Shown here piece by piece: positions 1 to 64,000 of a stretch of DNA of 64,000 nucleotides. The notes beneath the pieces were generated by a model. It was not told where the DNA came from. It was given only the letters and a program-made list of their open reading frames with translations, and did no database searches. The translations under genes were made by a program, and so were the position numbers. The stretch's first letter is position 1. Each line of letters starts with the position of its first letter. The DNA comes from Thermoplasmatota archaeon (lineage in GTDB: Archaea; Thermoplasmatota; E2; JACPAO01; JAHFTW01): positions 3,760 to 67,759 of the forward strand of contig JBMYRW010000002.1 in assembly GCA_049602735.1 (NCBI GenBank), written 5' to 3'.

Positions 1-1044
1 GTGGCCGGGGACGCCAGGCTCCACGAGGGCCTCAAAGCCATGGGACGCCAGGCGCTCCAGGAGCTTGTGCCAACCGGCGGGACGGGTGCTTTCCCCGGTC
101 GCGTCCCGGCCTTGCTCCTGCGGCCGCTCGTCGCCCCGGGGCTCTTCGCGGTCGGGCGTGGCGCGGCGGCGTCCCGTCTGGATGACGGACTCCGTGACCG
201 TCTCTTGGACCAAGGCGCTGCCGGGCTCAGGGACCTGTCCATAGGCGGAGACGGCGGCTTCCTGGACGAGGGCTCGGGCATGCCCGGAGCGGTCGGCGCG
301 GCCCGCACGCCCTGGCTCCAGGTCGGAGACGCGGCGCACGGGGGCGCGGACGCTGCGGAAGCGGCTCTCCATCTCATGGATGAGGCGGCGGTGCTCGGCC
401 TCCTTGCGGCGCTCGCGCGCCTCCTTCTCGGCCTGCAGGCGCCGCTTGCGCTCTTCGCTCGTGAAGCGGTCGCGCAGGTCCTGGAAGAAGAGGGCCGGAT
501 CGAGTCGGACGTCATCCTGGGCGGCGACCAGGTGGACCGCCTGCACCGCGGCGAGGCGGCCGTCGAGGTCCGGGCCCAGCGCATCGGCCAAGGCATCGAG
601 CTGCGCGTCGCTGACGGCACCCACAGTGGGGGCTTCGATGTGGACGCCGAGGCGGGTGAGCTTGCGGGGATCTTGGGGGTCCCTGTAGACCAGCGTGGGC
701 AGCTCGTCGCCGAGGCGCTGACGCAGGGCGGTCGCCTGGCGGGCATCGAAGGCCATCCGGCGGGCCATCAAGGGCTCGAGAACAGATGGCGGGACCGCGT
801 GGGCGCGCCGCGCGCCGAGCAGGAGCACCTGGTCCAGTTGGCGCGTGTTGGCGGGCTCCACGAACTCGACGGCCCGCTCCAGGTCGTTGACCATGTCGGG
901 CTCTTCTTGGGGCACGCGGATCACCAGGACACGCTGGCCGTCGTCGTCCCACAGGCTGGACCCGTACTGGGGCGAGAGCTGCTGCCGCAGTTCGGCCAGG
1001 CGGGCGGCGGGGACGGGTGTGGTTCCCAGGCGGGCCGGGGACAT
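1..1044 (-). CDS. Hypothetical protein, 5' portion only (the C-terminus runs off the left window edge). The listed + ORF 1..1245 is its in-phase antisense frame.
   Basis: Manual translation of the minus strand in phase with + frame 1 gives an open frame from the window start to a TGA at 1150-1152. ATG candidates sit near 1044 and 1071. Composition is protein-like (W, Y, F, K, I, N, M present, e.g. LWDDDGQRVLVIRVPQEEPDMVNDLERAVEFVEPANTRQ), whereas the + ORF has S-N-N antisense composition. The ORF track does not list it because it lacks an in-window stop. Confidence 0.5.
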   Translation of the reverse strand, partial: MSPARLGTTPVPAARLAELRQQLSPQYGSSLWDDDGQRVLVIRVPQEEPDMVNDLERAVEFVEPANTRQLDQVLLLGARRAHAVPPSVLEPLMARRMAFDARQATALRQRLGDELPTLVYRDPQDPRKLTRLGVHIEAPTVGAVSDAQLDALADALGPDLDGRLAAVQAVHLVAAQDDVRLDPALFFQDLRDRFTSEERKRRLQAEKEARERRKEAEHRRLIHEMESRFRSVRAPVRRVSDLEPGRAGRADRSGHARALVQEAAVSAYGQVPEPGSALVQETVTESVIQTGRRRATPDREEPRGDERPQEQGRDATGESTRPAGWHKLLERLASHGFEALVEPGVPGH

Positions 1045-1551
1045 AGGAAGCCCATGGAGGCACGGGCTCATGAACCGTTCCAAGCGACCTCCCGGCGCCA
1101 AAGGGGGACCGATGCCCCCGTCGCCACGGCGCAGCACGCGAACATGGGCTCATGGCCAAGCATCCGATGGGACCACTGGAACCGATGGAAGCCTTCGCCC
1201 GAGCCCCCTTTCTGGAAGGGTGTTCCGAAGAGGGGGACCCCTTGATTTCAACTGCAACAAGAATTCTCTAAGGCAAGAGGTCTGTTCTGTTTCTTGTCAG
1301 GCAAGAGTCCCTGCCTCTTCATGTTCTTCTTCTTCTTCAACTCGCCGAGAGAACAGGGTGGACGTTTCCATGCGGACGCGAACAGCGCTTCTTCGAGGAC
1401 CAGGGTGAAAGGTTCCACGTGAAAAGAAGGGGTCGGGGTCTGGCCCCGCTCGACACCTGCACCTACGACGCTTAGAGTGCGCCGAACGGCCAGGAGGTGA
1501 GGGACGAAGCGTTGCGTGACGCGGACGGAACGACGTCGTGCAACAACGGCG

Positions 1552-3201
1552 CTAGGAACTGGCGCCGGGCAGGCTTCCGTGGACCAGGTCGCCATCGCTG
1601 ATCGTAGCTTCGACCCTCCAGGAGCGGGGCCGCTCGTCCGTATCACCCACGATCACCAGGTCTGCAAGGCAGCCAGGCTCGATGCGGCCAAGATCGGCGC
1701 GGTGGATCGACCAGGCGGCGCGGTCGGTGTAGAAGAAGACCGCTTCCTGCCAGGTGAGGCGTTGGCTCTCGACAGGGTGGTGGACGGCAGCATCGATGCC
1801 ACGCAGGGGGCCGAACGGCATGCCGTCGCTGCCGAATGCGAGCGGGACGCCGGCGGCCAGGAAGTCCCGGTAGCGGTTGTTGAGTTCGACGCGCGCGCCG
1901 AGCCGTTGGCCGTACATCCCCTCCTTGGTGCTCCATTCGCCCACGAAGTTGGGCTGGCAGCTGGCGACGATGCCCAGCTCCGCCGTGAGCGCCACCGCCT
2001 CCGGGTGGGGCAGCTCGTAATGCTCGAAACGGTGGCGCAGGCCGTGCTGCCAGCCTTCGGAGAGGTCCTCCGCAGCGGCAAGGCGGGCGTAGGCGGCCAG
2101 CCCCTGGTCGATGGCGGCGTCGCCGATCACGTGCAGGTGGAGTTGGATGCCGGCAGCGTGGGCCTTGGCCATCATCTGGTCCAGCTGTTCGTCCGTCCAG
2201 TTGCGCTTGCCCCGGTTGCCCGGGTCGTCGGCGTACTCCTCGCGCAGGTAGGCCGTGTTGCCGCCGAAGCTGCCGTCGAGGAAGATCTTCAGGCCGCCGT
2301 CCTGCAGCCAAGCCCCGTCGTCGCGGCCACGCGGCCGGCCCGTGTGGAACGGTTGGTCGGTGCCATCCGCGGCCTCCGCGCTGCCGGGCTTGTTTGCGCC
2401 GGCCACCGCGTCATCCAGGAATTGGGGGTAGATGTTGCTCGCCACGCGCACCGTCAGGTCGCCGCTGGCAGCACCCCGCAGCAGGGCGGCCCGGTAAGGG
2501 GCCTGGCTGTAGTCTCCAAGCGCCGTGACACCGAGGCTGTGGGCCAGCGCGCAGGCGTCCCGCACAGCGGCATCCAGCTCGTCGTCGCTGGAGGGGAGCA
2601 CTTCGTTGAGGTAGAGGCTCGCCTCTTCGTCCAGGCGCCCCGTGGCCAGATCGACCAGGTCGTCACGGTCCCATTTGGCGCGCACGAGGGGCAACGCCAC
2701 ACGGTTGGCGACCGCCGTGTGGCCGCAGATGCGCCGCAGCACGATGGGCCGGTCGGTGCCGACCGCTTCGTCCACTTCGGCCATGGTGGGCAGCCGCGGC
2801 TCGGGCCATCGGGACTCGTCGAGCGCTTCCGCGATCACACCGCCGTCGCCGGGGTTGGCCGCCAGCCACGTCCGCAGGCGCTCGAAGGCGTCCTCCAGGC
2901 TTTCCGCGTGGGCCAGGTCGGGCCGCAGGTTCTTGACGCTGGCGTGCAGGAAGTGCATGTGGGCATCGACGAAGCCGGGCAGCACCCGCGCGCCCCCGAC
3001 GTCCACGATGGCCTCCTCTGGGATCCCGGCCTTCAGGGCCGCAGCGCGCACCTCGTCGTCACTGCCGACCGCCACGATGCGTCCGTCCTTCCACGCCACA
3101 GCGGAGGCTTGGCTGCTGGGGGTCACCATGGTCCACAGGTCGGCGTTCACAAGGGCGCCGGCGGCGCGGCTGATGGGGCTTGAGGCGGACTCTTGGGGCA
3201 C
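1552..3201 (-). CDS. Amidohydrolase-family metal-dependent hydrolase (Amidohydro_3-like)
   Basis: 549 aa. N-terminal 'ALVNADLWTM' followed by the 'VDAHMHF' metal-binding motif, then internal HxH and D motifs typical of the amidohydrolase superfamily. The opposite-strand ORF 1516..3183 has antisense composition. Confidence 0.8.
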   Translation of the reverse strand: MPQESASSPISRAAGALVNADLWTMVTPSSQASAVAWKDGRIVAVGSDDEVRAAALKAGIPEEAIVDVGGARVLPGFVDAHMHFLHASVKNLRPDLAHAESLEDAFERLRTWLAANPGDGGVIAEALDESRWPEPRLPTMAEVDEAVGTDRPIVLRRICGHTAVANRVALPLVRAKWDRDDLVDLATGRLDEEASLYLNEVLPSSDDELDAAVRDACALAHSLGVTALGDYSQAPYRAALLRGAASGDLTVRVASNIYPQFLDDAVAGANKPGSAEAADGTDQPFHTGRPRGRDDGAWLQDGGLKIFLDGSFGGNTAYLREEYADDPGNRGKRNWTDEQLDQMMAKAHAAGIQLHLHVIGDAAIDQGLAAYARLAAAEDLSEGWQHGLRHRFEHYELPHPEAVALTAELGIVASCQPNFVGEWSTKEGMYGQRLGARVELNNRYRDFLAAGVPLAFGSDGMPFGPLRGIDAAVHHPVESQRLTWQEAVFFYTDRAAWSIHRADLGRIEPGCLADLVIVGDTDERPRSWRVEATISDGDLVHGSLPGASS

Positions 3202-3634
3202 GCTGGCCCAGTCGGCTGGTCGCCCATGACGCTTCGGGTCTTGGCCGGCGGTCGCCGTGCGGCACAGCCTGCCACAATCCTACTTGACGGATGGAAACGC
3301 ACGAGCCGTGCGAAGGCGTGCCATGAAGCGTGCTTCAAGCCGCTTTGAAGCAGACCCCCTGGGGCTTCCGTTGGAGGCTTCCAGGAGGTCTGTTACCAAC
3401 TCTGGTTGCATCTGGAGGGGTTTGTTACCAATGCATGGTTAACCCCCACGCGGTATCGAACAACTCCGGGTGGTGGCTCACGCCGCCGCCCGCGTCGCGG
3501 CTGGCCTCACAGTCGGCCGGGATGGGATGCACCTTGGTGGATGATCCCGCGTGGAGAGCCGCGTGCGGGGACACCTTCCCTTCCTCCCATTCCGCTGCCC
3601 TGCCTGACGCCGCCGCCTGTGGAGGCACACGACG

Positions 3635-6600
3635 ATGAGCAAGGACCTGCAACTGGATTTCACCGGCGGCGCCGGCAGCCCGCCCTCCCCCACCTCGGCG
3701 GAGCTGACGGACCTGGGCGCCCCTGAGACGCCGCCCTCTGAAGCCGCCCCGGCCCCCCTGGGCCTGCACGTGGACCGCCATTACACCACGCCGGGCCAGG
3801 ACCCCTATGCGGCGCTCGGCTGGAAGACCCGCAAGTCGGTCATCCAGAACCCGGACGGCTCCGTGGTGTTCCAGGTGGACGCGGCCGAGGTGCCCGACAC
3901 CTGGAGCCAGCTGGCCACCGACATCATCGTCTCCAAGTACTTCCGCAAGGCGGGCGTCCCCCAGGACGACGGCACGACCGGCGGCGAGACCTCCGCAGGC
4001 CAGGTCTGCCACCGCATCGCCACCACGATCCGCTGGTGGGGCGAGGAGCACGGCTACTTCGCCACCGCCGACGACGCCGAGACGTTCGAAGCGGAACTCA
4101 AGCACCTTCTGATCACCCAGCGGGGCGCCTTCAACAGCCCCGTCTGGTTCAACTGCGGCCACGAGCACGTCTACGGCATCCACGGCGGCAGCGGCAACTG
4201 GGCCTACAACGAAGAGACCGGCCAGGTCGAGAAGATCGACAACAACTACGCCCGGCCCCAGTGCAGCGCCTGCTTCATCCAGCGCGTCGAGGACAACCTC
4301 GTCGACGAGAAGGGCATCTTCGACCTGCTGGCCGCCGAGGCCCGCCTGTTCAAGTACGGCAGCGGCACCGGCAGCAACTTCAGCCGCGTGCGCAGCAAGT
4401 ACGAGAACCTCAGCGGCGGCGGCACCTCCAGCGGCCTCATGTCGTTCCTGAAGGTCCTGGACGCCGGCGCCGGGGCCACCAAGAGCGGCGGCACCACCCG
4501 CCGGGCCGCCAAGATGGTCAGCCTCGACATGGACCACCCGGAGATCCTCGACTTCATCACCTGGAAGGTCAACGAGGAGAAGAAGGTGGCAGCCCTCATC
4601 GCCGCCGGCTACGACTCTGACTTCAACGGCGAGGCGTACGGTACCGTCAGCGGCCAGAACAGCAACAACTCCGTGCGCGTGGCGGACGACTTCATGAACG
4701 CGGTCAAGGAGGACGGCGACTGGTCCACCTACCTGCGCACCCGCACGCCCGACGGCAAGCACATCGAGAGCGCCCAACCGGGCCCCCGCCAGGTCCACGC
4801 CACCTACAAGGCCCGCGAGCTGTGGGACAAGATCGGCTTCGCCGCCTGGGCCTGCGCCGACCCTGGCCTCCAGTACGACACCACGATCAACACGTGGCAC
4901 ACCTGCAAGGCGACGGGCAAGATCAACGGCTCCAACCCGTGCAGCGAGTACATGTTCCTCGACGACAGCGCCTGCAACCTGGCGTCGCTGAACCTCCTGC
5001 TCTTCATCGACTCCGAGGGCCGCTTCGACGTGGCCGCCTACCGCCATGCGGTGCGCGTCTTCTTCATCGCCCAGGAGATCCTCGTGGGCTTCAGCAGCTA
5101 CCCGACCCGTGAGATCGCCAAGAACTCCGAGGACTACCGTCCCCTGGGTCTTGGCTACGCCAACCTGGGCGCCCTCCTGATGGTCAGCGGCCTGCCGTAC
5201 GATTCCGAGGGCGGCCGTGCTGTCGCCGGCGCGCTCACGGCGATCCTCACCGGCCACGCCTACCGCGTCTCGGCGGAGATGGCGCAGGTCAAGGGCCCCT
5301 TCCGCGGCATCGAGGTCCAGGATGAGACCGGCCGCACCAACTGGGAGACCATGACCGAGGTCATCGGCATGCACCTGGACGCCGCCCGCCTCCTGCGCGA
5401 GACCGGCAGCCCGCTCCCGCAGATGCCCGGCCTCGGTGGCCCCACCGAGATGGCCCTTGCCCTGGGCGACGGTGGCCCCCTCGCTCGCTTCGCCAACACG
5501 TTCGACGCGGCGGTGGAGGACTGGGAGGCAGCCCTGGAGCTCGGCAAGCGCTTCGGCTGGCGCAACGCCCAGGCGACCGTGCTGGCCCCCACAGGCACCA
5601 TCGGCCTGCTGATGGACTGTGACACCACCGGCGTGGAGCCCGACTTCTCCCTGGTGAAGTTCAAGAAGCTGGCCGGCGGCGGTTACTTCAAGATCATCAA
5701 CCAGAGCGTCCCGGCGGCCCTGGAGAACCTGGGCTACAGCGACGAGGAGATCCAGCTCGTGGAGCGCTACGCGATCGGCCACGGCACCCTCGAGGGCGGC
5801 CCGGTCACCAAGGAGTCCCTCCTGGAGAAGGGCTTCACGGAGGAGCAGTACCAGGAGGCCTACGACGCCGTGGCCGCCAGCGGCTCCTTCAACGAGTGGA
5901 CCCCCGGCATCGACCCCAAGGCGATGCGCGCCGCCGGCTTCAGCAAGCAGGCCGTGGCGGAGCTCGTCGCCTACGTGGAGGGCCACCAGACCGTCGAGGG
6001 CAGCCTCGTCAAGGACGAACACCTGCCCATCTTCGACTGCGCCAACCGCTGCGGCGACGGCGAGCGCTTCATCCACCATGAGGGCCACATCCGTATGATG
6101 GCGGCGGCGCAGCCGTTCATCAGCGGTGCCATCAGCAAGACGATCAACATGCCCAACCAGGTCACCGTGGAGGACGTCCAGGGTGCCTACCAGCTCGGCT
6201 GGGAGCTCGATCTGAAGGCGGTCGCCCTGTACCGTGACGGCTGCAAGCTCAGCCAGCCCCTCAACACCAAGAGCGACAGTGAAGAGGAAGAGGAGGCGGA
6301 AGCCCCCGTCGTGGCGGCCCAGGCGGTCCCGATCCTGGTGGAAGGGCCCAAGCACGGTGAGACAGAGCAGCCTCCTCGTGACAACGACCAGGGCTTCAAG
6401 CGCACCGTGACCATCTACACGGCCCACGGCTCCGAGAAGCTGGACGTGCAGATCTGGGAGTACCCGGACGGCCGCCCCTGCGAGGTCTACGTCGGCGCCC
6501 GCAAGAGCGGCACCCTCACGGACAACTTCCTCAAGGAGATCGGCCGTAACTACAGCCGCCTCCTGCAACTCGGCCTCAGCCTCGATGAACTGACCCGCAA

Positions 6601-7081
6601 GCTCTCCAACGAGCACGGGCCGCTGGGCGGTCAGACCGACCACCGTTACATCAAGAGCTGCCTCGGCGTGCAGGACTTCCTGGGCAAGCTGCTGCGCTAC
6701 GAATACTTCGGCGAGACCGACTTCCTGTCCGTCAAGCCGGACCCCGAAGACCCGAACTACCTCCCCACGCGCCGTGAGGTCCTCGCAATGCTCCGCCTGG
6801 CCAAGCAGCGCCCGGCCACGGAGAAGACCCTGGCGGACTTCGAGGGCGTCGAAGCCGAGGCAACGGCCGCCACGGCGGACGCCGCTGTGGTGGAAGCACC
6901 CGTGGACGACGAAGAGGACGACCTCTCCCTACGCCTCGGCAAGGCCTCCAGCGACCCCAACGACGCCTACGCCAGCATGGGCGGCGACGCTCCGGCGTGC
7001 GACATGTGCGGCCATGTCACCGTGCGCAACGGTGCGTGCTACAAGTGCATGAACTGCGGCAACTCGATGGGTTGCAGCTGA
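3635..7081 (+). CDS. nrdJ: Adenosylcobalamin-dependent (class II) ribonucleoside-diphosphate reductase
   Basis: 1148 aa. Conserved class II RNR core (NSPVWFNCG, ACNL, CSEY-like motifs) and a C-terminal Cys-rich zinc-ribbon tail (CDMCGH..CYKCMNCGNSMGCS). There is an acidic low-complexity insertion (SDSEEEEEAEAP). The large antisense ORF 3425..6643 is spurious. Confidence 0.93.
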   Translation: MSKDLQLDFTGGAGSPPSPTSAELTDLGAPETPPSEAAPAPLGLHVDRHYTTPGQDPYAALGWKTRKSVIQNPDGSVVFQVDAAEVPDTWSQLATDIIVSKYFRKAGVPQDDGTTGGETSAGQVCHRIATTIRWWGEEHGYFATADDAETFEAELKHLLITQRGAFNSPVWFNCGHEHVYGIHGGSGNWAYNEETGQVEKIDNNYARPQCSACFIQRVEDNLVDEKGIFDLLAAEARLFKYGSGTGSNFSRVRSKYENLSGGGTSSGLMSFLKVLDAGAGATKSGGTTRRAAKMVSLDMDHPEILDFITWKVNEEKKVAALIAAGYDSDFNGEAYGTVSGQNSNNSVRVADDFMNAVKEDGDWSTYLRTRTPDGKHIESAQPGPRQVHATYKARELWDKIGFAAWACADPGLQYDTTINTWHTCKATGKINGSNPCSEYMFLDDSACNLASLNLLLFIDSEGRFDVAAYRHAVRVFFIAQEILVGFSSYPTREIAKNSEDYRPLGLGYANLGALLMVSGLPYDSEGGRAVAGALTAILTGHAYRVSAEMAQVKGPFRGIEVQDETGRTNWETMTEVIGMHLDAARLLRETGSPLPQMPGLGGPTEMALALGDGGPLARFANTFDAAVEDWEAALELGKRFGWRNAQATVLAPTGTIGLLMDCDTTGVEPDFSLVKFKKLAGGGYFKIINQSVPAALENLGYSDEEIQLVERYAIGHGTLEGGPVTKESLLEKGFTEEQYQEAYDAVAASGSFNEWTPGIDPKAMRAAGFSKQAVAELVAYVEGHQTVEGSLVKDEHLPIFDCANRCGDGERFIHHEGHIRMMAAAQPFISGAISKTINMPNQVTVEDVQGAYQLGWELDLKAVALYRDGCKLSQPLNTKSDSEEEEEAEAPVVAAQAVPILVEGPKHGETEQPPRDNDQGFKRTVTIYTAHGSEKLDVQIWEYPDGRPCEVYVGARKSGTLTDNFLKEIGRNYSRLLQLGLSLDELTRKLSNEHGPLGGQTDHRYIKSCLGVQDFLGKLLRYEYFGETDFLSVKPDPEDPNYLPTRREVLAMLRLAKQRPATEKTLADFEGVEAEATAATADAAVVEAPVDDEEDDLSLRLGKASSDPNDAYASMGGDAPACDMCGHVTVRNGACYKCMNCGNSMGCS

Positions 7082-7166
7082 GCACCGGGCCCTCCTTCTC
7101 CTTTCCTTCTCCCTGTTTTTGCAACGCCACGGCAACGCCCTTAGCGCGGGCGCCGGCTCAGCGCCT

Positions 7167-7712
7167 ATGCACAGACCACTCGCGCTCCTGGGCCTGCCAC
7201 TCCTGTTGCTGGCCGGCCTGGCCGGTTGCCTGGACGACCAAGAAGCCGGCAGCATCGACGCGGGCGGCGAGGCGGAAGGGCCCGCTGGCGAACGGCTCAC
7301 CGACCGTTCAGAACGCGGCGCCCAACGGGCCAACACGACACGTGAACCCATCCTTCAAGAGAGCATCACAGGACCTGGGAGCGCTCAGGCGACCATCCCG
7401 AACGGGACGTTGTACGTCTTGCTGACCCTGCGGCTTCAGACCCTCGCCGTCTTCCCAGAGATCACGATGACCGGATGTCCCTCCAAATCCCTCACGGTCA
7501 TCAGCTTCAGCGCCCTCGGCGAGATCACCTACACCAGGGAATGCCGGGACCCCGACGTCGGCGGCACGACGATCGAATGGACCTCCTCATCGCCGGTCAT
7601 GCTGGGGACTGTCGAAGCCGTCGCCCACGTCCTGGACGACGCCGCCGAGACGGAACCAGACGGTTCCGACGACGACCAGGCCGACGACGGCGCTTCAAGT
7701 ACCCCACGGTGA
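7167..7712 (+). CDS. Small acidic lipoprotein of unknown function
   Basis: Internal Met begins a signal peptide with lipobox: MHRPLALLGLPLLLLAGLAGCLDD. The mature protein is acidic. Start chosen by residue index within ORF 7119..7712. Confidence 0.6.
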   Translation: MHRPLALLGLPLLLLAGLAGCLDDQEAGSIDAGGEAEGPAGERLTDRSERGAQRANTTREPILQESITGPGSAQATIPNGTLYVLLTLRLQTLAVFPEITMTGCPSKSLTVISFSALGEITYTRECRDPDVGGTTIEWTSSSPVMLGTVEAVAHVLDDAAETEPDGSDDDQADDGASSTPR

Positions 7713-7952
7713 TGCTTCCCGTTGTCGCCTCATGCGACAGGAAGCGAACCACATGACACCCGATGAAGCCCTCCAGAACATGCACGCCCTCGCCTGGACC
7801 CCCGTCAGCAGCCGTGTGCTGAGCGCGCGGCCGACGAAGGCGTGACCACGCGCACAGTTCGGTGAAACCGAACACGCGTCGGCCTTTGCCACGAGCATCA
7901 AACCCCTCAGCGCGTTCTTCGCTTTGCCCACCAAGTGGGCGGAGACAACAAC

Positions 7953-8360
7953 ATGAAGAACGTGATTTGGGCCTTCATGGCCCTCATGGCCCTTGTCGGC
8001 CTGCCGAACGCGAGTGCCGTCAACCCGTATGAGGAAGGCAAGGATGCCTACCAAGAACTACGCAGCCTGTATGGTGGCGGCGGAAACTGCAGTAACTACG
8101 GCGTCGCCGTCAACTCCTACATTTTTTCGGACCCTGATTGCAGCAGTCAGACCTACTACCAACACTGCGATCAGGGCACCGGTGCCGGTGCTGGCGCCGG
8201 AGGCGGCGGAGCAGGGACCGACGTCGGGGCGGAAGCGACTGCCGGCACCCACTGCACTCAATCGAACAACGGTGGCTCTGACCATGAGGTGAAGGACCCG
8301 ACCGCGAGGATCGCGCAGGTTCTCGCTGAAGTCAACAGCGCTCTGAACGACGCGCTCTAG
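7953..8360 (+). CDS. Small secreted protein with a Gly/Ala-rich low-complexity segment
   Basis: MKNVIWAFMALMALVGLPNASA signal peptide with AxA cleavage site. 4 Cys. Locally lower GC. Confidence 0.5.
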   Translation: MKNVIWAFMALMALVGLPNASAVNPYEEGKDAYQELRSLYGGGGNCSNYGVAVNSYIFSDPDCSSQTYYQHCDQGTGAGAGAGGGGAGTDVGAEATAGTHCTQSNNGGSDHEVKDPTARIAQVLAEVNSALNDAL

Positions 8361-8369
8361 GGGAGGGAC

Positions 8370-8903
8370 ATGAAATCCATCATCACGCTGGTCGTTGTCA
8401 GCCTTTTGGCGACGGCGCCCGCTACGGTCGCGGATTCGCAAGAGGCTGCGCCGACTGTGCTTCCTGATGATTGTCGTCTGGACGCGCGGCCCGCCTTTGA
8501 AGGGTTCTTCCTTCGATGCGGTGAAGAGAACAAGGCTTGCGGAGTCTTGGCTCAACCAGCCTGTTGGAGCGTCCGCTTCGTCTGCTGGGGAATCGGCTAC
8601 CAGACTGAAAAAATGCTGTGGACCCATTGTGGGACGCAGCCTGGTTGCTGCGGCAACCTCACGTCGAATCGAGCCTACCCGGCCGCGTCGCCGTGGCAAT
8701 TGCTTCAGCAGAATTGCGACAACTATGGTATCGAGGTCAACCTGGTGGTCGGCAGTCACCCCTGCTATGGGGAGACTTGCAAGAACACCGGTGTTCGGGC
8801 CTCGGTGGCGGTCGCGGGCTCGCATTGCGGCCAGCGGGGCATCACCGTTTGTTTGGCACAGCATTGCAGCGCTGTTCGACCGCCGCCCCCCGTTTCCTTC
8901 TAG
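8370..8903 (+). CDS. Secreted cysteine-rich protein of unknown function
   Basis: MKSIITLVVVSLLATAPATVA signal peptide. About 20 Cys in 177 aa, including CxxC-like spacings. GGGAGG lies just upstream of the ATG. Confidence 0.55.
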   Translation: MKSIITLVVVSLLATAPATVADSQEAAPTVLPDDCRLDARPAFEGFFLRCGEENKACGVLAQPACWSVRFVCWGIGYQTEKMLWTHCGTQPGCCGNLTSNRAYPAASPWQLLQQNCDNYGIEVNLVVGSHPCYGETCKNTGVRASVAVAGSHCGQRGITVCLAQHCSAVRPPPPVSF

Positions 8904-8930
8904 GATAATTCGGGCCTTTCCCTTCTCCTT

Positions 8931-9914
8931 CTAGCAAAAACACCCGAGCACCCGCTCGGGGTTGATCCCCATGTCTTCTGCGACGGCGGTGGCCATCTCG
9001 GGGCATGGCTTGGCGCTGGCAGGCTCGGGCGGCTCCGGTAGGGCGGCGATGTACTCCTTGAGGTCGACGAAGCCGGCCGCGTCGAGGTCGCAGGCGGCCA
9101 CGAGCTTGTGGAAGCGGCTGCCCAGGAGCCCTTCGTCGGCCTGTTCGAAAAGTCGTTCGAGGCTGCCGTACTGGGTGATCGCCTTGACGGCGGTCTTGGG
9201 TCCGAACCCTTTGACGCCGGGGTGCCAGTCGGTGCCACAGACGATGGCGAGCTCTCGGAGCTGGTCGAGGCTGAGCCCGTGGGCGTCGATGTCCTCGAGG
9301 TGCAGCAGGAACGGCGCGGCGGCGCCCGCCTTGCGTAGGACCGTGGGGGCACCTGCCACCAGGGCGTCGAAGTCCTCCGTGGCCACCGCGTCGGCGTGGC
9401 CGGCATGGCACAGGGCAGCGGCGTACCGTTCGCCATCATGGTCGGCGCGGGTGACGGCGACGCCGAGCGGCTCCAGGAGTTTTGTGGCGTCGCCGATCAT
9501 GTCGTCGCTGAGGTAGACGGTGCCGCGCATGAGGCGGGCGTAGAGCTGGTGGTCGCCGGCCGCTTTGGCGGCGTTGGCGCGGGCCAGGGTCTCCTCCCGT
9601 TTGCGGATGCGTTCATCGACGGTCGCCTGCTTGCGGGGATGGACCTTGCCGTCCCAGATGATGATGGGTTCGGCGCCGCGTTCCCGGAACTGCTTGACCA
9701 GCCCCAGGAAGCCAAGGAGGTGGCCGATGGCGCGGCCGTCGTCGCCTCGCAGCACGTCCCCGTCACGTCCCCGTATGCTGGTGAGGTAACGGAAGGCGAC
9801 GTTGTGGGCGTCCACGGCGATGCGCTTGCCGTGGTACCAGTCGTTGGGCACCTCGTGTTGCGGGAACAGGTCGCGTAGGTTGACGCCCACGTCGCGGCGA
9901 CCCCTCTGGCCCAT
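8931..9914 (-). CDS. fen: Flap endonuclease 1 (archaeal FEN-1)
   Basis: Conserved FEN-1/XPG N and I domains (KRIAVDAHNVAFRYL, PIIIWDG, GTDWHPGVKGFGPKTA). Start is uncertain between ATG (MGQRG..., end 9914) and an in-frame GTG giving the MGVNLRDLF consensus. Confidence 0.9.
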   Translation of the reverse strand: MGQRGRRDVGVNLRDLFPQHEVPNDWYHGKRIAVDAHNVAFRYLTSIRGRDGDVLRGDDGRAIGHLLGFLGLVKQFRERGAEPIIIWDGKVHPRKQATVDERIRKREETLARANAAKAAGDHQLYARLMRGTVYLSDDMIGDATKLLEPLGVAVTRADHDGERYAAALCHAGHADAVATEDFDALVAGAPTVLRKAGAAAPFLLHLEDIDAHGLSLDQLRELAIVCGTDWHPGVKGFGPKTAVKAITQYGSLERLFEQADEGLLGSRFHKLVAACDLDAAGFVDLKEYIAALPEPPEPASAKPCPEMATAVAEDMGINPERVLGCFC

Positions 9915-10003
9915 TTGGAGCGACCGGTCAAGGGCCGCTGTGCCCTTGGGCACCTGGTCCCCTCGGCGCCGGTCTTTCTAGGAGCGACGGGGAGTTCTCG
10001 GTC

Positions 10004-11698
10004 ATGCGGCCGCCCAGAGGCCCAGGCAGCGCCATCCGTAAGGCCGCAGCGGCCGAGCAGCGGATCGCCTGGGTGCGCTTATCGGTGGTGGCGTTCAACA
10101 GCGTGGTCTACGCGCTGTGGATGCGTGGTGCGGGATGGCCTGAGTTGGCGTGGACCGTCATCGTGGCTGCCAATCTGTACAGTCTGGGCGTGACGTTGGG
10201 GCGCCCGGAGCGCCGGTTTCCCGCCATGGCGACGGCCATGTGGACGACGGTCACGGACGCCTTGCTGATCGTGTTGTGGTTGTCGGCCACCGGCGGCGCT
10301 GCGTCACCGTTCTGGATCCTCTGGTCGTTCTCGCTGGTGGCCATCGCGTTCCGTTTCGGGTCGAAGGAGACGTGGGCGGCAGGCGCCGTGTACGTGTTCC
10401 TGGAGGCGTCGCTCCTGGCACGCCAGGGTCTCTTCGCGTGGCCCATGGACCCGTTGGCGGCGGTGCGGGTGGGCTACATCGCGCTCTTTGGTGGGCTGGC
10501 CGGCGGCATGGCCGATTTCACCCGGGACGCTTTGGACCGCGAGCGGCGCCTGGATGACCTGTCGAAGCGGCTGCGGTCGTCCCAGGGAGACCTGGAGGCG
10601 GTGCTGGCCTATGCGCCGTCCATCGTGATGCGCGTGGACCGCGAGGGTCGGATCCTGTACATCAACCGCGTTGTGCCCGGCCTGGACGAGTCGGACGTCG
10701 TGGGTCGTTCCATGACGGAGTTCGTGCCTCCTGAGACCGCCGAACGGCTGCGGGGCTACCTGAAGCGCGTGGTGGAGAAGGGGGAGGCGGTGACGTACGA
10801 GGTGGAGGGCCTGGGTCCGGACGGTGCGCAGGCGATCTACGAGAGCCGCATGGCCCCGGTCCGCCACGGCGACGAGGCAGAGGGTGCGGTGCTGTTGACC
10901 CTGGATGTGACCCGCGAGCGCCGGCAGGCCCAGGAGGTCGCGGAGGCGCGGTTGGTGGAAGAGCGCCGCGAGGCGGAACTGCGTCGCCTGCGTGACGAGG
11001 ACGCCTTCCGCCGCGATCTGCTCAATGCGGTGGCCCATGAGCTCAACACGCCGCTGACGCCGTTGAAGTTGCAGCTCCATCTGTTGCGCCGCGACCCGCA
11101 GCGCCTGCAGGATGCCTTGGAGGTGCTGGAGCGCAACATGGACCGCCTGGCGTTCCTGGTCGGCGATCTCCTGGAGGTCTCACGGTTGCAGGAGCAACGC
11201 GGGGCGCTCCATCTGGAGAGCGTGGACCTTGGAGACCTGGTGGCCGAGGCGGTGGCGACGTTCCATGATCCTGCCGGCGACCAGGGGGTGGCGCTGACGC
11301 ATCTGCTCAAGCGGCCGTTGCCGCTGCAGGCGGACCGCATGCGCATCACTCAGGTGTTGTACAACCTCCTCTCGAACGCTCTGAAGTTCAGCCCGTCGGG
11401 ATCGACGATCCGCATCGAGGCGGCCGTCGAAGGCGACCGCGTCCGGTGCGCCGTGGTCGACGAGGGCCCGGGCTTGTCGAAGGAGGATGCCCGTCGCGTG
11501 TTCGAGCCGTTCGTCCAGGCCCACACGGGCAAGGGCGGCAGCGGCCTCGGGTTGCACATCACGAAGGGCATCGTGGAGGCCCACGGCGGAGCGATCGGTG
11601 TGGACAGCGCCGGCGCCGGTCAGGGTTGCTCCTTCTGGTTCGAGTTGCCTGCTGGTGGGCCCGCCAAGAAGCTCTCGCCGCCTCGTGAGGCTTCGTAG
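10004..11698 (+). CDS. Membrane sensor histidine kinase (TM region, PAS-like domain, HisKA, HATPase_c)
   Basis: N-terminal hydrophobic helices, PAS-like segment, H-box 'AHELNTPLTPL', and N/G1/G2 boxes (LLSNALKFSP, DEGPGL, GSGLGL). Confidence 0.85.
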   Translation: MRPPRGPGSAIRKAAAAEQRIAWVRLSVVAFNSVVYALWMRGAGWPELAWTVIVAANLYSLGVTLGRPERRFPAMATAMWTTVTDALLIVLWLSATGGAASPFWILWSFSLVAIAFRFGSKETWAAGAVYVFLEASLLARQGLFAWPMDPLAAVRVGYIALFGGLAGGMADFTRDALDRERRLDDLSKRLRSSQGDLEAVLAYAPSIVMRVDREGRILYINRVVPGLDESDVVGRSMTEFVPPETAERLRGYLKRVVEKGEAVTYEVEGLGPDGAQAIYESRMAPVRHGDEAEGAVLLTLDVTRERRQAQEVAEARLVEERREAELRRLRDEDAFRRDLLNAVAHELNTPLTPLKLQLHLLRRDPQRLQDALEVLERNMDRLAFLVGDLLEVSRLQEQRGALHLESVDLGDLVAEAVATFHDPAGDQGVALTHLLKRPLPLQADRMRITQVLYNLLSNALKFSPSGSTIRIEAAVEGDRVRCAVVDEGPGLSKEDARRVFEPFVQAHTGKGGSGLGLHITKGIVEAHGGAIGVDSAGAGQGCSFWFELPAGGPAKKLSPPREAS

Positions 11699-11729
11699 CC
11701 CCTTTTTCGCGCGGGGCCGTGGCCGCGTC

Positions 11730-12473
11730 ATGGACCTGGAAGGCAAGCGTGTGCTCGTGACGGGGGCGACGGCCGGCATCGGTGAAGCGACGGCACGTGC
11801 CTTCGTCGAGGCGGGGGCCCACGTGGTGCTCGCGGCGCGCCGACGGGAACGCCTGGATGCCCTGGTCGAAGAGCTCGGCGACCGCGCAGAGGCCTTGGTC
11901 CTGGACGTGGCGGACCGCGCGGCCGTGGAAGCGGCCCCCGCGGGGGCGTTCGAGGTGGACATCCTGGTCAACAACGCGGGCCTGGCGCGGGGCACCGACC
12001 CTTTGCACACGGCGGACCCGTCCGATTGGGAGGAGATGGTGGACACCAATGTCCTGGGGCTCCTGTACGTCACACGTCGCGTCGCCGCCGGGATGGCCGC
12101 GCGGGGCGAGGGTCACATCGTCAACCTGGGCAGTGTCGCCGGCCGCTGGACGTACCCTGGCGGAGGCGTCTATTGTGCCACCAAGCACGCGGTGCGGGCG
12201 CTCTCGGAGGGGCTCCGCATGGACCTGCACGGGTCCGGCGTACGTGTGACCAACATCGAACCCGGCCTTGTGGAGACGGAGTTCTCCATGGTCCGTTTTG
12301 GCGGCGACGAGCAACGCGCTGCGGCGGTCTATGAGGGCACGAGGGCCCTGTCGGCGCAGGATGTGGCGGAGACGATCCTCTGGTGCTGCGGGCGCCCAGC
12401 GCACGTCAACGTCCAGGAGCTGGTGCTCTTCCCGACGGACCAGGCGAGCGTCGGCATGGTGCTCCGGGCCTGA
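11730..12473 (+). CDS. Short-chain dehydrogenase/reductase (SDR) family oxidoreductase
   Basis: TGATAGIGEA Rossmann motif, NNAG, and catalytic YCATK. Confidence 0.85.
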   Translation: MDLEGKRVLVTGATAGIGEATARAFVEAGAHVVLAARRRERLDALVEELGDRAEALVLDVADRAAVEAAPAGAFEVDILVNNAGLARGTDPLHTADPSDWEEMVDTNVLGLLYVTRRVAAGMAARGEGHIVNLGSVAGRWTYPGGGVYCATKHAVRALSEGLRMDLHGSGVRVTNIEPGLVETEFSMVRFGGDEQRAAAVYEGTRALSAQDVAETILWCCGRPAHVNVQELVLFPTDQASVGMVLRA

Positions 12474-12532
12474 TCCGGGTCGTTTCACCCACCCCTCCCC
12501 ATGGACCAAGCCTAAGAGACCCATGCGAAGCC

Positions 12533-12742
12533 ATGGACGTGGTTCAGATCCCCGGAGGCTACGAAGTCCGCGGCGACACCTACCTGGTCAAGGACATCCT
12601 GAAGAAGCACGGCGCTCGATGGAACGGCATGGCCGGCGCGTGGACCTTCGACGATGAAGCAGCCGCCCACGCCGCGGCCAAGGTCGCCAGCACGGAGCTC
12701 GCGTACCGGAAGGAACTGGAAGCCCTCGAAGCGATGGCGTAG
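12533..12742 (+). CDS. Small hypothetical protein (69 aa)
   Basis: Protein-like composition (MDVVQIPGGYEVRGDTYLVKDILKKHGARWNG...). The upstream part of ORF 12383..12742 is R/P-rich and overlaps the SDR gene, so the internal ATG was taken. Confidence 0.4.
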   Translation: MDVVQIPGGYEVRGDTYLVKDILKKHGARWNGMAGAWTFDDEAAAHAAAKVASTELAYRKELEALEAMA

Positions 12743-12794
12743 GCGTCACGGCCAACGCCACAAGCACCAAGTGGCCAAAGAGGACCTCAGGTCC

Positions 12795-14021
12795 ATGGAC
12801 CTGCGTTGGTGGATGACGGTGCCTCTCCTGATGGCGGCCGTCGCTGGATGCCTCGACAACGAAGACGGCAGCGCCGCGGCCACGGCGCTCGAGGAGCCCC
12901 CAGAGCTTCCGAGCCTCCCCGAGACCATCAGTCGCTTCGGCGCCGTGGCGATCACGGACCTGGAGGGCAGCGGCCAGGGCATCTGGACCCATGGCGACAC
13001 GCTCTACATGACCAACGGCGGCGACCTCAACCTCGCCGACATCAGCGACCCCATGGATCCCAAGCAGCTTGGCGCCATCCAGGACATCGGCGCCCGGGAC
13101 GTGGACGTCCTCGAATGGGACGGCCGCATCTACGCGGTCCTGGCAGGCAGCAGCGACGGCCTGCACGTGGTGGACGTCACGGACCCCATGCGCCCCACGC
13201 TCACCGGCACCTTCCCGTTGCCCAGCGCCGGCGTGCACAACCTGGCCGCTGTGCCGGGTACTCCGTACGTGTATGCCAGTGGCGCCAGCGGCACCGGGAA
13301 GGCGATCGACGTGGTCGACATCTCGGACCCCGCCAACCCCCTCATCCACACCTTCCCCATCCCGGCCACCATGGGCGGCATCCCCGTCGAGTCCGACGGC
13401 TGCCACGACATCACCGTCCGCGCCGACCTGGAACGGGCGTACTGCGCCGGCGGTGGAGGTACCTACACAGGCCTCGGCGGCGAGACGTTCATCTGGGACA
13501 TCAGCGAAGGCGCCGGAGGCGTGACCAACCCCACGTGGGTGGCCATGATCGACGACCCGCGCCTCAAGTACCACCACCAGGCGTTCGTCAACCTGGAAGG
13601 GACGATCCTGATCATCAACGACGAGTTCATCGCCCCCAACTGCGTGCGCGTCGAGACGCCCCTGCCGGGCGCGGCGGACCCGCAGGTGCCGTTTGCGGCC
13701 GCGTGGATCTACGACGTCTCCGACGAGAGCTCCCCGCAGCAGATGGCGTTCATCCAGAACCCCAGCGGCATCGAAGCCGATGAGGGCGGGCAACCGAAGG
13801 TGAACTGCGGCAGCCACTTCGGCGACATCGTGCTGGGCCACGACGCGTTCGTGATGGGCTGGTACCAGGGCGGCACGGTCCTCGTGGACTTCAGCGACCC
13901 CGCCAATCCGCTCCTCTTGGACATCGCGGACGCCGCCGGCGGCTCCACTTGGGACGCCCGCGTACACGGCACGTACGTCCTGCACAGCTCCAACGACCTC
14001 ATCGTGACGCCCTTGGAGTGA
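12795..14021 (+). CDS. LVIVD-repeat beta-propeller lipoprotein
   Basis: Signal peptide with lipobox MTVPLLMAAVAGCLDNEDG. Repeated 'hhVDVSDPxNP' LVIVD-type motifs (LHVVDVTDPMRP, AIDVVDISDPANP, VLVDFSDPANP). Confidence 0.8.
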   Translation: MDLRWWMTVPLLMAAVAGCLDNEDGSAAATALEEPPELPSLPETISRFGAVAITDLEGSGQGIWTHGDTLYMTNGGDLNLADISDPMDPKQLGAIQDIGARDVDVLEWDGRIYAVLAGSSDGLHVVDVTDPMRPTLTGTFPLPSAGVHNLAAVPGTPYVYASGASGTGKAIDVVDISDPANPLIHTFPIPATMGGIPVESDGCHDITVRADLERAYCAGGGGTYTGLGGETFIWDISEGAGGVTNPTWVAMIDDPRLKYHHQAFVNLEGTILIINDEFIAPNCVRVETPLPGAADPQVPFAAAWIYDVSDESSPQQMAFIQNPSGIEADEGGQPKVNCGSHFGDIVLGHDAFVMGWYQGGTVLVDFSDPANPLLLDIADAAGGSTWDARVHGTYVLHSSNDLIVTPLE

Positions 14022-14077
14022 CGAAGCAAGGCCGGTTGACCGCAGCGCCTAAACAGAGGGCGGGAGGCTGTCGTCCC

Positions 14078-14614
14078 ATGCGCTCCTTGCTGCTGGCCGC
14101 CACGGTGGCTTTGGCCGCCATTGCCGGCTGCCTCGACGATGATGAACCTGCCACGGATGATGTCGGATCCGCGCCGGCAACGAGCATGGAGGACACTCCC
14201 GCTCTGCACAACGAGACGGTCACGGGCGACGCGACCACGACGATGTTCCTGTGGGTGGGCGCGGCTCTCTTCGATGAAGGCGCGTCCTTCCCCGTCAAGA
14301 GTGATGCCACCGAGTTGATCGTCAACATCACGGCCGACATGGTCACTCCGACGGACTACAACGTCCGCCTGGCCCCCGAGGGCTGCGATACCCTGTCGGG
14401 CTCCTGTTCTTACTACGTGGACATGGCCTCGGGCGAGGGTCAGTTCACCCTGAAGGACCCGGAAGCCGGGACGTGGAGTGTGGCGTTCTTCACGAACCAA
14501 GGCGTGGCTGTCGGTAGCTATGAACTGGAGATCGTGCAGTTCCTGGCGGCCGAAGAGCCGACGGACGCGGCGACCGACGACGACGCCGAGGCACCCTGCG
14601 ACCCAGCGTGCTGA
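14078..14614 (+). CDS. Acidic lipoprotein of unknown function
   Basis: MRSLLLAATVALAAIAGCLDDDEP lipobox. Acidic mature region with a CxxC pair at the C-terminus. Confidence 0.6.
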   Translation: MRSLLLAATVALAAIAGCLDDDEPATDDVGSAPATSMEDTPALHNETVTGDATTTMFLWVGAALFDEGASFPVKSDATELIVNITADMVTPTDYNVRLAPEGCDTLSGSCSYYVDMASGEGQFTLKDPEAGTWSVAFFTNQGVAVGSYELEIVQFLAAEEPTDAATDDDAEAPCDPAC

Positions 14615-14627
14615 AGCGCCTCGGCGT

Positions 14628-15365
14628 TCACCCCATCTTGTCGGGGTCGCCGGCGCCGCCGCCCAGGTAGATGTCCCTGACGGCCGGGTCCGAGAGGAGC
14701 TGGCGGCCAGGGCCATCCAGGCGGTTCTTGCCCATGACCAACAGGTAGGCGCGGTGGGCGGTCTCCAAGGCGAGCACCGCATTCTGCTCCACCATGACCA
14801 CCGCGACGCCCTCTTCGTTGACGGCCACGATGGCGTCCAGGACCTCTTCGACCACTTGGGGCGCCAAGCCCACGGAGGGTTCGTCGAGAAGCAGGACCTC
14901 TGGTTCGAGCATCAACGCGCGGCCCATGGCGAGCATCTGTTGCTCGCCGCCGGAGAGGCTGCCGGCCGGTTGCCGCATCCGTTCCCGTAGGCGCGGGAAA
15001 CGCTCGTAGACCGCTTCGGCGCGCTTGGGGACGAGCTCCTGATCCGGCAGCACGAAGCCGCCCATCCGGAGGTTCTCCTGGACGGTGAGGCTGGGGAACA
15101 CCGCCCGCCCCTGCGGCACGAAGCAGACGCCCCGGCGCACCATCTTCTCAGGCGTGGCGTTCGTGACCGCCTCACCCTGGTGATGGACGGTGCCTTGCTT
15201 GACCGGCACGAGGCCGAAGAGCGCCTTGAGGGCCGTGGTCTTGCCGGCTCCGTTGGGGCCGATGATGGCGACGATCTCACCGGGGTCGACCTTGAGGTCC
15301 AACTGGTGGAGGATCTGTACGCGGCCGTAGTAGGTGTCGATGGCGCGGGCTTCCAGGAGGCTCAT
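14628..15365 (-). CDS. livF: Branched-chain amino acid ABC transporter ATP-binding protein LivF
   Basis: Walker A GPNGAGKTT, signature LSGGEQQ, Walker B LLLDEP. Start MSLLEARAIDTYYG taken at the internal Met. Confidence 0.9.
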   Translation of the reverse strand: MSLLEARAIDTYYGRVQILHQLDLKVDPGEIVAIIGPNGAGKTTALKALFGLVPVKQGTVHHQGEAVTNATPEKMVRRGVCFVPQGRAVFPSLTVQENLRMGGFVLPDQELVPKRAEAVYERFPRLRERMRQPAGSLSGGEQQMLAMGRALMLEPEVLLLDEPSVGLAPQVVEEVLDAIVAVNEEGVAVVMVEQNAVLALETAHRAYLLVMGKNRLDGPGRQLLSDPAVRDIYLGGGAGDPDKMG

Positions 15366-16150
15366 GCGTCCCCTCCCCACGCGGCGCTGAACTTGCGGCC
15401 GGTGCCCAGGTACGCTTCGGCGACGCGCGGGTCGTTGCGGACGGTCTCTGGTTCGTCGTGCAGCAGCACGCGGCCTTGGTCCATGACGGCCACGTCGTCG
15501 CATTCGCTCATGATCATCTCGATGTCGTGTTCGATGACCAGGAACGTGCGGCCCCGGTCGTCGCTCAGCTCATGGACGAGCTGAAGCAGGCGCTTGCGCA
15601 GCGTCGGGTTGATGCCGCTCATGGGTTCGTCGAGGAGCACCAAGGGCGTCTCCAGGCTGAGCACGCGGGCGAACTCCACCAGCTTGCTCTGGCCGTAGCT
15701 GAGCTGCCCCGCCGGCACGTCGGCCCGGTGTCCCATGCCCACGAACTCCAGCCACTCCTCGGCCTTGGCGCGGGCGTCCCGTTCGACGCCTGACCAGCCC
15801 CCCAGGAGGGCCGTGGCGACGCGTTCGCCGGGGTGGTCGCGGGTGGCGACCAGGAGGTTGTCGAGGGCGCTGAGACGCGGGAGCAGTCGGACGAGCTGGA
15901 AGGTGCGGCCGATGCCCCGGCGGGCGATGAGGTGGGGAGGCAGGCCGTCGATGCGGGCCCCGGACAGGTGCACCGTACCGCCGTCGGGCTGCTGGAACCC
16001 TGTCACGCAGTCGAAGAGCGTCGTCTTGCCGGCGCCGTTGGGGCCGATGAGCCCCGTGATGCTGCCAGCCTGGACCTCCAGGTCGACGCCGCCGAGGGCC
16101 CGCAGGCCGCCGAAGCGCTTCTCGATGCCGCGGACGCGCAGCAGGCTCAT
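15362..16150 (-). CDS. livG: Branched-chain amino acid ABC transporter ATP-binding protein LivG
   Basis: 262 aa from MSLLRVRGIEKRFGG. Walker A GPNGAGKTT, LSYGQSK signature, LLDEP. Overlaps livF and livM by 4 nt each (ATGA couplings). Confidence 0.9.
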   Translation of the reverse strand: MSLLRVRGIEKRFGGLRALGGVDLEVQAGSITGLIGPNGAGKTTLFDCVTGFQQPDGGTVHLSGARIDGLPPHLIARRGIGRTFQLVRLLPRLSALDNLLVATRDHPGERVATALLGGWSGVERDARAKAEEWLEFVGMGHRADVPAGQLSYGQSKLVEFARVLSLETPLVLLDEPMSGINPTLRKRLLQLVHELSDDRGRTFLVIEHDIEMIMSECDDVAVMDQGRVLLHDEPETVRNDPRVAEAYLGTGRKFSAAWGGDA

Positions 16151-17166
16151 GGCTGATCCTCCTCGGCGCCCTTGGCGCCACGCGCACGGGGTCGGAGCAG
16201 GTCCCGCAGCCGTACGTCGCGGCCGCCCAGGATGCCGTTGGGCCGGGTGAGCATCAGGAGCAGCAGGACGAGGGAGAACAGCATGATGCGCAGGCTGGGC
16301 AGGTCCAGGTCGGTGGCGTCCGCGCCGCCCAGCACCTCGCCCAGCCACTGGGTGAACCCGAGGGCCACCTCGTCGATGAGGGTCACCAGCAGCGCTCCGA
16401 CGAGGGCACCGTGGTGGCTGCCGAGGCCGCCCAGGATCACCATGACGACGATGGTCACCATGAAGTGGAAACTGTAGCCGCTGGGGCTGAGGATCTGTAG
16501 GTGATGCACCCAGAGGCCCCCCGCGATGCCAGCGACGACGGCGCTGATCCAGAGGGCCTTGAGGCGCAGCCATTCCACGTCTTTGCCCATGGCGGCCGCT
16601 GCGTGCTTGTCCTCCCGGACGGCCTTCAGGACGCGACCCATGGGACTGCGTTTCATGCGTCCCAGCGCCGTGTGGATGACGAACGCCGCCGCACCCACCA
16701 ACAGCACTTCGAGGAGACGAGGCTCCATCCCGGTCGCGTCCCCCATGCAGGCCAGGTCGCATCCAAGCGGGTTGAGCGTCGGCACGCCGAACTTCCCGTT
16801 GGCGTAGAAGCCCACGAGGATCACCTGCGTCATGACGCCAAGGCCCAACGTCGCGATGGCGAAGTAGTCCCCTGAGAGCCGTAACGTCGGCACGCCCACG
16901 AAGAAGATGGCCGCTGTGGTGAAGATGACCCCCAACAGGAGGCCGCCGAAGAGGTCGAGGCCAAGGAGGTCCGGGTGGGTGCCGACGGTGCTGCCGAAGG
17001 CGCCCAGGGCGAAGAAGCCGACGTGGCCGAGCTGGAAGAGCCCCGTGTAACCGATGGCCAGATCGAGCGCCGAGGCCAGGATGAGGAACAACAGGAACCG
17101 CCACAGCAGCTCCAGCAGCAGCGACTCGTTGGTGACGAAGCCGAACAGATGCTCCACGAGGCTCAC
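16147..17166 (-). CDS. livM: Branched-chain amino acid ABC transporter permease LivM
   Basis: 339 aa polytopic membrane protein with LivM-like conserved segments. Confidence 0.88.
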   Translation of the reverse strand: MSLVEHLFGFVTNESLLLELLWRFLLFLILASALDLAIGYTGLFQLGHVGFFALGAFGSTVGTHPDLLGLDLFGGLLLGVIFTTAAIFFVGVPTLRLSGDYFAIATLGLGVMTQVILVGFYANGKFGVPTLNPLGCDLACMGDATGMEPRLLEVLLVGAAAFVIHTALGRMKRSPMGRVLKAVREDKHAAAAMGKDVEWLRLKALWISAVVAGIAGGLWVHHLQILSPSGYSFHFMVTIVVMVILGGLGSHHGALVGALLVTLIDEVALGFTQWLGEVLGGADATDLDLPSLRIMLFSLVLLLLMLTRPNGILGGRDVRLRDLLRPRARGAKGAEEDQP

Positions 17167-19034
17167 TTGCGCGCCACCCCCTGGTCACTCGGGATGAGGC
17201 CCCGCGGCCGCCACAGCAGGAAGAGGATCAGGATGGCGAACGCGATGGCGTTCTGGAAGCGGCTGTCGATGAACTGGCCGCCGACGTTCTCCGCGAGGCC
17301 GATGAGCACGCCGCCCAGGAAGGCACCTTGGATGTTGCCGATGCCGCCCACGACGGCTGCCGTGAACGCCTTGATGCCGACGTGCAGGCCGAGCGTCGGG
17401 TGCAGCGTGAAGCGCAGGCCCCACAGGGCGCCACCCACGGCCGCCATGGCGCTGCCCAAGAGGAACGTCCAACTGATGACCCGGTCGACCGGGAGGCCAA
17501 TGGTGCGGGCGGTCTCCATGTCGTCGGCGACGGCCCGCATCGCCTGACCCATCCGGCTGCGGCGCACCAGCCACGAGACACCGACGACGAGCAGGAGGCT
17601 GACGACGATGATCGTGAGGTCCAGGTTGCTCACCGGGGCCCCCAGGATGGTCCGGTCGGTCTCCAGCCACCTCGCCGTCGCCGAGTCGCGGTAGGTACCG
17701 GGCTCCGTGAACGTCCGGCGGCTGGTGCCGAACCAGAACTGGGCCGCCGACGAGAGCAACAGGCTGACGGCGATGGCGGTGATCAGCGGCGTCAGCCGGT
17801 CGCCGCCGCGCAACGGACGGTACGCCACCCGTTCGATGCCGACGCCGAGGGCCGCCGTGAGGGTGACGCTGGCGAGCACGGCCGCCCACAGGGGCAGCAC
17901 CGGGAACTGCACCACGAACAGCCAGGCGAAGTAGCCGCCCCAGGCGAACAGGTCGCCGTGGGCGAAGTTGATGAACTTCAGCACGCCGTAGACCATCGTG
18001 TAGCCCAGGGCGATGAGCCCGTACACGGCGCCGATGGAGAGCCCGAGCACCACGAAGCGCCCCAGGCCGCCGACGTCCGGCCACCGCAGCAGCTCCGTAG
18101 AGGCAGCGGCCTGTTGCCAGACGAGTCCTAGCACGAGGACGACGAGGCCGGTCGTCAGCCCCGTCCGAACCGCCGCTGCCGTGTCCCACGCCCCCTCCTG
18201 GGTGCGCCGTATCAGGAGGCTGCCCGCTGCGACCGGCACGCCCAGGCCGAGGGCGAGGCCCAGGGTGTCCATCACGGAATGGGCCGTCGGCGCGATGCGA
18301 CCCGCCGCCGCAAAGAGCAGCACAAGCAACAGGGCGGCGGCGGCCACCAGGCGCGTGCGGACGATGCGGGCACGCGTCGCGGCTTCCAGGTGCACCCAGC
18401 GCTCCAGGCGCGCTTCACGCCAAGCCCCCGCGCGGGCGGTGGCGACCTCCAGGCGGCCACGCAACGAAGGGACCCACGCGATCGCCAGAGCGCCGAGGCC
18501 CAGCAACCCCAGGAGCGAGGCGCCCAGATACGGCAGGCGCGTCGGAGGCGCCGCCCCTTCGCCGGCCGGCTCGCCCACGAACAGCAGAACGGGGTCCGGG
18601 TCGTTGTTGGACGGGTCCGGATCGTAGGCACCCGTGGTGAGCCGGGCGACGAGGTGCGTCGTGCCCACCGGGGTCGCTTCCGGCAGGACGAACGGGAGGC
18701 TGACGCGCCGGGTCGCCGTCTCGCCAACCTCCCACTGGCCCGCGAGGACGCCCAGGAGCGTACCATCCTCCAGCGCGAGCGTGATGTTCCACGCGGCAGG
18801 AACCGTCAGACTATTGTCGCGGCCACGGGCCTTCAGGCTAAGGGTGGCCTCCATGGCGGCGCCGGGGTCCGCCTGCACCTGGTTGGCGTTGAACGCACGA
18901 CCGTCGTCGCCCACCGTGAAGCTGACCTGGCCTTCGTACCGCAACAGGAGGTCGACGCTGCCTGCCTCCTGGCCCGCGACGCCCGTGGCAGGGGCCACCA
19001 GCACGAGGAGCATCAACAGGAGCGCCGGCCGCAC
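17163..19034 (-). CDS. livH: Branched-chain amino acid ABC transporter permease LivH with a ~300-aa N-terminal signal-peptide-bearing extension
   Basis: The C-terminal ~300 aa is a canonical LivH permease (GLSIGAVYGLIALGYTMVYGVLKFINFAHG...). The N-terminus has the signal peptide MRPALLLMLLVLVAPATGVAGQEAG followed by a non-permease domain. Confidence 0.85.
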   Translation of the reverse strand: MRPALLLMLLVLVAPATGVAGQEAGSVDLLLRYEGQVSFTVGDDGRAFNANQVQADPGAAMEATLSLKARGRDNSLTVPAAWNITLALEDGTLLGVLAGQWEVGETATRRVSLPFVLPEATPVGTTHLVARLTTGAYDPDPSNNDPDPVLLFVGEPAGEGAAPPTRLPYLGASLLGLLGLGALAIAWVPSLRGRLEVATARAGAWREARLERWVHLEAATRARIVRTRLVAAAALLLVLLFAAAGRIAPTAHSVMDTLGLALGLGVPVAAGSLLIRRTQEGAWDTAAAVRTGLTTGLVVLVLGLVWQQAAASTELLRWPDVGGLGRFVVLGLSIGAVYGLIALGYTMVYGVLKFINFAHGDLFAWGGYFAWLFVVQFPVLPLWAAVLASVTLTAALGVGIERVAYRPLRGGDRLTPLITAIAVSLLLSSAAQFWFGTSRRTFTEPGTYRDSATARWLETDRTILGAPVSNLDLTIIVVSLLLVVGVSWLVRRSRMGQAMRAVADDMETARTIGLPVDRVISWTFLLGSAMAAVGGALWGLRFTLHPTLGLHVGIKAFTAAVVGGIGNIQGAFLGGVLIGLAENVGGQFIDSRFQNAIAFAILILFLLWRPRGLIPSDQGVARK

Positions 19035-19090
19035 ACCCTGGAAGCCGGCGGTTTCAACATGGTGCTTTCGGAGCCGCCCGGAATCGCCAC

Positions 19091-19108
19091 GATTTCTATA
19101 CTATAGAG
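19091..19108 (+). promoter_or_regulatory. AT-rich TATA-like element upstream of livJ
   Basis: 'gatttctatactatagag' sits about 25-40 nt upstream of the livJ ATG in an otherwise GC-rich intergenic region. This fits an archaeal TATA box for a leaderless or short-leader transcript. Confidence 0.3.
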
Positions 19109-19131
19109 ACCTGGGCGCGCAGGTGAAACCC

Positions 19132-20271
19132 ATGCGTCTCCCCCGCTTCCCGACCGCGGCTTTCGTGGCCGTCCTGATGCTCAGCGTCGCCCTTGCCGGC
19201 TGCACCGGCTCCGACGACGGCGAAGACCCGGTCCACATGGGTGTCCTCATGCCGCTCACGGGTGTTGCTGCCACGCTGGGCGAACCGGCGTTCAAGGGCG
19301 CCGAACTGGCTGCCAAACAGATCAACGCCGCCGGCGGCGTGGACGGGCGTGAACTCATCCTCAACGTGGAGGACACGCAGTTCCCGGAGACGGAGGAGAC
19401 CCTGGCCGCCTACACGCGCCTGCAGGGCGACGGCATCCAGTTCATCGTGGGCGCCCTCGCCAGCGACTCCACGGCCGCCGTCAAGGAGCGCGCGGACACC
19501 GACAAGGTGGTCCTGATGAGCCCCAGCAGCACGCGCCCCAGCCTCAGCGGCGCCGGCCATGGCTACTTCTACCGCACGATCGCCAACGACGACGTGCAGG
19601 GACCCCAGGCGGCCGCGTTCGTCTACGAGGACCTGGACGCGGATGAGACCGTGGTCATGTTCCAGCAGACCGGCTACGCGGAGGGCCTCAAGGACGTCTT
19701 CGTGCCGGCCTACGAGGACCTGGGCGGCGACGTCACCGGCGACCCCATCAGCTGGACCGACGACGAGGCGAGCATGGCCAGCAAGGCCGCCGAGGCCGCC
19801 GCGCTTGCGCCCGAGTTCATCTGGATCTCCGGCCAGGCCCCTGAGATCGGGACGCTGATCAAGGAGCTGCGGGACGCTGGCTACTCCGGCGACATCATGA
19901 CCAGTGAAGCGGTCGAAGGTGACGACGTGTTCAACACGGGTGGCAGCGCCATCGACGGCGTCTACTTCACCAAGAGCAGCCCCGACCTGGCCTCCACGGC
20001 CTACCAGGACTTCCTGCTGGCCTACCAGGCCGAATACGGCACCGGCCCCGGCCCCTTCGACGTCTACGCGTTCGATGCGGTCTTCGTGGGCGCTGCCGCC
20101 ATCGAAGCGGTGGGCAACGACGGTGAGGCCATCAAGGAATGGTTGGACTCCAACAGCGTCAGTGGCCGCGTGAGCACCCCGACCATCTCGTTCCTCAACG
20201 GCGATGTCACCAGCGGTGGCTACACGCTCTGGCAGATCGACACGAGCGGCCGCGCCTTCGTGCCTGCCTGA
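19132..20271 (+). CDS. livJ: ABC transporter substrate-binding lipoprotein (LivJ/LivK-like, periplasmic binding protein type I)
   Basis: Lipobox MLSVALAGCTGSDDG. PBP1 fold signatures. Divergently adjacent to the livHMGF operon. Confidence 0.85.
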   Translation: MRLPRFPTAAFVAVLMLSVALAGCTGSDDGEDPVHMGVLMPLTGVAATLGEPAFKGAELAAKQINAAGGVDGRELILNVEDTQFPETEETLAAYTRLQGDGIQFIVGALASDSTAAVKERADTDKVVLMSPSSTRPSLSGAGHGYFYRTIANDDVQGPQAAAFVYEDLDADETVVMFQQTGYAEGLKDVFVPAYEDLGGDVTGDPISWTDDEASMASKAAEAAALAPEFIWISGQAPEIGTLIKELRDAGYSGDIMTSEAVEGDDVFNTGGSAIDGVYFTKSSPDLASTAYQDFLLAYQAEYGTGPGPFDVYAFDAVFVGAAAIEAVGNDGEAIKEWLDSNSVSGRVSTPTISFLNGDVTSGGYTLWQIDTSGRAFVPA

Positions 20272-20322
20272 GCCGTCGGACCAGGGCAAGCGCCATAGAC
20301 CAAGAGGGGCCGTGGTGCCACC

Positions 20323-21156
20323 ATGAGCTTCCACGGCGCCCTCTTGGACCGCTACCGCAGCCTCGACCCGCTCGCCCAGGACCTCCTCGACGTGGCCCTG
20401 GTGCTGCTGGTAGGATGGGTCGTGGTGCGCGTCGTGGACCGTTACCTCGACGGGACCCTGCGCCGCGCCCGTAAGGTCGATGCCACCCTGCGGGCGTTCC
20501 TGGTGCGCGCCGCCCGGGCGGCCGCGTGGCTGATCGTCATCGTGGTGGCGCTGGGGGTCTGGGGCATCGATGCGGCAGCGCTGGCGGGCGGCCTGGCTGT
20601 CGGTGGCTTCGTGATCGGCTTCGCCGTCAAGGACGTCCTGGGCAACCTGGCCGCCGGCGTGACGCTGCTCCTGTACCGGCCGTTCCATGAGGGGGAGACG
20701 GTAGAGATCGCAGGCATCGCCGGTGACATCGCCGAGCTCGGATTGGCCATGACGACGCTGAAGACCGGCGACGGCCGCGTCGTGACGATCCCCAACGGCA
20801 AGGTGTTGGGGGACCGCATCATCAACCACACGCGCGAGCCGCGCCGCCGCGCCGACGTCTTGGTGGGCGTCGGGTACGGCGATGACCTGGACGTGGCCGT
20901 GCAGGCGATCTTGAAGGCTGTGCGGGAGGACCCGCGCGTGATGGCTGAACCGGCCCCGAGCGTCCGCTTCACGGACCTGGGCGACAACGCCGTGGGTCTT
21001 CAGGTGAGGCCGTGGGTGAAGACGGAGGACTTCTGGCAGGCCAAGGCGGATCTGCACGCGACGGTGAAACGTGCGTTGGAGGCGGCCGGCTGCTCGATCC
21101 CGTACCCCCAACGCGACGTCCACGTGCATCAGGTGGCGGCGGCGGGCATCGCATGA
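20323..21156 (+). CDS. Small-conductance mechanosensitive channel (MscS family)
   Basis: TM helices followed by the conserved MscS beta-domain ([38 protein letters not shown]). Confidence 0.85.
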
Positions 21157-21458
21157 CGCCAGCGGTCCACCTGCTGGTCACCGGCAAGGTCCAGGGCGTC
21201 TATTTCCGGGAGTCCACGAGGGCGGAGGCGGACCGGCTGGGCGTCTCGGGCTGGGTGCGCAACCTGACCGACGGCCGCGTCGAGGCGCTCCTTGCTGGCC
21301 CCGGGGAAGCTGTCGAGGCGCTTGTCGCCTGGTGCCATCATGGGCCCCCGGCGGCGCGCGTGGACGACCTGGCCCGTACCCCTTCGAGCGAAGCGCCGGA
21401 TGGCCCGTTCCAGGTGCGCCCGACGGCAGAGCGCCCACACCAGGGCCTCAACGCATAA
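21153..21458 (+). CDS. acyP: Acylphosphatase
   Basis: VxGxVQGVxFR motif ([15 protein letters not shown]) and GWVRN. Start overlaps the mscS stop (ATGA). Confidence 0.8.
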
Positions 21459-21484
21459 GAAGGGACTCGCACGCTCGTTGGCCT

Positions 21485-22759
21485 ATGCGAAAATGGATCG
21501 TGCTCCCACTCCTGTTGGCGAGCCTGGCCGGCTGCCTCGGCGGCGAAGAAGAGGCGCCCTCGCAGGAAGCCGCAGCTCCCGCCGGTGACACGCCGCTCCA
21601 TGTCCAGGAGCTCCTGCCCGCCTCTTCGGCAGCCGCGAACGACGCCGTGCTGCCCCTCTGGGACGCCCTGGCCAACGCCACCGACGGCGCCGCCGCTACG
21701 GTGACCGTCACCGGCGATCCCGCGTTCCTCCTGGCGGCCGACCCCCGCAACGGCATGACCGACTTCGAGTTGGAACTCGTGCCCAGCAGCCTGCTGACCA
21801 ACGAGACCTGGCTGGAAGTGGACGGCGTGCGCTACGACATGCCGGACATCCGCGTCTACGAAGGCCACGTGGTCGGCGACGAGACCGCCGCCGCCCGCCT
21901 CACCGTCACGCCGGAATGGGCCCGCGGCACCGTGCGCCTCGACGACGTGTCGTACCGCATCCGCGTCAACATGGACGGCAACTTCCCCATCGGCATGGAG
22001 CTGCGCGACGGCTACGAAGGCGGCGACGAGGCCGGCTACCACCCCGCCCTGGCCGCGCCCGCGCCGTTCACGTTCGACAAGGACGGCCAGATGCCCCACG
22101 ACTGCCTGAGCCCAGTCCCCGACACCGCCAGCCCGCAGATGAACGTCCTGGGCGCCAGCGGCAACGACGTGCTCACCGCGCGCATCATCCTCGACGCCGA
22201 CGCCCTGTACGCCCAGACGCTCGGCCACGACACGTTCCCCATGATGGTCGCCATGCTGGCCGAAGTGGACGCCATCTACGACCACCAGATGGCCCTGCGC
22301 TACCAGATCATGGGCCTCCACGTGCACACCACGCCGGACGCCATGAGCGCCCCCGCGGACGCGGCGCCGCTCGGCGACCTGTCGGAGTACTGGAACGCCC
22401 GCAGCGACCTGCGCGACATGGTCCACCTCTACACCGGTCACCCGTCCAGTTACGCCCAGGCCAACTGCATCGGCGGCGCCGGCATGCCCGACCTCGCCTA
22501 CACCTTCACGACGATCCACTGGGCCAGCGAATCCAGCGGCAAGATGCGCCACGAGCAGACCTACGCCCATGAACTGGGCCACATCCTCAACGCCCACCAC
22601 CATTACGGCAACCCCCTCGAAGGCGGCCTGTCGACGACGGTGATGCACCAGGGCGGCGAGAAGGTCCACCCGGTCTTCAGCTGGGCCTCCAAGAGCGTCA
22701 TCCGCGGCTGGGCCGAGACCCACCTGGGTCAGCACGACCCGGCGCCTGAATCGGCCTGA
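21485..22759 (+). CDS. Secreted zinc metalloprotease lipoprotein (HExxH, reprolysin/M12B-like fold suspected)
   Basis: Lipobox MRKWIVLPLLLASLAGCLGG. Zinc-binding 'HELGHILNAHHHYG' motif near the C-terminus. Confidence 0.75.
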   Translation: MRKWIVLPLLLASLAGCLGGEEEAPSQEAAAPAGDTPLHVQELLPASSAAANDAVLPLWDALANATDGAAATVTVTGDPAFLLAADPRNGMTDFELELVPSSLLTNETWLEVDGVRYDMPDIRVYEGHVVGDETAAARLTVTPEWARGTVRLDDVSYRIRVNMDGNFPIGMELRDGYEGGDEAGYHPALAAPAPFTFDKDGQMPHDCLSPVPDTASPQMNVLGASGNDVLTARIILDADALYAQTLGHDTFPMMVAMLAEVDAIYDHQMALRYQIMGLHVHTTPDAMSAPADAAPLGDLSEYWNARSDLRDMVHLYTGHPSSYAQANCIGGAGMPDLAYTFTTIHWASESSGKMRHEQTYAHELGHILNAHHHYGNPLEGGLSTTVMHQGGEKVHPVFSWASKSVIRGWAETHLGQHDPAPESA

Positions 22760-22821
22760 GTGTCGGCGGCGCACCGGGCGGTTGCCGCAACACCTTTGAC
22801 GGCCGGCAGGGACCCAGGCGC

Positions 22822-24183
22822 ATGCGCCTGGCCCCTGCCATGCTGACTCTTCTGCTCCTGCCCCTGGCCGGCTGCCTCGACATCGGTGACGATGCCGGCG
22901 GCGACGAAGCCGCAGCCCCCACGTCCGCCCTGCTCGACGATGCCCTGGCCCTCTGGGACAGCGGCGCCCCGGCGGCCAACATCAACCTGGTGGGCGAATG
23001 GCGCAACGGCGGCGGCGCGGAGATCGACGCCTGGGAGAACTACCTCTTCGTGGACCGCGGCTCCGCCGTCCACATCCTGGACGTCACCGACCCGGCCCGC
23101 CCCGAAGAGGTGAGCGTGGTGGACCTGGCGCCCGGCGTCCTGGACGTCAAGGTCTCGGACGATGGGAACTGGATGTTCATCGGCGAGGATGCCGAAGGCA
23201 GCACCGCCCTGGCCGGACCTGTGAACGACGCGGTCGCCGCGACCCCTGTGGGCGGTGGTCCGTTCACCGGCGGCTTCTACGTCATCGACATCAGCGACAA
23301 GGAGAACCCCACCTACGTCAGCGAGCTGCTCGTGGGCCCCCGCCGCGGCCCCCACATGGTCTTCTACCACCAACAGGCGGACGGCACGGAACTGGTACTG
23401 GGCGCCAACGCAGACGTGAGCATCAACCGCTTCGACCGCGACGCCGGCACCCTCACCGAGCTCTCCCGCTACAGCCCCGACCTGATCTTCGACTTCAACC
23501 GCGACCCCGAGGTCTTCGACGTGCTCTACCAGGGCTGGGCGCACGACATGTTCGTCATGGAGGACCCCGTGGACAACGCGACCCTGATGTACGTGGCCAA
23601 CTGGGACGCCGGCCTGCGCATCGTGGACCTCACCGACCCCGCCAGCCCCGTCGAAGTGGGCGGCTGGAACGCCTTCCCCGAAGGCCACGAAGGCAACCTG
23701 CACACCGTCGCCACCGACTGGGTGGGCGACCGCCGCATCACCATCGGCACCGTGGAAGTGGGCTTCGCCGTCGTCGGCGGCTACCACTACGCCATGGGCA
23801 CCGACCGCAGCATCCTCTACGTCTGGGACACCACCGACCCCGCGAACATCGAACTCCTGGGCACCTGGGAGAACCCCGACAAGGAGCCCGCCGGCCGCGA
23901 CTACGTCCCCGACGAAGAGATCACCAGCACCCACAACTTCCAGTTCGAGGACGGCCGCATCTACCTGGCCCACTACGGCCTCGGCGTCTGGGTCCTCGAC
24001 GTCTCCACTCCCGAGAACCAGGCCGACCCCAAGGTCCTGGGCTACTACCTGGAAGAGGGCCAGAACACCTGGGACGTCCTCATCCAACGCGGTGTCACCT
24101 GGACCAGCGGCGTCGAAGGCGTCCTCGGCCTCCACTTCATCACCGACGAGGTCGGGGTGGGTGGACTGAACGGACGAGCCTAG
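22822..24183 (+). CDS. LVIVD-repeat beta-propeller lipoprotein (paralog of 12795..14021)
   Basis: Lipobox LLLLPLAGCLDIGDD. Repeated VLDVTDPARP, RIVDLTDPASP and VWDTTDPANI motifs. Confidence 0.8.
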   Translation: MRLAPAMLTLLLLPLAGCLDIGDDAGGDEAAAPTSALLDDALALWDSGAPAANINLVGEWRNGGGAEIDAWENYLFVDRGSAVHILDVTDPARPEEVSVVDLAPGVLDVKVSDDGNWMFIGEDAEGSTALAGPVNDAVAATPVGGGPFTGGFYVIDISDKENPTYVSELLVGPRRGPHMVFYHQQADGTELVLGANADVSINRFDRDAGTLTELSRYSPDLIFDFNRDPEVFDVLYQGWAHDMFVMEDPVDNATLMYVANWDAGLRIVDLTDPASPVEVGGWNAFPEGHEGNLHTVATDWVGDRRITIGTVEVGFAVVGGYHYAMGTDRSILYVWDTTDPANIELLGTWENPDKEPAGRDYVPDEEITSTHNFQFEDGRIYLAHYGLGVWVLDVSTPENQADPKVLGYYLEEGQNTWDVLIQRGVTWTSGVEGVLGLHFITDEVGVGGLNGRA

Positions 24184-24236
24184 GCGCGCGGCACCGCCGT
24201 CACAACCTTCATCCCTGACGCGGCCGCGTCAACGCC

Positions 24237-25805
24237 ATGCGTCTGCTCGTCCCATCCCTTGCCCTTCTCCTCTTGGCGGCCCCTCTGGCTTCGGCCGGCT
24301 TCGGTGAAGGCGCCCTCCTGTTCGAGGAGCTCGTGGTGGAGGGGGCGGAGAACGTGGGGGAGCCGACGATCGGAATCCCGTGGAACACGGACAGCCTGTT
24401 CTTCCACGCCGGCGCGACGACGATCAAGGGCGTCTTCGCGGACGATGACTCGGTGACGTGGACGGACGTGACGCCGCCGTACCAGTTGCCCATCAACCTG
24501 GATCCCATGTTGGTGGCGGACGAGGACACGGGGCGCGTCTTGGCGGGCGGCCTCCTGGGGCCGTGCAGTCTCATGTACTACTCGGACGACGATGGCGTGA
24601 CGTGGCTGCCGGCGGGCAACATGTGCAGCGGCGCGCAGTTCGACCATCAGTCGATCGGCATCGGTCCGAAGCCCGGCGTCGGGAACCCCACCAACTCGCC
24701 GCAGCTCCAGAACGCCTACTACTGTGGGCAGTTGGGGCTCATCGGTTGCTCGGTGAGCTTCGACGGCGGTGTCACGTGGACAGCGCCGACGCCGGCGGTC
24801 GTGCAGTTCGTGGATCCTGGCGGCGACGACACGGCGGCGTGCGGTGGCTTCCATGGCCATTGGCGCATCAGCCGGGTGACCGGGACGGCCATGCTCCCCG
24901 TGCCGGCCTGCGCGTCCCGTCACGGGCTCCTGGTGGCCAACGCGGGCCTGGACGGCACGGAAGTGGCCGGTGTCACGGGTCTCCTGTTCGAGGGGCGCAC
25001 GGTCGCCGGCAGCCACGAATGGGACGGGGGCTTCGACAGCAGCATCGGCATCAGCCGCGGCGAGGGCTGGATCTACTATGGCCAGGCGGACTACATGGGG
25101 GCCCGCATCGGGCTCTCGAAGGACGAAGGGCTGAGCTGGGAGAGCCTCGGCGAGGGCGCCGACACGACGACGTGGCTCGACGTGGGCCAGTTCCATGACC
25201 CGCCCGTGGTCGCCGCGACGTTCGCGGACGTGCAGGCGGGCGACGACGACCGCGCGGCGTTCACGTTCCTGGGCCTGGAGGACCTGGACGGCGATGGCGC
25301 CGGGGACGAGTACGGTGACCTGTACGCCTGCGATGAGCCGGCGGACGGCGAGAACCGTTACTGGAACTACTACGCGGCCTTCACCTATGACGCCGGTAAC
25401 ACGTGGGAGGTCCAGCGGCTCACGGACCACCCGGTGCAGGTGGGCGGCATCTGGGACGGTGGCGGCGGCAACCCCTGCCGCAACCTCCTCGACTTCAATG
25501 ACATGGACATCGACTCCGAGGGCCGCGTCCACATCGGTTACGCCGACGGCTGCATCGCCGAGTGCTGGAAGGTCGAAGGCGGTGGCGACGACCGCTACGC
25601 GGTGGAGCCGCGGGTGCTGCGCCAGGTGGCCGGCAACGGGCTCTTTGCGGCCTTCGACGAGGCGCCGCCTGGTGGTGCATCCCAACCGGAGCCATCAGAG
25701 CCTCTTGAGGACGGCGACGATGGGGAAGAGTCCCCGGCGCCTGGCCTGCTCCTGGTGGCCGTCGGCCTGGTCGCCGCGGCGTTCGTCGCCCGACGTCGGG
25801 TCTAG
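24237..25805 (+). CDS. Secreted BNR/Asp-box repeat protein (sialidase/glycosyl-hydrolase-like beta-propeller) with a PGF-CTERM-like C-terminal anchor
   Basis: Signal peptide MRLLVPSLALLLLAAPLASA. Four SxDxGxTW Asp-box repeats (SDDDGVTW, SFDGGVTW, SKDEGLSW, TYDAGNTW). C-terminal '[24 protein letters not shown]' follows a Glu/Asp/Pro-rich linker. Confidence 0.8.
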   Translation: MRLLVPSLALLLLAAPLASAGFGEGALLFEELVVEGAENVGEPTIGIPWNTDSLFFHAGATTIKGVFADDDSVTWTDVTPPYQLPINLDPMLVADEDTGRVLAGGLLGPCSLMYYSDDDGVTWLPAGNMCSGAQFDHQSIGIGPKPGVGNPTNSPQLQNAYYCGQLGLIGCSVSFDGGVTWTAPTPAVVQFVDPGGDDTAACGGFHGHWRISRVTGTAMLPVPACASRHGLLVANAGLDGTEVAGVTGLLFEGRTVAGSHEWDGGFDSSIGISRGEGWIYYGQADYMGARIGLSKDEGLSWESLGEGADTTTWLDVGQFHDPPVVAATFADVQAGDDDRAAFTFLGLEDLDGDGAGDEYGDLYACDEPADGENRYWNYYAAFTYDAGNTWEVQRLTDHPVQVGGIWDGGGGNPCRNLLDFNDMDIDSEGRVHIGYADGCIAECWKVEGGGDDRYAVEPRVLRQVAGNGLFAAFDEAPPGGASQPEPSEPLEDGDDGEESPAPGLLLVAVGLVAAAFVARRRV

Positions 25806-26305
25806 AGCGGCGAGGAGGCGACGGCAGCCGGCAACGGGAACCGCCCCTGGAGGCGAGGGTGGTCCACGATGAGTGTGGCCCCTGCAAGATCAGCGGCCGG
25901 CGGCAACGGGAACGCGAGGTAGATCACGGCGGTCGTGGCCTCGTCGGTCCCGTGGTCGCCGATGACCTGCGCCGGGACGCGGGTGCCCCCACATTCGAGG
26001 CTGAACGCCTGTTCGAGACCGGCGTAGAAGCCCAGTCGCGTCTTGATGTGGGCGGGGTCGGTCACTTCGACGCTGACGGTGCAGGTGGGGCGGTCCGGCC
26101 GGGGCGTCAGCTCGGCGTAGCCGGCCTTGATGGCGGCGCGGCTCTCGGGGTCCTCCTCCATCCACAGCATCTCGGCCACCTGGTGATCGATGGTGGTCTC
26201 GGACTCCCAGAGGAGGCTCACGTCGTCGGCGAGCGCCATCCGGCGGGGGGCCTTATGCTCCTGGATGAGGCGGTAGTGTTGGCGGCGCGCGGCGTCGACG
26301 GTCAT
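25802..26305 (-). CDS. Hypothetical protein, last gene of the fur-dps-rubrerythrin operon
   Basis: 167 aa with protein-like composition. The opposite-strand ORF 25859..26335 is antisense-type. Lies 16 nt downstream of the rubrerythrin gene on the same strand. Confidence 0.5.
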
Positions 26306-26321
26306 GGCTCCGCGTCCCTGT

Positions 26322-26762
26322 TCAGGCCGGGATGAGGCCGCTGGCCTCGCCGGTGAGGGCTTCCAGGGCCGATTCGAAGCGGCCGGCGTGGATCTTCTCC
26401 GCCTTCGCCATCACTTCGAACCATTCGGCGATCTCCGTGAAGCCTTCGTCGCGGGCGACGCGGGCGAAGCCGGGATACATCTCCGTGAACTCGTAGACCT
26501 CGCCGGCGATGGCGGCCTTCAGGTTCTTGGCGGTGTCTCCGATGGGCACGTCCGTGACGGGGTCGGTGTCGAGCCAGTCGAGGTGGCCAAACGCATGCTT
26601 GGTCTCGCCGTTGCTGATGCTCCGGAACAGCGAGGCGGCCTCCTCTTGGCCCTCCGTGTCGGCGCGTTCTGCGAAGTAGAGGTAGCGGCGGTTGGCCTGG
26701 GATTCGCCCGCGAAGGCGGCCTTCAGGTTGTCGAGCGTCTGGGTTCCTTGCAGGTCGGTCAT
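26322..26762 (-). CDS. Rubrerythrin-family ferritin-like diiron protein (no rubredoxin domain)
   Basis: Two ExxH diiron motifs in a four-helix-bundle layout ([13 protein letters not shown]...ETKHAF; [10 protein letters not shown]...EKIHAGRF). Confidence 0.85.
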
Positions 26763-26772
26763 GGGGGTCTCC

Positions 26773-27255
26773 TTATTCGAGGTGGGCGCGCAGCATCCAG
26801 GCGGTCTTCTCCGACACGCTGCGCCGGTCGTCCAGAAGGGCGATCGTGGACTCGTCCGCGTGCTCTTCGGCCAGGGGGCGCACGTCGCGGATCGTCCGGA
26901 TGAGGGCTTCGTGGCCCGCGGCGAGGTCGGCGACCATGGCGTCCCAGGAGGGCACGCCGTCGGCCTCGGCGATGGTGGCGTGGGCGGCCAGGGCGCTGCC
27001 GGAGCCGGGGGCGGGGAAGCCGAGGCTGCGGATGCGTTCGGCCAGGTCGTCGTTGGCGATCCACAGTTCGTTGTACTGGGTCTCGAAGAGCGCGTGGAGT
27101 GCCTGGAAATGGGGGCCGGTGACGTTCCAGTGGTAGCCGTGGGTCTTGAGGTAGAGCGTGTAGCTGTCGGCCAGGACGCGGGTGAGGCCGTCGGCGATGG
27201 CGGCGCGGGCGTCTTCTGGGATGCCGATGTCGATGGCGGTCTTGGTCGGGCTCAT
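26773..27255 (-). CDS. dps: Dps-family DNA-protecting ferritin-like protein
   Basis: Dps ferroxidase-site motifs (HWNVTGPHFQALHALFE, ELWIANDDLAERIRSLG). Confidence 0.88.
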   Translation of the reverse strand: MSPTKTAIDIGIPEDARAAIADGLTRVLADSYTLYLKTHGYHWNVTGPHFQALHALFETQYNELWIANDDLAERIRSLGFPAPGSGSALAAHATIAEADGVPSWDAMVADLAAGHEALIRTIRDVRPLAEEHADESTIALLDDRRSVSEKTAWMLRAHLE

Positions 27256-27623
27256 GGTCGTTCCTTCAGGGTTCCTTTGAGTTCGAGGGTGCAGTCGGCG
27301 GGGCCGTCGAAGTGCTCGGAGCAGACGGCGGCCAGTTCGGCCTGGAGGCCGGTGGGGAGCGGGAGGTCGATGAGGCGGTCGGTGGCCGTGTCGCGCAGAT
27401 GGAGGTGGGGTGTGGTGTTGTGGTCGTAGCGGGCGTGGCCGTCGACCTGCCAGAGGGCCACGTCGCCGTCGGAGACGAGGCGGCCGAGGTTGCGGTATAC
27501 GGTGGCCAGGCTGACGCGGGGCAGCTGGCCGCGCACGTGCGCGAAGACCTCATCGGCAGTGGGGTGGTCCAGTTCGTGGACCGCGGCGAGGACCGCCTTG
27601 GACTGCCGGCTATTGGCTGCCAT
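27252..27623 (-). CDS. Fur-family transcriptional regulator (PerR/Fur-like)
   Basis: Fur DNA-binding helix 'SLATVYRNL', HxH/CxxC-type metal-site residues, ~123 aa. Overlaps the dps start by 4 nt. An ATG at 27621-27623 is preferred over the upstream TTG. Confidence 0.85.
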   Translation of the reverse strand: MAANSRQSKAVLAAVHELDHPTADEVFAHVRGQLPRVSLATVYRNLGRLVSDGDVALWQVDGHARYDHNTTPHLHLRDTATDRLIDLPLPTGLQAELAAVCSEHFDGPADCTLELKGTLKERP

Positions 27624-27630
27624 CAATCAG

Positions 27631-27651
27631 AAGTAGTAACTGTTCCTACTT
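27631..27651. promoter_or_regulatory. Palindromic operator candidate (AAGTAG-N9-CTACTT) immediately upstream of the fur start
   Basis: A perfect 6-bp inverted repeat in an AT-rich stretch, 8 nt from the fur ATG, in the divergent fur/ndk intergenic region. This is the typical position for an autoregulatory Fur/PerR box. Confidence 0.4.
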
Positions 27652-27733
27652 AGTGGTTGGGCCCAGGGCTGCCGCGCCGGGAGCCGCCCCTGTCGACCGT
27701 GCGTTTTTCAAACGCACCTTGGTCGCGCGGCCC

Positions 27734-28186
27734 ATGGCAGTCGAAACCACCTTCGTCATGATCAAGCCGGACGCCGTGCGCCGCGGACTCGTGGGCCAGA
27801 TCGTCGCCCGCTTCGAGGCCAAGGGCCTCAAGATCAAGGCCATGCGCCTGGAAGCCCCTGACGCCGACGTCGTCGCCAAGCACTACGAAGTCCACAAGGA
27901 GCGCCCCTTCTACAAGGCCCTCGTGGACTACATCATGGCCGGCCCCGTCGTCCCCATGATGGTCGAAGGCGAGAGCGCCATCAGCGTCAGCCGCGCCCTG
28001 ATGGGTGCCACCAACCCCGTCGAGGGCAAGCCGGGCGAGATCCGCTTCGACTTCGGCCAGACCATCGGCCGCAACATCATCCACGGCAGCGACGCCCCCG
28101 AGACCGCCGAGTTCGAGCTGGGCCTCTGGTTCCCCAACGGTGGCGCCGACTACGAGACCACCAGCGAAGGCTGGCTCTTCGAATAG
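27734..28186 (+). CDS. ndk: Nucleoside diphosphate kinase
   Basis: Near-canonical NDK sequence (ETTFVMIKPDAV, catalytic NIIHGSD). Confidence 0.93.
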   Translation: MAVETTFVMIKPDAVRRGLVGQIVARFEAKGLKIKAMRLEAPDADVVAKHYEVHKERPFYKALVDYIMAGPVVPMMVEGESAISVSRALMGATNPVEGKPGEIRFDFGQTIGRNIIHGSDAPETAEFELGLWFPNGGADYETTSEGWLFE

Positions 28187-28240
28187 GCCAATGTGCGTGC
28201 CAAAAGGACGATTAACCGAGGGCGCAATAGTGGAGTTGGC

Positions 28241-28483
28241 ATGGCGCAGTTGATGTCTCCCCGACAGATCGACCCTTCGGTGCTCCTTGAGTTTATCAGG
28301 CGCATGGGATACGACGTTGATGGTGAGTATATTACCAAAGAGGGTGGTCCCTACCACGATCCATGCACGGGCCTTCCCGTGAAATTCAACAAAATGATTA
28401 TCCTACAAGGTAGTGCGATTATTTTGGATGACAATCCAGTCAGCTTGGATTGGTACATGGACGAGTATCCGGGAACCCTTTAA
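28241..28483 (+). CDS. Hypothetical small protein (low-GC cassette, gene 1)
   Basis: ~80 aa from MAQLMSPRQIDPSVLLEFIRRMGYDVDGEY... No family recognised. Its stop abuts the next start. Confidence 0.45.
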   Translation: MAQLMSPRQIDPSVLLEFIRRMGYDVDGEYITKEGGPYHDPCTGLPVKFNKMIILQGSAIILDDNPVSLDWYMDEYPGTL

Positions 28484-29119
28484 ATGGGCGTCCGCCCAGC
28501 GGACATCGAAAGGGATGCCAAGGCGCTAGAGAAGCTTTGGCTAAGCAAGGACCTCCAGCTCGTACCAGATTCGAACGTTACGCCGCTGAAAAATGCCAGA
28601 GCCTCCCCAGAATTACGGCGTTTGAAAGAATATACGGTTGACGGCCAAGAACTACGCTGGCTTCGCATGGGGCTTGTAATGCGTGGCAAGCACGCCGATC
28701 TGGAGTACATAAATGAAATTAAAAGGGCACTTAGGCGTACGCAAGGCGACCCTGCTGTTTACGTAGCTCAGGCTGTTCAGTGCGGGGCGTTGGCTGAGGT
28801 TGTAACCTGGGCCGAAGCTACTTACGTTGCAGCTCAGGCAAGAATCGCGGTTAGAAAATTCATTGACCAAATCGAAACCACGACAGTATTTGTTGACATG
28901 GATGACGACTCTGATTATGTAGGGAATTTGGTCCTTTCAAGATTGAGGGTTAATTCACCAGATTGCTTCTTGCTTGCAGCAAGCGGAAGGGCGGTTTCCA
29001 TAGCTAAGAACGCCATGGGTGTGGTTGGTGCGCCCTTCGGGTATTCGATGAAAATCATAGACGAAGGAAATGTCTTCACTACACTGTTCACTCGAAAATT
29101 TATTGGCATGGAAGACTAA
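28484..29119 (+). CDS. Hypothetical protein (low-GC cassette, gene 2)
   Basis: 211 aa with normal protein composition and non-native codon usage. No family recognised. Confidence 0.55.
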   Translation: MGVRPADIERDAKALEKLWLSKDLQLVPDSNVTPLKNARASPELRRLKEYTVDGQELRWLRMGLVMRGKHADLEYINEIKRALRRTQGDPAVYVAQAVQCGALAEVVTWAEATYVAAQARIAVRKFIDQIETTTVFVDMDDDSDYVGNLVLSRLRVNSPDCFLLAASGRAVSIAKNAMGVVGAPFGYSMKIIDEGNVFTTLFTRKFIGMED

Positions 29120-29213
29120 GCGTCGCAGCCATGCGCAGCATTGCTGAACAAAGCTTACGGGCACCTGACCCCGTGCGATAACCCCTTCACCTTTCCCTCC
29201 AACTCTCTCTCCT

Positions 29214-30119
29214 GTGCGCCGCGCGCTGTTCGCCCTCATAGGGGTGCTCCTTCTGTTGGTCGCGGCCGACATCGGCCTCGACGCCTACATGTCCAGCGTC
29301 GCCGCCGACCGGATGGGCAACCACGACTTCGAGCGGGACCACGTCGTGACGCCGGCCGACTACGGTATGGCCTTCGAGGCGCTGCGCCTCGATTCGGACG
29401 GCCTCGCCCTGGCCGCCTGGTGGATCCCCGGCAACCAGACCGCCCCCGTGGTGGTCCTGGTGCATGGCCACGGCGCCACCATGGCGAAGTCCCTGGAGCG
29501 CTGGGGTCCGAACCTGCACGGTGCCGGCTACAACCTGTTCGCCGTCGATCTGCGCAACCATGGCGCTTCCGACGATGGCCCGGTCGGCGTCACATTCGGC
29601 GCCTCCGAGTGGCGTGACGTCGCTGCGGCCGTGGCGGCCGCCCGTGAGCGCGCCCCTGGTGCGCCGGTGGCACTGTACGGATCCTCCATGGGGGCAGCGA
29701 CGGTCCTCCTGGCAGCCGCTCAGGACCCCACGATCGCTGCCGTGGTCGCTGATTCAGGGTACGCCAGTTTCCGCTTCCAGGCCCACTTGGACGGCAAACA
29801 GGAGGGCTTCCCAGCTTTCCTCATCGACCGGGCGCTCGACGCCATGGACGAACGCGCCGGCGGTGGCGCGGACGCGCCCACGAGCGTCGATGCAGTGGCC
29901 GCCATCCAGGCCATCCGGGCCCCTGTGCTGGTGGCCCATTGCGCCGATGACGCAAGGGTGCAGCCGGCCTCCTTCGAGCGCTTGGCACCCTACGCGACGC
30001 AGACCTGGTTCGAGCCCTGCCCGACCGCCGTGCTCAGCGAGACGCACCACGTGGAAGGCTTCGCGCAGCCAGGCTACAACGAGATGGTGCTGCGGTTCCT
30101 CGCGGCCGCGATGCCCTGA
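29214..30119 (+). CDS. Alpha/beta-hydrolase fold protein with an N-terminal membrane anchor
   Basis: HGHG oxyanion motif, GxSxG nucleophile elbow (YGSSMGA), Asp/His triad candidates. N-terminal hydrophobic helix. Confidence 0.8.
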   Translation: MRRALFALIGVLLLLVAADIGLDAYMSSVAADRMGNHDFERDHVVTPADYGMAFEALRLDSDGLALAAWWIPGNQTAPVVVLVHGHGATMAKSLERWGPNLHGAGYNLFAVDLRNHGASDDGPVGVTFGASEWRDVAAAVAAARERAPGAPVALYGSSMGAATVLLAAAQDPTIAAVVADSGYASFRFQAHLDGKQEGFPAFLIDRALDAMDERAGGGADAPTSVDAVAAIQAIRAPVLVAHCADDARVQPASFERLAPYATQTWFEPCPTAVLSETHHVEGFAQPGYNEMVLRFLAAAMP

Positions 30120-30157
30120 CGCAGCCCCTCTTTAGCGGACGCCACGGTGCCGCCCGC

Positions 30158-30781
30158 GTGCACCTCTACGGTCACCTCTCCTCAGGCAACGCGTACAAGC
30201 CGTGGCTGCTGCTCAAGCTCCTCGGCCGCGACTTCGACCACACGCCCACCGGTTTCTGGGAGGAGACGCGGATGCCCGAGTTCCGGGCGCTGAATCCGAA
30301 TGGCAAGGTGCCGGTCCTGGTGGACGACGACTTCGTGCTCTGGGAGTCCAACGCCATCCTCTGCTACCTGGCGGAGGGGACGCCTTGGCTGCCGCGGGCG
30401 GACGAGGCAGGCGGCCGGACCCGGGCGAAGGTGCTGCAATGGCTGTTCTTCGAGCAGTACAGCCACGAGCCGTTCGTCGCCACCATGCGGGCGGCCATGC
30501 ACTTCCAGCCTGTGGGGCCGGAGCGGGACGCCTTCGTCGAGGGCAAGCGCAAGGGGGCCGAGCACGCCCTGGGCGTCATGGAGGGTCAACTGGCGGCGAC
30601 ACCGTGGCTTGCCGGCGACGCGCCGACCGTGGCCGACCTCAGCCTGTTCGCCTACACCTCCACCGCCGAGGAAGGGACGCTCAGCCTCGATGGCTATCCC
30701 GCCATCCGGGCCTGGCTGGACCGCGTGCGGGCCCTGCCGGGCTTTGCACCTCAGCCGCCGTTCGAGGACCCGCGGCTTTAG
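30158..30781 (+). CDS. Glutathione S-transferase family protein
   Basis: Thioredoxin-like N-domain (HLYGHLSSGNAYKPW...VPVLVDDDFVLWESNAILCYL) and helical C-domain. GTG start. Confidence 0.8.
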   Translation: MHLYGHLSSGNAYKPWLLLKLLGRDFDHTPTGFWEETRMPEFRALNPNGKVPVLVDDDFVLWESNAILCYLAEGTPWLPRADEAGGRTRAKVLQWLFFEQYSHEPFVATMRAAMHFQPVGPERDAFVEGKRKGAEHALGVMEGQLAATPWLAGDAPTVADLSLFAYTSTAEEGTLSLDGYPAIRAWLDRVRALPGFAPQPPFEDPRL

Positions 30782-30855
30782 GCCGCTGTTCAGGACAGCT
30801 CTCGGAGGCAGGATGAAAGATCGACCTTCTCAAGCCGCCGCTGCCGGACCATCGA

Positions 30856-31179
30856 CTAGCCTACGATGGCCAGGTCAAGCATGCTGATGCACTGGACCTC
30901 CGCCGCGATTCCCTTCGGGCAAGAAGGAACGATACCGCTGCCGCCGCAGGACTTGCTCACGTAGACCCAGGTCTCTTGGTCGAAAGGATCCATCGCCAGC
31001 CCCACGCCGAGGCCGGTCTCCCGCTCGCACAGGTCGATCAAGCATTGGGGGCCGAGGCCGGTGGACGGTCCAAGCACGAGGATGGGAGCGTCCTGTCCGC
31101 TGCATCCCGGGTAGGCGCCGGCCTCGCCTGGCATGGCAACGGTCGAAAGCAGGCAGGCCACAAGGCAGGTGCGTAGCAT
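30856..31179 (-). CDS. Small secreted cysteine-rich protein
   Basis: N-terminal hydrophobic signal MLRTCLVACLLSTVAMPGEAGA. 10 Cys in 107 aa. Confidence 0.45.
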   Translation of the reverse strand: MLRTCLVACLLSTVAMPGEAGAYPGCSGQDAPILVLGPSTGLGPQCLIDLCERETGLGVGLAMDPFDQETWVYVSKSCGGSGIVPSCPKGIAAEVQCISMLDLAIVG

Positions 31180-31255
31180 AGGTCCTGGTGGCCGCTCACC
31201 TACTTAGGCGACCGGCTACCAGATGTTTTCAGTCGAACCCGACCGGTTGAAGCCT

Positions 31256-32017
31256 TCAGAGGGCCGGTCCGGGGTACGGGCCGGGCACGCAATCGTCGTG
31301 GATGATGCGCGCAGGCCACGCCTCATACGTGGTCCGCTGGGACATGGGCCCACCGAGGCACGTCCATTCCAGGATCTCCTTGCAGTAGGAGGGGATGCGC
31401 AGCGTCGGGGACGCGTCGAAGCAGACGGTCACGCCGCCCGTGTAGCTGTCCGGGTCTTCGCCGGGCTCGCCGGGCGCCGCAGAGGCTGAGCGCACCACGC
31501 GGCAGTCGGCCGTCTTGGGGTGGCTCGATTCAGCGTGGCAGAGGAACTGGAGCACGCGGGCGTCCACGATGATGCAGTCGGTCTGAAGGTTCGTGCCGAC
31601 GTTCACCCAGACGTCACGATGGGGCTGCACGCGCTTCTCCATGTAGAAGAAGCCGTGGCAGGGCGGGTTCGCCTCGGAGCGGGTGCTGCCGCCGTCGCCG
31701 CAGTAGGTCTGCCATTCGACGGGGCCGAGGCGGAACACGGTGTAGGGGCCACCCGGCTGCACGCAGGCGAATCCGGGGAAGGACGGCGACGTGATCACGA
31801 CGGTCGTGCAGGCGAGCGGGTCCTTGCCGGGGCCGATGCCCTGGCTGTCCACGGCCACCGACGTGCGGCGCGCGAGCGGCACTGTCTGCTCCCCCGTGGC
31901 GGGTCCATAACAAGGGGAAGGGGAAGGAGGGTCCTCCGGGCTCGCGACGGCGCCAGGGGCACCCAGGACGAGCAGACCAAGGACGATGCTGGCGGCGAAG
32001 ATGCGAGTGGAGGTCAT
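31256..32017 (-). CDS. Secreted cysteine-rich protein
   Basis: Signal peptide MTSTRIFAASIVLGLLVLGAPGAVASP. About 16 Cys in 253 aa. Confidence 0.6.
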   Translation of the reverse strand: MTSTRIFAASIVLGLLVLGAPGAVASPEDPPSPSPCYGPATGEQTVPLARRTSVAVDSQGIGPGKDPLACTTVVITSPSFPGFACVQPGGPYTVFRLGPVEWQTYCGDGGSTRSEANPPCHGFFYMEKRVQPHRDVWVNVGTNLQTDCIIVDARVLQFLCHAESSHPKTADCRVVRSASAAPGEPGEDPDSYTGGVTVCFDASPTLRIPSYCKEILEWTCLGGPMSQRTTYEAWPARIIHDDCVPGPYPGPAL

Positions 32018-32025
32018 GGTGCACC

Positions 32026-32946
32026 TCAGGACAGGCTCGGGCCGCTACCCGGGGGCGGGCGGCACACGAGGAGCTTGACGTGGAAGGGGCCGACGTGGCG
32101 CTCCGTGGTGCTGCCACTGCCGCCGACGCAGGCGCCGAAGGGCTCCACGTCGATGTCGCATTCGCCGTTGGCGCCCTCATCGTAGCGGCCCCAGACGGCG
32201 TCGCGGATGACGGCGGGGGTGCCGTCGCGGGCGTCGCAGTAGTCGGAGGCGCTGCGGGGGGAGCTCACGCCGCAGCCGGGCACGAGCACGTCGACGCGGT
32301 CGATGACGATCGTGGTGCTGCCGCCGATGGGCTCGGTGCAGGCGAAGCCCTTGCCGACGGTCACCGTGGTGTCGAGGCAGGGGTTCTTGTCCTGCTCCAC
32401 GTCGACCACGACGTCCACGGGGGCCGGCGTGTCGGTGATGGGGCAGGGGTCGATGGGGATGCCGGGCGCGCGGGCGGCGTTGGTGGTGCCGCTGGTGCAC
32501 TGGTACTCGTAGACGGTGACGACGTCGGCGTCCACGATGGGCACGTATTCGCCGTTCCAGACGCACTCCACGAGGTGGATGTAGACGTCGATGCGGCAGT
32601 TGTGGTGCTGTTCGGCCTTGATGAAGGCGACCTGTTCGTTCTGGCGGGGGCAACCGGTGGTGGCCATGCTCAGTTCGATGCGGTCGGTGAGGCCACCGTC
32701 ACAGTAGTAGACGGCCACGCGGTCGCCATCGACCTCGCGTTCGACCTTACCGCCCCAGCCACCGACGCAGATGATGTCCTCGAACACGACGACCTCCTTG
32801 CTACAGTCCTCGCGGCGGGTGATCCGTACCTGGCCGTCCAGGTAGTCCTTCTTCGTACATTCATCCGACTCAGCAGCGGCGCCGGGCACGAAGGCCAGGC
32901 CGGTCATGAGCAGGCTTGCAACAACCAGAAGCGTTGGGAAACGCAT
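32026..32946 (-). CDS. Secreted cysteine-rich protein
   Basis: Internal start MRFPTLLVVASLLMTGLAFVPGAAAES. Over 20 Cys. The R/P-rich 100-aa 5' extension of the ORF was rejected. Confidence 0.6.
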   Translation of the reverse strand: MRFPTLLVVASLLMTGLAFVPGAAAESDECTKKDYLDGQVRITRREDCSKEVVVFEDIICVGGWGGKVEREVDGDRVAVYYCDGGLTDRIELSMATTGCPRQNEQVAFIKAEQHHNCRIDVYIHLVECVWNGEYVPIVDADVVTVYEYQCTSGTTNAARAPGIPIDPCPITDTPAPVDVVVDVEQDKNPCLDTTVTVGKGFACTEPIGGSTTIVIDRVDVLVPGCGVSSPRSASDYCDARDGTPAVIRDAVWGRYDEGANGECDIDVEPFGACVGGSGSTTERHVGPFHVKLLVCRPPPGSGPSLS

Positions 32947-33062
32947 GCCCGCGCATCGGTCACTTCGTTTTGACCTTGTGGCGTGTGCGCGTTGCCTACG
33001 CGGGCCGTCCAGCGGCATCGCGGCCCCCTTCGGCCCCCGAAATCGGCATATAAGGCACCTGG

Positions 33063-35135
33063 GTGGGCGCCAGCATGAGCGACGACCGAACCGAAGAGGA
33101 GCGCCTGGCGGACGAGATGGCCGCCGAGCTCGAGGCAGAGTTCGCGGATCACTTCGATGATGTCGAAGAGACCACCGCCGAACCTGAAGAGGAGCACGAC
33201 CCGTACGACGACGGCCTCTTCGACGAGCCCGACGAGGCGCCCGCACCGGCCGCGGAGCCCAAGGACGACACGATCCAGGTCTCCGAGGAGGCCATCGCCA
33301 AGGCGAAGGCGGCGGCCAAGGGCGCCAAGGAGGGTGACGCGGACAAGGCGCTCGGCGCGCTTTCGGCCAAGAGCGACAAGGGGTACACCCGTCACCCCAT
33401 CGTGAGTGTCCTGGGCCACGTGGACCACGGCAAGACGTCGATCCTGGACCGCATCCGGGGCACCAAGGTGTTCGACCGCGAAGCCGGCGCCATCACGCAG
33501 CACATCGGTGCCAGCGAAGTGCCGATGGAGACGATCCACGAGCGCGCTGGCAAGCTGCTGGCGGGCAAGAACTTCGGTGTCCCAGGCCTCCTGTGCATCG
33601 ACACCCCTGGTCACCACGCCTTCAGCAGCCTGCGCGGCCGCGGCGGCCAACTGGCCGACATCGCCGTCCTCGTGGTCGACCTCAACGAGGGCTTCAAGCC
33701 GCAGACGCTCGAATCACTCAACATCCTCAAGCGCGCCAAGACGCCGTTCGTGGTGGCCGCCAACAAGGTGGACCGCATCGAAGGCTGGCAGACCGGCGAC
33801 AAGCCGTTCATCCTCAACGTGCGCGAGCAGCGCGACGACGTGCTGGCCCGCTTCGACGAGAAGTTCTACACGCTCATCGGCGCGTTCTACGACCAGGGCA
33901 TGCCGGCGGAGCGCTACGACCGCGTGGACGACTTCACCAAGAACATCGCCATCGTGCCCACCTGCGCCACCAGCGGCGAAGGTATCAGCGACCTGCTGGC
34001 GATGCTGGTCGGCCTGGCGCAGAAGTTCCTGGAGGACCGCCTGGAGACCGACGAGGAGCTGCCCGGCGAAGGCACCGTCCTGGAGGTCAAGGAGGACAAG
34101 GGCCTCGGCCAGGCGCTCGACGTCGTCCTCTACGCGGGCTCCATCCGCAGCGGCGATCGCGTGCTGCTCGGGACGCAAGGGGAACCGGTGGAGACGACCA
34201 TCCGCGCCCTCCTGAAGCCGAGTCCCAACGACGACATGCGGGACGCCCGCAAGGCCTTCGAGGACGCCGACGAGATCGTCGCCGCGGCCGGCATCAAGCT
34301 CATCTGCCCCAACGCCGAGGACGTCGTGTCGGGCGCGCCCCTGCGGGTGCTACGGGAGGACAACGAGGAGGAGGCGTGGGCCGCCGTGGAGGCCGCCAGC
34401 CGCATCAACATCCCCCTCGACGACACGGGCCTGTACATCAAGGCGGACACCATCGGCTCCTTGGAGGCGCTGGCGGGCGAACTGAAGGCGCACGGCATGC
34501 GCATCCGCAACGCTGCGGTGGGTGACATCAGCCGCCGCGACGTGATCGAAGCGGCCGCCATGACCGATCCGACCCAGCGCGCGCTCCTGGGCTTCAACGT
34601 CAAGCTGCTCCCCGGCGTCGAGACCGAGGCGGACGAACGGGAGCTGCCCGTCTTCGTCTCCAAGGTCATCTACACCCTGATGGACGAGCACGGCGAATGG
34701 CTCGCCGAGACCCAGCGCCGCATCGCCGCCGAGCAGCGCAAGGAGTACATCCACCCCGCCAAGGTGCGGTTCCTGCCCGGCTGCAGCTTCCGCCAACGCG
34801 ACCCCGCCGTCTTCGGCGTGCGCATCCTGGGTGGCCAGGTGATGCCCGGTCGACCCCTGGTGCGCCAGGACGGCCGCCAGATCGGTCGCATCCAGTCCAT
34901 CCAGAAGGAGAGCCGCACGGTCACGGTGGCGAAGTTGGGCGACGAGGTCGCCCTGAGCGTCCCCGGCCTGACGCTTGGCCGCCAGATCAAGGAGGACGAC
35001 ATCCTGTACATGGACATCCCTGAAGGGGACGCCAAGTGGCTGCTGCGCCAGGGCAACCTGAGCACGGACGAACGCGAGGTCCTGGAGGAGCTCGCCGCCA
35101 CCAAGAGGAAGGAAGACAAGTTCTGGGCCATGTGA
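33063..35135 (+). CDS. infB: Translation initiation factor aIF5B (IF-2 homolog) with a ~110-aa acidic N-terminal extension
   Basis: G-domain motifs (VLGHVDHGKTS, DTPGH, NKVD), beta-barrel domains and C-terminal domain IV. The N-terminus is D/E-rich. Confidence 0.92.
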   Translation: MGASMSDDRTEEERLADEMAAELEAEFADHFDDVEETTAEPEEEHDPYDDGLFDEPDEAPAPAAEPKDDTIQVSEEAIAKAKAAAKGAKEGDADKALGALSAKSDKGYTRHPIVSVLGHVDHGKTSILDRIRGTKVFDREAGAITQHIGASEVPMETIHERAGKLLAGKNFGVPGLLCIDTPGHHAFSSLRGRGGQLADIAVLVVDLNEGFKPQTLESLNILKRAKTPFVVAANKVDRIEGWQTGDKPFILNVREQRDDVLARFDEKFYTLIGAFYDQGMPAERYDRVDDFTKNIAIVPTCATSGEGISDLLAMLVGLAQKFLEDRLETDEELPGEGTVLEVKEDKGLGQALDVVLYAGSIRSGDRVLLGTQGEPVETTIRALLKPSPNDDMRDARKAFEDADEIVAAAGIKLICPNAEDVVSGAPLRVLREDNEEEAWAAVEAASRINIPLDDTGLYIKADTIGSLEALAGELKAHGMRIRNAAVGDISRRDVIEAAAMTDPTQRALLGFNVKLLPGVETEADERELPVFVSKVIYTLMDEHGEWLAETQRRIAAEQRKEYIHPAKVRFLPGCSFRQRDPAVFGVRILGGQVMPGRPLVRQDGRQIGRIQSIQKESRTVTVAKLGDEVALSVPGLTLGRQIKEDDILYMDIPEGDAKWLLRQGNLSTDEREVLEELAATKRKEDKFWAM

Positions 35136-35184
35136 GCCTCTCCCCCCGCGATTTCCTTATCCGTGGGGGAAAACTGGAACCAAC

Positions 35185-36480
35185 GTGACGCGTTTCCTCT
35201 TCGTCTCACTGGACGTCAGCCTCATCGGTGACATCGCCTGGCGCGTAGCCGACGAAGGGCACGAGGTGCGGTACTTCATCGGCGCCGAGGGCGACCGGGA
35301 GATCGCCGACGGATTCGTCACCAAGACCACCGACTGGAAGGCCGACGTGGACTGGGCGGACGTGATCGTCTTCGATGACATCTGGGACGGCGACCACATC
35401 GGCGTCGGCAAGATCGCCCAGGAGCTGCGGGCCAAGGGCAAGGCCGTCGTGGCGGGGACACCGGACACCGACCTCCTGGAAGACGACCGGGGCTTCGCCA
35501 TGAAGATCCTGGAGGAGCACGGCGTCAAGACGACGCGCCACAAGACGTTCACCGACTTCGACGAGGCGATCGCCCAGGTGGAGAAGGACCGCTGCGCGTA
35601 CGTCATCAAGCCCCTGGGCGAGGTGCAGAACGTCAAGCGGCTGCTCTACGTGGGCCACCGCCCCGACGGCGGCGACGTGATCGACGTGCTGCACGCGTAC
35701 AAGAAGGCCTGGGGCCACCGGATGAAGGGCTTCCAGTTGCAGAAGAAGGTCCACGGCGTGGAGATCGCCGTCTGCGGCTTCTTCAACGGCAAGAAGTTCA
35801 TCGAACCCATCAACATCAACTTCGAACACAAGAAGCTCTTCGACGGCAACATCGGCCCCAGCACCGGCGAGATGGGCACCAGCATGTTCTGGAGCCGCCG
35901 CAACCAGCTCTTCAACGAGACGCTGGGGCGCCTGGAGGGCTGGCTCGCCGAGACGGGTTACGTGGGCAGCATCGACCTCAACTGCATCGTCAACGGCACC
36001 GGCATCTACCCGCTGGAGTTCACGCCGCGCTTCGGCTACCCGACGATCATGCTCCAGGCGGCCAGCATGAAGACGCCCATCGGCGAGTTCCTGGCGGGCC
36101 TCGCGCGCGGCGAGGACGTCCAGTTGAAGATCAACAAGGGGTTCCAGGTGGGCGTGCGCATCTGCCTGCCGCCGTTCCCGTTCAGCGACCCCAAGACGTT
36201 CGAAGAGGAGACCAACAACGCGGCGATCGTCTTCCAGGACGGCAAGACCGACGGCGTCCACATCCAGGACGCCAAGCGCGTCGATGGCCAATGGCGCGCG
36301 GCGGGGGGCGTCGTGCTCTTCGTGGTGGGCCAGGGCAACACGATGCAGGAGGCGCGGCAGCAGGCGTACCGCCGCGTCAAGAACATCATCATCCCCAACA
36401 TGTACTACCGCACGGACATCGGCCAGCGGTGGATCGACGGCGACGGCGACCGGCTGCTCTCCTGGGGCTACCTGACCTGA
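35185..36480 (+). CDS. ATP-grasp enzyme of the phosphoribosylamine-glycine ligase (GARS/PurD) family, N-terminally divergent
   Basis: Central and C-terminal GARS signatures (HKKLFDGNIGPSTGEMG ~ HKRVGDKDTGPNTGGMG; LNCIVNG..EFTPRFGYPTIM; YYRTDIGQRWI ~ FCRKDIGWRAI). It lacks the N-terminal GGREHA motif. GTG start. Confidence 0.65.
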   Translation: MTRFLFVSLDVSLIGDIAWRVADEGHEVRYFIGAEGDREIADGFVTKTTDWKADVDWADVIVFDDIWDGDHIGVGKIAQELRAKGKAVVAGTPDTDLLEDDRGFAMKILEEHGVKTTRHKTFTDFDEAIAQVEKDRCAYVIKPLGEVQNVKRLLYVGHRPDGGDVIDVLHAYKKAWGHRMKGFQLQKKVHGVEIAVCGFFNGKKFIEPININFEHKKLFDGNIGPSTGEMGTSMFWSRRNQLFNETLGRLEGWLAETGYVGSIDLNCIVNGTGIYPLEFTPRFGYPTIMLQAASMKTPIGEFLAGLARGEDVQLKINKGFQVGVRICLPPFPFSDPKTFEEETNNAAIVFQDGKTDGVHIQDAKRVDGQWRAAGGVVLFVVGQGNTMQEARQQAYRRVKNIIIPNMYYRTDIGQRWIDGDGDRLLSWGYLT

Positions 36481-36493
36481 AGGCCTGGCTGCC

Positions 36494-37474
36494 ATGATCG
36501 CCGCCTCCCAGAGCCTCTGGCTCGACGTCCTGCTGGTCGCGGCCGGCATCGCCCTCCTGGCCGGCGGCGGCGAAGCGCTCATCCGCGGCGCTTTGGCCAT
36601 CGCCCGACGCCTCGGCATCTCTCCCCTCCTGACCGGCCTCGTCATCGTGGGCTTCGGCACCTCCATGCCGGAACTGGCGGTCTCCGTCGATGCCACCCTG
36701 GCCGGCACCCCCGACATCGCCATCGGCAACGTGGTCGGCAGCAACATCGGCAACATCCTGTTCATCCTGGGCCTCTGCGCCGTCATCACACCCCTGGCGG
36801 TCTCCCCCGTCGCCCTGCGGCGGGACTCCCTGGTGGTCATCGCGGCCAGCGGCTTGTTCGTCCTGGTCGCCTGGGGAGGCGTTGTGGCCCGACTGGAAGG
36901 CGTCCTGCTGCTCACGCTGCTGGCCACCTACGTCGGCTGGACCTACTGGCAGGAACGCGCCAAGGCCGGCCCCCCGGCGGAACTGCACCAACAGGAAGGC
37001 CAAGCGATCGAAGCGGTCCCCCACCGTTGGCCCGTCGCCGTCCTCCTGCTCGTGGCCGGCCTGGGGCTCCTGATCCTCGGCGCCCAGCTTCTTGTCCAAG
37101 GCGCCCAGAGCCTCGCCCGGGAAGCCGGTCTCTCCGAAGCCGCCATCGGCCTCACCGTCGTCGCCATCGGCACCTCCCTCCCCGAACTCTCCGTCTCCGT
37201 CATGGCCGCCACGCGCCGCCAAGGCGACGTCGCCATCGGCAACATCCTGGGAAGCAACATCTTCAACGTCCTGGGGATCCTCGGCGTCGCAGCGATCACC
37301 AGCCCCCTCGCCGTGGGCGAACGCATGGCCAGCTTCGACCAATGGGTCATGCTCGGATCTGCCGTCCTCCTGCTCGTGTTCCTGGCGACCAGGAGGCGGC
37401 TGGGGCGCGTCGAGGGTGGATTGCTGCTTGTGGGGTATGCGGGGTATGTTGGGGCGAGCTTCTTGGTGATGTAG
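36494..37474 (+). CDS. Ca2+/Na+ antiporter (CaCA family, YrbG-like)
   Basis: Two alpha-repeat regions (GTSMPELAVSV and GTSLPELSVSV), ~10 TM helices. Confidence 0.85.
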   Translation: MIAASQSLWLDVLLVAAGIALLAGGGEALIRGALAIARRLGISPLLTGLVIVGFGTSMPELAVSVDATLAGTPDIAIGNVVGSNIGNILFILGLCAVITPLAVSPVALRRDSLVVIAASGLFVLVAWGGVVARLEGVLLLTLLATYVGWTYWQERAKAGPPAELHQQEGQAIEAVPHRWPVAVLLLVAGLGLLILGAQLLVQGAQSLAREAGLSEAAIGLTVVAIGTSLPELSVSVMAATRRQGDVAIGNILGSNIFNVLGILGVAAITSPLAVGERMASFDQWVMLGSAVLLLVFLATRRRLGRVEGGLLLVGYAGYVGASFLVM

Positions 37475-37560
37475 CGTGCTGCAAGGTCGTCAAGAAAAGC
37501 AATGATCTGAACCCGTGGTCGCTTGAACCAATGTAGGGCAACGAGGAAGGTGTGCGGACG

Positions 37561-38745
37561 TCATGGCATGAAGGCTTCTCGAAGTTCCGTGGCCGTAGCG
37601 TCCATCGTGTCCGCGAGCGTGACATGGTCGCACTCCTGGAACACAAGAAAGTCCGGAAGGGCATCCGCAAGTGCTTCGGCCAGGTCGGCCAGATCGAGGT
37701 CTTCAACTTCGAGATGAAAGTGGAGGATCTCGAGACGGCGCTCCTTCCGGTGGCGCTTGCAGTCCATCCTTCCAACAAACCGCCCGGCGTACAGGAGGGG
37801 CAAGCAGAAGTAACCATAGCGGCGCTTGGCCCGTGGAACAAAGCATTCGAGGCGATAATCGAATCCGAAGAGTTCCAGCAACCGGTCGCGCTGGATGATG
37901 GCGTTGTCGAACGGCGACAGGATCTGAAGGCGGTCATCGACCGGCGGCGGTTCATCAAGATCCAACGTTGAAGAAGCCAGGAACTGCGACCCATCATCGT
38001 CCGTGACCAGTTCCAACTCGCCTGCATCAAGGCGCGACGCGACGTTCTCCTCAACGGCCGCCTTCAGGCCTGCCAATTTCCTTCCATAGGCAATGTGCTT
38101 CACCTGGAAAATGCCGTGGGCGCGCTCATGGCGAGCAACGAGGCGATCCGCGAACTCCTCCAACGTCGGGGCTTCCGAATCGACGCCAGCCGGCAAGACC
38201 CGTTCCGTGAGGTCGTACGTCTTCTGCCCTCCTTCGCGGCTTGCGACCATCAACGCGCCTTCCATGAACAATTGTTCGAGCGCCTGCTTGGCGGGCTTCC
38301 AATCCCACCAGCCACCACCCTTTCGTCCACCGGACTTGAAATCACTGGAGCGCAGGGGCCCCTCGGCACGGATCCGTCGCAGAACGCCGGCCATCATGTC
38401 CCGGTCCGGATCCTTGTACCAATGCACCTGCCCATCGCGAAGGGCGTGCTTGTACGGCAAGGAATAACGAAAATCCTCCATCGGCATGAGCGCGGCGGCG
38501 TGCGCCCAATGCTCGAACGCTTTGCCCTCCGCCAACAGCCGGTGCGTCATCGGCGAATCGAACCTGGGCACGCGTGAGAAGAGGACATGGTGGTGCGCTT
38601 GTTGCACCACGGAGATGGCATCGACCTGGACGTAGCCAAGATGCTGGAGGCAGCGCGTGGCCCCTTCGAAGCCGGACCCGAAACGGCTCGCCTGCTGCAA
38701 CCCTTGTGCTTGAAGGGCCAATCGGCCTAGATCTGCCTGCTTCAA
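37561..38745 (-). CDS. Winged-helix DNA glycosylase of the YcaQ/AlkZ family (HTH_42; interstrand-crosslink repair glycosylase-like)
   Basis: Close motif-level match to E. coli YcaQ: HHVLFSRV..EHWAHAAALMP, GWWDWKPAK, FDYRLECFVPRAKRRYGYFCLPLLYAGRFVGRMDCKRHR. Confidence 0.8.
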   Translation of the reverse strand: MKQADLGRLALQAQGLQQASRFGSGFEGATRCLQHLGYVQVDAISVVQQAHHHVLFSRVPRFDSPMTHRLLAEGKAFEHWAHAAALMPMEDFRYSLPYKHALRDGQVHWYKDPDRDMMAGVLRRIRAEGPLRSSDFKSGGRKGGGWWDWKPAKQALEQLFMEGALMVASREGGQKTYDLTERVLPAGVDSEAPTLEEFADRLVARHERAHGIFQVKHIAYGRKLAGLKAAVEENVASRLDAGELELVTDDDGSQFLASSTLDLDEPPPVDDRLQILSPFDNAIIQRDRLLELFGFDYRLECFVPRAKRRYGYFCLPLLYAGRFVGRMDCKRHRKERRLEILHFHLEVEDLDLADLAEALADALPDFLVFQECDHVTLADTMDATATELREAFMP

Positions 38746-38861
38746 GCTCTTCGATGGAGGGATGTTGGCGTTGTTCTTGGGGGTGTCTAACGGCTCTCGA
38801 AGGAACCTGCGGCGAGCGTAGCGAGGCGTCGGGTTGAGCGATTCGTTAGGAGGCGCCGCGG

Positions 38862-39599
38862 CTACCGGGCTTTGCCTTGGGTTGCCGAAAGGTGCACGGC
38901 GAGCGACTTGAGGAAGGCGGTGATACTGATTTCGGGCTCCTCGTCGATCCAGTCACCGCTGTCGGTTGCGGTGGCCGGCGACATGAGTAGCGCGGTGCCG
39001 TCGTAGAGGAGCTGAACCCGGAGCTTCTGGCAAAACAACACGTACCGCTTGGCGTACGATGCTTGGCCGAACTCGGGCAATGGGTCGAAGTGCGGCGAGA
39101 AAACCTTGACCGGCGCGCGCGATTTGGGAGCGTCTTCCAGGAGCATGAGCCACCCGAGCCACGGAGAGCTTGCCCCGAATGCGCCGTGGTCAATGGCTGC
39201 GCGCGTGTCGGCCGCCGTGCCCATGGCTTCCTCCGTGCGGTTGTTGAAGTTGTTCCCGAAGCTCGGGCCGACCTGGGACTTCAGCTCGATGGCGGCGAGG
39301 AGTTGGCCGTCGTGAAGGACCAAGAGATCCCATTGCTTGCTGGCCCGGTAGAATCCGGGCAACTCCAAACGGGATCCCGTGTGAACGGATTCCTCGGGGA
39401 GTCCGACGTGGTGGACGACTTCGCGGATGAGTTCGACGAAGCCGTCCATGTGCTTGCCCCCCGTGACTTGGGAGCGGGCACCGTAGTCTTGGACCGTGCC
39501 GGCTTCCACTTGCTTGGTTGCCTGTCCTTGGCGGGTTCGCCAGTAGTGGCGGACGGCATCCCGGATGTGTGCTTCCAAGTCGGCCGGCAGTAGGTCCAC
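38862..39599 (-). CDS. Type II restriction endonuclease-like protein (XhoI/PaeR7I-like, from recollection)
   Basis: 245 aa directly downstream of, and co-oriented with, the methyltransferase. Contains 'LLAAIELKSQVGPSFGNNFNNRTEE', which I associate with the XhoI REase family. Family assignment is from memory only. Confidence 0.55.
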   Translation of the reverse strand: MDLLPADLEAHIRDAVRHYWRTRQGQATKQVEAGTVQDYGARSQVTGGKHMDGFVELIREVVHHVGLPEESVHTGSRLELPGFYRASKQWDLLVLHDGQLLAAIELKSQVGPSFGNNFNNRTEEAMGTAADTRAAIDHGAFGASSPWLGWLMLLEDAPKSRAPVKVFSPHFDPLPEFGQASYAKRYVLFCQKLRVQLLYDGTALLMSPATATDSGDWIDEEPEISITAFLKSLAVHLSATQGKAR

Positions 39600-39606
39600 G
39601 TCTTAG

Positions 39607-41046
39607 CTAGGCCGGCACAGAGACTAAAGTCCGTTGTTTCGAGAACGCGGCCGGGACCGGAAGCCGGGCCAAGGTCTTGGATTGGAGGCGAAGGTGGCCC
39701 CCTGCCGCGCTCATGCAATGGCCTTCCAGCCAGGCTCGGGCCTTCTCCGAATTGAGATACTCGGCGAGCACCTCCAGTTGGTCCATGTCTTTGGGGATGA
39801 TGTAGTACACCGAATGCTTGGGCATGGAGCCCGTGCGGTCGATGTGGAAAACCGGAGTCCTCTGGATGTCCTGGACCACGATTTTGGGTCCTTCGAACTC
39901 CTTTGGGCGCGGTCGTTCGTGGTACTCATACCAGGCGCGGCTCCCCTTCGCGTGGCACGATCGCTTGACAAGCCGCTCGCGGTGGTGCGCCATGGCCAGG
40001 TACTCTGCCGCTGCGCCGAGAGAGGCCTCTGGCACAAGCCGTCCTGCGCCGTCGTAGGGGAACACCATCTGCGATCGGGGCTCGATGGCTTCGCCTTCAA
40101 CCGCCGGCAGATCACGACCGGACAACGCAGGCCGTACGTACTCCGCCGGAATCATGCGGGCTTCGTCTGGAGCCAGTTCGAAGACCGCGTCGGCTCCTGT
40201 GGCGACGCCTACACCGATCCGAGAGCAAACGTCGGCCAATGTCAGGACTCCTTCGTCAACGTCTGACTCCCCGAACAGGCAAAACCAGGGGGACTCGCAG
40301 AGGGATGCTTGCTCGACTGAACGGGACTCCCCCTTCCGCTCATCGTGGACCTGAACACGGTGCTTTGGACCGGGACGTTGGTTGAGTAGATGCGTGATCG
40401 CCGGGTACGTGACAAGGTCGGGGAATGCGTCTTCGGCCAGAATCACGACTCCGCGCAGCTCCCGTGTCGCAAGGAGCTTGCGTAGGCCACTTCCACTCCA
40501 GACCTGGGCGTACTTCTGGGGCGTGATGAAGCAGAGTTGACCCTCAGAAGCCAAGAGCCGCAATCCTTGTTCGAAGAACAGGAAGTAGAGGTCGTACCGG
40601 TTTACGGCGCTCTGGAATTGCCGGCGGTAGCGCCGGCGGTCAAGTTCAGCGAGCCCCTCCAAACGCACGTAGGGCGGGTTGCCGATGACCAAGTCGAAGC
40701 CGGCCTCCTCGAAGCGCGTGAAGTCGCACTCCACTACCAAACTGGCCAGGTCGGCATCGGTTGGCTGGAATCCATGCTCTGCCAGCACGTGCTGGGCCTG
40801 CTCGCGGCAGACTGACAACGGTTTGGGGTCCAACTCGACGCCGCGCACGCGCTCAACGACCCAACTCAAGGGGTGTCCGTGCGTCGCTGCGTAGCTGGCG
40901 TACTCTTCCAGGATTGGCAGGAAGAATGCACCTTCCCCGCAACCGGGGTCCAAGACGTACGCTCCACGTTCAGCCAGCTTTGGTAGGCTAGCCATCGCGA
41001 GCATCCGCTGGACAATCCCTGGTGGCGTCGGGTGCTGACCGATCAT
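39607..41046 (-). CDS. N6-adenine DNA methyltransferase (gamma-class, Eco57I/TaqI-like N6_Mtase)
   Basis: AdoMet motif I 'VLDPGCGEGAF' and catalytic motif IV 'VIGNPPYV' in gamma-class order. 479 aa. Confidence 0.85.
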   Translation of the reverse strand: MIGQHPTPPGIVQRMLAMASLPKLAERGAYVLDPGCGEGAFFLPILEEYASYAATHGHPLSWVVERVRGVELDPKPLSVCREQAQHVLAEHGFQPTDADLASLVVECDFTRFEEAGFDLVIGNPPYVRLEGLAELDRRRYRRQFQSAVNRYDLYFLFFEQGLRLLASEGQLCFITPQKYAQVWSGSGLRKLLATRELRGVVILAEDAFPDLVTYPAITHLLNQRPGPKHRVQVHDERKGESRSVEQASLCESPWFCLFGESDVDEGVLTLADVCSRIGVGVATGADAVFELAPDEARMIPAEYVRPALSGRDLPAVEGEAIEPRSQMVFPYDGAGRLVPEASLGAAAEYLAMAHHRERLVKRSCHAKGSRAWYEYHERPRPKEFEGPKIVVQDIQRTPVFHIDRTGSMPKHSVYYIIPKDMDQLEVLAEYLNSEKARAWLEGHCMSAAGGHLRLQSKTLARLPVPAAFSKQRTLVSVPA

Positions 41047-41580
41047 GGCATCCCAACTCTCGAAGCTAATAGAGTATTATAAGTGTCGAGGCGGGCGCGG
41101 CGAAACCACGCTGGGGGGTTGGAAGTGGCTTCGGCGACCTCGTCGAAGCCCCCTGGCTTGTGGCCCCAGGTCGGCTCCGCATGACCTCGTGACGAGGAGC
41201 TAGTTCACCCGTTGCACTGATTGTCATCGGGGCGGGTCTGGGGGCGTCCTACTGTGCCGGCGAGGAGTAATCGGACGTTAGCACGGAAGATTGAGTTTCC
41301 CTTGCCGCCGGGATGCAGTGGGTGGATTGCATTCCTGGGTTTGGTATTGGTTGGAAGTGGCGTCTGGCTGGCAGCGCGTCGGGAGGGGTAGGATCAGGCG
41401 CCACGAAACTAGTTGTTCAACAGTTCCGCTGAACAGGGGTCTACGAATTCCTCATTGCGTCGCGATGGGCCGGCGCGGCCCGTTTCTAGAGGCGACCAAT
41501 GTGGAACGAATGAAAATCCCGATGTTCAACGAGTTATTCCGCTGGCCGCATAACAGGAAGCCACGATTCCCACACGTGCC

Positions 41581-42873
41581 CTAAACGATTGCAGCCATCC
41601 GATGCAAATGCCGTCTCGCCATCACCGGCACTTCATACCACCCAACGGAAACCCCCCGCTCCTCCACTTCGACCAAGGCCTCAGAAGTCGAAGCCCCACA
41701 CGTCGGACACCGCCACCCGGCGTCGGCCCCGGCACTCTTCATCCGATCCCCACACGCACAGGTCGGGTTGGCCACTTTCACCTTGGACTCCGCCAGGGAA
41801 ACGACACGCAGTTTCTCCAGATGCACGGTGGCATCCCGCAACGCCCCGACCACTTCGACGGCATCGCCAGGCCGCAATGCGCGCACCACGTCGCGGAATT
41901 TCTTGGTGGGCTCGAACGCCGCCGCCTGGAACGCCCTACCAACAGGATCCTCCAGATCGACCAGGACATGCCCGCCACTCCGGGTCCTCGGCATCCCGGC
42001 CACGGTTGCCGCGAGGTGGACGGTCCCCAGTTCTGGCGCTTCGGCGAGTGCTTCCACGGGGGTGACGTGGTCGCCGCTGGCCTGGTTGGTGGCCCAGAGG
42101 AGCCAGCCGTCGATGGGTTCCCGGGCGGCGGCGCCGAGGGCGCGTACGCCCCAGTCCCGCAGCTTCTCCGGGTCGCGGCCGCGTAGCCCCAGGAGGACGG
42201 GGCACGGCGTGGCGGGAACGCAGGCGAGGCGTCCCTCTTCGGGGTCGGTGGTGTGGAACGTGATGCCGGCGCGGTCCAGGCCCTGCAGGGGCCCCGGTTC
42301 GACGGCGCGGGGTTTGCCCCATTGGGGCGGTTGACGGTAGGCGATCAGTTCGTAGCTGCTCGGGGGGCCCGGCCAGGCGGCCGCTGCGGCGCAACCGACA
42401 AGCGCCCGGTCGTCGCCCCGCGTTTGGAGGAGGGCGCCGCTGGCTTCCAGGTCGGCGCGGGCCTGCGGGGGGTCGACGACGGTGCGCACGGCGGCCCAGT
42501 AGGCCCACGGGAGGGGCAGCGGGCGGGGCAGCAGCGCGACGGCGGGGTTGGCGTCCCCTTGGGCGACGTTGTCGAGGGCGTTCCAGACGGCCTCCAACCG
42601 TTCCGGCGTCGGTTCGGCGGGGCGCCCTTCTGGGAAGGCGAGAATCTCGCGGCCTTGCAGTTCGCCGATGCGGGTCTGGGCCCCTTCCGGGTGGCCCAGC
42701 GGCACGGCGACGGCGGCGTTGCCGCGGGTCTTCCACGGGACGTTGGGGTTCAGACGCACCAGGCGCGGCAGGGCCAGCGGCGCCAGGTCGGGCAGGGCGA
42801 GGAGCGCGTGGAAGAGGGCGTGGGTGGTGCAGCCGCCGCCTGGGCCGTCCGTGTCGTCGAAGGCGAGGAGCAC
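41581..42873 (-). CDS. tiaS: tRNA(Ile2) 2-agmatinylcytidine synthetase TiaS
   Basis: N-terminal 'LLAFDDTDGPGGGCTTHA' matches the TiaS TCKD signature (DDTDS..GMCTTY). C-terminal Zn-ribbon CxxC...CxxC. Archaea-specific enzyme. Confidence 0.85.
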   Translation of the reverse strand: MLLAFDDTDGPGGGCTTHALFHALLALPDLAPLALPRLVRLNPNVPWKTRGNAAVAVPLGHPEGAQTRIGELQGREILAFPEGRPAEPTPERLEAVWNALDNVAQGDANPAVALLPRPLPLPWAYWAAVRTVVDPPQARADLEASGALLQTRGDDRALVGCAAAAAWPGPPSSYELIAYRQPPQWGKPRAVEPGPLQGLDRAGITFHTTDPEEGRLACVPATPCPVLLGLRGRDPEKLRDWGVRALGAAAREPIDGWLLWATNQASGDHVTPVEALAEAPELGTVHLAATVAGMPRTRSGGHVLVDLEDPVGRAFQAAAFEPTKKFRDVVRALRPGDAVEVVGALRDATVHLEKLRVVSLAESKVKVANPTCACGDRMKSAGADAGWRCPTCGASTSEALVEVEERGVSVGWYEVPVMARRHLHRMAAIV

Positions 42874-42967
42874 GGCGCCGCCGAGCCGCGCGGCCGCTAT
42901 GGTTTCTTCGCGAACAGGCCAAGGCCTGTGCGAATCGGTTCAATACTCCGGCGAGGCTCGCCCCGTG

Positions 42968-43918
42968 ATGGTCTCAGCGCTGCGCACGGTCGGCCTGCGG
43001 AAACGGTACAAGGACGTGGAGGCCCTCAAGGGCATCGACCTGGAGGTGAAGCGGGGCGAAGTGTTCGGCTTCCTGGGGCCCAACGGCGCCGGCAAGACGA
43101 CGTTCACCAAGTGCGTCACCGGCTTCGTGCGCCCCGACGCCGGCCAGATCGAGGTGCTGGGCGTCGATGCCCGCGCCGAGTCCGTCCGCGTCAACCGCTA
43201 CCTGGGCCTCGTGCCGGACCAGTACGACTTCTACCCGAACCTGACGGGACGCCAGCACCTGGACTTCTACGGCCGCCTCAACGGCATGAGCGCCGGCAAG
43301 CGCCGCAGCCGCATCGACGAGGTGCTGACCCTGGTGAAGATGCACGAACGCGCCGACAGCCGCACCAAGGAGTACAGCCACGGCATGAAGCAGCGCATCT
43401 GCATCGCCCAGGCGCTCCTGCACGAGCCGGCGATCGTCATCCTCGACGAGCCCACCAACGGCCTCGACCCGCAAGGCGCCTACGAGCTGCGGGAGATGAT
43501 CCGCGGCCTGGCCAAGGACGGCACGACGATTTTCCTCAACAGTCACCAACTGCACGAGGTGGAGCAGACGTGCGACCGCGTCGCCATCCTGCAACGGGGC
43601 CGCCTCCGGGCGCTCAACCGCATCGACGAACTCAAGCGCATGGCGTCCGCCGGCGCGGCAGGCACAGCGGCCGGCGTCCGCCTGAGGCTTCTCAACCCCA
43701 CCAAGGGGCGCTTCGACGTGGCGCGCAAGGTGCTCGGCGAGGCCCCGACGACGGACGGCAACCAGCTCCTCTTCAACGCCGACGACGAACAGACCGCCGC
43801 TGTGGTGGCCGCCCTCGCCGCCGCCGGTGGCAGGATCGCTGAGGTGCAGCGGCAGGAGGCCGGCCTGGAGTCGATCTTCTTGCAGCTCACCGGCCAGGAT
43901 GACGAGGTGCAGGCATGA
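42968..43918 (+). CDS. ABC transporter ATP-binding protein (ABC-2 type)
   Basis: Walker A GPNGAGKTT, Q-loop, signature 'YSHGMKQR', Walker B ILDEPTNGLD, H-loop. Internal ATG chosen; upstream ORF portion is junk. Confidence 0.88.
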   Translation: MVSALRTVGLRKRYKDVEALKGIDLEVKRGEVFGFLGPNGAGKTTFTKCVTGFVRPDAGQIEVLGVDARAESVRVNRYLGLVPDQYDFYPNLTGRQHLDFYGRLNGMSAGKRRSRIDEVLTLVKMHERADSRTKEYSHGMKQRICIAQALLHEPAIVILDEPTNGLDPQGAYELREMIRGLAKDGTTIFLNSHQLHEVEQTCDRVAILQRGRLRALNRIDELKRMASAGAAGTAAGVRLRLLNPTKGRFDVARKVLGEAPTTDGNQLLFNADDEQTAAVVAALAAAGGRIAEVQRQEAGLESIFLQLTGQDDEVQA

Positions 43919-44811
43919 GCGCCATCTGGGAGATCGCCCGCAACGAGGCGCTGCAGCACATCCGCACCAAGCGCCTAGTGGTCATCGGCGCCCTGACGCT
44001 CCTGAGCCTGATGCTCCTGACCATCGTCCTGCCATCGACGCTGTTTGGCCTCAACGACGTGGACGTGAGCGATGAATTCGGCGACCAGACCGACGTCTCC
44101 CTGCAGAACTTCGCGTTCCTGTTCTTCCTCAACGCCTCCATCGTGGGCGGCTACCTGCTCGTCCAACTGTTGGCCATGGTGCTCACGGCCGACGGCATCT
44201 CGTCCGAATGGCAACGCAAGACGCTGTTCCTGGTCCTCTCCAAGCCGGTCTCACGCACGGCGTTCGTGGTGGGCAAGTTCATCGGCGGCGTGGTGCCGCT
44301 CCTGATCCTGTACGTGGTCCTCTTCACCCTCGACTATCTCGTCATGATCGCCCTCTACAGCGGCACGCCGAGCCCCGAGCAGTTCGGCCGCTTCTTCGGC
44401 GCCGTCGGCATCCTTCTCCTGGGAGCCACGTCGTTCGCCGCCATGGCGCTGTTCTTCTCCACGCTGCTGCGCTCGTCGGCCGGCAGCATGGTCTGGACGC
44501 TCCTGGTGGGCATCCTGGTGTTCCCCATCGTGGGCGCCATCGGCGACTTCACCCTCGGCGGCGACGAGCGCGACGGCCCCGTGGAGGACCCGGACGCCTT
44601 CCGGTACGACTGGAGCCACTATGTCTCCCCGGGTCACGTGATGACCAAGGCGGGCGACGTGCTCCTGGGCGAGGACATTGGCCTCGGCCTGTCGCTCATC
44701 CCGACCAATCCACCGGCATCGACGCTCGGAGCGATCCTTGCGGGCTTCGTGCAGATCCTCGTGTTCCTTGGTGGCGCCTTGCTGGTGGTCAACCTGAGGA
44801 ACTTCGAGTAG
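43915..44811 (+). CDS. ABC-2 family transporter permease
   Basis: Six predicted TM helices. Start overlaps the ATPase stop (ATGA). Confidence 0.8.
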   Translation: MSAIWEIARNEALQHIRTKRLVVIGALTLLSLMLLTIVLPSTLFGLNDVDVSDEFGDQTDVSLQNFAFLFFLNASIVGGYLLVQLLAMVLTADGISSEWQRKTLFLVLSKPVSRTAFVVGKFIGGVVPLLILYVVLFTLDYLVMIALYSGTPSPEQFGRFFGAVGILLLGATSFAAMALFFSTLLRSSAGSMVWTLLVGILVFPIVGAIGDFTLGGDERDGPVEDPDAFRYDWSHYVSPGHVMTKAGDVLLGEDIGLGLSLIPTNPPASTLGAILAGFVQILVFLGGALLVVNLRNFE

Positions 44812-45766
44812 CCTCGACGAGTGCCAGCAGCGCTTCCAGGTCCGGCGCCTGGTTGAACGCCACGCGGAGCTTCTTCGCCCCCGGCGCGCCCTGCACGAAG
44901 CGGGTCGCTTGCCGCCTTAGGTCGCCCACGTGGGTGATGCCGATGGCGCGGGCCCGTTCCAGGTAGGTCGCCAGGGCGTCGAGGCGGACATCCATGTCGG
45001 GGCCGTCGCCGGCCGGTCGGCCGTCGAGGGCGGCGCGCAGCCGCTCGAAACAGGTGGGATCATGCATGGCGGCGCGGCCGATGAAGATCCCCGCGCAAGC
45101 GGTCTGGTCCCGCATGGCGACGGCGGTCTCGGGGCCGGTGACATCGCCGTTGCCGATCACGGGGACGTCGAGGTGCTCCACGAGCTTCCCGATGGCGTCC
45201 CAGTCCGCCTTGCCGCCGTAGCCTTGCACGACGGTGCGGCCGTGAAGCGTCACCCAGGCTGCTCCGGCGTCCTGCACGGCTTGCCCGACCTCCAGGTACG
45301 TGCGGTGGGCGTCGTCGTGGCCCAGGCGCATTTTGACCGAGACCGGCCCGGCGCCCACCTCTTCGGCGGCGTCCGCCGCGGCGCCCACGACCGTGCCGGC
45401 GAGGGCGGGGTCACGTGTGAGGAACGCCCCGGCGCACGCCTTGAGGATCTTGGGGCTGGGGCAGCCCAGGTTGAGGTCGATGAAGTCGGGTGGGGCGTCC
45501 ATGGCGGCCACTTGGCGCACCGCTTCCGCCATCTGGTCCGCGTCGCCGCCCATCAGCTGGACGCCGTAGGGGGCCTCCTCCGGCCAGGGTTGCACCATGC
45601 GCCAGCTGCCTTGGTTGCCGTGGACGAGTCCGGCCGCGCCCACCATCTCGCTGCACGTCACGTCGGCGCCCCAGTCGCGCGCGAGGGAGCGAAAGGCGGC
45701 GTCGGTGACGTCCACCATGGGGCTGAGGAACAGCGGCGTTTCGATGGCGTGGCCGGCGACGTCCAT
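44789..45766 (-). CDS. dus: tRNA-dihydrouridine synthase (Dus family, FMN TIM-barrel)
   Basis: LSPMVDVTD, catalytic 'DLNLGCP', VKMRLG, and 'HGRT' motifs. Confidence 0.88.
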   Translation of the reverse strand: MDVAGHAIETPLFLSPMVDVTDAAFRSLARDWGADVTCSEMVGAAGLVHGNQGSWRMVQPWPEEAPYGVQLMGGDADQMAEAVRQVAAMDAPPDFIDLNLGCPSPKILKACAGAFLTRDPALAGTVVGAAADAAEEVGAGPVSVKMRLGHDDAHRTYLEVGQAVQDAGAAWVTLHGRTVVQGYGGKADWDAIGKLVEHLDVPVIGNGDVTGPETAVAMRDQTACAGIFIGRAAMHDPTCFERLRAALDGRPAGDGPDMDVRLDALATYLERARAIGITHVGDLRRQATRFVQGAPGAKKLRVAFNQAPDLEALLALVEATRSSSG

Positions 45767-45773
45767 GCCGGCC

Positions 45774-46757
45774 CTACAGTTCGCGGATGTCGGTGCCGCG
45801 GCGCCGGCTGGCGTAGCCGCGGCGGGGTTCCACGTCGATCGTGTCGAGCTGGATGTCGTCGTCGGCGCCAGCGCTGGCGGCCACGGGTCGCACGTCGTCG
45901 GCGTCCCAGGAGATCTCCCCGGGGGCGAGGGGCGCTTCTTCTTGGCGCGCTACCGGCGGTTCGGGCTCGAACTCAGGCTCGGGCGCTTCGTCGAAGCTGG
46001 GAAGCGCGATCGGCATCTCGACCTCTTCAAGCTCTTCGACGGGGCTGGGCGCGTCCTGGTTGGCTGCGGCTGCCTCCGGCCGTGCCTCTTCGACGACGTA
46101 GCAGCGTTCGAAGCCGCCGCGGCGCTTCAGTTTGGCCTGCTTGACCTGGCGCAGCGCGTCGCGGTCGTAGTCGCGGGCGCGGATGAACGCCTCCAGGGCC
46201 TCCAGCACGTCCGCCACCTCCTCCTTCTCGTCGCCCAGGCCGGCCGCCTCCAGCTCGCGGGCCTCTTCGGCCACCTTGCGCTTCAGGTACGCCGCGCGCT
46301 GTTCGCGGGGCACTTCACGGAAGGCCACGTTGTGGCCGGATTCCCGCACCAGGCGGGGGATCTGGTCGCGCACGAGGCGCCCGGAGAACGGCTTGATCGT
46401 GTCGTAGAAGGCGTCGAGGGCCGCCAGGACCGCTTGACCGTCGTCGGCGGCCACGGGCGTCGTGACGCAGGCCGCCAAGAGGGCCGGGAGGGGCTCGCCG
46501 GCGCCGTGCAGGCCCAGCACGGGCTTGTTGTCGGCGTGGGCGAGAGCGACGAGGGTCACGGTGGCCGCGTCCGTCTCTCCGTCGAGGACCGCCAGCACGG
46601 CGTCCACATCCTGCACGAGGGCCCGGGGCCCGCCGGAGCCGGCGTCGTCGGGGGAGGCGACCACGTGGCCGTCCTCGTCGAGGCGGCGTTGGAGGGAGGC
46701 GAGGAAGCTGCGCTGGGCGATGCTGCGTTGCGGTCCTGCGAGGAGGATGCGGGCCAC
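45774..46757 (-). CDS. Fusion protein: nucleoside 2-deoxyribosyltransferase-like N-domain plus MazG/HisE-like NTP pyrophosphohydrolase domain, with an acidic C-terminal tail
   Basis: N-domain '...ARILLAGPQRS...ADNKPVLGLHG' (NDT-like Rossmann). Middle 'LVRDQIPRLVRESGHNVAFREVPREQRAAYLKRKVAEEARELEAA..EEVADVLEALEAF' (MazG/PRA-PH-like). Probable GTG start; the R/P/S-rich 5' part of ORF 45774..46904 was rejected. Confidence 0.65.
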   Translation of the reverse strand: MARILLAGPQRSIAQRSFLASLQRRLDEDGHVVASPDDAGSGGPRALVQDVDAVLAVLDGETDAATVTLVALAHADNKPVLGLHGAGEPLPALLAACVTTPVAADDGQAVLAALDAFYDTIKPFSGRLVRDQIPRLVRESGHNVAFREVPREQRAAYLKRKVAEEARELEAAGLGDEKEEVADVLEALEAFIRARDYDRDALRQVKQAKLKRRGGFERCYVVEEARPEAAAANQDAPSPVEELEEVEMPIALPSFDEAPEPEFEPEPPVARQEEAPLAPGEISWDADDVRPVAASAGADDDIQLDTIDVEPRRGYASRRRGTDIREL

Positions 46758-46779
46758 GGCGGCGCGAGCCCCGGCCGCC

Positions 46780-47163
46780 TTAAGCGGTTTGAGGGGCGAC
46801 CTGGCCGTTGGCGGCGTGGGCGAAGCGCGTCTTGCCTTCGGGGCAGACGGTCTGGTAGGAGCAGACCCAGTCTTCCAGGGCGCTGAGCACCGGGAAGAGG
46901 GCAAGGCCGCTCTCGGTGAGGGCGTAGTCGACGCGCGGCGGGGTCTCCTGGTACGCGGTCCGGCTCACGATGCCGGCCTCGTCAAGCTCCGAGAGGCGCT
47001 GGCTGAGGGTGACGGGGTTGACGCCGAGCTGCTTCTTGATGTCGTTGAAGCGCCGGGGGCTCTCCTGTCGCAGGGCCCAGATGATCGGCAGCGCGTAGCG
47101 GCGGCCCAGGAGTGTCATGGCGTCCGAGAAGGGGCAGCAGTCAGGGGCCGCGGGCGTCGCCAT
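46780..47163 (-). CDS. HxlR-family winged-helix transcriptional regulator
   Basis: CPFSDAMTLLGRRYALPIIWAL...FNDIKKQLGVNPVTLSQRLSELDEAGIV. Internal ATG chosen. Confidence 0.8.
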   Translation of the reverse strand: MATPAAPDCCPFSDAMTLLGRRYALPIIWALRQESPRRFNDIKKQLGVNPVTLSQRLSELDEAGIVSRTAYQETPPRVDYALTESGLALFPVLSALEDWVCSYQTVCPEGKTRFAHAANGQVAPQTA

Positions 47164-47208
47164 AGGTGGTGTGTGGCGCCGCTTCTTCTTAGTATAGTCG
47201 GTTAACCA

Positions 47209-47223
47209 GTACAAACCTTGTAC
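47209..47223. promoter_or_regulatory. Perfect palindrome GTACAA-N3-TTGTAC in the divergent HxlR/winged-helix-regulator promoter region (adjacent GGTTAACC palindrome and TATA-like 'ttagtatag')
   Basis: Read directly from the sequence, in an 88-bp AT-richer intergenic region between two divergently transcribed regulator genes. Confidence 0.4.
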
Positions 47224-47251
47224 CTTAAGAGTAAAGGAAGCTAACTGGACT

Positions 47252-47551
47252 GTGATGACAGCCGACTGCAACACCGTCCTCAAGCAGCTACCCGACGTCC
47301 CGGAGAGCACCCGCAAGGTGGTCTGCGAACTCGCCAGCCACCAACCCCTCACCGGCCTCGAACTCCGCGAAGCGACCGGACTCCCCCGCCGCACCGCCTA
47401 CGCCGCCATCAAGCGGCTCAAGGAACTCGGCGTCCTGAAGGAACGCCTCAGCTTCCGCGACAGCCGCCAGACCTACTACTGGCTCGACGAGGCCACCATC
47501 GCCCCGCAGGCCGCGGCTCCCGGCCCGGCCCCCCAGATCGTCGCCGCCTGA
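47252..47551 (+). CDS. Small winged-helix DNA-binding transcriptional regulator (TrmB/MarR-like)
   Basis: 99 aa. HTH 'LTGLELREATGLPRRTAYAAIKRLKELGVLKE'. Confidence 0.7.
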   Translation: MMTADCNTVLKQLPDVPESTRKVVCELASHQPLTGLELREATGLPRRTAYAAIKRLKELGVLKERLSFRDSRQTYYWLDEATIAPQAAAPGPAPQIVAA

Positions 47552-47558
47552 CCGGCCG

Positions 47559-48386
47559 CTAAGCGTCCCAGTGGACGCTGCGGCGCCAATCGACGCCCAC
47601 CGTACGAGCCCCCAGCTTCGGCACCAACGCCGCCTTGCGCTTGTGCTCACTGCCACGCACCAGGCCATCGATGCGCAGCACCTCCTCCAGAGGGATACCG
47701 GTACGCGCCGCGATCGTGGACGGCTGGGCGTTGAACTCGAAGCCCTTCAGGATGCGGTCCAGGTCATCGTACGACATCCCCAGCTCCTCCTCGTCCGTCT
47801 GCCCCGGCCACAGCCCCGCCGACGGAGGCTTCGTGATGAGCACCTCCGGCAGCCCCACGTGCTCCGCCAGCTCCCGCACCTGCGTCTTGTAGAGGTCCCC
47901 CAAGGGTTGCAGGTCGTTGCCGCCGTCGCCGAACTTCGTGAAGTAGCCGGTGAGCAGCTCCGACTTGTTGCCCGTGCCGCACACGAGCGCCCCCCGCCGC
48001 TGAGCCTCCGCGTAGAGCAACAGCATGCGACAACGGGCCTTCGCGTTGGCCCGCGCCGCGCCCTCCAAGGGGCCGCCGAGCGCTGCCTCCGCGCCTTCGA
48101 GCACCGGCGCGATCGACCGCTCCAACGCCTCGATCCCCAGATGCTCGGCCGTCAGCCTGCCATGGGCGGCGTCCTCCGGTTCGCTGCCGTCCGACGGCAT
48201 CAGCAGCCCAACAACACGGTCCGTCCCCAGCGCCCGCACGCACAGCGCCGCCGCGAGCGCCGAATCGAGGCCCCCGGAAAGGCCCAGGACGACGCCGTCA
48301 GCGCGCGCACGGCGCACGTGGTCGCGGATGAACGTCGTGACGATCGCCTCCCATTCTACGGGGCCGTCCAGGGCAGGCTGCTGCAC
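47559..48386 (-). CDS. nadE: NH3-dependent NAD+ synthetase
   Basis: PP-loop 'VLGLSGGLDSA', and 'CGTGNKSELLTGYFTKFGDGGNDLQPLGDLYKTQV'. Probable GTG start near 48386; the W/R-rich 5' extension was rejected. Confidence 0.85.
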   Translation of the reverse strand: MQQPALDGPVEWEAIVTTFIRDHVRRARADGVVLGLSGGLDSALAAALCVRALGTDRVVGLLMPSDGSEPEDAAHGRLTAEHLGIEALERSIAPVLEGAEAALGGPLEGAARANAKARCRMLLLYAEAQRRGALVCGTGNKSELLTGYFTKFGDGGNDLQPLGDLYKTQVRELAEHVGLPEVLITKPPSAGLWPGQTDEEELGMSYDDLDRILKGFEFNAQPSTIAARTGIPLEEVLRIDGLVRGSEHKRKAALVPKLGARTVGVDWRRSVHWDA

Positions 48387-48505
48387 GACGCGGCCAGCAG
48401 CGCCTCCGTCTTCTGCCTTCCGTGGCCCCCACGCGCAGGCGAACGGCTGCCGAAGCCGCACTCGGGTTGCCCGCGTTTTATGTACTAGTTGGTAAGGATA
48501 CGCCC

Positions 48506-49567
48506 ATGGCGCGCCCCATCCTGATCGCGGCCCTTCTGATCGCCAGTGTGCTACCCAGTGCGCATGCCGACACACCCAGCGGGACCGTCGTGGCCACCGG
48601 CCACATCGACACCTTCCATCTGTCCCACTCCGACGATCTCGTCGATTTCTTGATCTTCACGTCGCAATGGCGCAATGAATGGCCGGACGACCCGGACACG
48701 GACTATTCGTTCTGGGCGAACGTCACCGACGGCATGTGGCTCGAGACGCACACCCACCCCGAGCCGCTCTTGGAAGACCCGTACGCGGCCGCCCCGTACG
48801 ATGTCGACATCGAGCTGTGGGGTGAGATCACGTGGACGGACGGCTTCAGCGGCAACACGTACGTCAGCGAAGACTGGATCAAGAGCTGCGACACCACCCT
48901 GGGCGACGTCTTCGAATGCGAAGCCAGCCGCGCCAGCCACGGCGACCACACCGAGACCTACGACTACGAGATCACCCACGCCCTCGTGATCGCGCGCCTC
49001 GGCACCGACCTGGACGTCACGCTCCTTTCCGTGCCAGAACCGACGCCCACGCCACCCCCGGGCCTGGAGGAAGTCAACGAGACCTACGCGCTGGTCTACG
49101 ACGCGTTCTATGATGAAGCCGGGCCCATCGTCAACGAGACCGGCCTGTTCGACCCCGAACCCTCGGAGCCGGAACCCAAGACGCACAATGGGACCATGAC
49201 AGCCGCGGAAGTGGCCGCCTTTTCGCTCATCCGCCTCGCCACAGGCAACGACGCGCCGTCCTGCGATGCCCGTATCGACGACATCCAGCCCGGCACAGGC
49301 TTCAACCTGACGAGCGCGCTGGGAGATGAATTTGATGTCAAATTCATTGAATTCGACGGCTTCGGCCTATCACACGTCTGGCATTTCCATGGCGACGGCG
49401 ATGACTGGGGCAACGTCCCGGCCGACGCCCAATACGCGTGCATCCAGTTCGAAGACGACGGCATCGGCGACGGCCTCTTCGGAGTCTACTCTTACACCGA
49501 CGGCCTTCCCGCGCGCGCCTCCAACGACCACACGCCGATCGATGAATACAACGTGATCCACCTCTAG
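48506..49567 (+). CDS. Secreted acidic hypothetical protein
   Basis: Signal peptide MARPILIAALLIASVLPSAHADTPSG. D/E/T-rich mature region. Confidence 0.65.
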   Translation: MARPILIAALLIASVLPSAHADTPSGTVVATGHIDTFHLSHSDDLVDFLIFTSQWRNEWPDDPDTDYSFWANVTDGMWLETHTHPEPLLEDPYAAAPYDVDIELWGEITWTDGFSGNTYVSEDWIKSCDTTLGDVFECEASRASHGDHTETYDYEITHALVIARLGTDLDVTLLSVPEPTPTPPPGLEEVNETYALVYDAFYDEAGPIVNETGLFDPEPSEPEPKTHNGTMTAAEVAAFSLIRLATGNDAPSCDARIDDIQPGTGFNLTSALGDEFDVKFIEFDGFGLSHVWHFHGDGDDWGNVPADAQYACIQFEDDGIGDGLFGVYSYTDGLPARASNDHTPIDEYNVIHL

Positions 49568-49622
49568 GCCACCCGCGGCGCCTGCACGAAACAGCCAAGC
49601 GGGGCGGGCCGCTCGAACCGTC

Positions 49623-50417
49623 GTGAAGCTCGCCCTGTTCAGCGCCGCCGCCCGCCTGGGCGACGTGGAAGCCAACGTCGCCGCAGCAGCCGCCAGCGTC
49701 CAAGAGGCCGGCGCCGACGTGGCCGTCTTCCCCGAGCTCCACCTCACCGGCTACAACATCGGCGACGACGTCACCCGCCTCGCCTTCGCGGGCGAGGACG
49801 AGCGGCTCGAACCCCTGCGCTCCGCCGCCGCCGCGGCCCGTTGCGCCGTGGTCGCCGGTGCCCCCCGCACGCCCCGCCCCGGCATCACCCACAACAGCGC
49901 GGCCCTCATCGACGCCGACGGCAGCCTCTCCTGGTACGACAAGCGCTGCCTCGCCACGTTCACCACGTTCCGCGAAGGGCTCTTCTTCCAGCCCGGCGGC
50001 AGCAGTCCCGTCTGGGAGACCGCCCACGGCCGTATCGGCCTCAGCATCTGCTACGACCTCTACTTCCCCGAGTTCCAACGGCAGCAGGCGCTCGACGGCG
50101 CCGACCTCCTGCTCAACATCAGCGCCAGCCCGGCCACCACCCGGCGGTTCTTCCAGGCGATCCTGCCCGCCCGCGCCATCGAGAACGCCTCCTTCGCCGC
50201 CCAATGCAACGTCGTGGGCGCCCAGGACGGCGTCGTCTTCTGGGGCGGCAGCCACGCCATCGGCCCCCGCGGCGACCTCCTGGCCGCAGCCGAGCCGTTC
50301 CAGGACACCCTGACCCTCGTCGACATCGACTGGGACGACCTGGGCCCCGCCCGCGAGTTCCGTCCGACCCTCCGCGACGCCGCGGCCGCCGAGGCCGCAG
50401 CCCAATGGGCGGCCTGA
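49623..50417 (+). CDS. Carbon-nitrogen hydrolase (nitrilase superfamily)
   Basis: Catalytic E (VFPEL), K, and C (GLSICYDLYFPE) triad context. GTG start. Confidence 0.85.
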   Translation: MKLALFSAAARLGDVEANVAAAAASVQEAGADVAVFPELHLTGYNIGDDVTRLAFAGEDERLEPLRSAAAAARCAVVAGAPRTPRPGITHNSAALIDADGSLSWYDKRCLATFTTFREGLFFQPGGSSPVWETAHGRIGLSICYDLYFPEFQRQQALDGADLLLNISASPATTRRFFQAILPARAIENASFAAQCNVVGAQDGVVFWGGSHAIGPRGDLLAAAEPFQDTLTLVDIDWDDLGPAREFRPTLRDAAAAEAAAQWAA

Positions 50418-50419
50418 GG

Positions 50420-51106
50420 ATGCGCTGCGTCGCCCTGCTCTCAGGAGGCAAGGACTCTGTGGCGGCCATCGACGTCGCCCGCGGCCACGGCTGGGAGGTC
50501 CCCGTCGCCCTGTGCATCGTGCCCGCCGAGGACGACGCATGGATGTTCCACACACCCAACCTGGCCGTCGTGGACGCCGTCGCCCAAGCCCTGGACCTGG
50601 AGTTGGTCCGCGCGCCGTGCCGATCGGGCCCTGAAGAAGAGGTGGCCGACCTGGAAACCGCGCTCGCCCAGGTCAAGGAAGAGCACGATGTGGGCGCGGT
50701 CGTCTCCGGCGCCTTGGCCAGCGAATACCAACGCACCCGCATCGACGCCATCGGCCACCGCCTCGGCCTTGCGACCTTCGCGCCCCTGTGGCATGTCGAC
50801 CCGGACACCTACATGGACGGACTCGTGGCGGCCGGCTACGACATCCGCATCGCCCGCGCCGCCGCCGACGGACTCGACGAGACCTGGGCCGGCCGCCGGC
50901 TCGATGCCCAGGCACTCGCAGAGCTGCGGGCGAACCCGAGCCGGCCCCACATCGCCGGCGAAGGCGGCGAGTTCGAGACGCTGGTGCTGGACGGACCAGG
51001 CTACCAGAAGAGGATCGAAGTGGAAGAAGAAGAGGTGGAGGCGACCGCCAGCCGCTCCACGTGGCACGTCAAGCGGTGGCGGCTGTCTGCCGTCAGACGA
51101 TGTTGA
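50420..51106 (+). CDS. dph6: Diphthine-ammonia ligase (Dph6/MJ0570-like PP-loop ATPase)
   Basis: PP-loop 'ALLSGGKDS', and 'EGGEFETLVLDGP' C-terminal motif. GAGGA lies 5 nt before the ATG. Confidence 0.75.
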   Translation: MRCVALLSGGKDSVAAIDVARGHGWEVPVALCIVPAEDDAWMFHTPNLAVVDAVAQALDLELVRAPCRSGPEEEVADLETALAQVKEEHDVGAVVSGALASEYQRTRIDAIGHRLGLATFAPLWHVDPDTYMDGLVAAGYDIRIARAAADGLDETWAGRRLDAQALAELRANPSRPHIAGEGGEFETLVLDGPGYQKRIEVEEEEVEATASRSTWHVKRWRLSAVRRC

Positions 51107-52664
51107 TGGAGTAGACGTCGCTGTCGATCCCTTGGTTGCCTTCGAAGCTCACGGAGCCGCTGGCGCGGTACTTGCCGGCCAGCAGGGGAATCTCGGTGGG
51201 GACCTCAGCGACGCTCGGGAACACCTGCCAACAGCGGTTCAAGAACAGACGCGGCACCTCGAACTCGGCTTCGCCCAGGGCATCGGTCTGCTCGACGCTG
51301 CGCCAGCTGCGGCACGGCGTGTTCTCCAAGACGATGTTGACGGCGCCCGTGTTGCTCTGGTAGTCGACGTTCATGACGACATCCGCGTCCTCAATGGGGG
51401 TGCCGCTGAGGTACCGGACGTCCACGTCGATGACCGGCTGGCCGTAGAAGCGGTAGTAGCGCTGCGTCGCCTGGACGCGCACGTCCAGCTCATCCGTCAT
51501 GTCCACGCAGACGTCGTCGGTCGCCGTGAGGCCTTGACTGTCGTAGACGGTCAGCTCCAGGCATTGGGTGGCCAGGTCCGTGAACGAGCCGGTGTACGTG
51601 TCGGTCGTGCCGACGATGAGCCCCTCGTGGCGCCATTCATAGCTCGTGATGCCGCCGTCCTCCGGGTCGCTGCTGCCGCTGCCGTCGAAGGTCACGGATT
51701 CGCCGAGGTTGGCGAGCGTGTGGCTGGCGGAAGCCACCGCCGTGGGGGGCGTGTTGGCGTTGGGATCACTCGTACCGGCCTCGCAGCCACCCTCTGGGAC
51801 CGCTTCCAACACCATGTTGTCGAAGAACACAATGGAGTCGTACCACACGTCGTAGCGTTCATACAGGGAGAGCGTGAGCGTCTGGGGCACGCCGGGCTCG
51901 ACGGGGGTCTGGGCACGCAGGATCGGCGTGGCGTACCGGATGTGCTCGGGCGGCTGGTACCCGTACTCACCGTCCCTCCACGCCTGCTGGTTGCCCCAAG
52001 GCATGCCGGCCGTGGAGCCCAGCGCAGCAAAGCCGGTGGCATACTCGGAGATGGGATTGCCGTCGCCATCGACGGCGAAGTTGCCGGGCGCGTTCGTGCC
52101 TCCGAACTCCTCGAAGGAAAGCGGAGCCGGCCCCATTTGGGCGACGAAACCGTCCTCGAACCAGCGGCCATCAACGCCCTTGCGCCCGGGTTCTTCCTGG
52201 GTCACGAACTGGAAATCGAAGCGCAGGCAGTTGATGCCTGGCGCAGGCGTGAAATCGAAGGCGAGACGCGTCATGTCCTTGTCATCGACGGTCTCGTCAC
52301 CCTGCGTGGTGCCTCTGTACGAGCCGAGGAGCGACGGGAGCAGGATGTTCCCTAGCCCCCCGGTCGTCAACCAAGCAAAGCCCTCGCCGTGCAGGGGGAA
52401 CTCGCTGTACGGTCGCTCCGGGACGGCCGTCCCGTGCCCGTACCCCTGATAGCTCACGACGGCCGTCACCGAATCCAACGTCGTTGGATCGGCCGGCACG
52501 TGCTCCAACATGGAAGCCAGCGATGAGTCTCCGGACTGGAACGACGCTTGACCCAGCGGCGCCAAGGCAGCGGTCAGGAAAAGGACGGTGAGCGCCAAGG
52601 GCACGGCGCGGGCTCGAGCTTCCATGCTGGCCGCAGGCGACGTTTCTTTATTAACTAGGTACAA
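51093..52664 (-). CDS. Secreted protein with an N-terminal beta-sandwich (choice-of-anchor-like?) domain, a PKD domain and a C-terminal beta domain (paralog 1)
   Basis: Signal peptide. PKD signature 'VTFDGSGSSDPEDGGITSYEWRHEG'. About 70% identical over long stretches to 52721..54205. Confidence 0.8.
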   Translation of the reverse strand: MYLVNKETSPAASMEARARAVPLALTVLFLTAALAPLGQASFQSGDSSLASMLEHVPADPTTLDSVTAVVSYQGYGHGTAVPERPYSEFPLHGEGFAWLTTGGLGNILLPSLLGSYRGTTQGDETVDDKDMTRLAFDFTPAPGINCLRFDFQFVTQEEPGRKGVDGRWFEDGFVAQMGPAPLSFEEFGGTNAPGNFAVDGDGNPISEYATGFAALGSTAGMPWGNQQAWRDGEYGYQPPEHIRYATPILRAQTPVEPGVPQTLTLSLYERYDVWYDSIVFFDNMVLEAVPEGGCEAGTSDPNANTPPTAVASASHTLANLGESVTFDGSGSSDPEDGGITSYEWRHEGLIVGTTDTYTGSFTDLATQCLELTVYDSQGLTATDDVCVDMTDELDVRVQATQRYYRFYGQPVIDVDVRYLSGTPIEDADVVMNVDYQSNTGAVNIVLENTPCRSWRSVEQTDALGEAEFEVPRLFLNRCWQVFPSVAEVPTEIPLLAGKYRASGSVSFEGNQGIDSDVYSINIV

Positions 52665-52720
52665 CCAAAAGATGACGAACAGGAGAATGAAGGAAAAGGG
52701 ACGCCGTTCGGCGATCGTTG

Positions 52721-54205
52721 TTACAAGAGGGCGATGCCGTACCGGTCCGAGTCAGAGCCGCCGTTGCCGTCCTTGGCGACCGAGCCGACGGCGCGGTAGT
52801 CGCCGCCCGCGACCGGGAGCTGCGTCGGGACCTCGACGAGGCCGGGCAAGGCACCGAGGCAGCGCTCGACGACGAAGAACGGCACGTCGAACGAGGCGCG
52901 GCCGTTGCTGGCGGTGGTGCCGGAGGCGGACCAGTCGGGGCAAGGGGTCTGGCCGAGGATGCTGTTGACGGGCCCGATGTCGTTCGTGTAGGAGACGCTC
53001 AGGCCGACGGTGCCGCCGACCACGGGTTCACCGCTCTGGTAGAGCGCCTGCACGTGCACGCGCGGCTGCTGGTAGAACGCGTAGCTGTTGCGGCTGGCCC
53101 AGACGTCCACTTGCAGTTCGTCCGTGAGGTCCACGCAGACGGAGTCGACGCCGGTGGCTCCGAGGCTGTCGAAGACGGTGAGCTCCAGGCATTCCGTCGC
53201 CAGGTCGGCAAAGGAAGTGGCGTAGGTGGCCGCCGTGGAGACCAGGTTGCCGCCGTGGCGCCATTCATACGCAGAGACCGCGCCGTCCTCGGGGTCGCTG
53301 CTGGCGGTGCCGTCGAAGGTCACCGTCTCACCGAGGTTGGCCAGGGCATGGCTCGCCTGGGCCACGGCGGTCGGGGGTTCGTTGACGGCGATGACGCCAG
53401 GGTCGCAGCCCTCGGGGCCGGCGGCGCCGACGAACAGGTTGTCGATGAAGACCGTCGAGTCGTAGATGCTGTCGCCCTGGTCGAAGATCGACAGGAACAG
53501 GGTGTGGGCGCCCGGTCCCACGGGCGTCTGGGCACGCAGCAGGGCGCTGGCACCGTCATAGGAGGTGCCGGCGGCGTTGGCGGCGTTCATGGACGCGGCA
53601 CCGGCGGCGTTGATGCTGATCACGTCACCGTTCTCATCGAAGGCGAAGTTGTCCGGCGCCATGATGTCGCTGCCCATGGTCGTCCAGGTGGTGTCGTCCA
53701 GTTCGGCGATGAAGGCGTCATTGTAGTCCGTGCCCACCCATTCCGGGTATTCCTCCGAGAGGAAGCGGAAGTCGAAGCCGAGGCAGTCGCCGCCGACGGG
53801 CGTCGTGAAGCTGATGGCCAGGACGGTGACGTCCCAGTCCGTGTCGCCGCGGGCGTTGCCGCCGCCGAGTCCCACGCCGTCGCTGCCGGTGGTGCCGGTG
53901 GTGGCGAGCGCGGGGTCGCCGGTGGTCAAGATCGTGTACGTGTCGCCATCGACGGGGAAGCCGGCCAGGGGTTCGTCGCTGGTGGCATGGGGCATGCCGG
54001 ACGGCGGTAGCTCCAGGAACGTCGCGGCGGTCACGAGACCCAGTTGGGCCTCCATGGCGGCCACCAGGGCGTCAGGGTCAGCGGTCGGCGTCATGGCACC
54101 GTGGCCGGCAGGGGCCAACGCCAGGACGAGGGCGAGCGTCACGGAAACGGTCAGGGCGCGCCTCATGAGAATCAATCCACGCCGCTCGAAGTGGCGTCGA
54201 TTCAT
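52721..54205 (-). CDS. Secreted protein with an N-terminal beta-sandwich domain, a PKD domain and a C-terminal beta domain (paralog 2, tandem duplicate)
   Basis: Signal peptide. PKD signature 'VTFDGTASSDPEDGAVSAYEWRHGG'. Collinear similarity to paralog 1. Confidence 0.8.
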   Translation of the reverse strand: MNRRHFERRGLILMRRALTVSVTLALVLALAPAGHGAMTPTADPDALVAAMEAQLGLVTAATFLELPPSGMPHATSDEPLAGFPVDGDTYTILTTGDPALATTGTTGSDGVGLGGGNARGDTDWDVTVLAISFTTPVGGDCLGFDFRFLSEEYPEWVGTDYNDAFIAELDDTTWTTMGSDIMAPDNFAFDENGDVISINAAGAASMNAANAAGTSYDGASALLRAQTPVGPGAHTLFLSIFDQGDSIYDSTVFIDNLFVGAAGPEGCDPGVIAVNEPPTAVAQASHALANLGETVTFDGTASSDPEDGAVSAYEWRHGGNLVSTAATYATSFADLATECLELTVFDSLGATGVDSVCVDLTDELQVDVWASRNSYAFYQQPRVHVQALYQSGEPVVGGTVGLSVSYTNDIGPVNSILGQTPCPDWSASGTTASNGRASFDVPFFVVERCLGALPGLVEVPTQLPVAGGDYRAVGSVAKDGNGGSDSDRYGIALL

Positions 54206-54244
54206 GTAGCTTCGCCCTGTTGGAATTTCATCGACCCGGATTTT

Positions 54245-54688
54245 CTACAGATTACAGCGCAGATCGTGGACCTTGAAGCCCAGAGGCGCCAGGCGGGCCG
54301 CCACCAGGCTGCGATGGCAGGCGCCGGCGTCCGCTTCGAAGCAGACGAGGCAGACGCGTTCCTCCTGGGCGGTCCGCGCGAGGCCGGCCAGGGCCTCCGG
54401 CGCTCCGTCCAGCCGCGCCTCGAAGGCTGCAGCGAAGGTCTCCCACGACCCGCCGGCCTTGTACGGGTTGCGGATCTCCGGCGGTGCTCCCAGTCGCTTG
54501 CGGTTCTCGTAGGCGATGTCGGCGGCATCGAGATGCTCCGCCAGGACGTTCTTGCTGAACCCCTTCTTGCGGCTGAGTGGTCGCTCGCGGACATCGACGA
54601 CGCGTTGGATGCCGGCCGCCTGCAGCGTCGCCACGAACGCCGCCACGTCGGCCCCTTCGTAGCCCAGGGTCCAGATCGCCTTCTCCAC
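54245..54688 (-). CDS. DUF488-family protein
   Basis: Characteristic 'MEKAIWTLGYEG' N-terminus and the Cys/His cluster 'CLVCFEADAGACHR'. Confidence 0.85.
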   Translation of the reverse strand: MEKAIWTLGYEGADVAAFVATLQAAGIQRVVDVRERPLSRKKGFSKNVLAEHLDAADIAYENRKRLGAPPEIRNPYKAGGSWETFAAAFEARLDGAPEALAGLARTAQEERVCLVCFEADAGACHRSLVAARLAPLGFKVHDLRCNL

Positions 54689-54808
54689 GCGCAGCAGACG
54701 GCTGGCCGGGGCATGGGGATTGCGGCGCCCGCGCTTCCGATTCGTTCCAGCATTGAGCTAGATAGGTTGAAATGAGCATCCAGGGCTGACGACGCGGCTG
54801 GTCACTGT

Positions 54809-54829
54809 AGACGCACTGGTAACGCGTCT
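54809..54829. promoter_or_regulatory. Inverted repeat AGACGC-N9-GCGTCT in the divergent promoter region between the DUF488 gene and the giant surface-protein gene
   Basis: Read directly from the sequence, about 25-45 nt upstream of the 54855 start. Confidence 0.35.
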
Positions 54830-54854
54830 CCCTTGGCTCTACATACACTAGAGG

Positions 54855-57800
54855 TTGGTCTCGATGGCTGGAACATCCCTCCCCCTGCTCGCACGTCCCA
54901 AGACGCTCATTTCGCTGGTCCTGGTCCTTCTGATGGTGGCTCCCGCCTCCATCATCGGCGCCGTGAGCGCCCAAGAAGCGCCCGCCCCGGTCGAACCGAC
55001 GATCTCGGAGCTGCCCGACGCCGAACGCGAGGCGTTCGTCGACCTGTATCTCGACGTGTTCGTGAGGGGGGTCGTCCCCCTCAACGACACGCCCGGCGTG
55101 TACCCCGACTACACCGGCGAGCTACAACAAGAGCTCGCGGACGAGGTCCTGGAAGGCATGCGTGCCGACCCGACCTTCGCGCCCAACCTTGACCCCGTCA
55201 ACGCCGGCCCCGCGCTCGGCTTCTCCACCCCCGAAGACCCTCTGATCGACCGCGAGACCGGTGAACCCGTCACCCAGGACCGCGTCGACGACCTCTACCG
55301 CGCCTTCCTGCTCGGCCTCGTCTTCAACCGCGAGGTGTTCATCGACAACATCCAAGCGGTCGCCGAGGACACCATGTCCCCCGAGGACGCCGAGGCCCCC
55401 CCGGCCGACCCGGCCGGCACCAGTGAACAGGAGAACCCCATCCGCCGCGAGTTCTACGAAGAACCGCTGAAGCACTGGGGCAACACCGACCCCAACGCCA
55501 CCCAGCCGCCCTCCTTCGAAGGACTCGGCCCCGTGCTGCTCGAACAGCCCGGCATCCCCGAGGGCGTCACCTACAGCACCAACGTGGACGTCCCCGCGGC
55601 GCTCCGCGACCTCACGCCTGCCCAGGGACCAGCCACCCTGCCCATGGCGATGCCCACCGACCTCGTCCAGACCGTCGAACCCCCGCAGCTCACCGACCCC
55701 GAGCTGCTGGCCGAACCGTCCGACCTCGCCGCCGCCCTCCCGACCAGCCCCCTGGGCGCGGTGCCCGTGGACGCCTGGGACGACCCCAACTTCCAACTCC
55801 GTCTGCCCCCGCTCCTTGAGTTCCTGCGTGACCTTGCCAACCTCGCCACGCACGAGCTCTTCGAACTGATGGGCATCCTCGTCGACGACGCGGCCATCCC
55901 GGCCAAGATCAGCGGCAACCTGCAGCAGGTGGCCCCTGAGGTCTACGAGCACATCCTCGACCTCGATGTCACGGCGGCCGAGTTCGCCGGCAAGCTGGAG
56001 TCCCTCCTGCGCCCGGCCACCATCGTCGCCGACACCAATGCCCTGCCCGAAGACCTGGAAGCGCTGGTCGCCTCCCTCCTCGAACGGGCCAATGAACTGC
56101 AGTACGCCGGCACCGTCAACGGCGTCGACTTCGAAGGCACCTGGGGCATCCCGGAAGCCATCGACATCGACAGCGACGGCCTGGCCGACCTGCTCGTCCA
56201 GCTCACCCTCAGCCCGGCGGTCGTGCCCATCGAGGACGGCCTGCTGGAGATGCGCCCCCACCTCATCGTGGAGCGCACCAACGGCGTGTGGGCCCTCGAT
56301 GCCCTCGACGACCTGCCGGCCCTCCCGGGCGCACCCTTCCCGGTGCCCATGCCGGCCTCGACGCAATTGGCCGGCGCCCCGCTCACCGGCGAGCAGCTGC
56401 TCGTGGCCGGTGTGGCCACCAGCGTCCCCGCGCCTCTGCAACCGTTCCTCCCCAGCGGCAGTGCCTTCCCGTACGACATGACGGTGGCCTTCCCGCTGGC
56501 CGACACGGACGCCGTGGCGGTCTTCGACGCCCACTTCCCCGGCGGCGCTGACCACTTCGAAGCGATCCTCGAGGACCTTGGGCCCTCCGTGCAGATCGCC
56601 ACGACCGGGTCCCCGGGCGCCTTCGAGTTCCTGGCTTCCATCCTGCACGAGGGTGCCCCCGGTGGCGACACGTCCACCCTGTCCCTCGCCGGTGACCAGG
56701 CCCCCGAACTGCTGGGCGCTGCGGCCGCCATCAACGCCGCCGCCGGCACCAGCATGCTCGACCTGACGCCCCTGCTGCCCATGGACCTGGAGGTCGGGCT
56801 GCTGCGCGACGGCCCTGCCGGTCGCCTCGCCCTGGCCGCCAGCAGCCAAGAGATGCCCCCCACGACCATCGTGAACGAGGGCGCCGACCTCGCCATCGAG
56901 ACCGTCGAAGGGGCCAACCTCGCCATCGCGCGCCAGGACTTCCTCTCTGACGACACCTTCGACCACGCGGGCCTTGTCCTTGGCAACGCCGCTGCCCAGA
57001 TCGACGCCACGCTCACCGAAGCCGGCTTCGACATCGGCCTCGACGAACGCGGCGCCGACGTGCACGCCATCGCGGGCCTGGTCGACGACGGTGACTACGA
57101 GCACGCCACCTGGGCGTTCATCGAGAACGCCGGGTACGGCATCGCCATCGACACCTCCGCCGGTGGCCTCACCTTTGACAGTGACAGCCACGTGGACGAC
57201 CTGCGTGCCGTGCGCGCCAAGACGGCCGCTGCGGCCCTCATGGGCACCGTGAGCGGCTTCAAGGTCACCGACGAGCTGACCGCCTTCGGCATGCCCGGCG
57301 CCCAAGAAGCCAGCGTCGTCCCCCAGGACGGCGGCTTCGACATCCAGAGCCTCACCGACCGCGACGTGCCCTTCCTGCTGGACATCGAACAGACCACGGC
57401 CCGCGGCCTGGAGGCGGAGCGCTTCAGCTTCTCCAACCTGCCCGGCTCCCTGGCGGTGGATGTCCGCGACGGTAGCATCAACGTCGGTGGCAACTCCCCG
57501 ATCGACCTGGTGACCGGCCAGCTGTCCCGTCCCCTCGACGGCGCCGGCATGGACCCCACCAAGGGCTTCGTCGTCCTCGATGACCTCAACGGCCAGGCCT
57601 CCGTGGCCATGGACGAAGCCAACGTGAACGTCCAGGCCAGCGGCGACCTCGCCTCCGGTAACGTGCTCGCCTCCAACGTCATCGACGGCGTGGGCGACCC
57701 GCAGTTCATCGCCATCCCCGGCAACCACATGCTGGCCGACGTGGTCGGCACCGCCCGCCAGTACTCGGCCCAGGTGACCGGCATGGCCAGCCTCGGCGAA

Positions 57801-60800
57801 GGGCTGGGCGGCCTGATCAGCGGCCTCGCGGGCGGCCTGGGCGGCATCGCCCTGGAGTTGGCCCTCGACGGCCCCCTCTGCTGGAGCTTCGGTAAGGACG
57901 GCAACAAGCTGGAGATGTGTGTCAGCAACGTCCCGGACCGCCTCGAGATCGACCTGAACCTGGTGCCCAACCCGTCGCTGACCTACAGCGCCAGCGAAGA
58001 GATCGACGAGATCACCATCAACCTGCAGGCGCCCCAGGTGGACATCCTGTTCTTCGTGCACGGCCTCCCCGAGACCGTCACGATGGAGTTCACGCGCGCC
58101 GGCATGGACCTCATCATGAGCGACCGCATCGACGCCATCGGCATGATCGCGGAGCTCGCCGACACGACGATTACCGCCATCGCCGAATCGATCCCCTCCG
58201 AGCTCCACTTCGGTTGGGACAACGGCGGCATGGACCCCGGCATCCCCGCCGGTGACGCCATCGGCCGCGTCTACGCCGCTGTGAGCCGCCCCGGCTTCAG
58301 CTTCTTCGTGGACATCGAGCACCTGCCCCCTGTCCAGTTCGCTTGGAGTGACGGCAGCCTCGACCTGGACATGAGCGGCGACAAGATCGGCTCCATCGAG
58401 ATGCAGCTGCTGCTCAACCCCGCCGGCAACCCCGCCGGACGCCTGCAGCTGCTCGCCTTGGCAGAGGAGATCCCCGGCGTCCACGCCAACTGGGACCCCT
58501 TGGGCGGCGAGTTCGGCACCGACGGCAGCCTCGGCGGCATCACGCTCAAGATCGTGCTCGGCCCCACGGCAGCGCCCTCGTTGACCATGATCTTCGAGAT
58601 CCTCGATGTGCCCCAGATCGATGGGGCCTCCTGGGAGGACGGCCGTTTCGACCTGCCCCTGGTGGGTGGTCGCATCGGCAGCGTCACCTTCCAGTTCATC
58701 GCCGGAGACATGGACCTGTTCCTGCAGGCGCTCGGTGTGCCTGGCCTCTCGGCCCAATGGGACGACGCAGGCGGTTCCTTGTCTTCGGACGGGCCTCTTG
58801 ACAAGATCACGGCGTACTTTGCCAAGGGCACCAGCGCCCCGAGTATGAGCATCTTCTTCGAGATCGAGGACGTGCCTCAGCTCAACGGCATCACCTGGGG
58901 CGACGGCATCGACATGGACTTCTCGGGCGGTCGCATCGGTCGTATCGCGTTCCAGTTCGTCAGTGACCAGCTCTTCGACTCGGATGACATCGTGTTCTTC
59001 CTGGAAGCGTTGGGTCTGCCCGGGTTCAACATCGACATGAATGCCAAGACGGTGAGCACGACGGGCGTCCTGGACAGTCTGCTCATCTTCCTGCGCCGCG
59101 GTCCTGCACTTGATCCGACCCTGTTCGCCAGCCTGGAACTGGAGGGCGTGCCGGCCATCAACGCGGGCGCGTGGGACGAAGGCCTTGGCCTCGGGTTCAG
59201 CCCCGTCGATGCCCGCATCGACCGCATCAACTTCCTGTTCCTGAGCAACCCCGCCGGCACCGCCAGCGACCTCCTGTTGGACGTCACGGCGCTCGGTCTT
59301 CCTGGTATCTCTTTGGACACGACGACCGGCACGATCAGCACGACCAACGTGCTGGACCTGATCTCCCTGGACTTCCGCCTCGGCGACCTGCTGGACCCCA
59401 CGCTCCTGATGCTCTTCGAGCTGGAGGGCGTGCCCAAGATCGTGGCGGGTCTGTACGGCGAGGACGAGTTCAGTCTTGGCTTCTCGCCGGCCTCGGACAC
59501 CATCGACCGCCTGGAGCTCCTGTTCCAGGTGCGCACGCCGTCCACGCCCATCGAGAACGAACTGCAGATCCACCTGCTGGCCCACGGCCTGCCCGGCATC
59601 GTGCTCGGCTTCGAGGACCGCGCCGGCACCATCGGCACCAGCGCCACGTTGGACGACCTGCTGCTGCACTTCCACTTTGGTCCCCGCGGCACGCCGCTCA
59701 TCGAGACCAACCTGCTGCTGGACACGGTGCCTCAGATCACCGCCGGCGGTTGGACCGATGGCAGCTTCGACCTCGACCTGGCCGGCCGCATCGACCAGAT
59801 CCTCCTGGAGTTCATCCTGAACCCTGACGGCCTGGACGCGGTGCCCACGGATGCCAACGACCTGTACCTGATCCTCAACGCCGAAGGCGTGCCCGGCATC
59901 GACGTCGGCTTCGTCAACGGCGGCGGCACGATCGGCACCGACGACACCCTGGACCTCATCGACCTGCGGGCCATCCTTGGCCCCCGCAGCGGCCTCACGC
60001 TCACCGGCGAAGGCCTGAGCCTGCAGCTGACCATCGAAGGTGTTCCCGCCGTCACCGGCAGCTGGGACGACGAAGGCTTCGACCTGGGCCTCGCCGGCCG
60101 CATCGATGAGATCCTCCTGGAGTTCATCGTCGACCAGGCTGGCAGCGCCACGGACCTGTTCCTGCGCGCCTTCGCCCAAGGCATCCCCGGCATCGACCTG
60201 GGCTTCACCGACGGCGGCGGCACGATAGGCACCACCGGCACCTTGGACCTCCTGGACGTGCGCGCCATCCTGGGTGCCCGCAGCGGCCTGAACCTGGCCG
60301 GCACCGGCCTGTTCGCACGCCTGACGGCCACCAGCGTCCCCATGATCACCGCCGGTGCCTGGGATGACGCCAGCATGAACCTGGACCTGTCCGGCAAGAT
60401 CGGCGGTCTCACGCTGGAGTTCTTCGTCAACGAGGCGCTCAACGCCAACGACATCTACCTCCTGCTGGACGCCTCCGGCATCCCGACGCTGTCCTTCGCC
60501 AAGAGCGACACGGGCTTCGGTCTGGAGACGCCCGACGGGCTCGATTACGTCTCCCTGATCTTCCGCAAGGGTGTCTTCAACTACGACCCCCACGCGTACG
60601 GCCCCACCTTCGTGGGCGCCTGGATCCGCCCCGACGGTGTCGGCACCTCCTGGCCTGGCAACCCGCAGTTCGCGGTGTCGGCCAAGGTCAGCGGCATCAA
60701 GGAAGTGGTCTGGAGCACCAACGACGCCACGGAATCCCAGTCGCTGGACCTCGAGTTCACCGGCCTGCGGGACATCCGGGCCATCGTCGACCTGGAGACG

Positions 60801-62621
60801 GCGGCGTTCCTCGCCGAAGCCGACCTGAGCCTGACGAACCTGCCCGCAGACGTCTCGCTGGACATCACGCCCGACGTGGTGGGCTTCGCGAGCGCCAACG
60901 GCTGCGTCGGCTTCTCCTGCCTGGCCAAGACCCCTTGGCTACAAGGTAAGGTCAACGTGGGCACCCGTGGCGCCGCCAACGCCATGCCGGAGCCGTTCTG
61001 GCCCTGGCAGACCGTCAGCGAGCCGGGCTCCTTGTGCCCCCGCAACGCCGGCTTCGGGACCTACAACTCGCCCTGTGGCATCATGGGCAACACGTTCATC
61101 GACGTGCAGGACGGCGGCTTCGCGTCCAAGTGGAAGCTCGACCTGCCGCTGCCGGACGCCATCTCGTTCACCAAGAGCGCCGGTGACGGTGTGCCGACGT
61201 ACAGCCTGAACACGGGCTCCGTCAAGGTGGGCAAGCTGGACATCCGTGTCAACACGGAACTGCCCCTGCCCATCTACCCCCACGAGCTCAACCTCATGGC
61301 GGTGGCGACCGTGAGCAACCTGCCCACGAGCCTCTCGGTGGTGCAGGGCATGGGCAACGCGGCCGAAGGTGGCAAGCCGACGATCAACGTCAACACGGGT
61401 CAGCCCATCGACAAGATCTTCGTCGGCCTCCGTCTCGATGGCTCCTGGTACCATGACCCTGGACTCATCACCGTGAGCAACTCCAACATCAACGACAACG
61501 GGTTCCCGATCTGGCTGATGGTGGAGGATGTGCCCACGACGGTGAGCCTGTCCACCGGCAAGTCCAGCTACCAGACGTCCAACTGTCAGAGCTGCAACCC
61601 GCCGGTGCCGTTCATCAACTACAACGCGGCCAGCAACACGCTGGACGCCATGGTGTACACCAACATCGGCGACCTGTGGGGTCTCATCTCCCGCGCGGCC
61701 ATCGACCTCGCCGGCGATGTGATCCCGGACTGGCTCGAGGGCCTGGCCAACTACGACAGCCAGGGCCACCTGCTCATCCAGGCGGTCGACATCCCGTCCG
61801 ACGGCATCGCCCTCTTCAAGTCGGGCAACTCGTTCCACGTGGATGCCAGCCCCATCCTGAACCAGCGCCTCACGAAGTTCTTCGTGGACTTCCAGCTCAA
61901 GTTCAGCGACGGTGACGGCCGGCCCAGCTCCTGCATCATCTGCCTGGGCATCGCCGACCTGAAGTACTACTGGCACTACAGTTGGTGGTTCGGCATCGAG
62001 ACCCTGAGCCTCCTGTTGGAGGACCTGGGCAGCGTCGGCATCGACCCGGGCATCGAGAGCATCGTCAACATTGACGGGCGGTTGGTGTTCCACTTCCGTG
62101 CCGGTGCCGGCTTCGACTTCGGTGCCGGTCTGGAGTTCTACGTGGCCGGCATCCGGTTCTTGTGCGTCTGCATCGAGAGTCCGACGATCAGCTTGATCCT
62201 CGATCCAGGCTTCATCTCGTTCGAGGTGTTGTCCTGGAGTTGTTGTCAGTTCGATTACTTCTGGATCGGTTCACCGTTCCATGGAACAGGCTACTATTGG
62301 GCGCCAAGAGGTCACTTCTGTCTCTGTGACTGGCACTGGTACGCCAAGCTCGGCGGCACCTACCCCGGCAACTGGGGTTTCGACCTGCCCATCGCGATCC
62401 CACCGATCGTTCCGTTCCGCGGTCTGGATATCGCGTACGGAACGCATCACGTGTTCATGAATCCAAGACTGCTGCTCTGTGCGGGCGGTGATTGGCGTGA
62501 ACCAGAAGTGGTCTGCGTCTCCTTGGGACGACTGTACCCGACCGAGTTCATCGTGGTCTACGCGATGCTGCGTTACTTCAGCATCAGCATCTCCACGGGG
62601 AGCGAGCACCACCACCATTAG
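54855..62621 (+). CDS. Giant secreted cell-surface protein (2588 aa): signal peptide, ~1050-aa acidic N-terminal region, at least 8 tandem ~95-aa repeats, and a ~240-aa aromatic/Cys-rich C-terminal module ending in HHHH
   Basis: Uninterrupted ORF with protein-like, acidic composition throughout. Signal peptide LISLVLVLLMVAPASIIGAVSAQEAP. The opposite-strand 1823-aa ORF is antisense-type. A GGAGG Shine-Dalgarno for the next gene overlaps the stop. Confidence 0.9.
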   Translation: MVSMAGTSLPLLARPKTLISLVLVLLMVAPASIIGAVSAQEAPAPVEPTISELPDAEREAFVDLYLDVFVRGVVPLNDTPGVYPDYTGELQQELADEVLEGMRADPTFAPNLDPVNAGPALGFSTPEDPLIDRETGEPVTQDRVDDLYRAFLLGLVFNREVFIDNIQAVAEDTMSPEDAEAPPADPAGTSEQENPIRREFYEEPLKHWGNTDPNATQPPSFEGLGPVLLEQPGIPEGVTYSTNVDVPAALRDLTPAQGPATLPMAMPTDLVQTVEPPQLTDPELLAEPSDLAAALPTSPLGAVPVDAWDDPNFQLRLPPLLEFLRDLANLATHELFELMGILVDDAAIPAKISGNLQQVAPEVYEHILDLDVTAAEFAGKLESLLRPATIVADTNALPEDLEALVASLLERANELQYAGTVNGVDFEGTWGIPEAIDIDSDGLADLLVQLTLSPAVVPIEDGLLEMRPHLIVERTNGVWALDALDDLPALPGAPFPVPMPASTQLAGAPLTGEQLLVAGVATSVPAPLQPFLPSGSAFPYDMTVAFPLADTDAVAVFDAHFPGGADHFEAILEDLGPSVQIATTGSPGAFEFLASILHEGAPGGDTSTLSLAGDQAPELLGAAAAINAAAGTSMLDLTPLLPMDLEVGLLRDGPAGRLALAASSQEMPPTTIVNEGADLAIETVEGANLAIARQDFLSDDTFDHAGLVLGNAAAQIDATLTEAGFDIGLDERGADVHAIAGLVDDGDYEHATWAFIENAGYGIAIDTSAGGLTFDSDSHVDDLRAVRAKTAAAALMGTVSGFKVTDELTAFGMPGAQEASVVPQDGGFDIQSLTDRDVPFLLDIEQTTARGLEAERFSFSNLPGSLAVDVRDGSINVGGNSPIDLVTGQLSRPLDGAGMDPTKGFVVLDDLNGQASVAMDEANVNVQASGDLASGNVLASNVIDGVGDPQFIAIPGNHMLADVVGTARQYSAQVTGMASLGEGLGGLISGLAGGLGGIALELALDGPLCWSFGKDGNKLEMCVSNVPDRLEIDLNLVPNPSLTYSASEEIDEITINLQAPQVDILFFVHGLPETVTMEFTRAGMDLIMSDRIDAIGMIAELADTTITAIAESIPSELHFGWDNGGMDPGIPAGDAIGRVYAAVSRPGFSFFVDIEHLPPVQFAWSDGSLDLDMSGDKIGSIEMQLLLNPAGNPAGRLQLLALAEEIPGVHANWDPLGGEFGTDGSLGGITLKIVLGPTAAPSLTMIFEILDVPQIDGASWEDGRFDLPLVGGRIGSVTFQFIAGDMDLFLQALGVPGLSAQWDDAGGSLSSDGPLDKITAYFAKGTSAPSMSIFFEIEDVPQLNGITWGDGIDMDFSGGRIGRIAFQFVSDQLFDSDDIVFFLEALGLPGFNIDMNAKTVSTTGVLDSLLIFLRRGPALDPTLFASLELEGVPAINAGAWDEGLGLGFSPVDARIDRINFLFLSNPAGTASDLLLDVTALGLPGISLDTTTGTISTTNVLDLISLDFRLGDLLDPTLLMLFELEGVPKIVAGLYGEDEFSLGFSPASDTIDRLELLFQVRTPSTPIENELQIHLLAHGLPGIVLGFEDRAGTIGTSATLDDLLLHFHFGPRGTPLIETNLLLDTVPQITAGGWTDGSFDLDLAGRIDQILLEFILNPDGLDAVPTDANDLYLILNAEGVPGIDVGFVNGGGTIGTDDTLDLIDLRAILGPRSGLTLTGEGLSLQLTIEGVPAVTGSWDDEGFDLGLAGRIDEILLEFIVDQAGSATDLFLRAFAQGIPGIDLGFTDGGGTIGTTGTLDLLDVRAILGARSGLNLAGTGLFARLTATSVPMITAGAWDDASMNLDLSGKIGGLTLEFFVNEALNANDIYLLLDASGIPTLSFAKSDTGFGLETPDGLDYVSLIFRKGVFNYDPHAYGPTFVGAWIRPDGVGTSWPGNPQFAVSAKVSGIKEVVWSTNDATESQSLDLEFTGLRDIRAIVDLETAAFLAEADLSLTNLPADVSLDITPDVVGFASANGCVGFSCLAKTPWLQGKVNVGTRGAANAMPEPFWPWQTVSEPGSLCPRNAGFGTYNSPCGIMGNTFIDVQDGGFASKWKLDLPLPDAISFTKSAGDGVPTYSLNTGSVKVGKLDIRVNTELPLPIYPHELNLMAVATVSNLPTSLSVVQGMGNAAEGGKPTINVNTGQPIDKIFVGLRLDGSWYHDPGLITVSNSNINDNGFPIWLMVEDVPTTVSLSTGKSSYQTSNCQSCNPPVPFINYNAASNTLDAMVYTNIGDLWGLISRAAIDLAGDVIPDWLEGLANYDSQGHLLIQAVDIPSDGIALFKSGNSFHVDASPILNQRLTKFFVDFQLKFSDGDGRPSSCIICLGIADLKYYWHYSWWFGIETLSLLLEDLGSVGIDPGIESIVNIDGRLVFHFRAGAGFDFGAGLEFYVAGIRFLCVCIESPTISLILDPGFISFEVLSWSCCQFDYFWIGSPFHGTGYYWAPRGHFCLCDWHWYAKLGGTYPGNWGFDLPIAIPPIVPFRGLDIAYGTHHVFMNPRLLLCAGGDWREPEVVCVSLGRLYPTEFIVVYAMLRYFSISISTGSEHHHH
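58090..60600 (+). repeat. In-frame coding tandem repeats (period ~280-300 nt, i.e. ~93-100 aa; 8 clear plus ~2 degenerate units) within the giant gene
   Basis: Recurring units of the form 'hLxALG(V/L/I)PG(I/L)..(W)DD.GG.(I/L)..DG.LD.I.L.F..G.........(F/L)E(I/L)(E/D)(G)VP.I.(A)G.W.DG.FDL.L.GRI(D/G).I.(F/L)(Q/E)F'. The (V/L/I)PG anchor recurs near 58735, 59015, 59300, 59590, 59890, 60185 and 60480. Confidence 0.75.
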
Positions 62622-62625
62622 GAGG
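62621..62625 (+). promoter_or_regulatory. Shine-Dalgarno-like GGAGG, 8 nt upstream of the ATG at 62634
   Basis: 'cattaGGAGGaaccaacgATG' read directly from the sequence. Confidence 0.5.
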
Positions 62626-62633
62626 AACCAACG

Positions 62634-64000
62634 ATGACCCACGACAAACTCAACAAGAAGACCCCGCAGACGATCGCCGCCCTCGCCATGGCCTTCGCCC
62701 TGGTGATGGCGCCTGGGCTGGCCAGCGGCGCGCCCCTGGCCGGCGTACCCGGCGTGTTCGAGGTCGGCACGATCGATGCCCCCGGCGAATCAGGTGATTC
62801 AGGGGGGACAAGCAGCGAAACGGGGCCCTTCAACTCGGAGAGCTCGTCCGATTCGACCACGTGCATCATCCCCTGGTTCAGTGGCTGTCTCTTCGAGTTC
62901 ACGGAGCACGAAGAGGAGCAGCACGACCACTACGATTCGGAGTCCACGTACTTCGAGTGGGCGACCAACGACACGCGCAACGGCTACTATGTCAGCGTGC
63001 TCGACGGCGTCTTCTGGACCCGTGTCGCCAGCGGTGACTACGAGCACGAGGAGTCCTCCGGCGCTGACGCCGAGGGCAGCCACTACGACCGGGAGTACTA
63101 CGGCAACAACCTGGGCTTCTCCACGGAGAGCATCGAGGAGAGCGACTACTTCCTGGACAACGACTACGCCAGCTACGAGTCTGTCTCTCAGACGACGGCT
63201 GACGCCGGCTTCGATGCGGGCGCTGCTGGCGCCAGCGTCGGCCTGGACCGCCAACAGAACGGCCAGGAAGGCTCGTCCACGTCTGAGGAGTCCAACAGCT
63301 CCGAGCGCGAGGAGTTCAACCTGTTCGGCATCCCGATCCATGAATCGGGTGCTTCGGAGAGCCACAGCCTGGAGGAGGAGTACCAGCGCTACTGGAACGA
63401 GACGAGCCTCCAGTCGACCATCTTCATCGTCAACCCGGTGGACAACACCACGGTCAACATCGTGGGCCTGAGCCTGTCCAAGGGTGACGAAGAGGAGTCC
63501 GGCAGCTCCCAGGGCAGCGACTCGTCGTCGTCCTACACGGACGTGCTGGGCTTCAACGTCGTCGGCCAGGAAGACGAGTCGGACCACGATTCGTCCTTCT
63601 ACCGCTACAACGAGTGGCTGGACCTGACGGTGGACGTCATCGACGGCACCCTTCAGGGCAGCGTGCTCTACGAGCATGGCAACGAGGAGTCGGAGAGCTT
63701 CGAGCACGAGCGCAGCGTCACGGAAGTGGTCGGCCTGCCGTTTGGCAGCGAATCCACGGAGGACCAGGAATCGAGTTCCTCCTGGCGCCGTGCCACGATC
63801 GCCATCGACGCTGCTGAGGATGCTGGCTCCGTCGTGGTCTCCCATTGGAACGAAGATTCCGAGAGCGAGAGTCAGACGGAGGACGACACGATCGTCATCA
63901 TCCCGATCGGCAGCACGGGCGAGGAGGAATCCGAGCACCACTCCGACGGCTACGGCTTCGGCATCGAGCTGGGCGACGGCGAGGTGCTGTGGCTCACCGG
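62634..64000 (+). CDS. Secreted, extremely acidic Ser/Glu/Asp-rich protein (N-terminal 455 aa only; runs off the right window edge)
   Basis: Manual translation. Signal peptide MTHDKLNKKTPQTIAALAMAFALVMAPGLASGAP, then an S/E/D/Y-rich sequence with no stops to the window end. Not in the ORF track because there is no in-window stop. The listed ORFs 62776..63471(+) and 62799..63941(-) have spurious composition. Confidence 0.8.
   Translation, partial: MTHDKLNKKTPQTIAALAMAFALVMAPGLASGAPLAGVPGVFEVGTIDAPGESGDSGGTSSETGPFNSESSSDSTTCIIPWFSGCLFEFTEHEEEQHDHYDSESTYFEWATNDTRNGYYVSVLDGVFWTRVASGDYEHEESSGADAEGSHYDREYYGNNLGFSTESIEESDYFLDNDYASYESVSQTTADAGFDAGAAGASVGLDRQQNGQEGSSTSEESNSSEREEFNLFGIPIHESGASESHSLEEEYQRYWNETSLQSTIFIVNPVDNTTVNIVGLSLSKGDEEESGSSQGSDSSSSYTDVLGFNVVGQEDESDHDSSFYRYNEWLDLTVDVIDGTLQGSVLYEHGNEESESFEHERSVTEVVGLPFGSESTEDQESSSSWRRATIAIDAAEDAGSVVVSHWNEDSESESQTEDDTIVIIPIGSTGEEESEHHSDGYGFGIELGDGEVLWLT

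Follow-up and report, generated by a model that had tools for sequence, protein, structure and literature searches.

The surface proteins that archaea secrete through the Sec pathway, many of them acidic, can carry their means of retention at the C-terminus, as in the PGF-CTERM/archaeosortase A system and in the transmembrane anchors of S-layer glycoproteins. The domain described here, which we call the tail, occupies the same position on the same kind of protein and has the same presumed purpose of holding large extracellular proteins at the cell. It lacks the PGF motif, the hydrophobic helix and the basic tail, and is instead a 250-aa globular domain rich in cysteine and aromatic residues that ends in H-x-H and is confined to one protein family. 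Docking by dockerin-cohesin pairs or SLH domains is a closer analogy in terms of how the tail might work, because a giant protein with a terminal domain is encoded next to a gene whose product, the partner, possibly bears the membrane attachment, and dockerins use a bound metal (Ca2+), to be compared with a putative three-histidine site in the tail. However, no similarity of sequence or fold to these systems was detected, and an interaction is suggested here purely by conserved gene pairing. The CTD of bacterial T9SS, likewise conserved and rich in beta structure, also forms the very C-terminal end of huge secreted proteins, although it spans ∼80-100 aa and is found on many unrelated cargoes, whereas the tail is archaeal, ∼250 aa long, apparently disulfide-rich and restricted to one family. 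Natural C-terminal histidine runs that, like the one here, plausibly bind Ni, Zn or Cu are found in HypB, SlyD, UreE and CooJ, small cytoplasmic chaperones in which the runs are long and poorly conserved. In the tail, by contrast, only H-x-H is conserved, and it would be extracellular and coupled to a third invariant histidine within a folded domain.

The gene encoding this tail (fam0; 54864..62621, + strand) lies in the 64,000-nucleotide stretch of DNA that was analysed as a whole (the window). In the NCBI call it starts with the ATG at 54864 and specifies a giant secreted protein of 2585 aa; the mechanically defined open reading frame, 54855..62621 (+), has 2588 codons counted from the first TTG (54855). 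The product is deposited at NCBI as a MAG hypothetical protein (ACPGQL_00970) of a Thermoplasmatota archaeon, and its full-length sequence has no Pfam, NCBIfam or PDB sequence match. A probable Sec signal peptide is encoded at 54864..54971 (+), as judged from the sequence and from hydropathy, which peaks at 2.59 over aa 16-34; its cleavage site was placed by eye, after MAGTSLPLLARPKTLISLVLVLLMVAPASIIGAVSA and before QE. Scans of the window for tRNA genes and Rfam families returned no matches.

The tail comprises the last 251 aa (61866..62618, +), from RLTKFFVDFQLKF to HHHH, and is the family-defining and best-conserved part of the giant protein. Its N-terminal boundary is backed by the relative P0004, in which a beta/gamma-crystallin domain is inserted directly before the homologous RLKRFFADFQLRF. 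Compared with the preceding sequence, the last 240 aa contain more Cys (4.2% vs 0.3%), Trp (4.2% vs 1.1%), Tyr (5.4% vs 1.2%) and His (4.6% vs 1.1%), corresponding to 4- to 14-fold excesses, and also more Phe (7.9% vs 4.6%). These values bear out a preliminary description of the locus, which had singled out an end rich in W, Y, F, H and Cys, quoted the peptides KYYWHYSWWFGIE and SWSCCQFDYFWIGSPFHGTGYYWAPRGHFCLCDWHWYAK (both lie within the giant reading frame) and reported the terminus ...STGSEHHHH, with His codons at 62607-62618 and the stop codon at 62619-62621. The ∼14 Cys it had assigned to the last ∼240 aa come down to 10 on counting. The abrupt change from the preceding repeats was also overstated, as Cys and aromatic residues are present from ∼aa 2000 onwards and there is no single sharp step after the repeats. 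The tail is probably an all-beta, aromatic-rich domain of ∼250 aa.

At least 15 related giant proteins end in the same tail. They are encoded by independently assembled Thermoplasmatota MAGs from sand and soil, and in these relatives tail and body keep the same colinear arrangement. The full-length orthologue P0002 is 52% identical overall and its tail ends STGSTHHHH; identity reaches 64-70% in the tail and the last 500 aa, the highest in the protein, and the alignment is gap-free across aa 2300-2400. A phmmer search with the last 300 aa against 1.84 billion representatives recovered four clusters, all of them full-length homologues of the giant family. They include three further giants of 1840-3156 aa, with the tail at the extreme C-terminus and a shared N-terminal region. 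A scan of GTDB genomes located the tail at 10 loci. Every one of them belongs to a Thermoplasmatota MAG, these MAGs carry several paralogues each, and the tail was again seen only in members of the same giant family and never on other proteins. The tails in a 13-sequence alignment are 36-69% identical to that of the window. Scans of JGI metagenomes and IMG/VR gave no relatives of the tail, and a literature search on giant proteins in Thermoplasmatota found nothing relevant. With Pfam (all 13 tails, nothing at E ≤ 10) and NCBIfam (the tail, nothing at E ≤ 1) no described domain family was matched, so that by sequence comparison the tail is an undescribed module. Taken together, the tail is almost certainly a native, conserved, family-defining C-terminal domain of a lineage-specific group of giant secreted proteins.

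The preliminary description had instead called the tail compositionally alien and suggested that it could be a recent 3′ fusion; a related reading is an assembly chimera with foreign, lower-GC DNA. The observation behind this proposal is partly sound. The reading frame as a whole has a GC3 of 0.90, which falls from ∼0.93 to 0.67 over 62202-62531 only (+; 110 codons, GC3 0.673), a trough rich in TGT, GAT, GGT, CCA, CAT, AGA and TTG. Among the remaining 110-codon windows of the genes in this window, just 0.7% have a GC3 as low, and total GC is locally 0.57-0.60, compared with ∼0.68 for the whole giant gene. Across the last 175 codons GC3 is 0.754, against 0.909 expected from the synonymous usage of the body of the gene itself, and the synonymous shift favours TGT, GAT, GGT/GGA, CCA, CAT, AGA/CGT and TTG. 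The reported switch to low-GC codons is therefore real at the synonymous level, but TTC, TGG and TAC, which had been listed among its signs, are not low-GC choices: TTC (100%) and TAC (90%) are the usual preferred codons here, Trp has TGG only, and the abundance of all three in the tail reflects amino-acid composition, with GC1 falling to about 0.46. Nor does the shift set in at 61900 as had been stated, since GC3 remains at 0.93-0.96 as far as ∼nt 62050, reaches its minimum in the trough and is back at 0.82 over the final 40 codons. The onset of the trough thus falls ∼150-340 nt inside the tail domain, the boundary of which is near 61866.

A fusion or chimera is refuted by conservation and synteny, and we regard it as exceedingly improbable despite the local fall in GC3 and total GC. 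The tail is shared, in colinear arrangement, by relatives from independent assemblies, it is the most conserved region of the protein, and the gene downstream is syntenic. GC3 is low at the homologous columns of L001, L002, L005, L007 and L009 (not in L010 or L011). The same tail in related genomes, with native codon usage, was the finding that the preliminary description had named as fatal to its own proposal. Synonymous-site identity to L001 and L005, followed along the gene, is 0.49-0.50 in the tail and shows no rise there, which gives no sign of a recent transfer. The lower GC3 of the tail is a recurrent feature of codon usage at the level of the family, with no sign of foreign origin.

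Four Cys and three His are invariant across the 13-sequence alignment (residues in 400-aa tail numbering). Invariant features include a CxC motif (CVC; 62163..62171, +), a Cys pair C354 ... C366 within LLCAGGDWREPEVVCV (62478..62516, +), H306 in CDWHW (62334..62336, +), and H398 and H400. Both Cys of a CxxC motif (CIIC; 61932..61943, +) are present in 12 of the 13 members and are lost together in P0004. In every one of the 13 tails the Cys count is even: nine members have 10, three have 8 and one has 4. Losses among members are pairwise, and one position has been swapped, from C301 to C287. Because Cys counts are even, losses are paired and the protein has a signal peptide, we consider it likely that the tail is an extracellular domain stapled by up to five disulfides.

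The protein terminates in four histidines (CAC CAC CAC CAT; 62607..62618, +), the last three residues of which correspond to the family-wide invariant H-x-H-COOH. An H-x-H terminus was found in 15 of 15 tails read, with two extra residues in one, while HHHH is limited to the window protein and its two closest relatives, L001 and L002. The His4 run is the subclade-specific version of the terminal H-x-H and no oddity of one gene. A vector-derived His-tag was ruled out, as there are only four histidines, followed by a native ribosome-binding site and a syntenic gene, and THHHH is encoded in the independent MAGs L001 and L002. A role in metal binding is plausible because all three histidines, including those of the terminal H-x-H, are invariant, and we tentatively propose that H306 and the terminal H-x-H may form a putative His3 metal site.

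As the preliminary description had held, the tail is not a PGF-CTERM, an LPXTG signal or another recognisable archaeal anchor, and it matches no recognised anchor or sorting signal of bacteria either. The last 40 aa (…EFIVVYAMLRYFSISISTGSEHHHH) contain no PGF, no basic tail and no 19-aa window with a Kyte-Doolittle value ≥ 1.6, and the tail has neither the motif nor the hydrophobic stretch of an LPXTG/sortase signal. AlphaFold2 runs on 400 aa and 255 aa, each with a 5-sequence alignment, gave models with pLDDT of 43.8 and 44.7, falling below 35 across the last 140 residues. Both models show long beta-hairpins, at a confidence too low for the fold, the Cys pairing or the His geometry to be read from them.

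Immediately downstream, the stop codon of the giant gene overlaps a Shine-Dalgarno-like TAGGAGGA, which is followed by a short spacer (62619..62633, +) and then by the partner gene (fam1; 62634..64000, +), which runs past the end of the window. It encodes a secreted, very acidic protein rich in Ser, Asp and Glu that is 50% identical to the protein downstream in L001. Full-length relatives of fam1 are 880-1450 aa long (3782 aa in L012) and have in common a hydrophobic block that is conserved near aa 683-770. A signal peptide is present in fam1, and the block contains Asp and is borderline for transmembrane helices by hydropathy. No Pfam, NCBIfam or PDB match was obtained for fam1, a PDB match to CdnD at E 0.052 having been rejected as chance. 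Tight GGAGG junctions of 12-27 nt also occur in L001/L003, L002, L005, L007, L010, L011, L012 and the P0004 contig. The partner is directly downstream in most members, and the pairing is kept even among members with tails only ∼40% identical. The exceptions are the paralogue subclade L004, L006, L008 and L009 and the first tandem copy in L011.

These features lead us to suggest how the tail might act. The giant protein has a signal peptide that can be cleaved off, and no membrane anchor lies within its own sequence. The tail would be the last part to exit the Sec channel and would serve as a cell-proximal docking domain. Folded with disulfides and perhaps closed by a His3 metal clasp, it would keep the giant protein at the cell surface by binding the co-made partner or another envelope component. 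Docking is proposed because the tail has no transmembrane segment, PGF-CTERM or LPXTG, because the fam0-fam1 pair and its short junction are conserved, and because fam1 combines a signal peptide with a conserved hydrophobic block. The members that have the tail but not fam1 directly after it speak against docking, as does the Asp-containing, borderline character of the fam1 block. An anchoring role is possible, somewhat short of likely. The reading in full, a native disulfide-stapled domain with a possible tri-His metal site that docks the protein at the surface, probably to fam1, is one that we favour only provisionally.

A functional head, that is, a metal-dependent or redox-active (CxxC) extracellular domain with a catalytic or ligand-binding role, would agree equally well with the conservation of the tail. 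The invariant His3 and the CxxC and CxC motifs fit this, and a profile of the tail gives a weak match around CxxC to 2oka, a SelW/Rdx-like protein, at E 0.95. That match was rejected as chance: the family CxxC is 3-6 residues out of register with the CTQC of 2oka, and no Pfam family was matched by any of the 13 members. CxxC cannot be essential because P0004 lacks it, and even Cys numbers agree with structural disulfides, so that as a specific proposal the functional head appears rather unlikely. A membrane- or lipoglycan-binding module, akin to the membrane- or S-layer-insertion module among the options of the preliminary description, would place amphipathic, W-, Y- and F-rich beta-hairpins in or on the membrane of a wall-less archaeon. 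This reading draws on the high aromatic content, on hydrophobic/polar alternation in strands such as RLVFHFRAGAGFDFGAGLEFYVAG, and on the long beta-hairpins in both AlphaFold2 models. The nearest neighbours in a Foldseek search against the PDB were OmpA, leukocidin and gasdermin pores, but these barrel and pore matches were non-significant (best E 0.05, TM < 0.12, from a model of pLDDT 44) and were discarded as meaningless. Alternation is just as typical of soluble beta-sandwiches, five disulfides would be unusual in membrane-inserted barrels and the hydropathy is marginal (1.65); we consider such a module unlikely.

The strictly C-terminal position, the invariant extreme terminus and the lack of any other anchor in the giant protein would also suit a generic sorting or secretion domain, possibly removed by a dedicated machine, with H-x-H in its recognition tag. 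Such tags, however, occur on many unrelated cargoes, and the exhaustive phmmer search confines the tail to one family; a tag of 250 aa and five disulfides would be a large one, there is no transmembrane helix or basic tail, no archaeosortase-type model was matched and no conserved candidate sorting enzyme adjoins the locus. A sorting domain is, in our assessment, quite unlikely. The locus further recalls polymorphic toxins (CdiA, Rhs, MafB), in which a swappable C-terminal toxin of deviant GC is mounted on a giant scaffold and followed by an immunity gene, since here too a giant secreted repeat protein has a deviant C-terminal module and a tightly coupled next gene. The likeness is superficial: conservation within the protein is highest in this module, not lowest, it is found on a single scaffold family, no Pfam toxin family was matched, strain-to-strain replacement of the tail was not seen, and the neighbour is no small cytoplasmic immunity protein but a secreted acidic one of 880-3782 aa that has a signal peptide. 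A toxin is thus very improbable.

Surface retention of giant proteins that lack a known anchor is poorly understood in uncultivated archaea, and this family offers a compact and conserved candidate for a new kind of attachment or assembly domain. Returning to docking, it is conceivable, if on balance doubtful, that the tail and fam1 form an undescribed two-component surface system, possibly of wall-less Thermoplasmatota, in which H-x-H and the third His would act as a metal clasp on a membrane-embedded acidic partner. If true, archaea would possess a new principle of anchoring that differs both from the lipid anchors of the PGF-CTERM type and from transmembrane tails. Known from a few MAGs of sand and soil, the family is rare and its immediate impact modest, but its signature is clear and testable, consisting of an even set of Cys, His3 and a terminal H-x-H together with a partner gene that looks obligatory.

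The codon trough also bears on how such loci are read. A local fall in GC3 combined with an odd amino-acid composition need not indicate transfer or mis-assembly, as both are conserved traits of a native domain here. Translational coupling to the downstream gene was rejected as the cause of the trough, which is present in L004 and L009, where no partner follows, and absent from L010 and L011, which have one. The trough may instead make translation slower within a domain that folds with difficulty.

The stretch of DNA analyzed here is an ordinary archaeal chromosome, with genes for aIF5B, TiaS, NDK, a class II ribonucleotide reductase, PurD and an ABC transporter; tRNA and Rfam scans of the window found nothing. 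The giant gene (54855..62621, + strand) contains 2588 codons from its first TTG, and the NCBI start (ATG 54864, 107-kb contig) gives a protein of 2585 aa. Hydropathy and sequence identify a Sec-type signal peptide at its N-terminus, the protein is very acidic (D+E 351 vs K+R 111), and it had no match in Pfam, NCBIfam or PDB sequence searches. Degenerate repeats of ~95 aa, also without a Pfam match, occupy window ~58200-60500 (aa ~1130-1880) with the pattern …GVPGI…W…GGT[IL][GS]T…LD…VP.I…W…F.L.L.G.RI…, and their number varies among family members (lengths 1840-3726 aa). Just upstream, two divergent paralogous proteins of ~500 aa are encoded at 51093-54205 (- strand), each with a weak PKD-domain match.

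Protein searches identified a full-length ortholog of the giant protein, P0002 (2586 aa, MAG GCA_041624075.1), which is 52% identical and has a tail likewise ending in STGSTHHHH. Along the alignment of the two proteins, identity ranges from 38 to 66% in the body and rises to 64-70% over the last 500 aa, with no gaps across the supposed fusion junction. An exhaustive phmmer search with the last 300 aa against 1.84 billion representative proteins returned only three further clusters (P0003, 1840 aa; P0004, 3156 aa; P0005, 1864 aa), in each of which the match reaches the extreme C-terminus and the N-terminal region is common as well. A scan of GTDB species genomes detected 10 loci, every one of them in a Thermoplasmatota MAG from sand or soil, with up to four paralogs per MAG, and scans of JGI metagenomes and IMG/VR for the tail revealed no relatives.

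Within the giant protein the last 240 aa stand apart in composition, being richer than the remainder in Cys (4.2% vs 0.3%), Trp (4.2% vs 1.1%), Tyr (5.4% vs 1.2%), His (4.6% vs 1.1%) and Phe (7.9% vs 4.6%). The lower GC of the tail has two components: a fall in GC1 to ~0.46, caused by the abundance of F, Y, W, C and I, and a true synonymous shift, with a GC3 over the last 175 codons of 0.754 compared to 0.909 expected from the usage of the body. The favored codons are TGT, GAT, GGT/GGA, CCA, CAT, AGA/CGT and TTG. GC3 stays at 0.93-0.96 until ~62050, drops to 0.673 across the 110 codons of a trough at 62202-62531, and rises again over the last 40 codons; values as low are found in just 0.7% of the other 110-codon windows from genes of this stretch. 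The anomaly reported in the preliminary description thus exists, but its position and part of its explanation were wrong: the GC drop had been placed near 61900, and TTC, TAC and TGG, listed among its codons, are normal here and lie outside the shift. The peptides quoted there and the ...STGSEHHHH* ending are indeed present in the giant protein, and the ~14 cysteines given there for the last 240 aa number 10.

The trough was found again at the homologous alignment columns of five family loci from the Thermoplasmatota MAGs, with GC3 values of 0.61 against 0.82 in the body at L001, 0.69 against 0.84 at L002, 0.55-0.64 against 0.86 at L005, 0.50-0.59 against 0.77 at L007, and 0.54 against 0.83 at L009. 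At the distant loci L010 and L011 no trough was detected at these columns. Compared with L001 or L005, the window gene shows a synonymous-site identity of 0.49-0.50 over its tail, not above that of the body, which excludes recent exchange. The preliminary description had raised an alien 3' fusion as one possibility, to be given up should related genomes carry the same tail with native codon usage; the relatives do carry the tail, five of the loci also have the trough, and the tail is where the proteins are most conserved. A 3' fusion or an assembly chimera is thereby refuted. Far from being peculiar to this genome, the tail is a native C-terminal domain that is under strong constraint and defines this family of secreted giant proteins.

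The extent of the domain was delimited using P0004 (Logan SRR33394504), a protein with many inserted beta/gamma-crystallin/peptidase-inhibitor-I36-type domains. One of these sits directly before the homolog of RLTKFFVDFQLKF, placing the domain boundary at ~nt 61866 and making the tail 251 aa long. An alignment of 13 tails (36-69% identity to that of the window; residues numbered along a 400-aa tail alignment) contains the conserved motifs DPGFIS[FY], YPGNWxFD and PFRGL. Invariant residues include C249 and C251 (CxC), C354, C366, H306, H398 and H400, and C172 and C175 (CxxC) together with C303 are shared by all members but one. The number of cysteines is even in every tail (10 in nine of the 13, eight in three and four in one); cysteines have been lost pairwise, and one partner position has moved (C301 to C287). 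Such paired loss and exchange, in a protein that is secreted, points to structural disulfides, and the tail is likely stapled by them. The tail of P0004 has only 4 Cys and no CxxC.

All 13 aligned tails, and two further tails read directly, end in H-x-H (HHHH, HRH, HTH, HKH or HDH), in one case followed by two extra residues (HDHWF). The HHHH ending is a subclade variant shared by the window protein, L001 and L002. Because H-x-H is family-wide and invariant, the four histidines are neither chance nor a cloning tag. A tri-His metal site (H306, H398 and H400) using the free C-terminus is plausible. NCBIfam and hydropathy analysis found no PGF motif, LPXTG motif or hydrophobic helix in the tail, consistent with the initial view that it lacks a recognizable archaeal anchor.

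Very little DNA separates the tail from a conserved partner gene downstream. The ribosome-binding site TAGGAGGA overlaps the stop codon of the giant gene, and the partner begins 12 nt on (62634-64000, + strand, reaching the window edge). The encoded protein, extremely acidic and Ser/Asp/Glu-rich, carries a signal peptide and shares 50% identity with the product of the gene downstream of P0002. Neighbor clustering placed this partner family (further members at L001:17775-20729, L010:7961-10603 and L012:13623-21595) directly 3' of the tail in the window and at L001, L002, L005, L007, L010 and L011; the distant P0005 has it likewise, after a 27-nt gap and with 40% identity to the L010 partner, and an 886-aa gene that may be another member starts 12 nt downstream of P0004. 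In a paralog subclade (L004, L006, L008 and L009) the tail is present and no partner lies directly downstream. Partner proteins span 880-1450 aa, the full-length ones conserve a hydrophobic block at ~aa 683-770, and the family had no match in Pfam, NCBIfam or the PDB. The L012 partner is longer, reaching 3782 aa, and matches FG-GAP_2 and Big_3_5. A third conserved gene (~430 aa, no Pfam match) is often near on the opposite strand, just past the giant or partner genes (L001:21064-22350, L002:7052-8374, L005:14502-15788 and L008:7241-8539, all - strand). Beyond it some loci carry additional giant genes in tandem, suggesting multi-copy islands.

Two AlphaFold2 runs on the tail, using 5-sequence alignments, gave mean pLDDT values of 43.8 and 44.7, with <35 across the Cys/His-rich last 140 residues, and both low-confidence models are all-beta, with long hairpins. 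A Foldseek search of the PDB with the model yielded nothing significant (best E 0.05, TM <0.12). Matches to OmpA, leukocidin and gasdermin pores were dismissed as reflecting only the long hairpins of an unreliable model, and the sole PDB profile match of the tail, 2oka (Rdx/SelW-like), was rejected (E 0.95, CxxC out of register).

We propose, with moderate to low confidence, that the tail is a cell-proximal docking domain that would keep an otherwise anchor-less giant protein at the surface. In the simplest arrangement it would bind the partner made alongside it, the hydrophobic block of that partner possibly lying in the membrane. The tight junction with a downstream gene might instead recall a polymorphic toxin with its immunity gene, a reading refuted by the conservation of the tail and by a neighbor whose product is huge and secreted. 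A generic sorting tag would also occupy the C-terminus of a secreted protein; it is disfavored as the tail occurs on one protein family only. We consider it unlikely that the tail forms a catalytic, redox or metal "head", or that it inserts directly into the membrane.

As for the trough, the lack of conservation at synonymous sites suggests that composition rather than sequence is maintained. Its cause cannot be coupling to the downstream gene, since L009 has a trough without an adjacent partner, and L010 and L011 have the partner without a trough. Our guess is that it slows translation of a hard-to-fold domain. The tail is an undescribed domain, and the giant archaeal surface proteins that carry it form a rare, lineage-specific family that is likewise undescribed; the domain is of interest chiefly as a candidate for a new attachment or assembly module whose signature is crisp.

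Other compositional deviations occur in the window. Its lowest GC (0.50-0.57) is at 28001-29120, just after the NDK gene, where a 211-aa ORF (28484-29119, + strand) has no Pfam match. The stretch 37500-41500 (GC 0.58-0.63 vs ~0.68) contains an AlkZ-like DNA glycosylase (37561-38745, - strand) and an Eco57I/TaqI-type restriction-modification methylase (39607-41046, - strand), and may be an acquired island. Close to the 5' end of a reprolysin-like (M12B) metallopeptidase ORF (21071-22759, + strand), GC3 falls to a minimum of 0.53, below the tail trough; this could mean that its start has been called too far upstream, or that codon usage is locally anomalous here as well.
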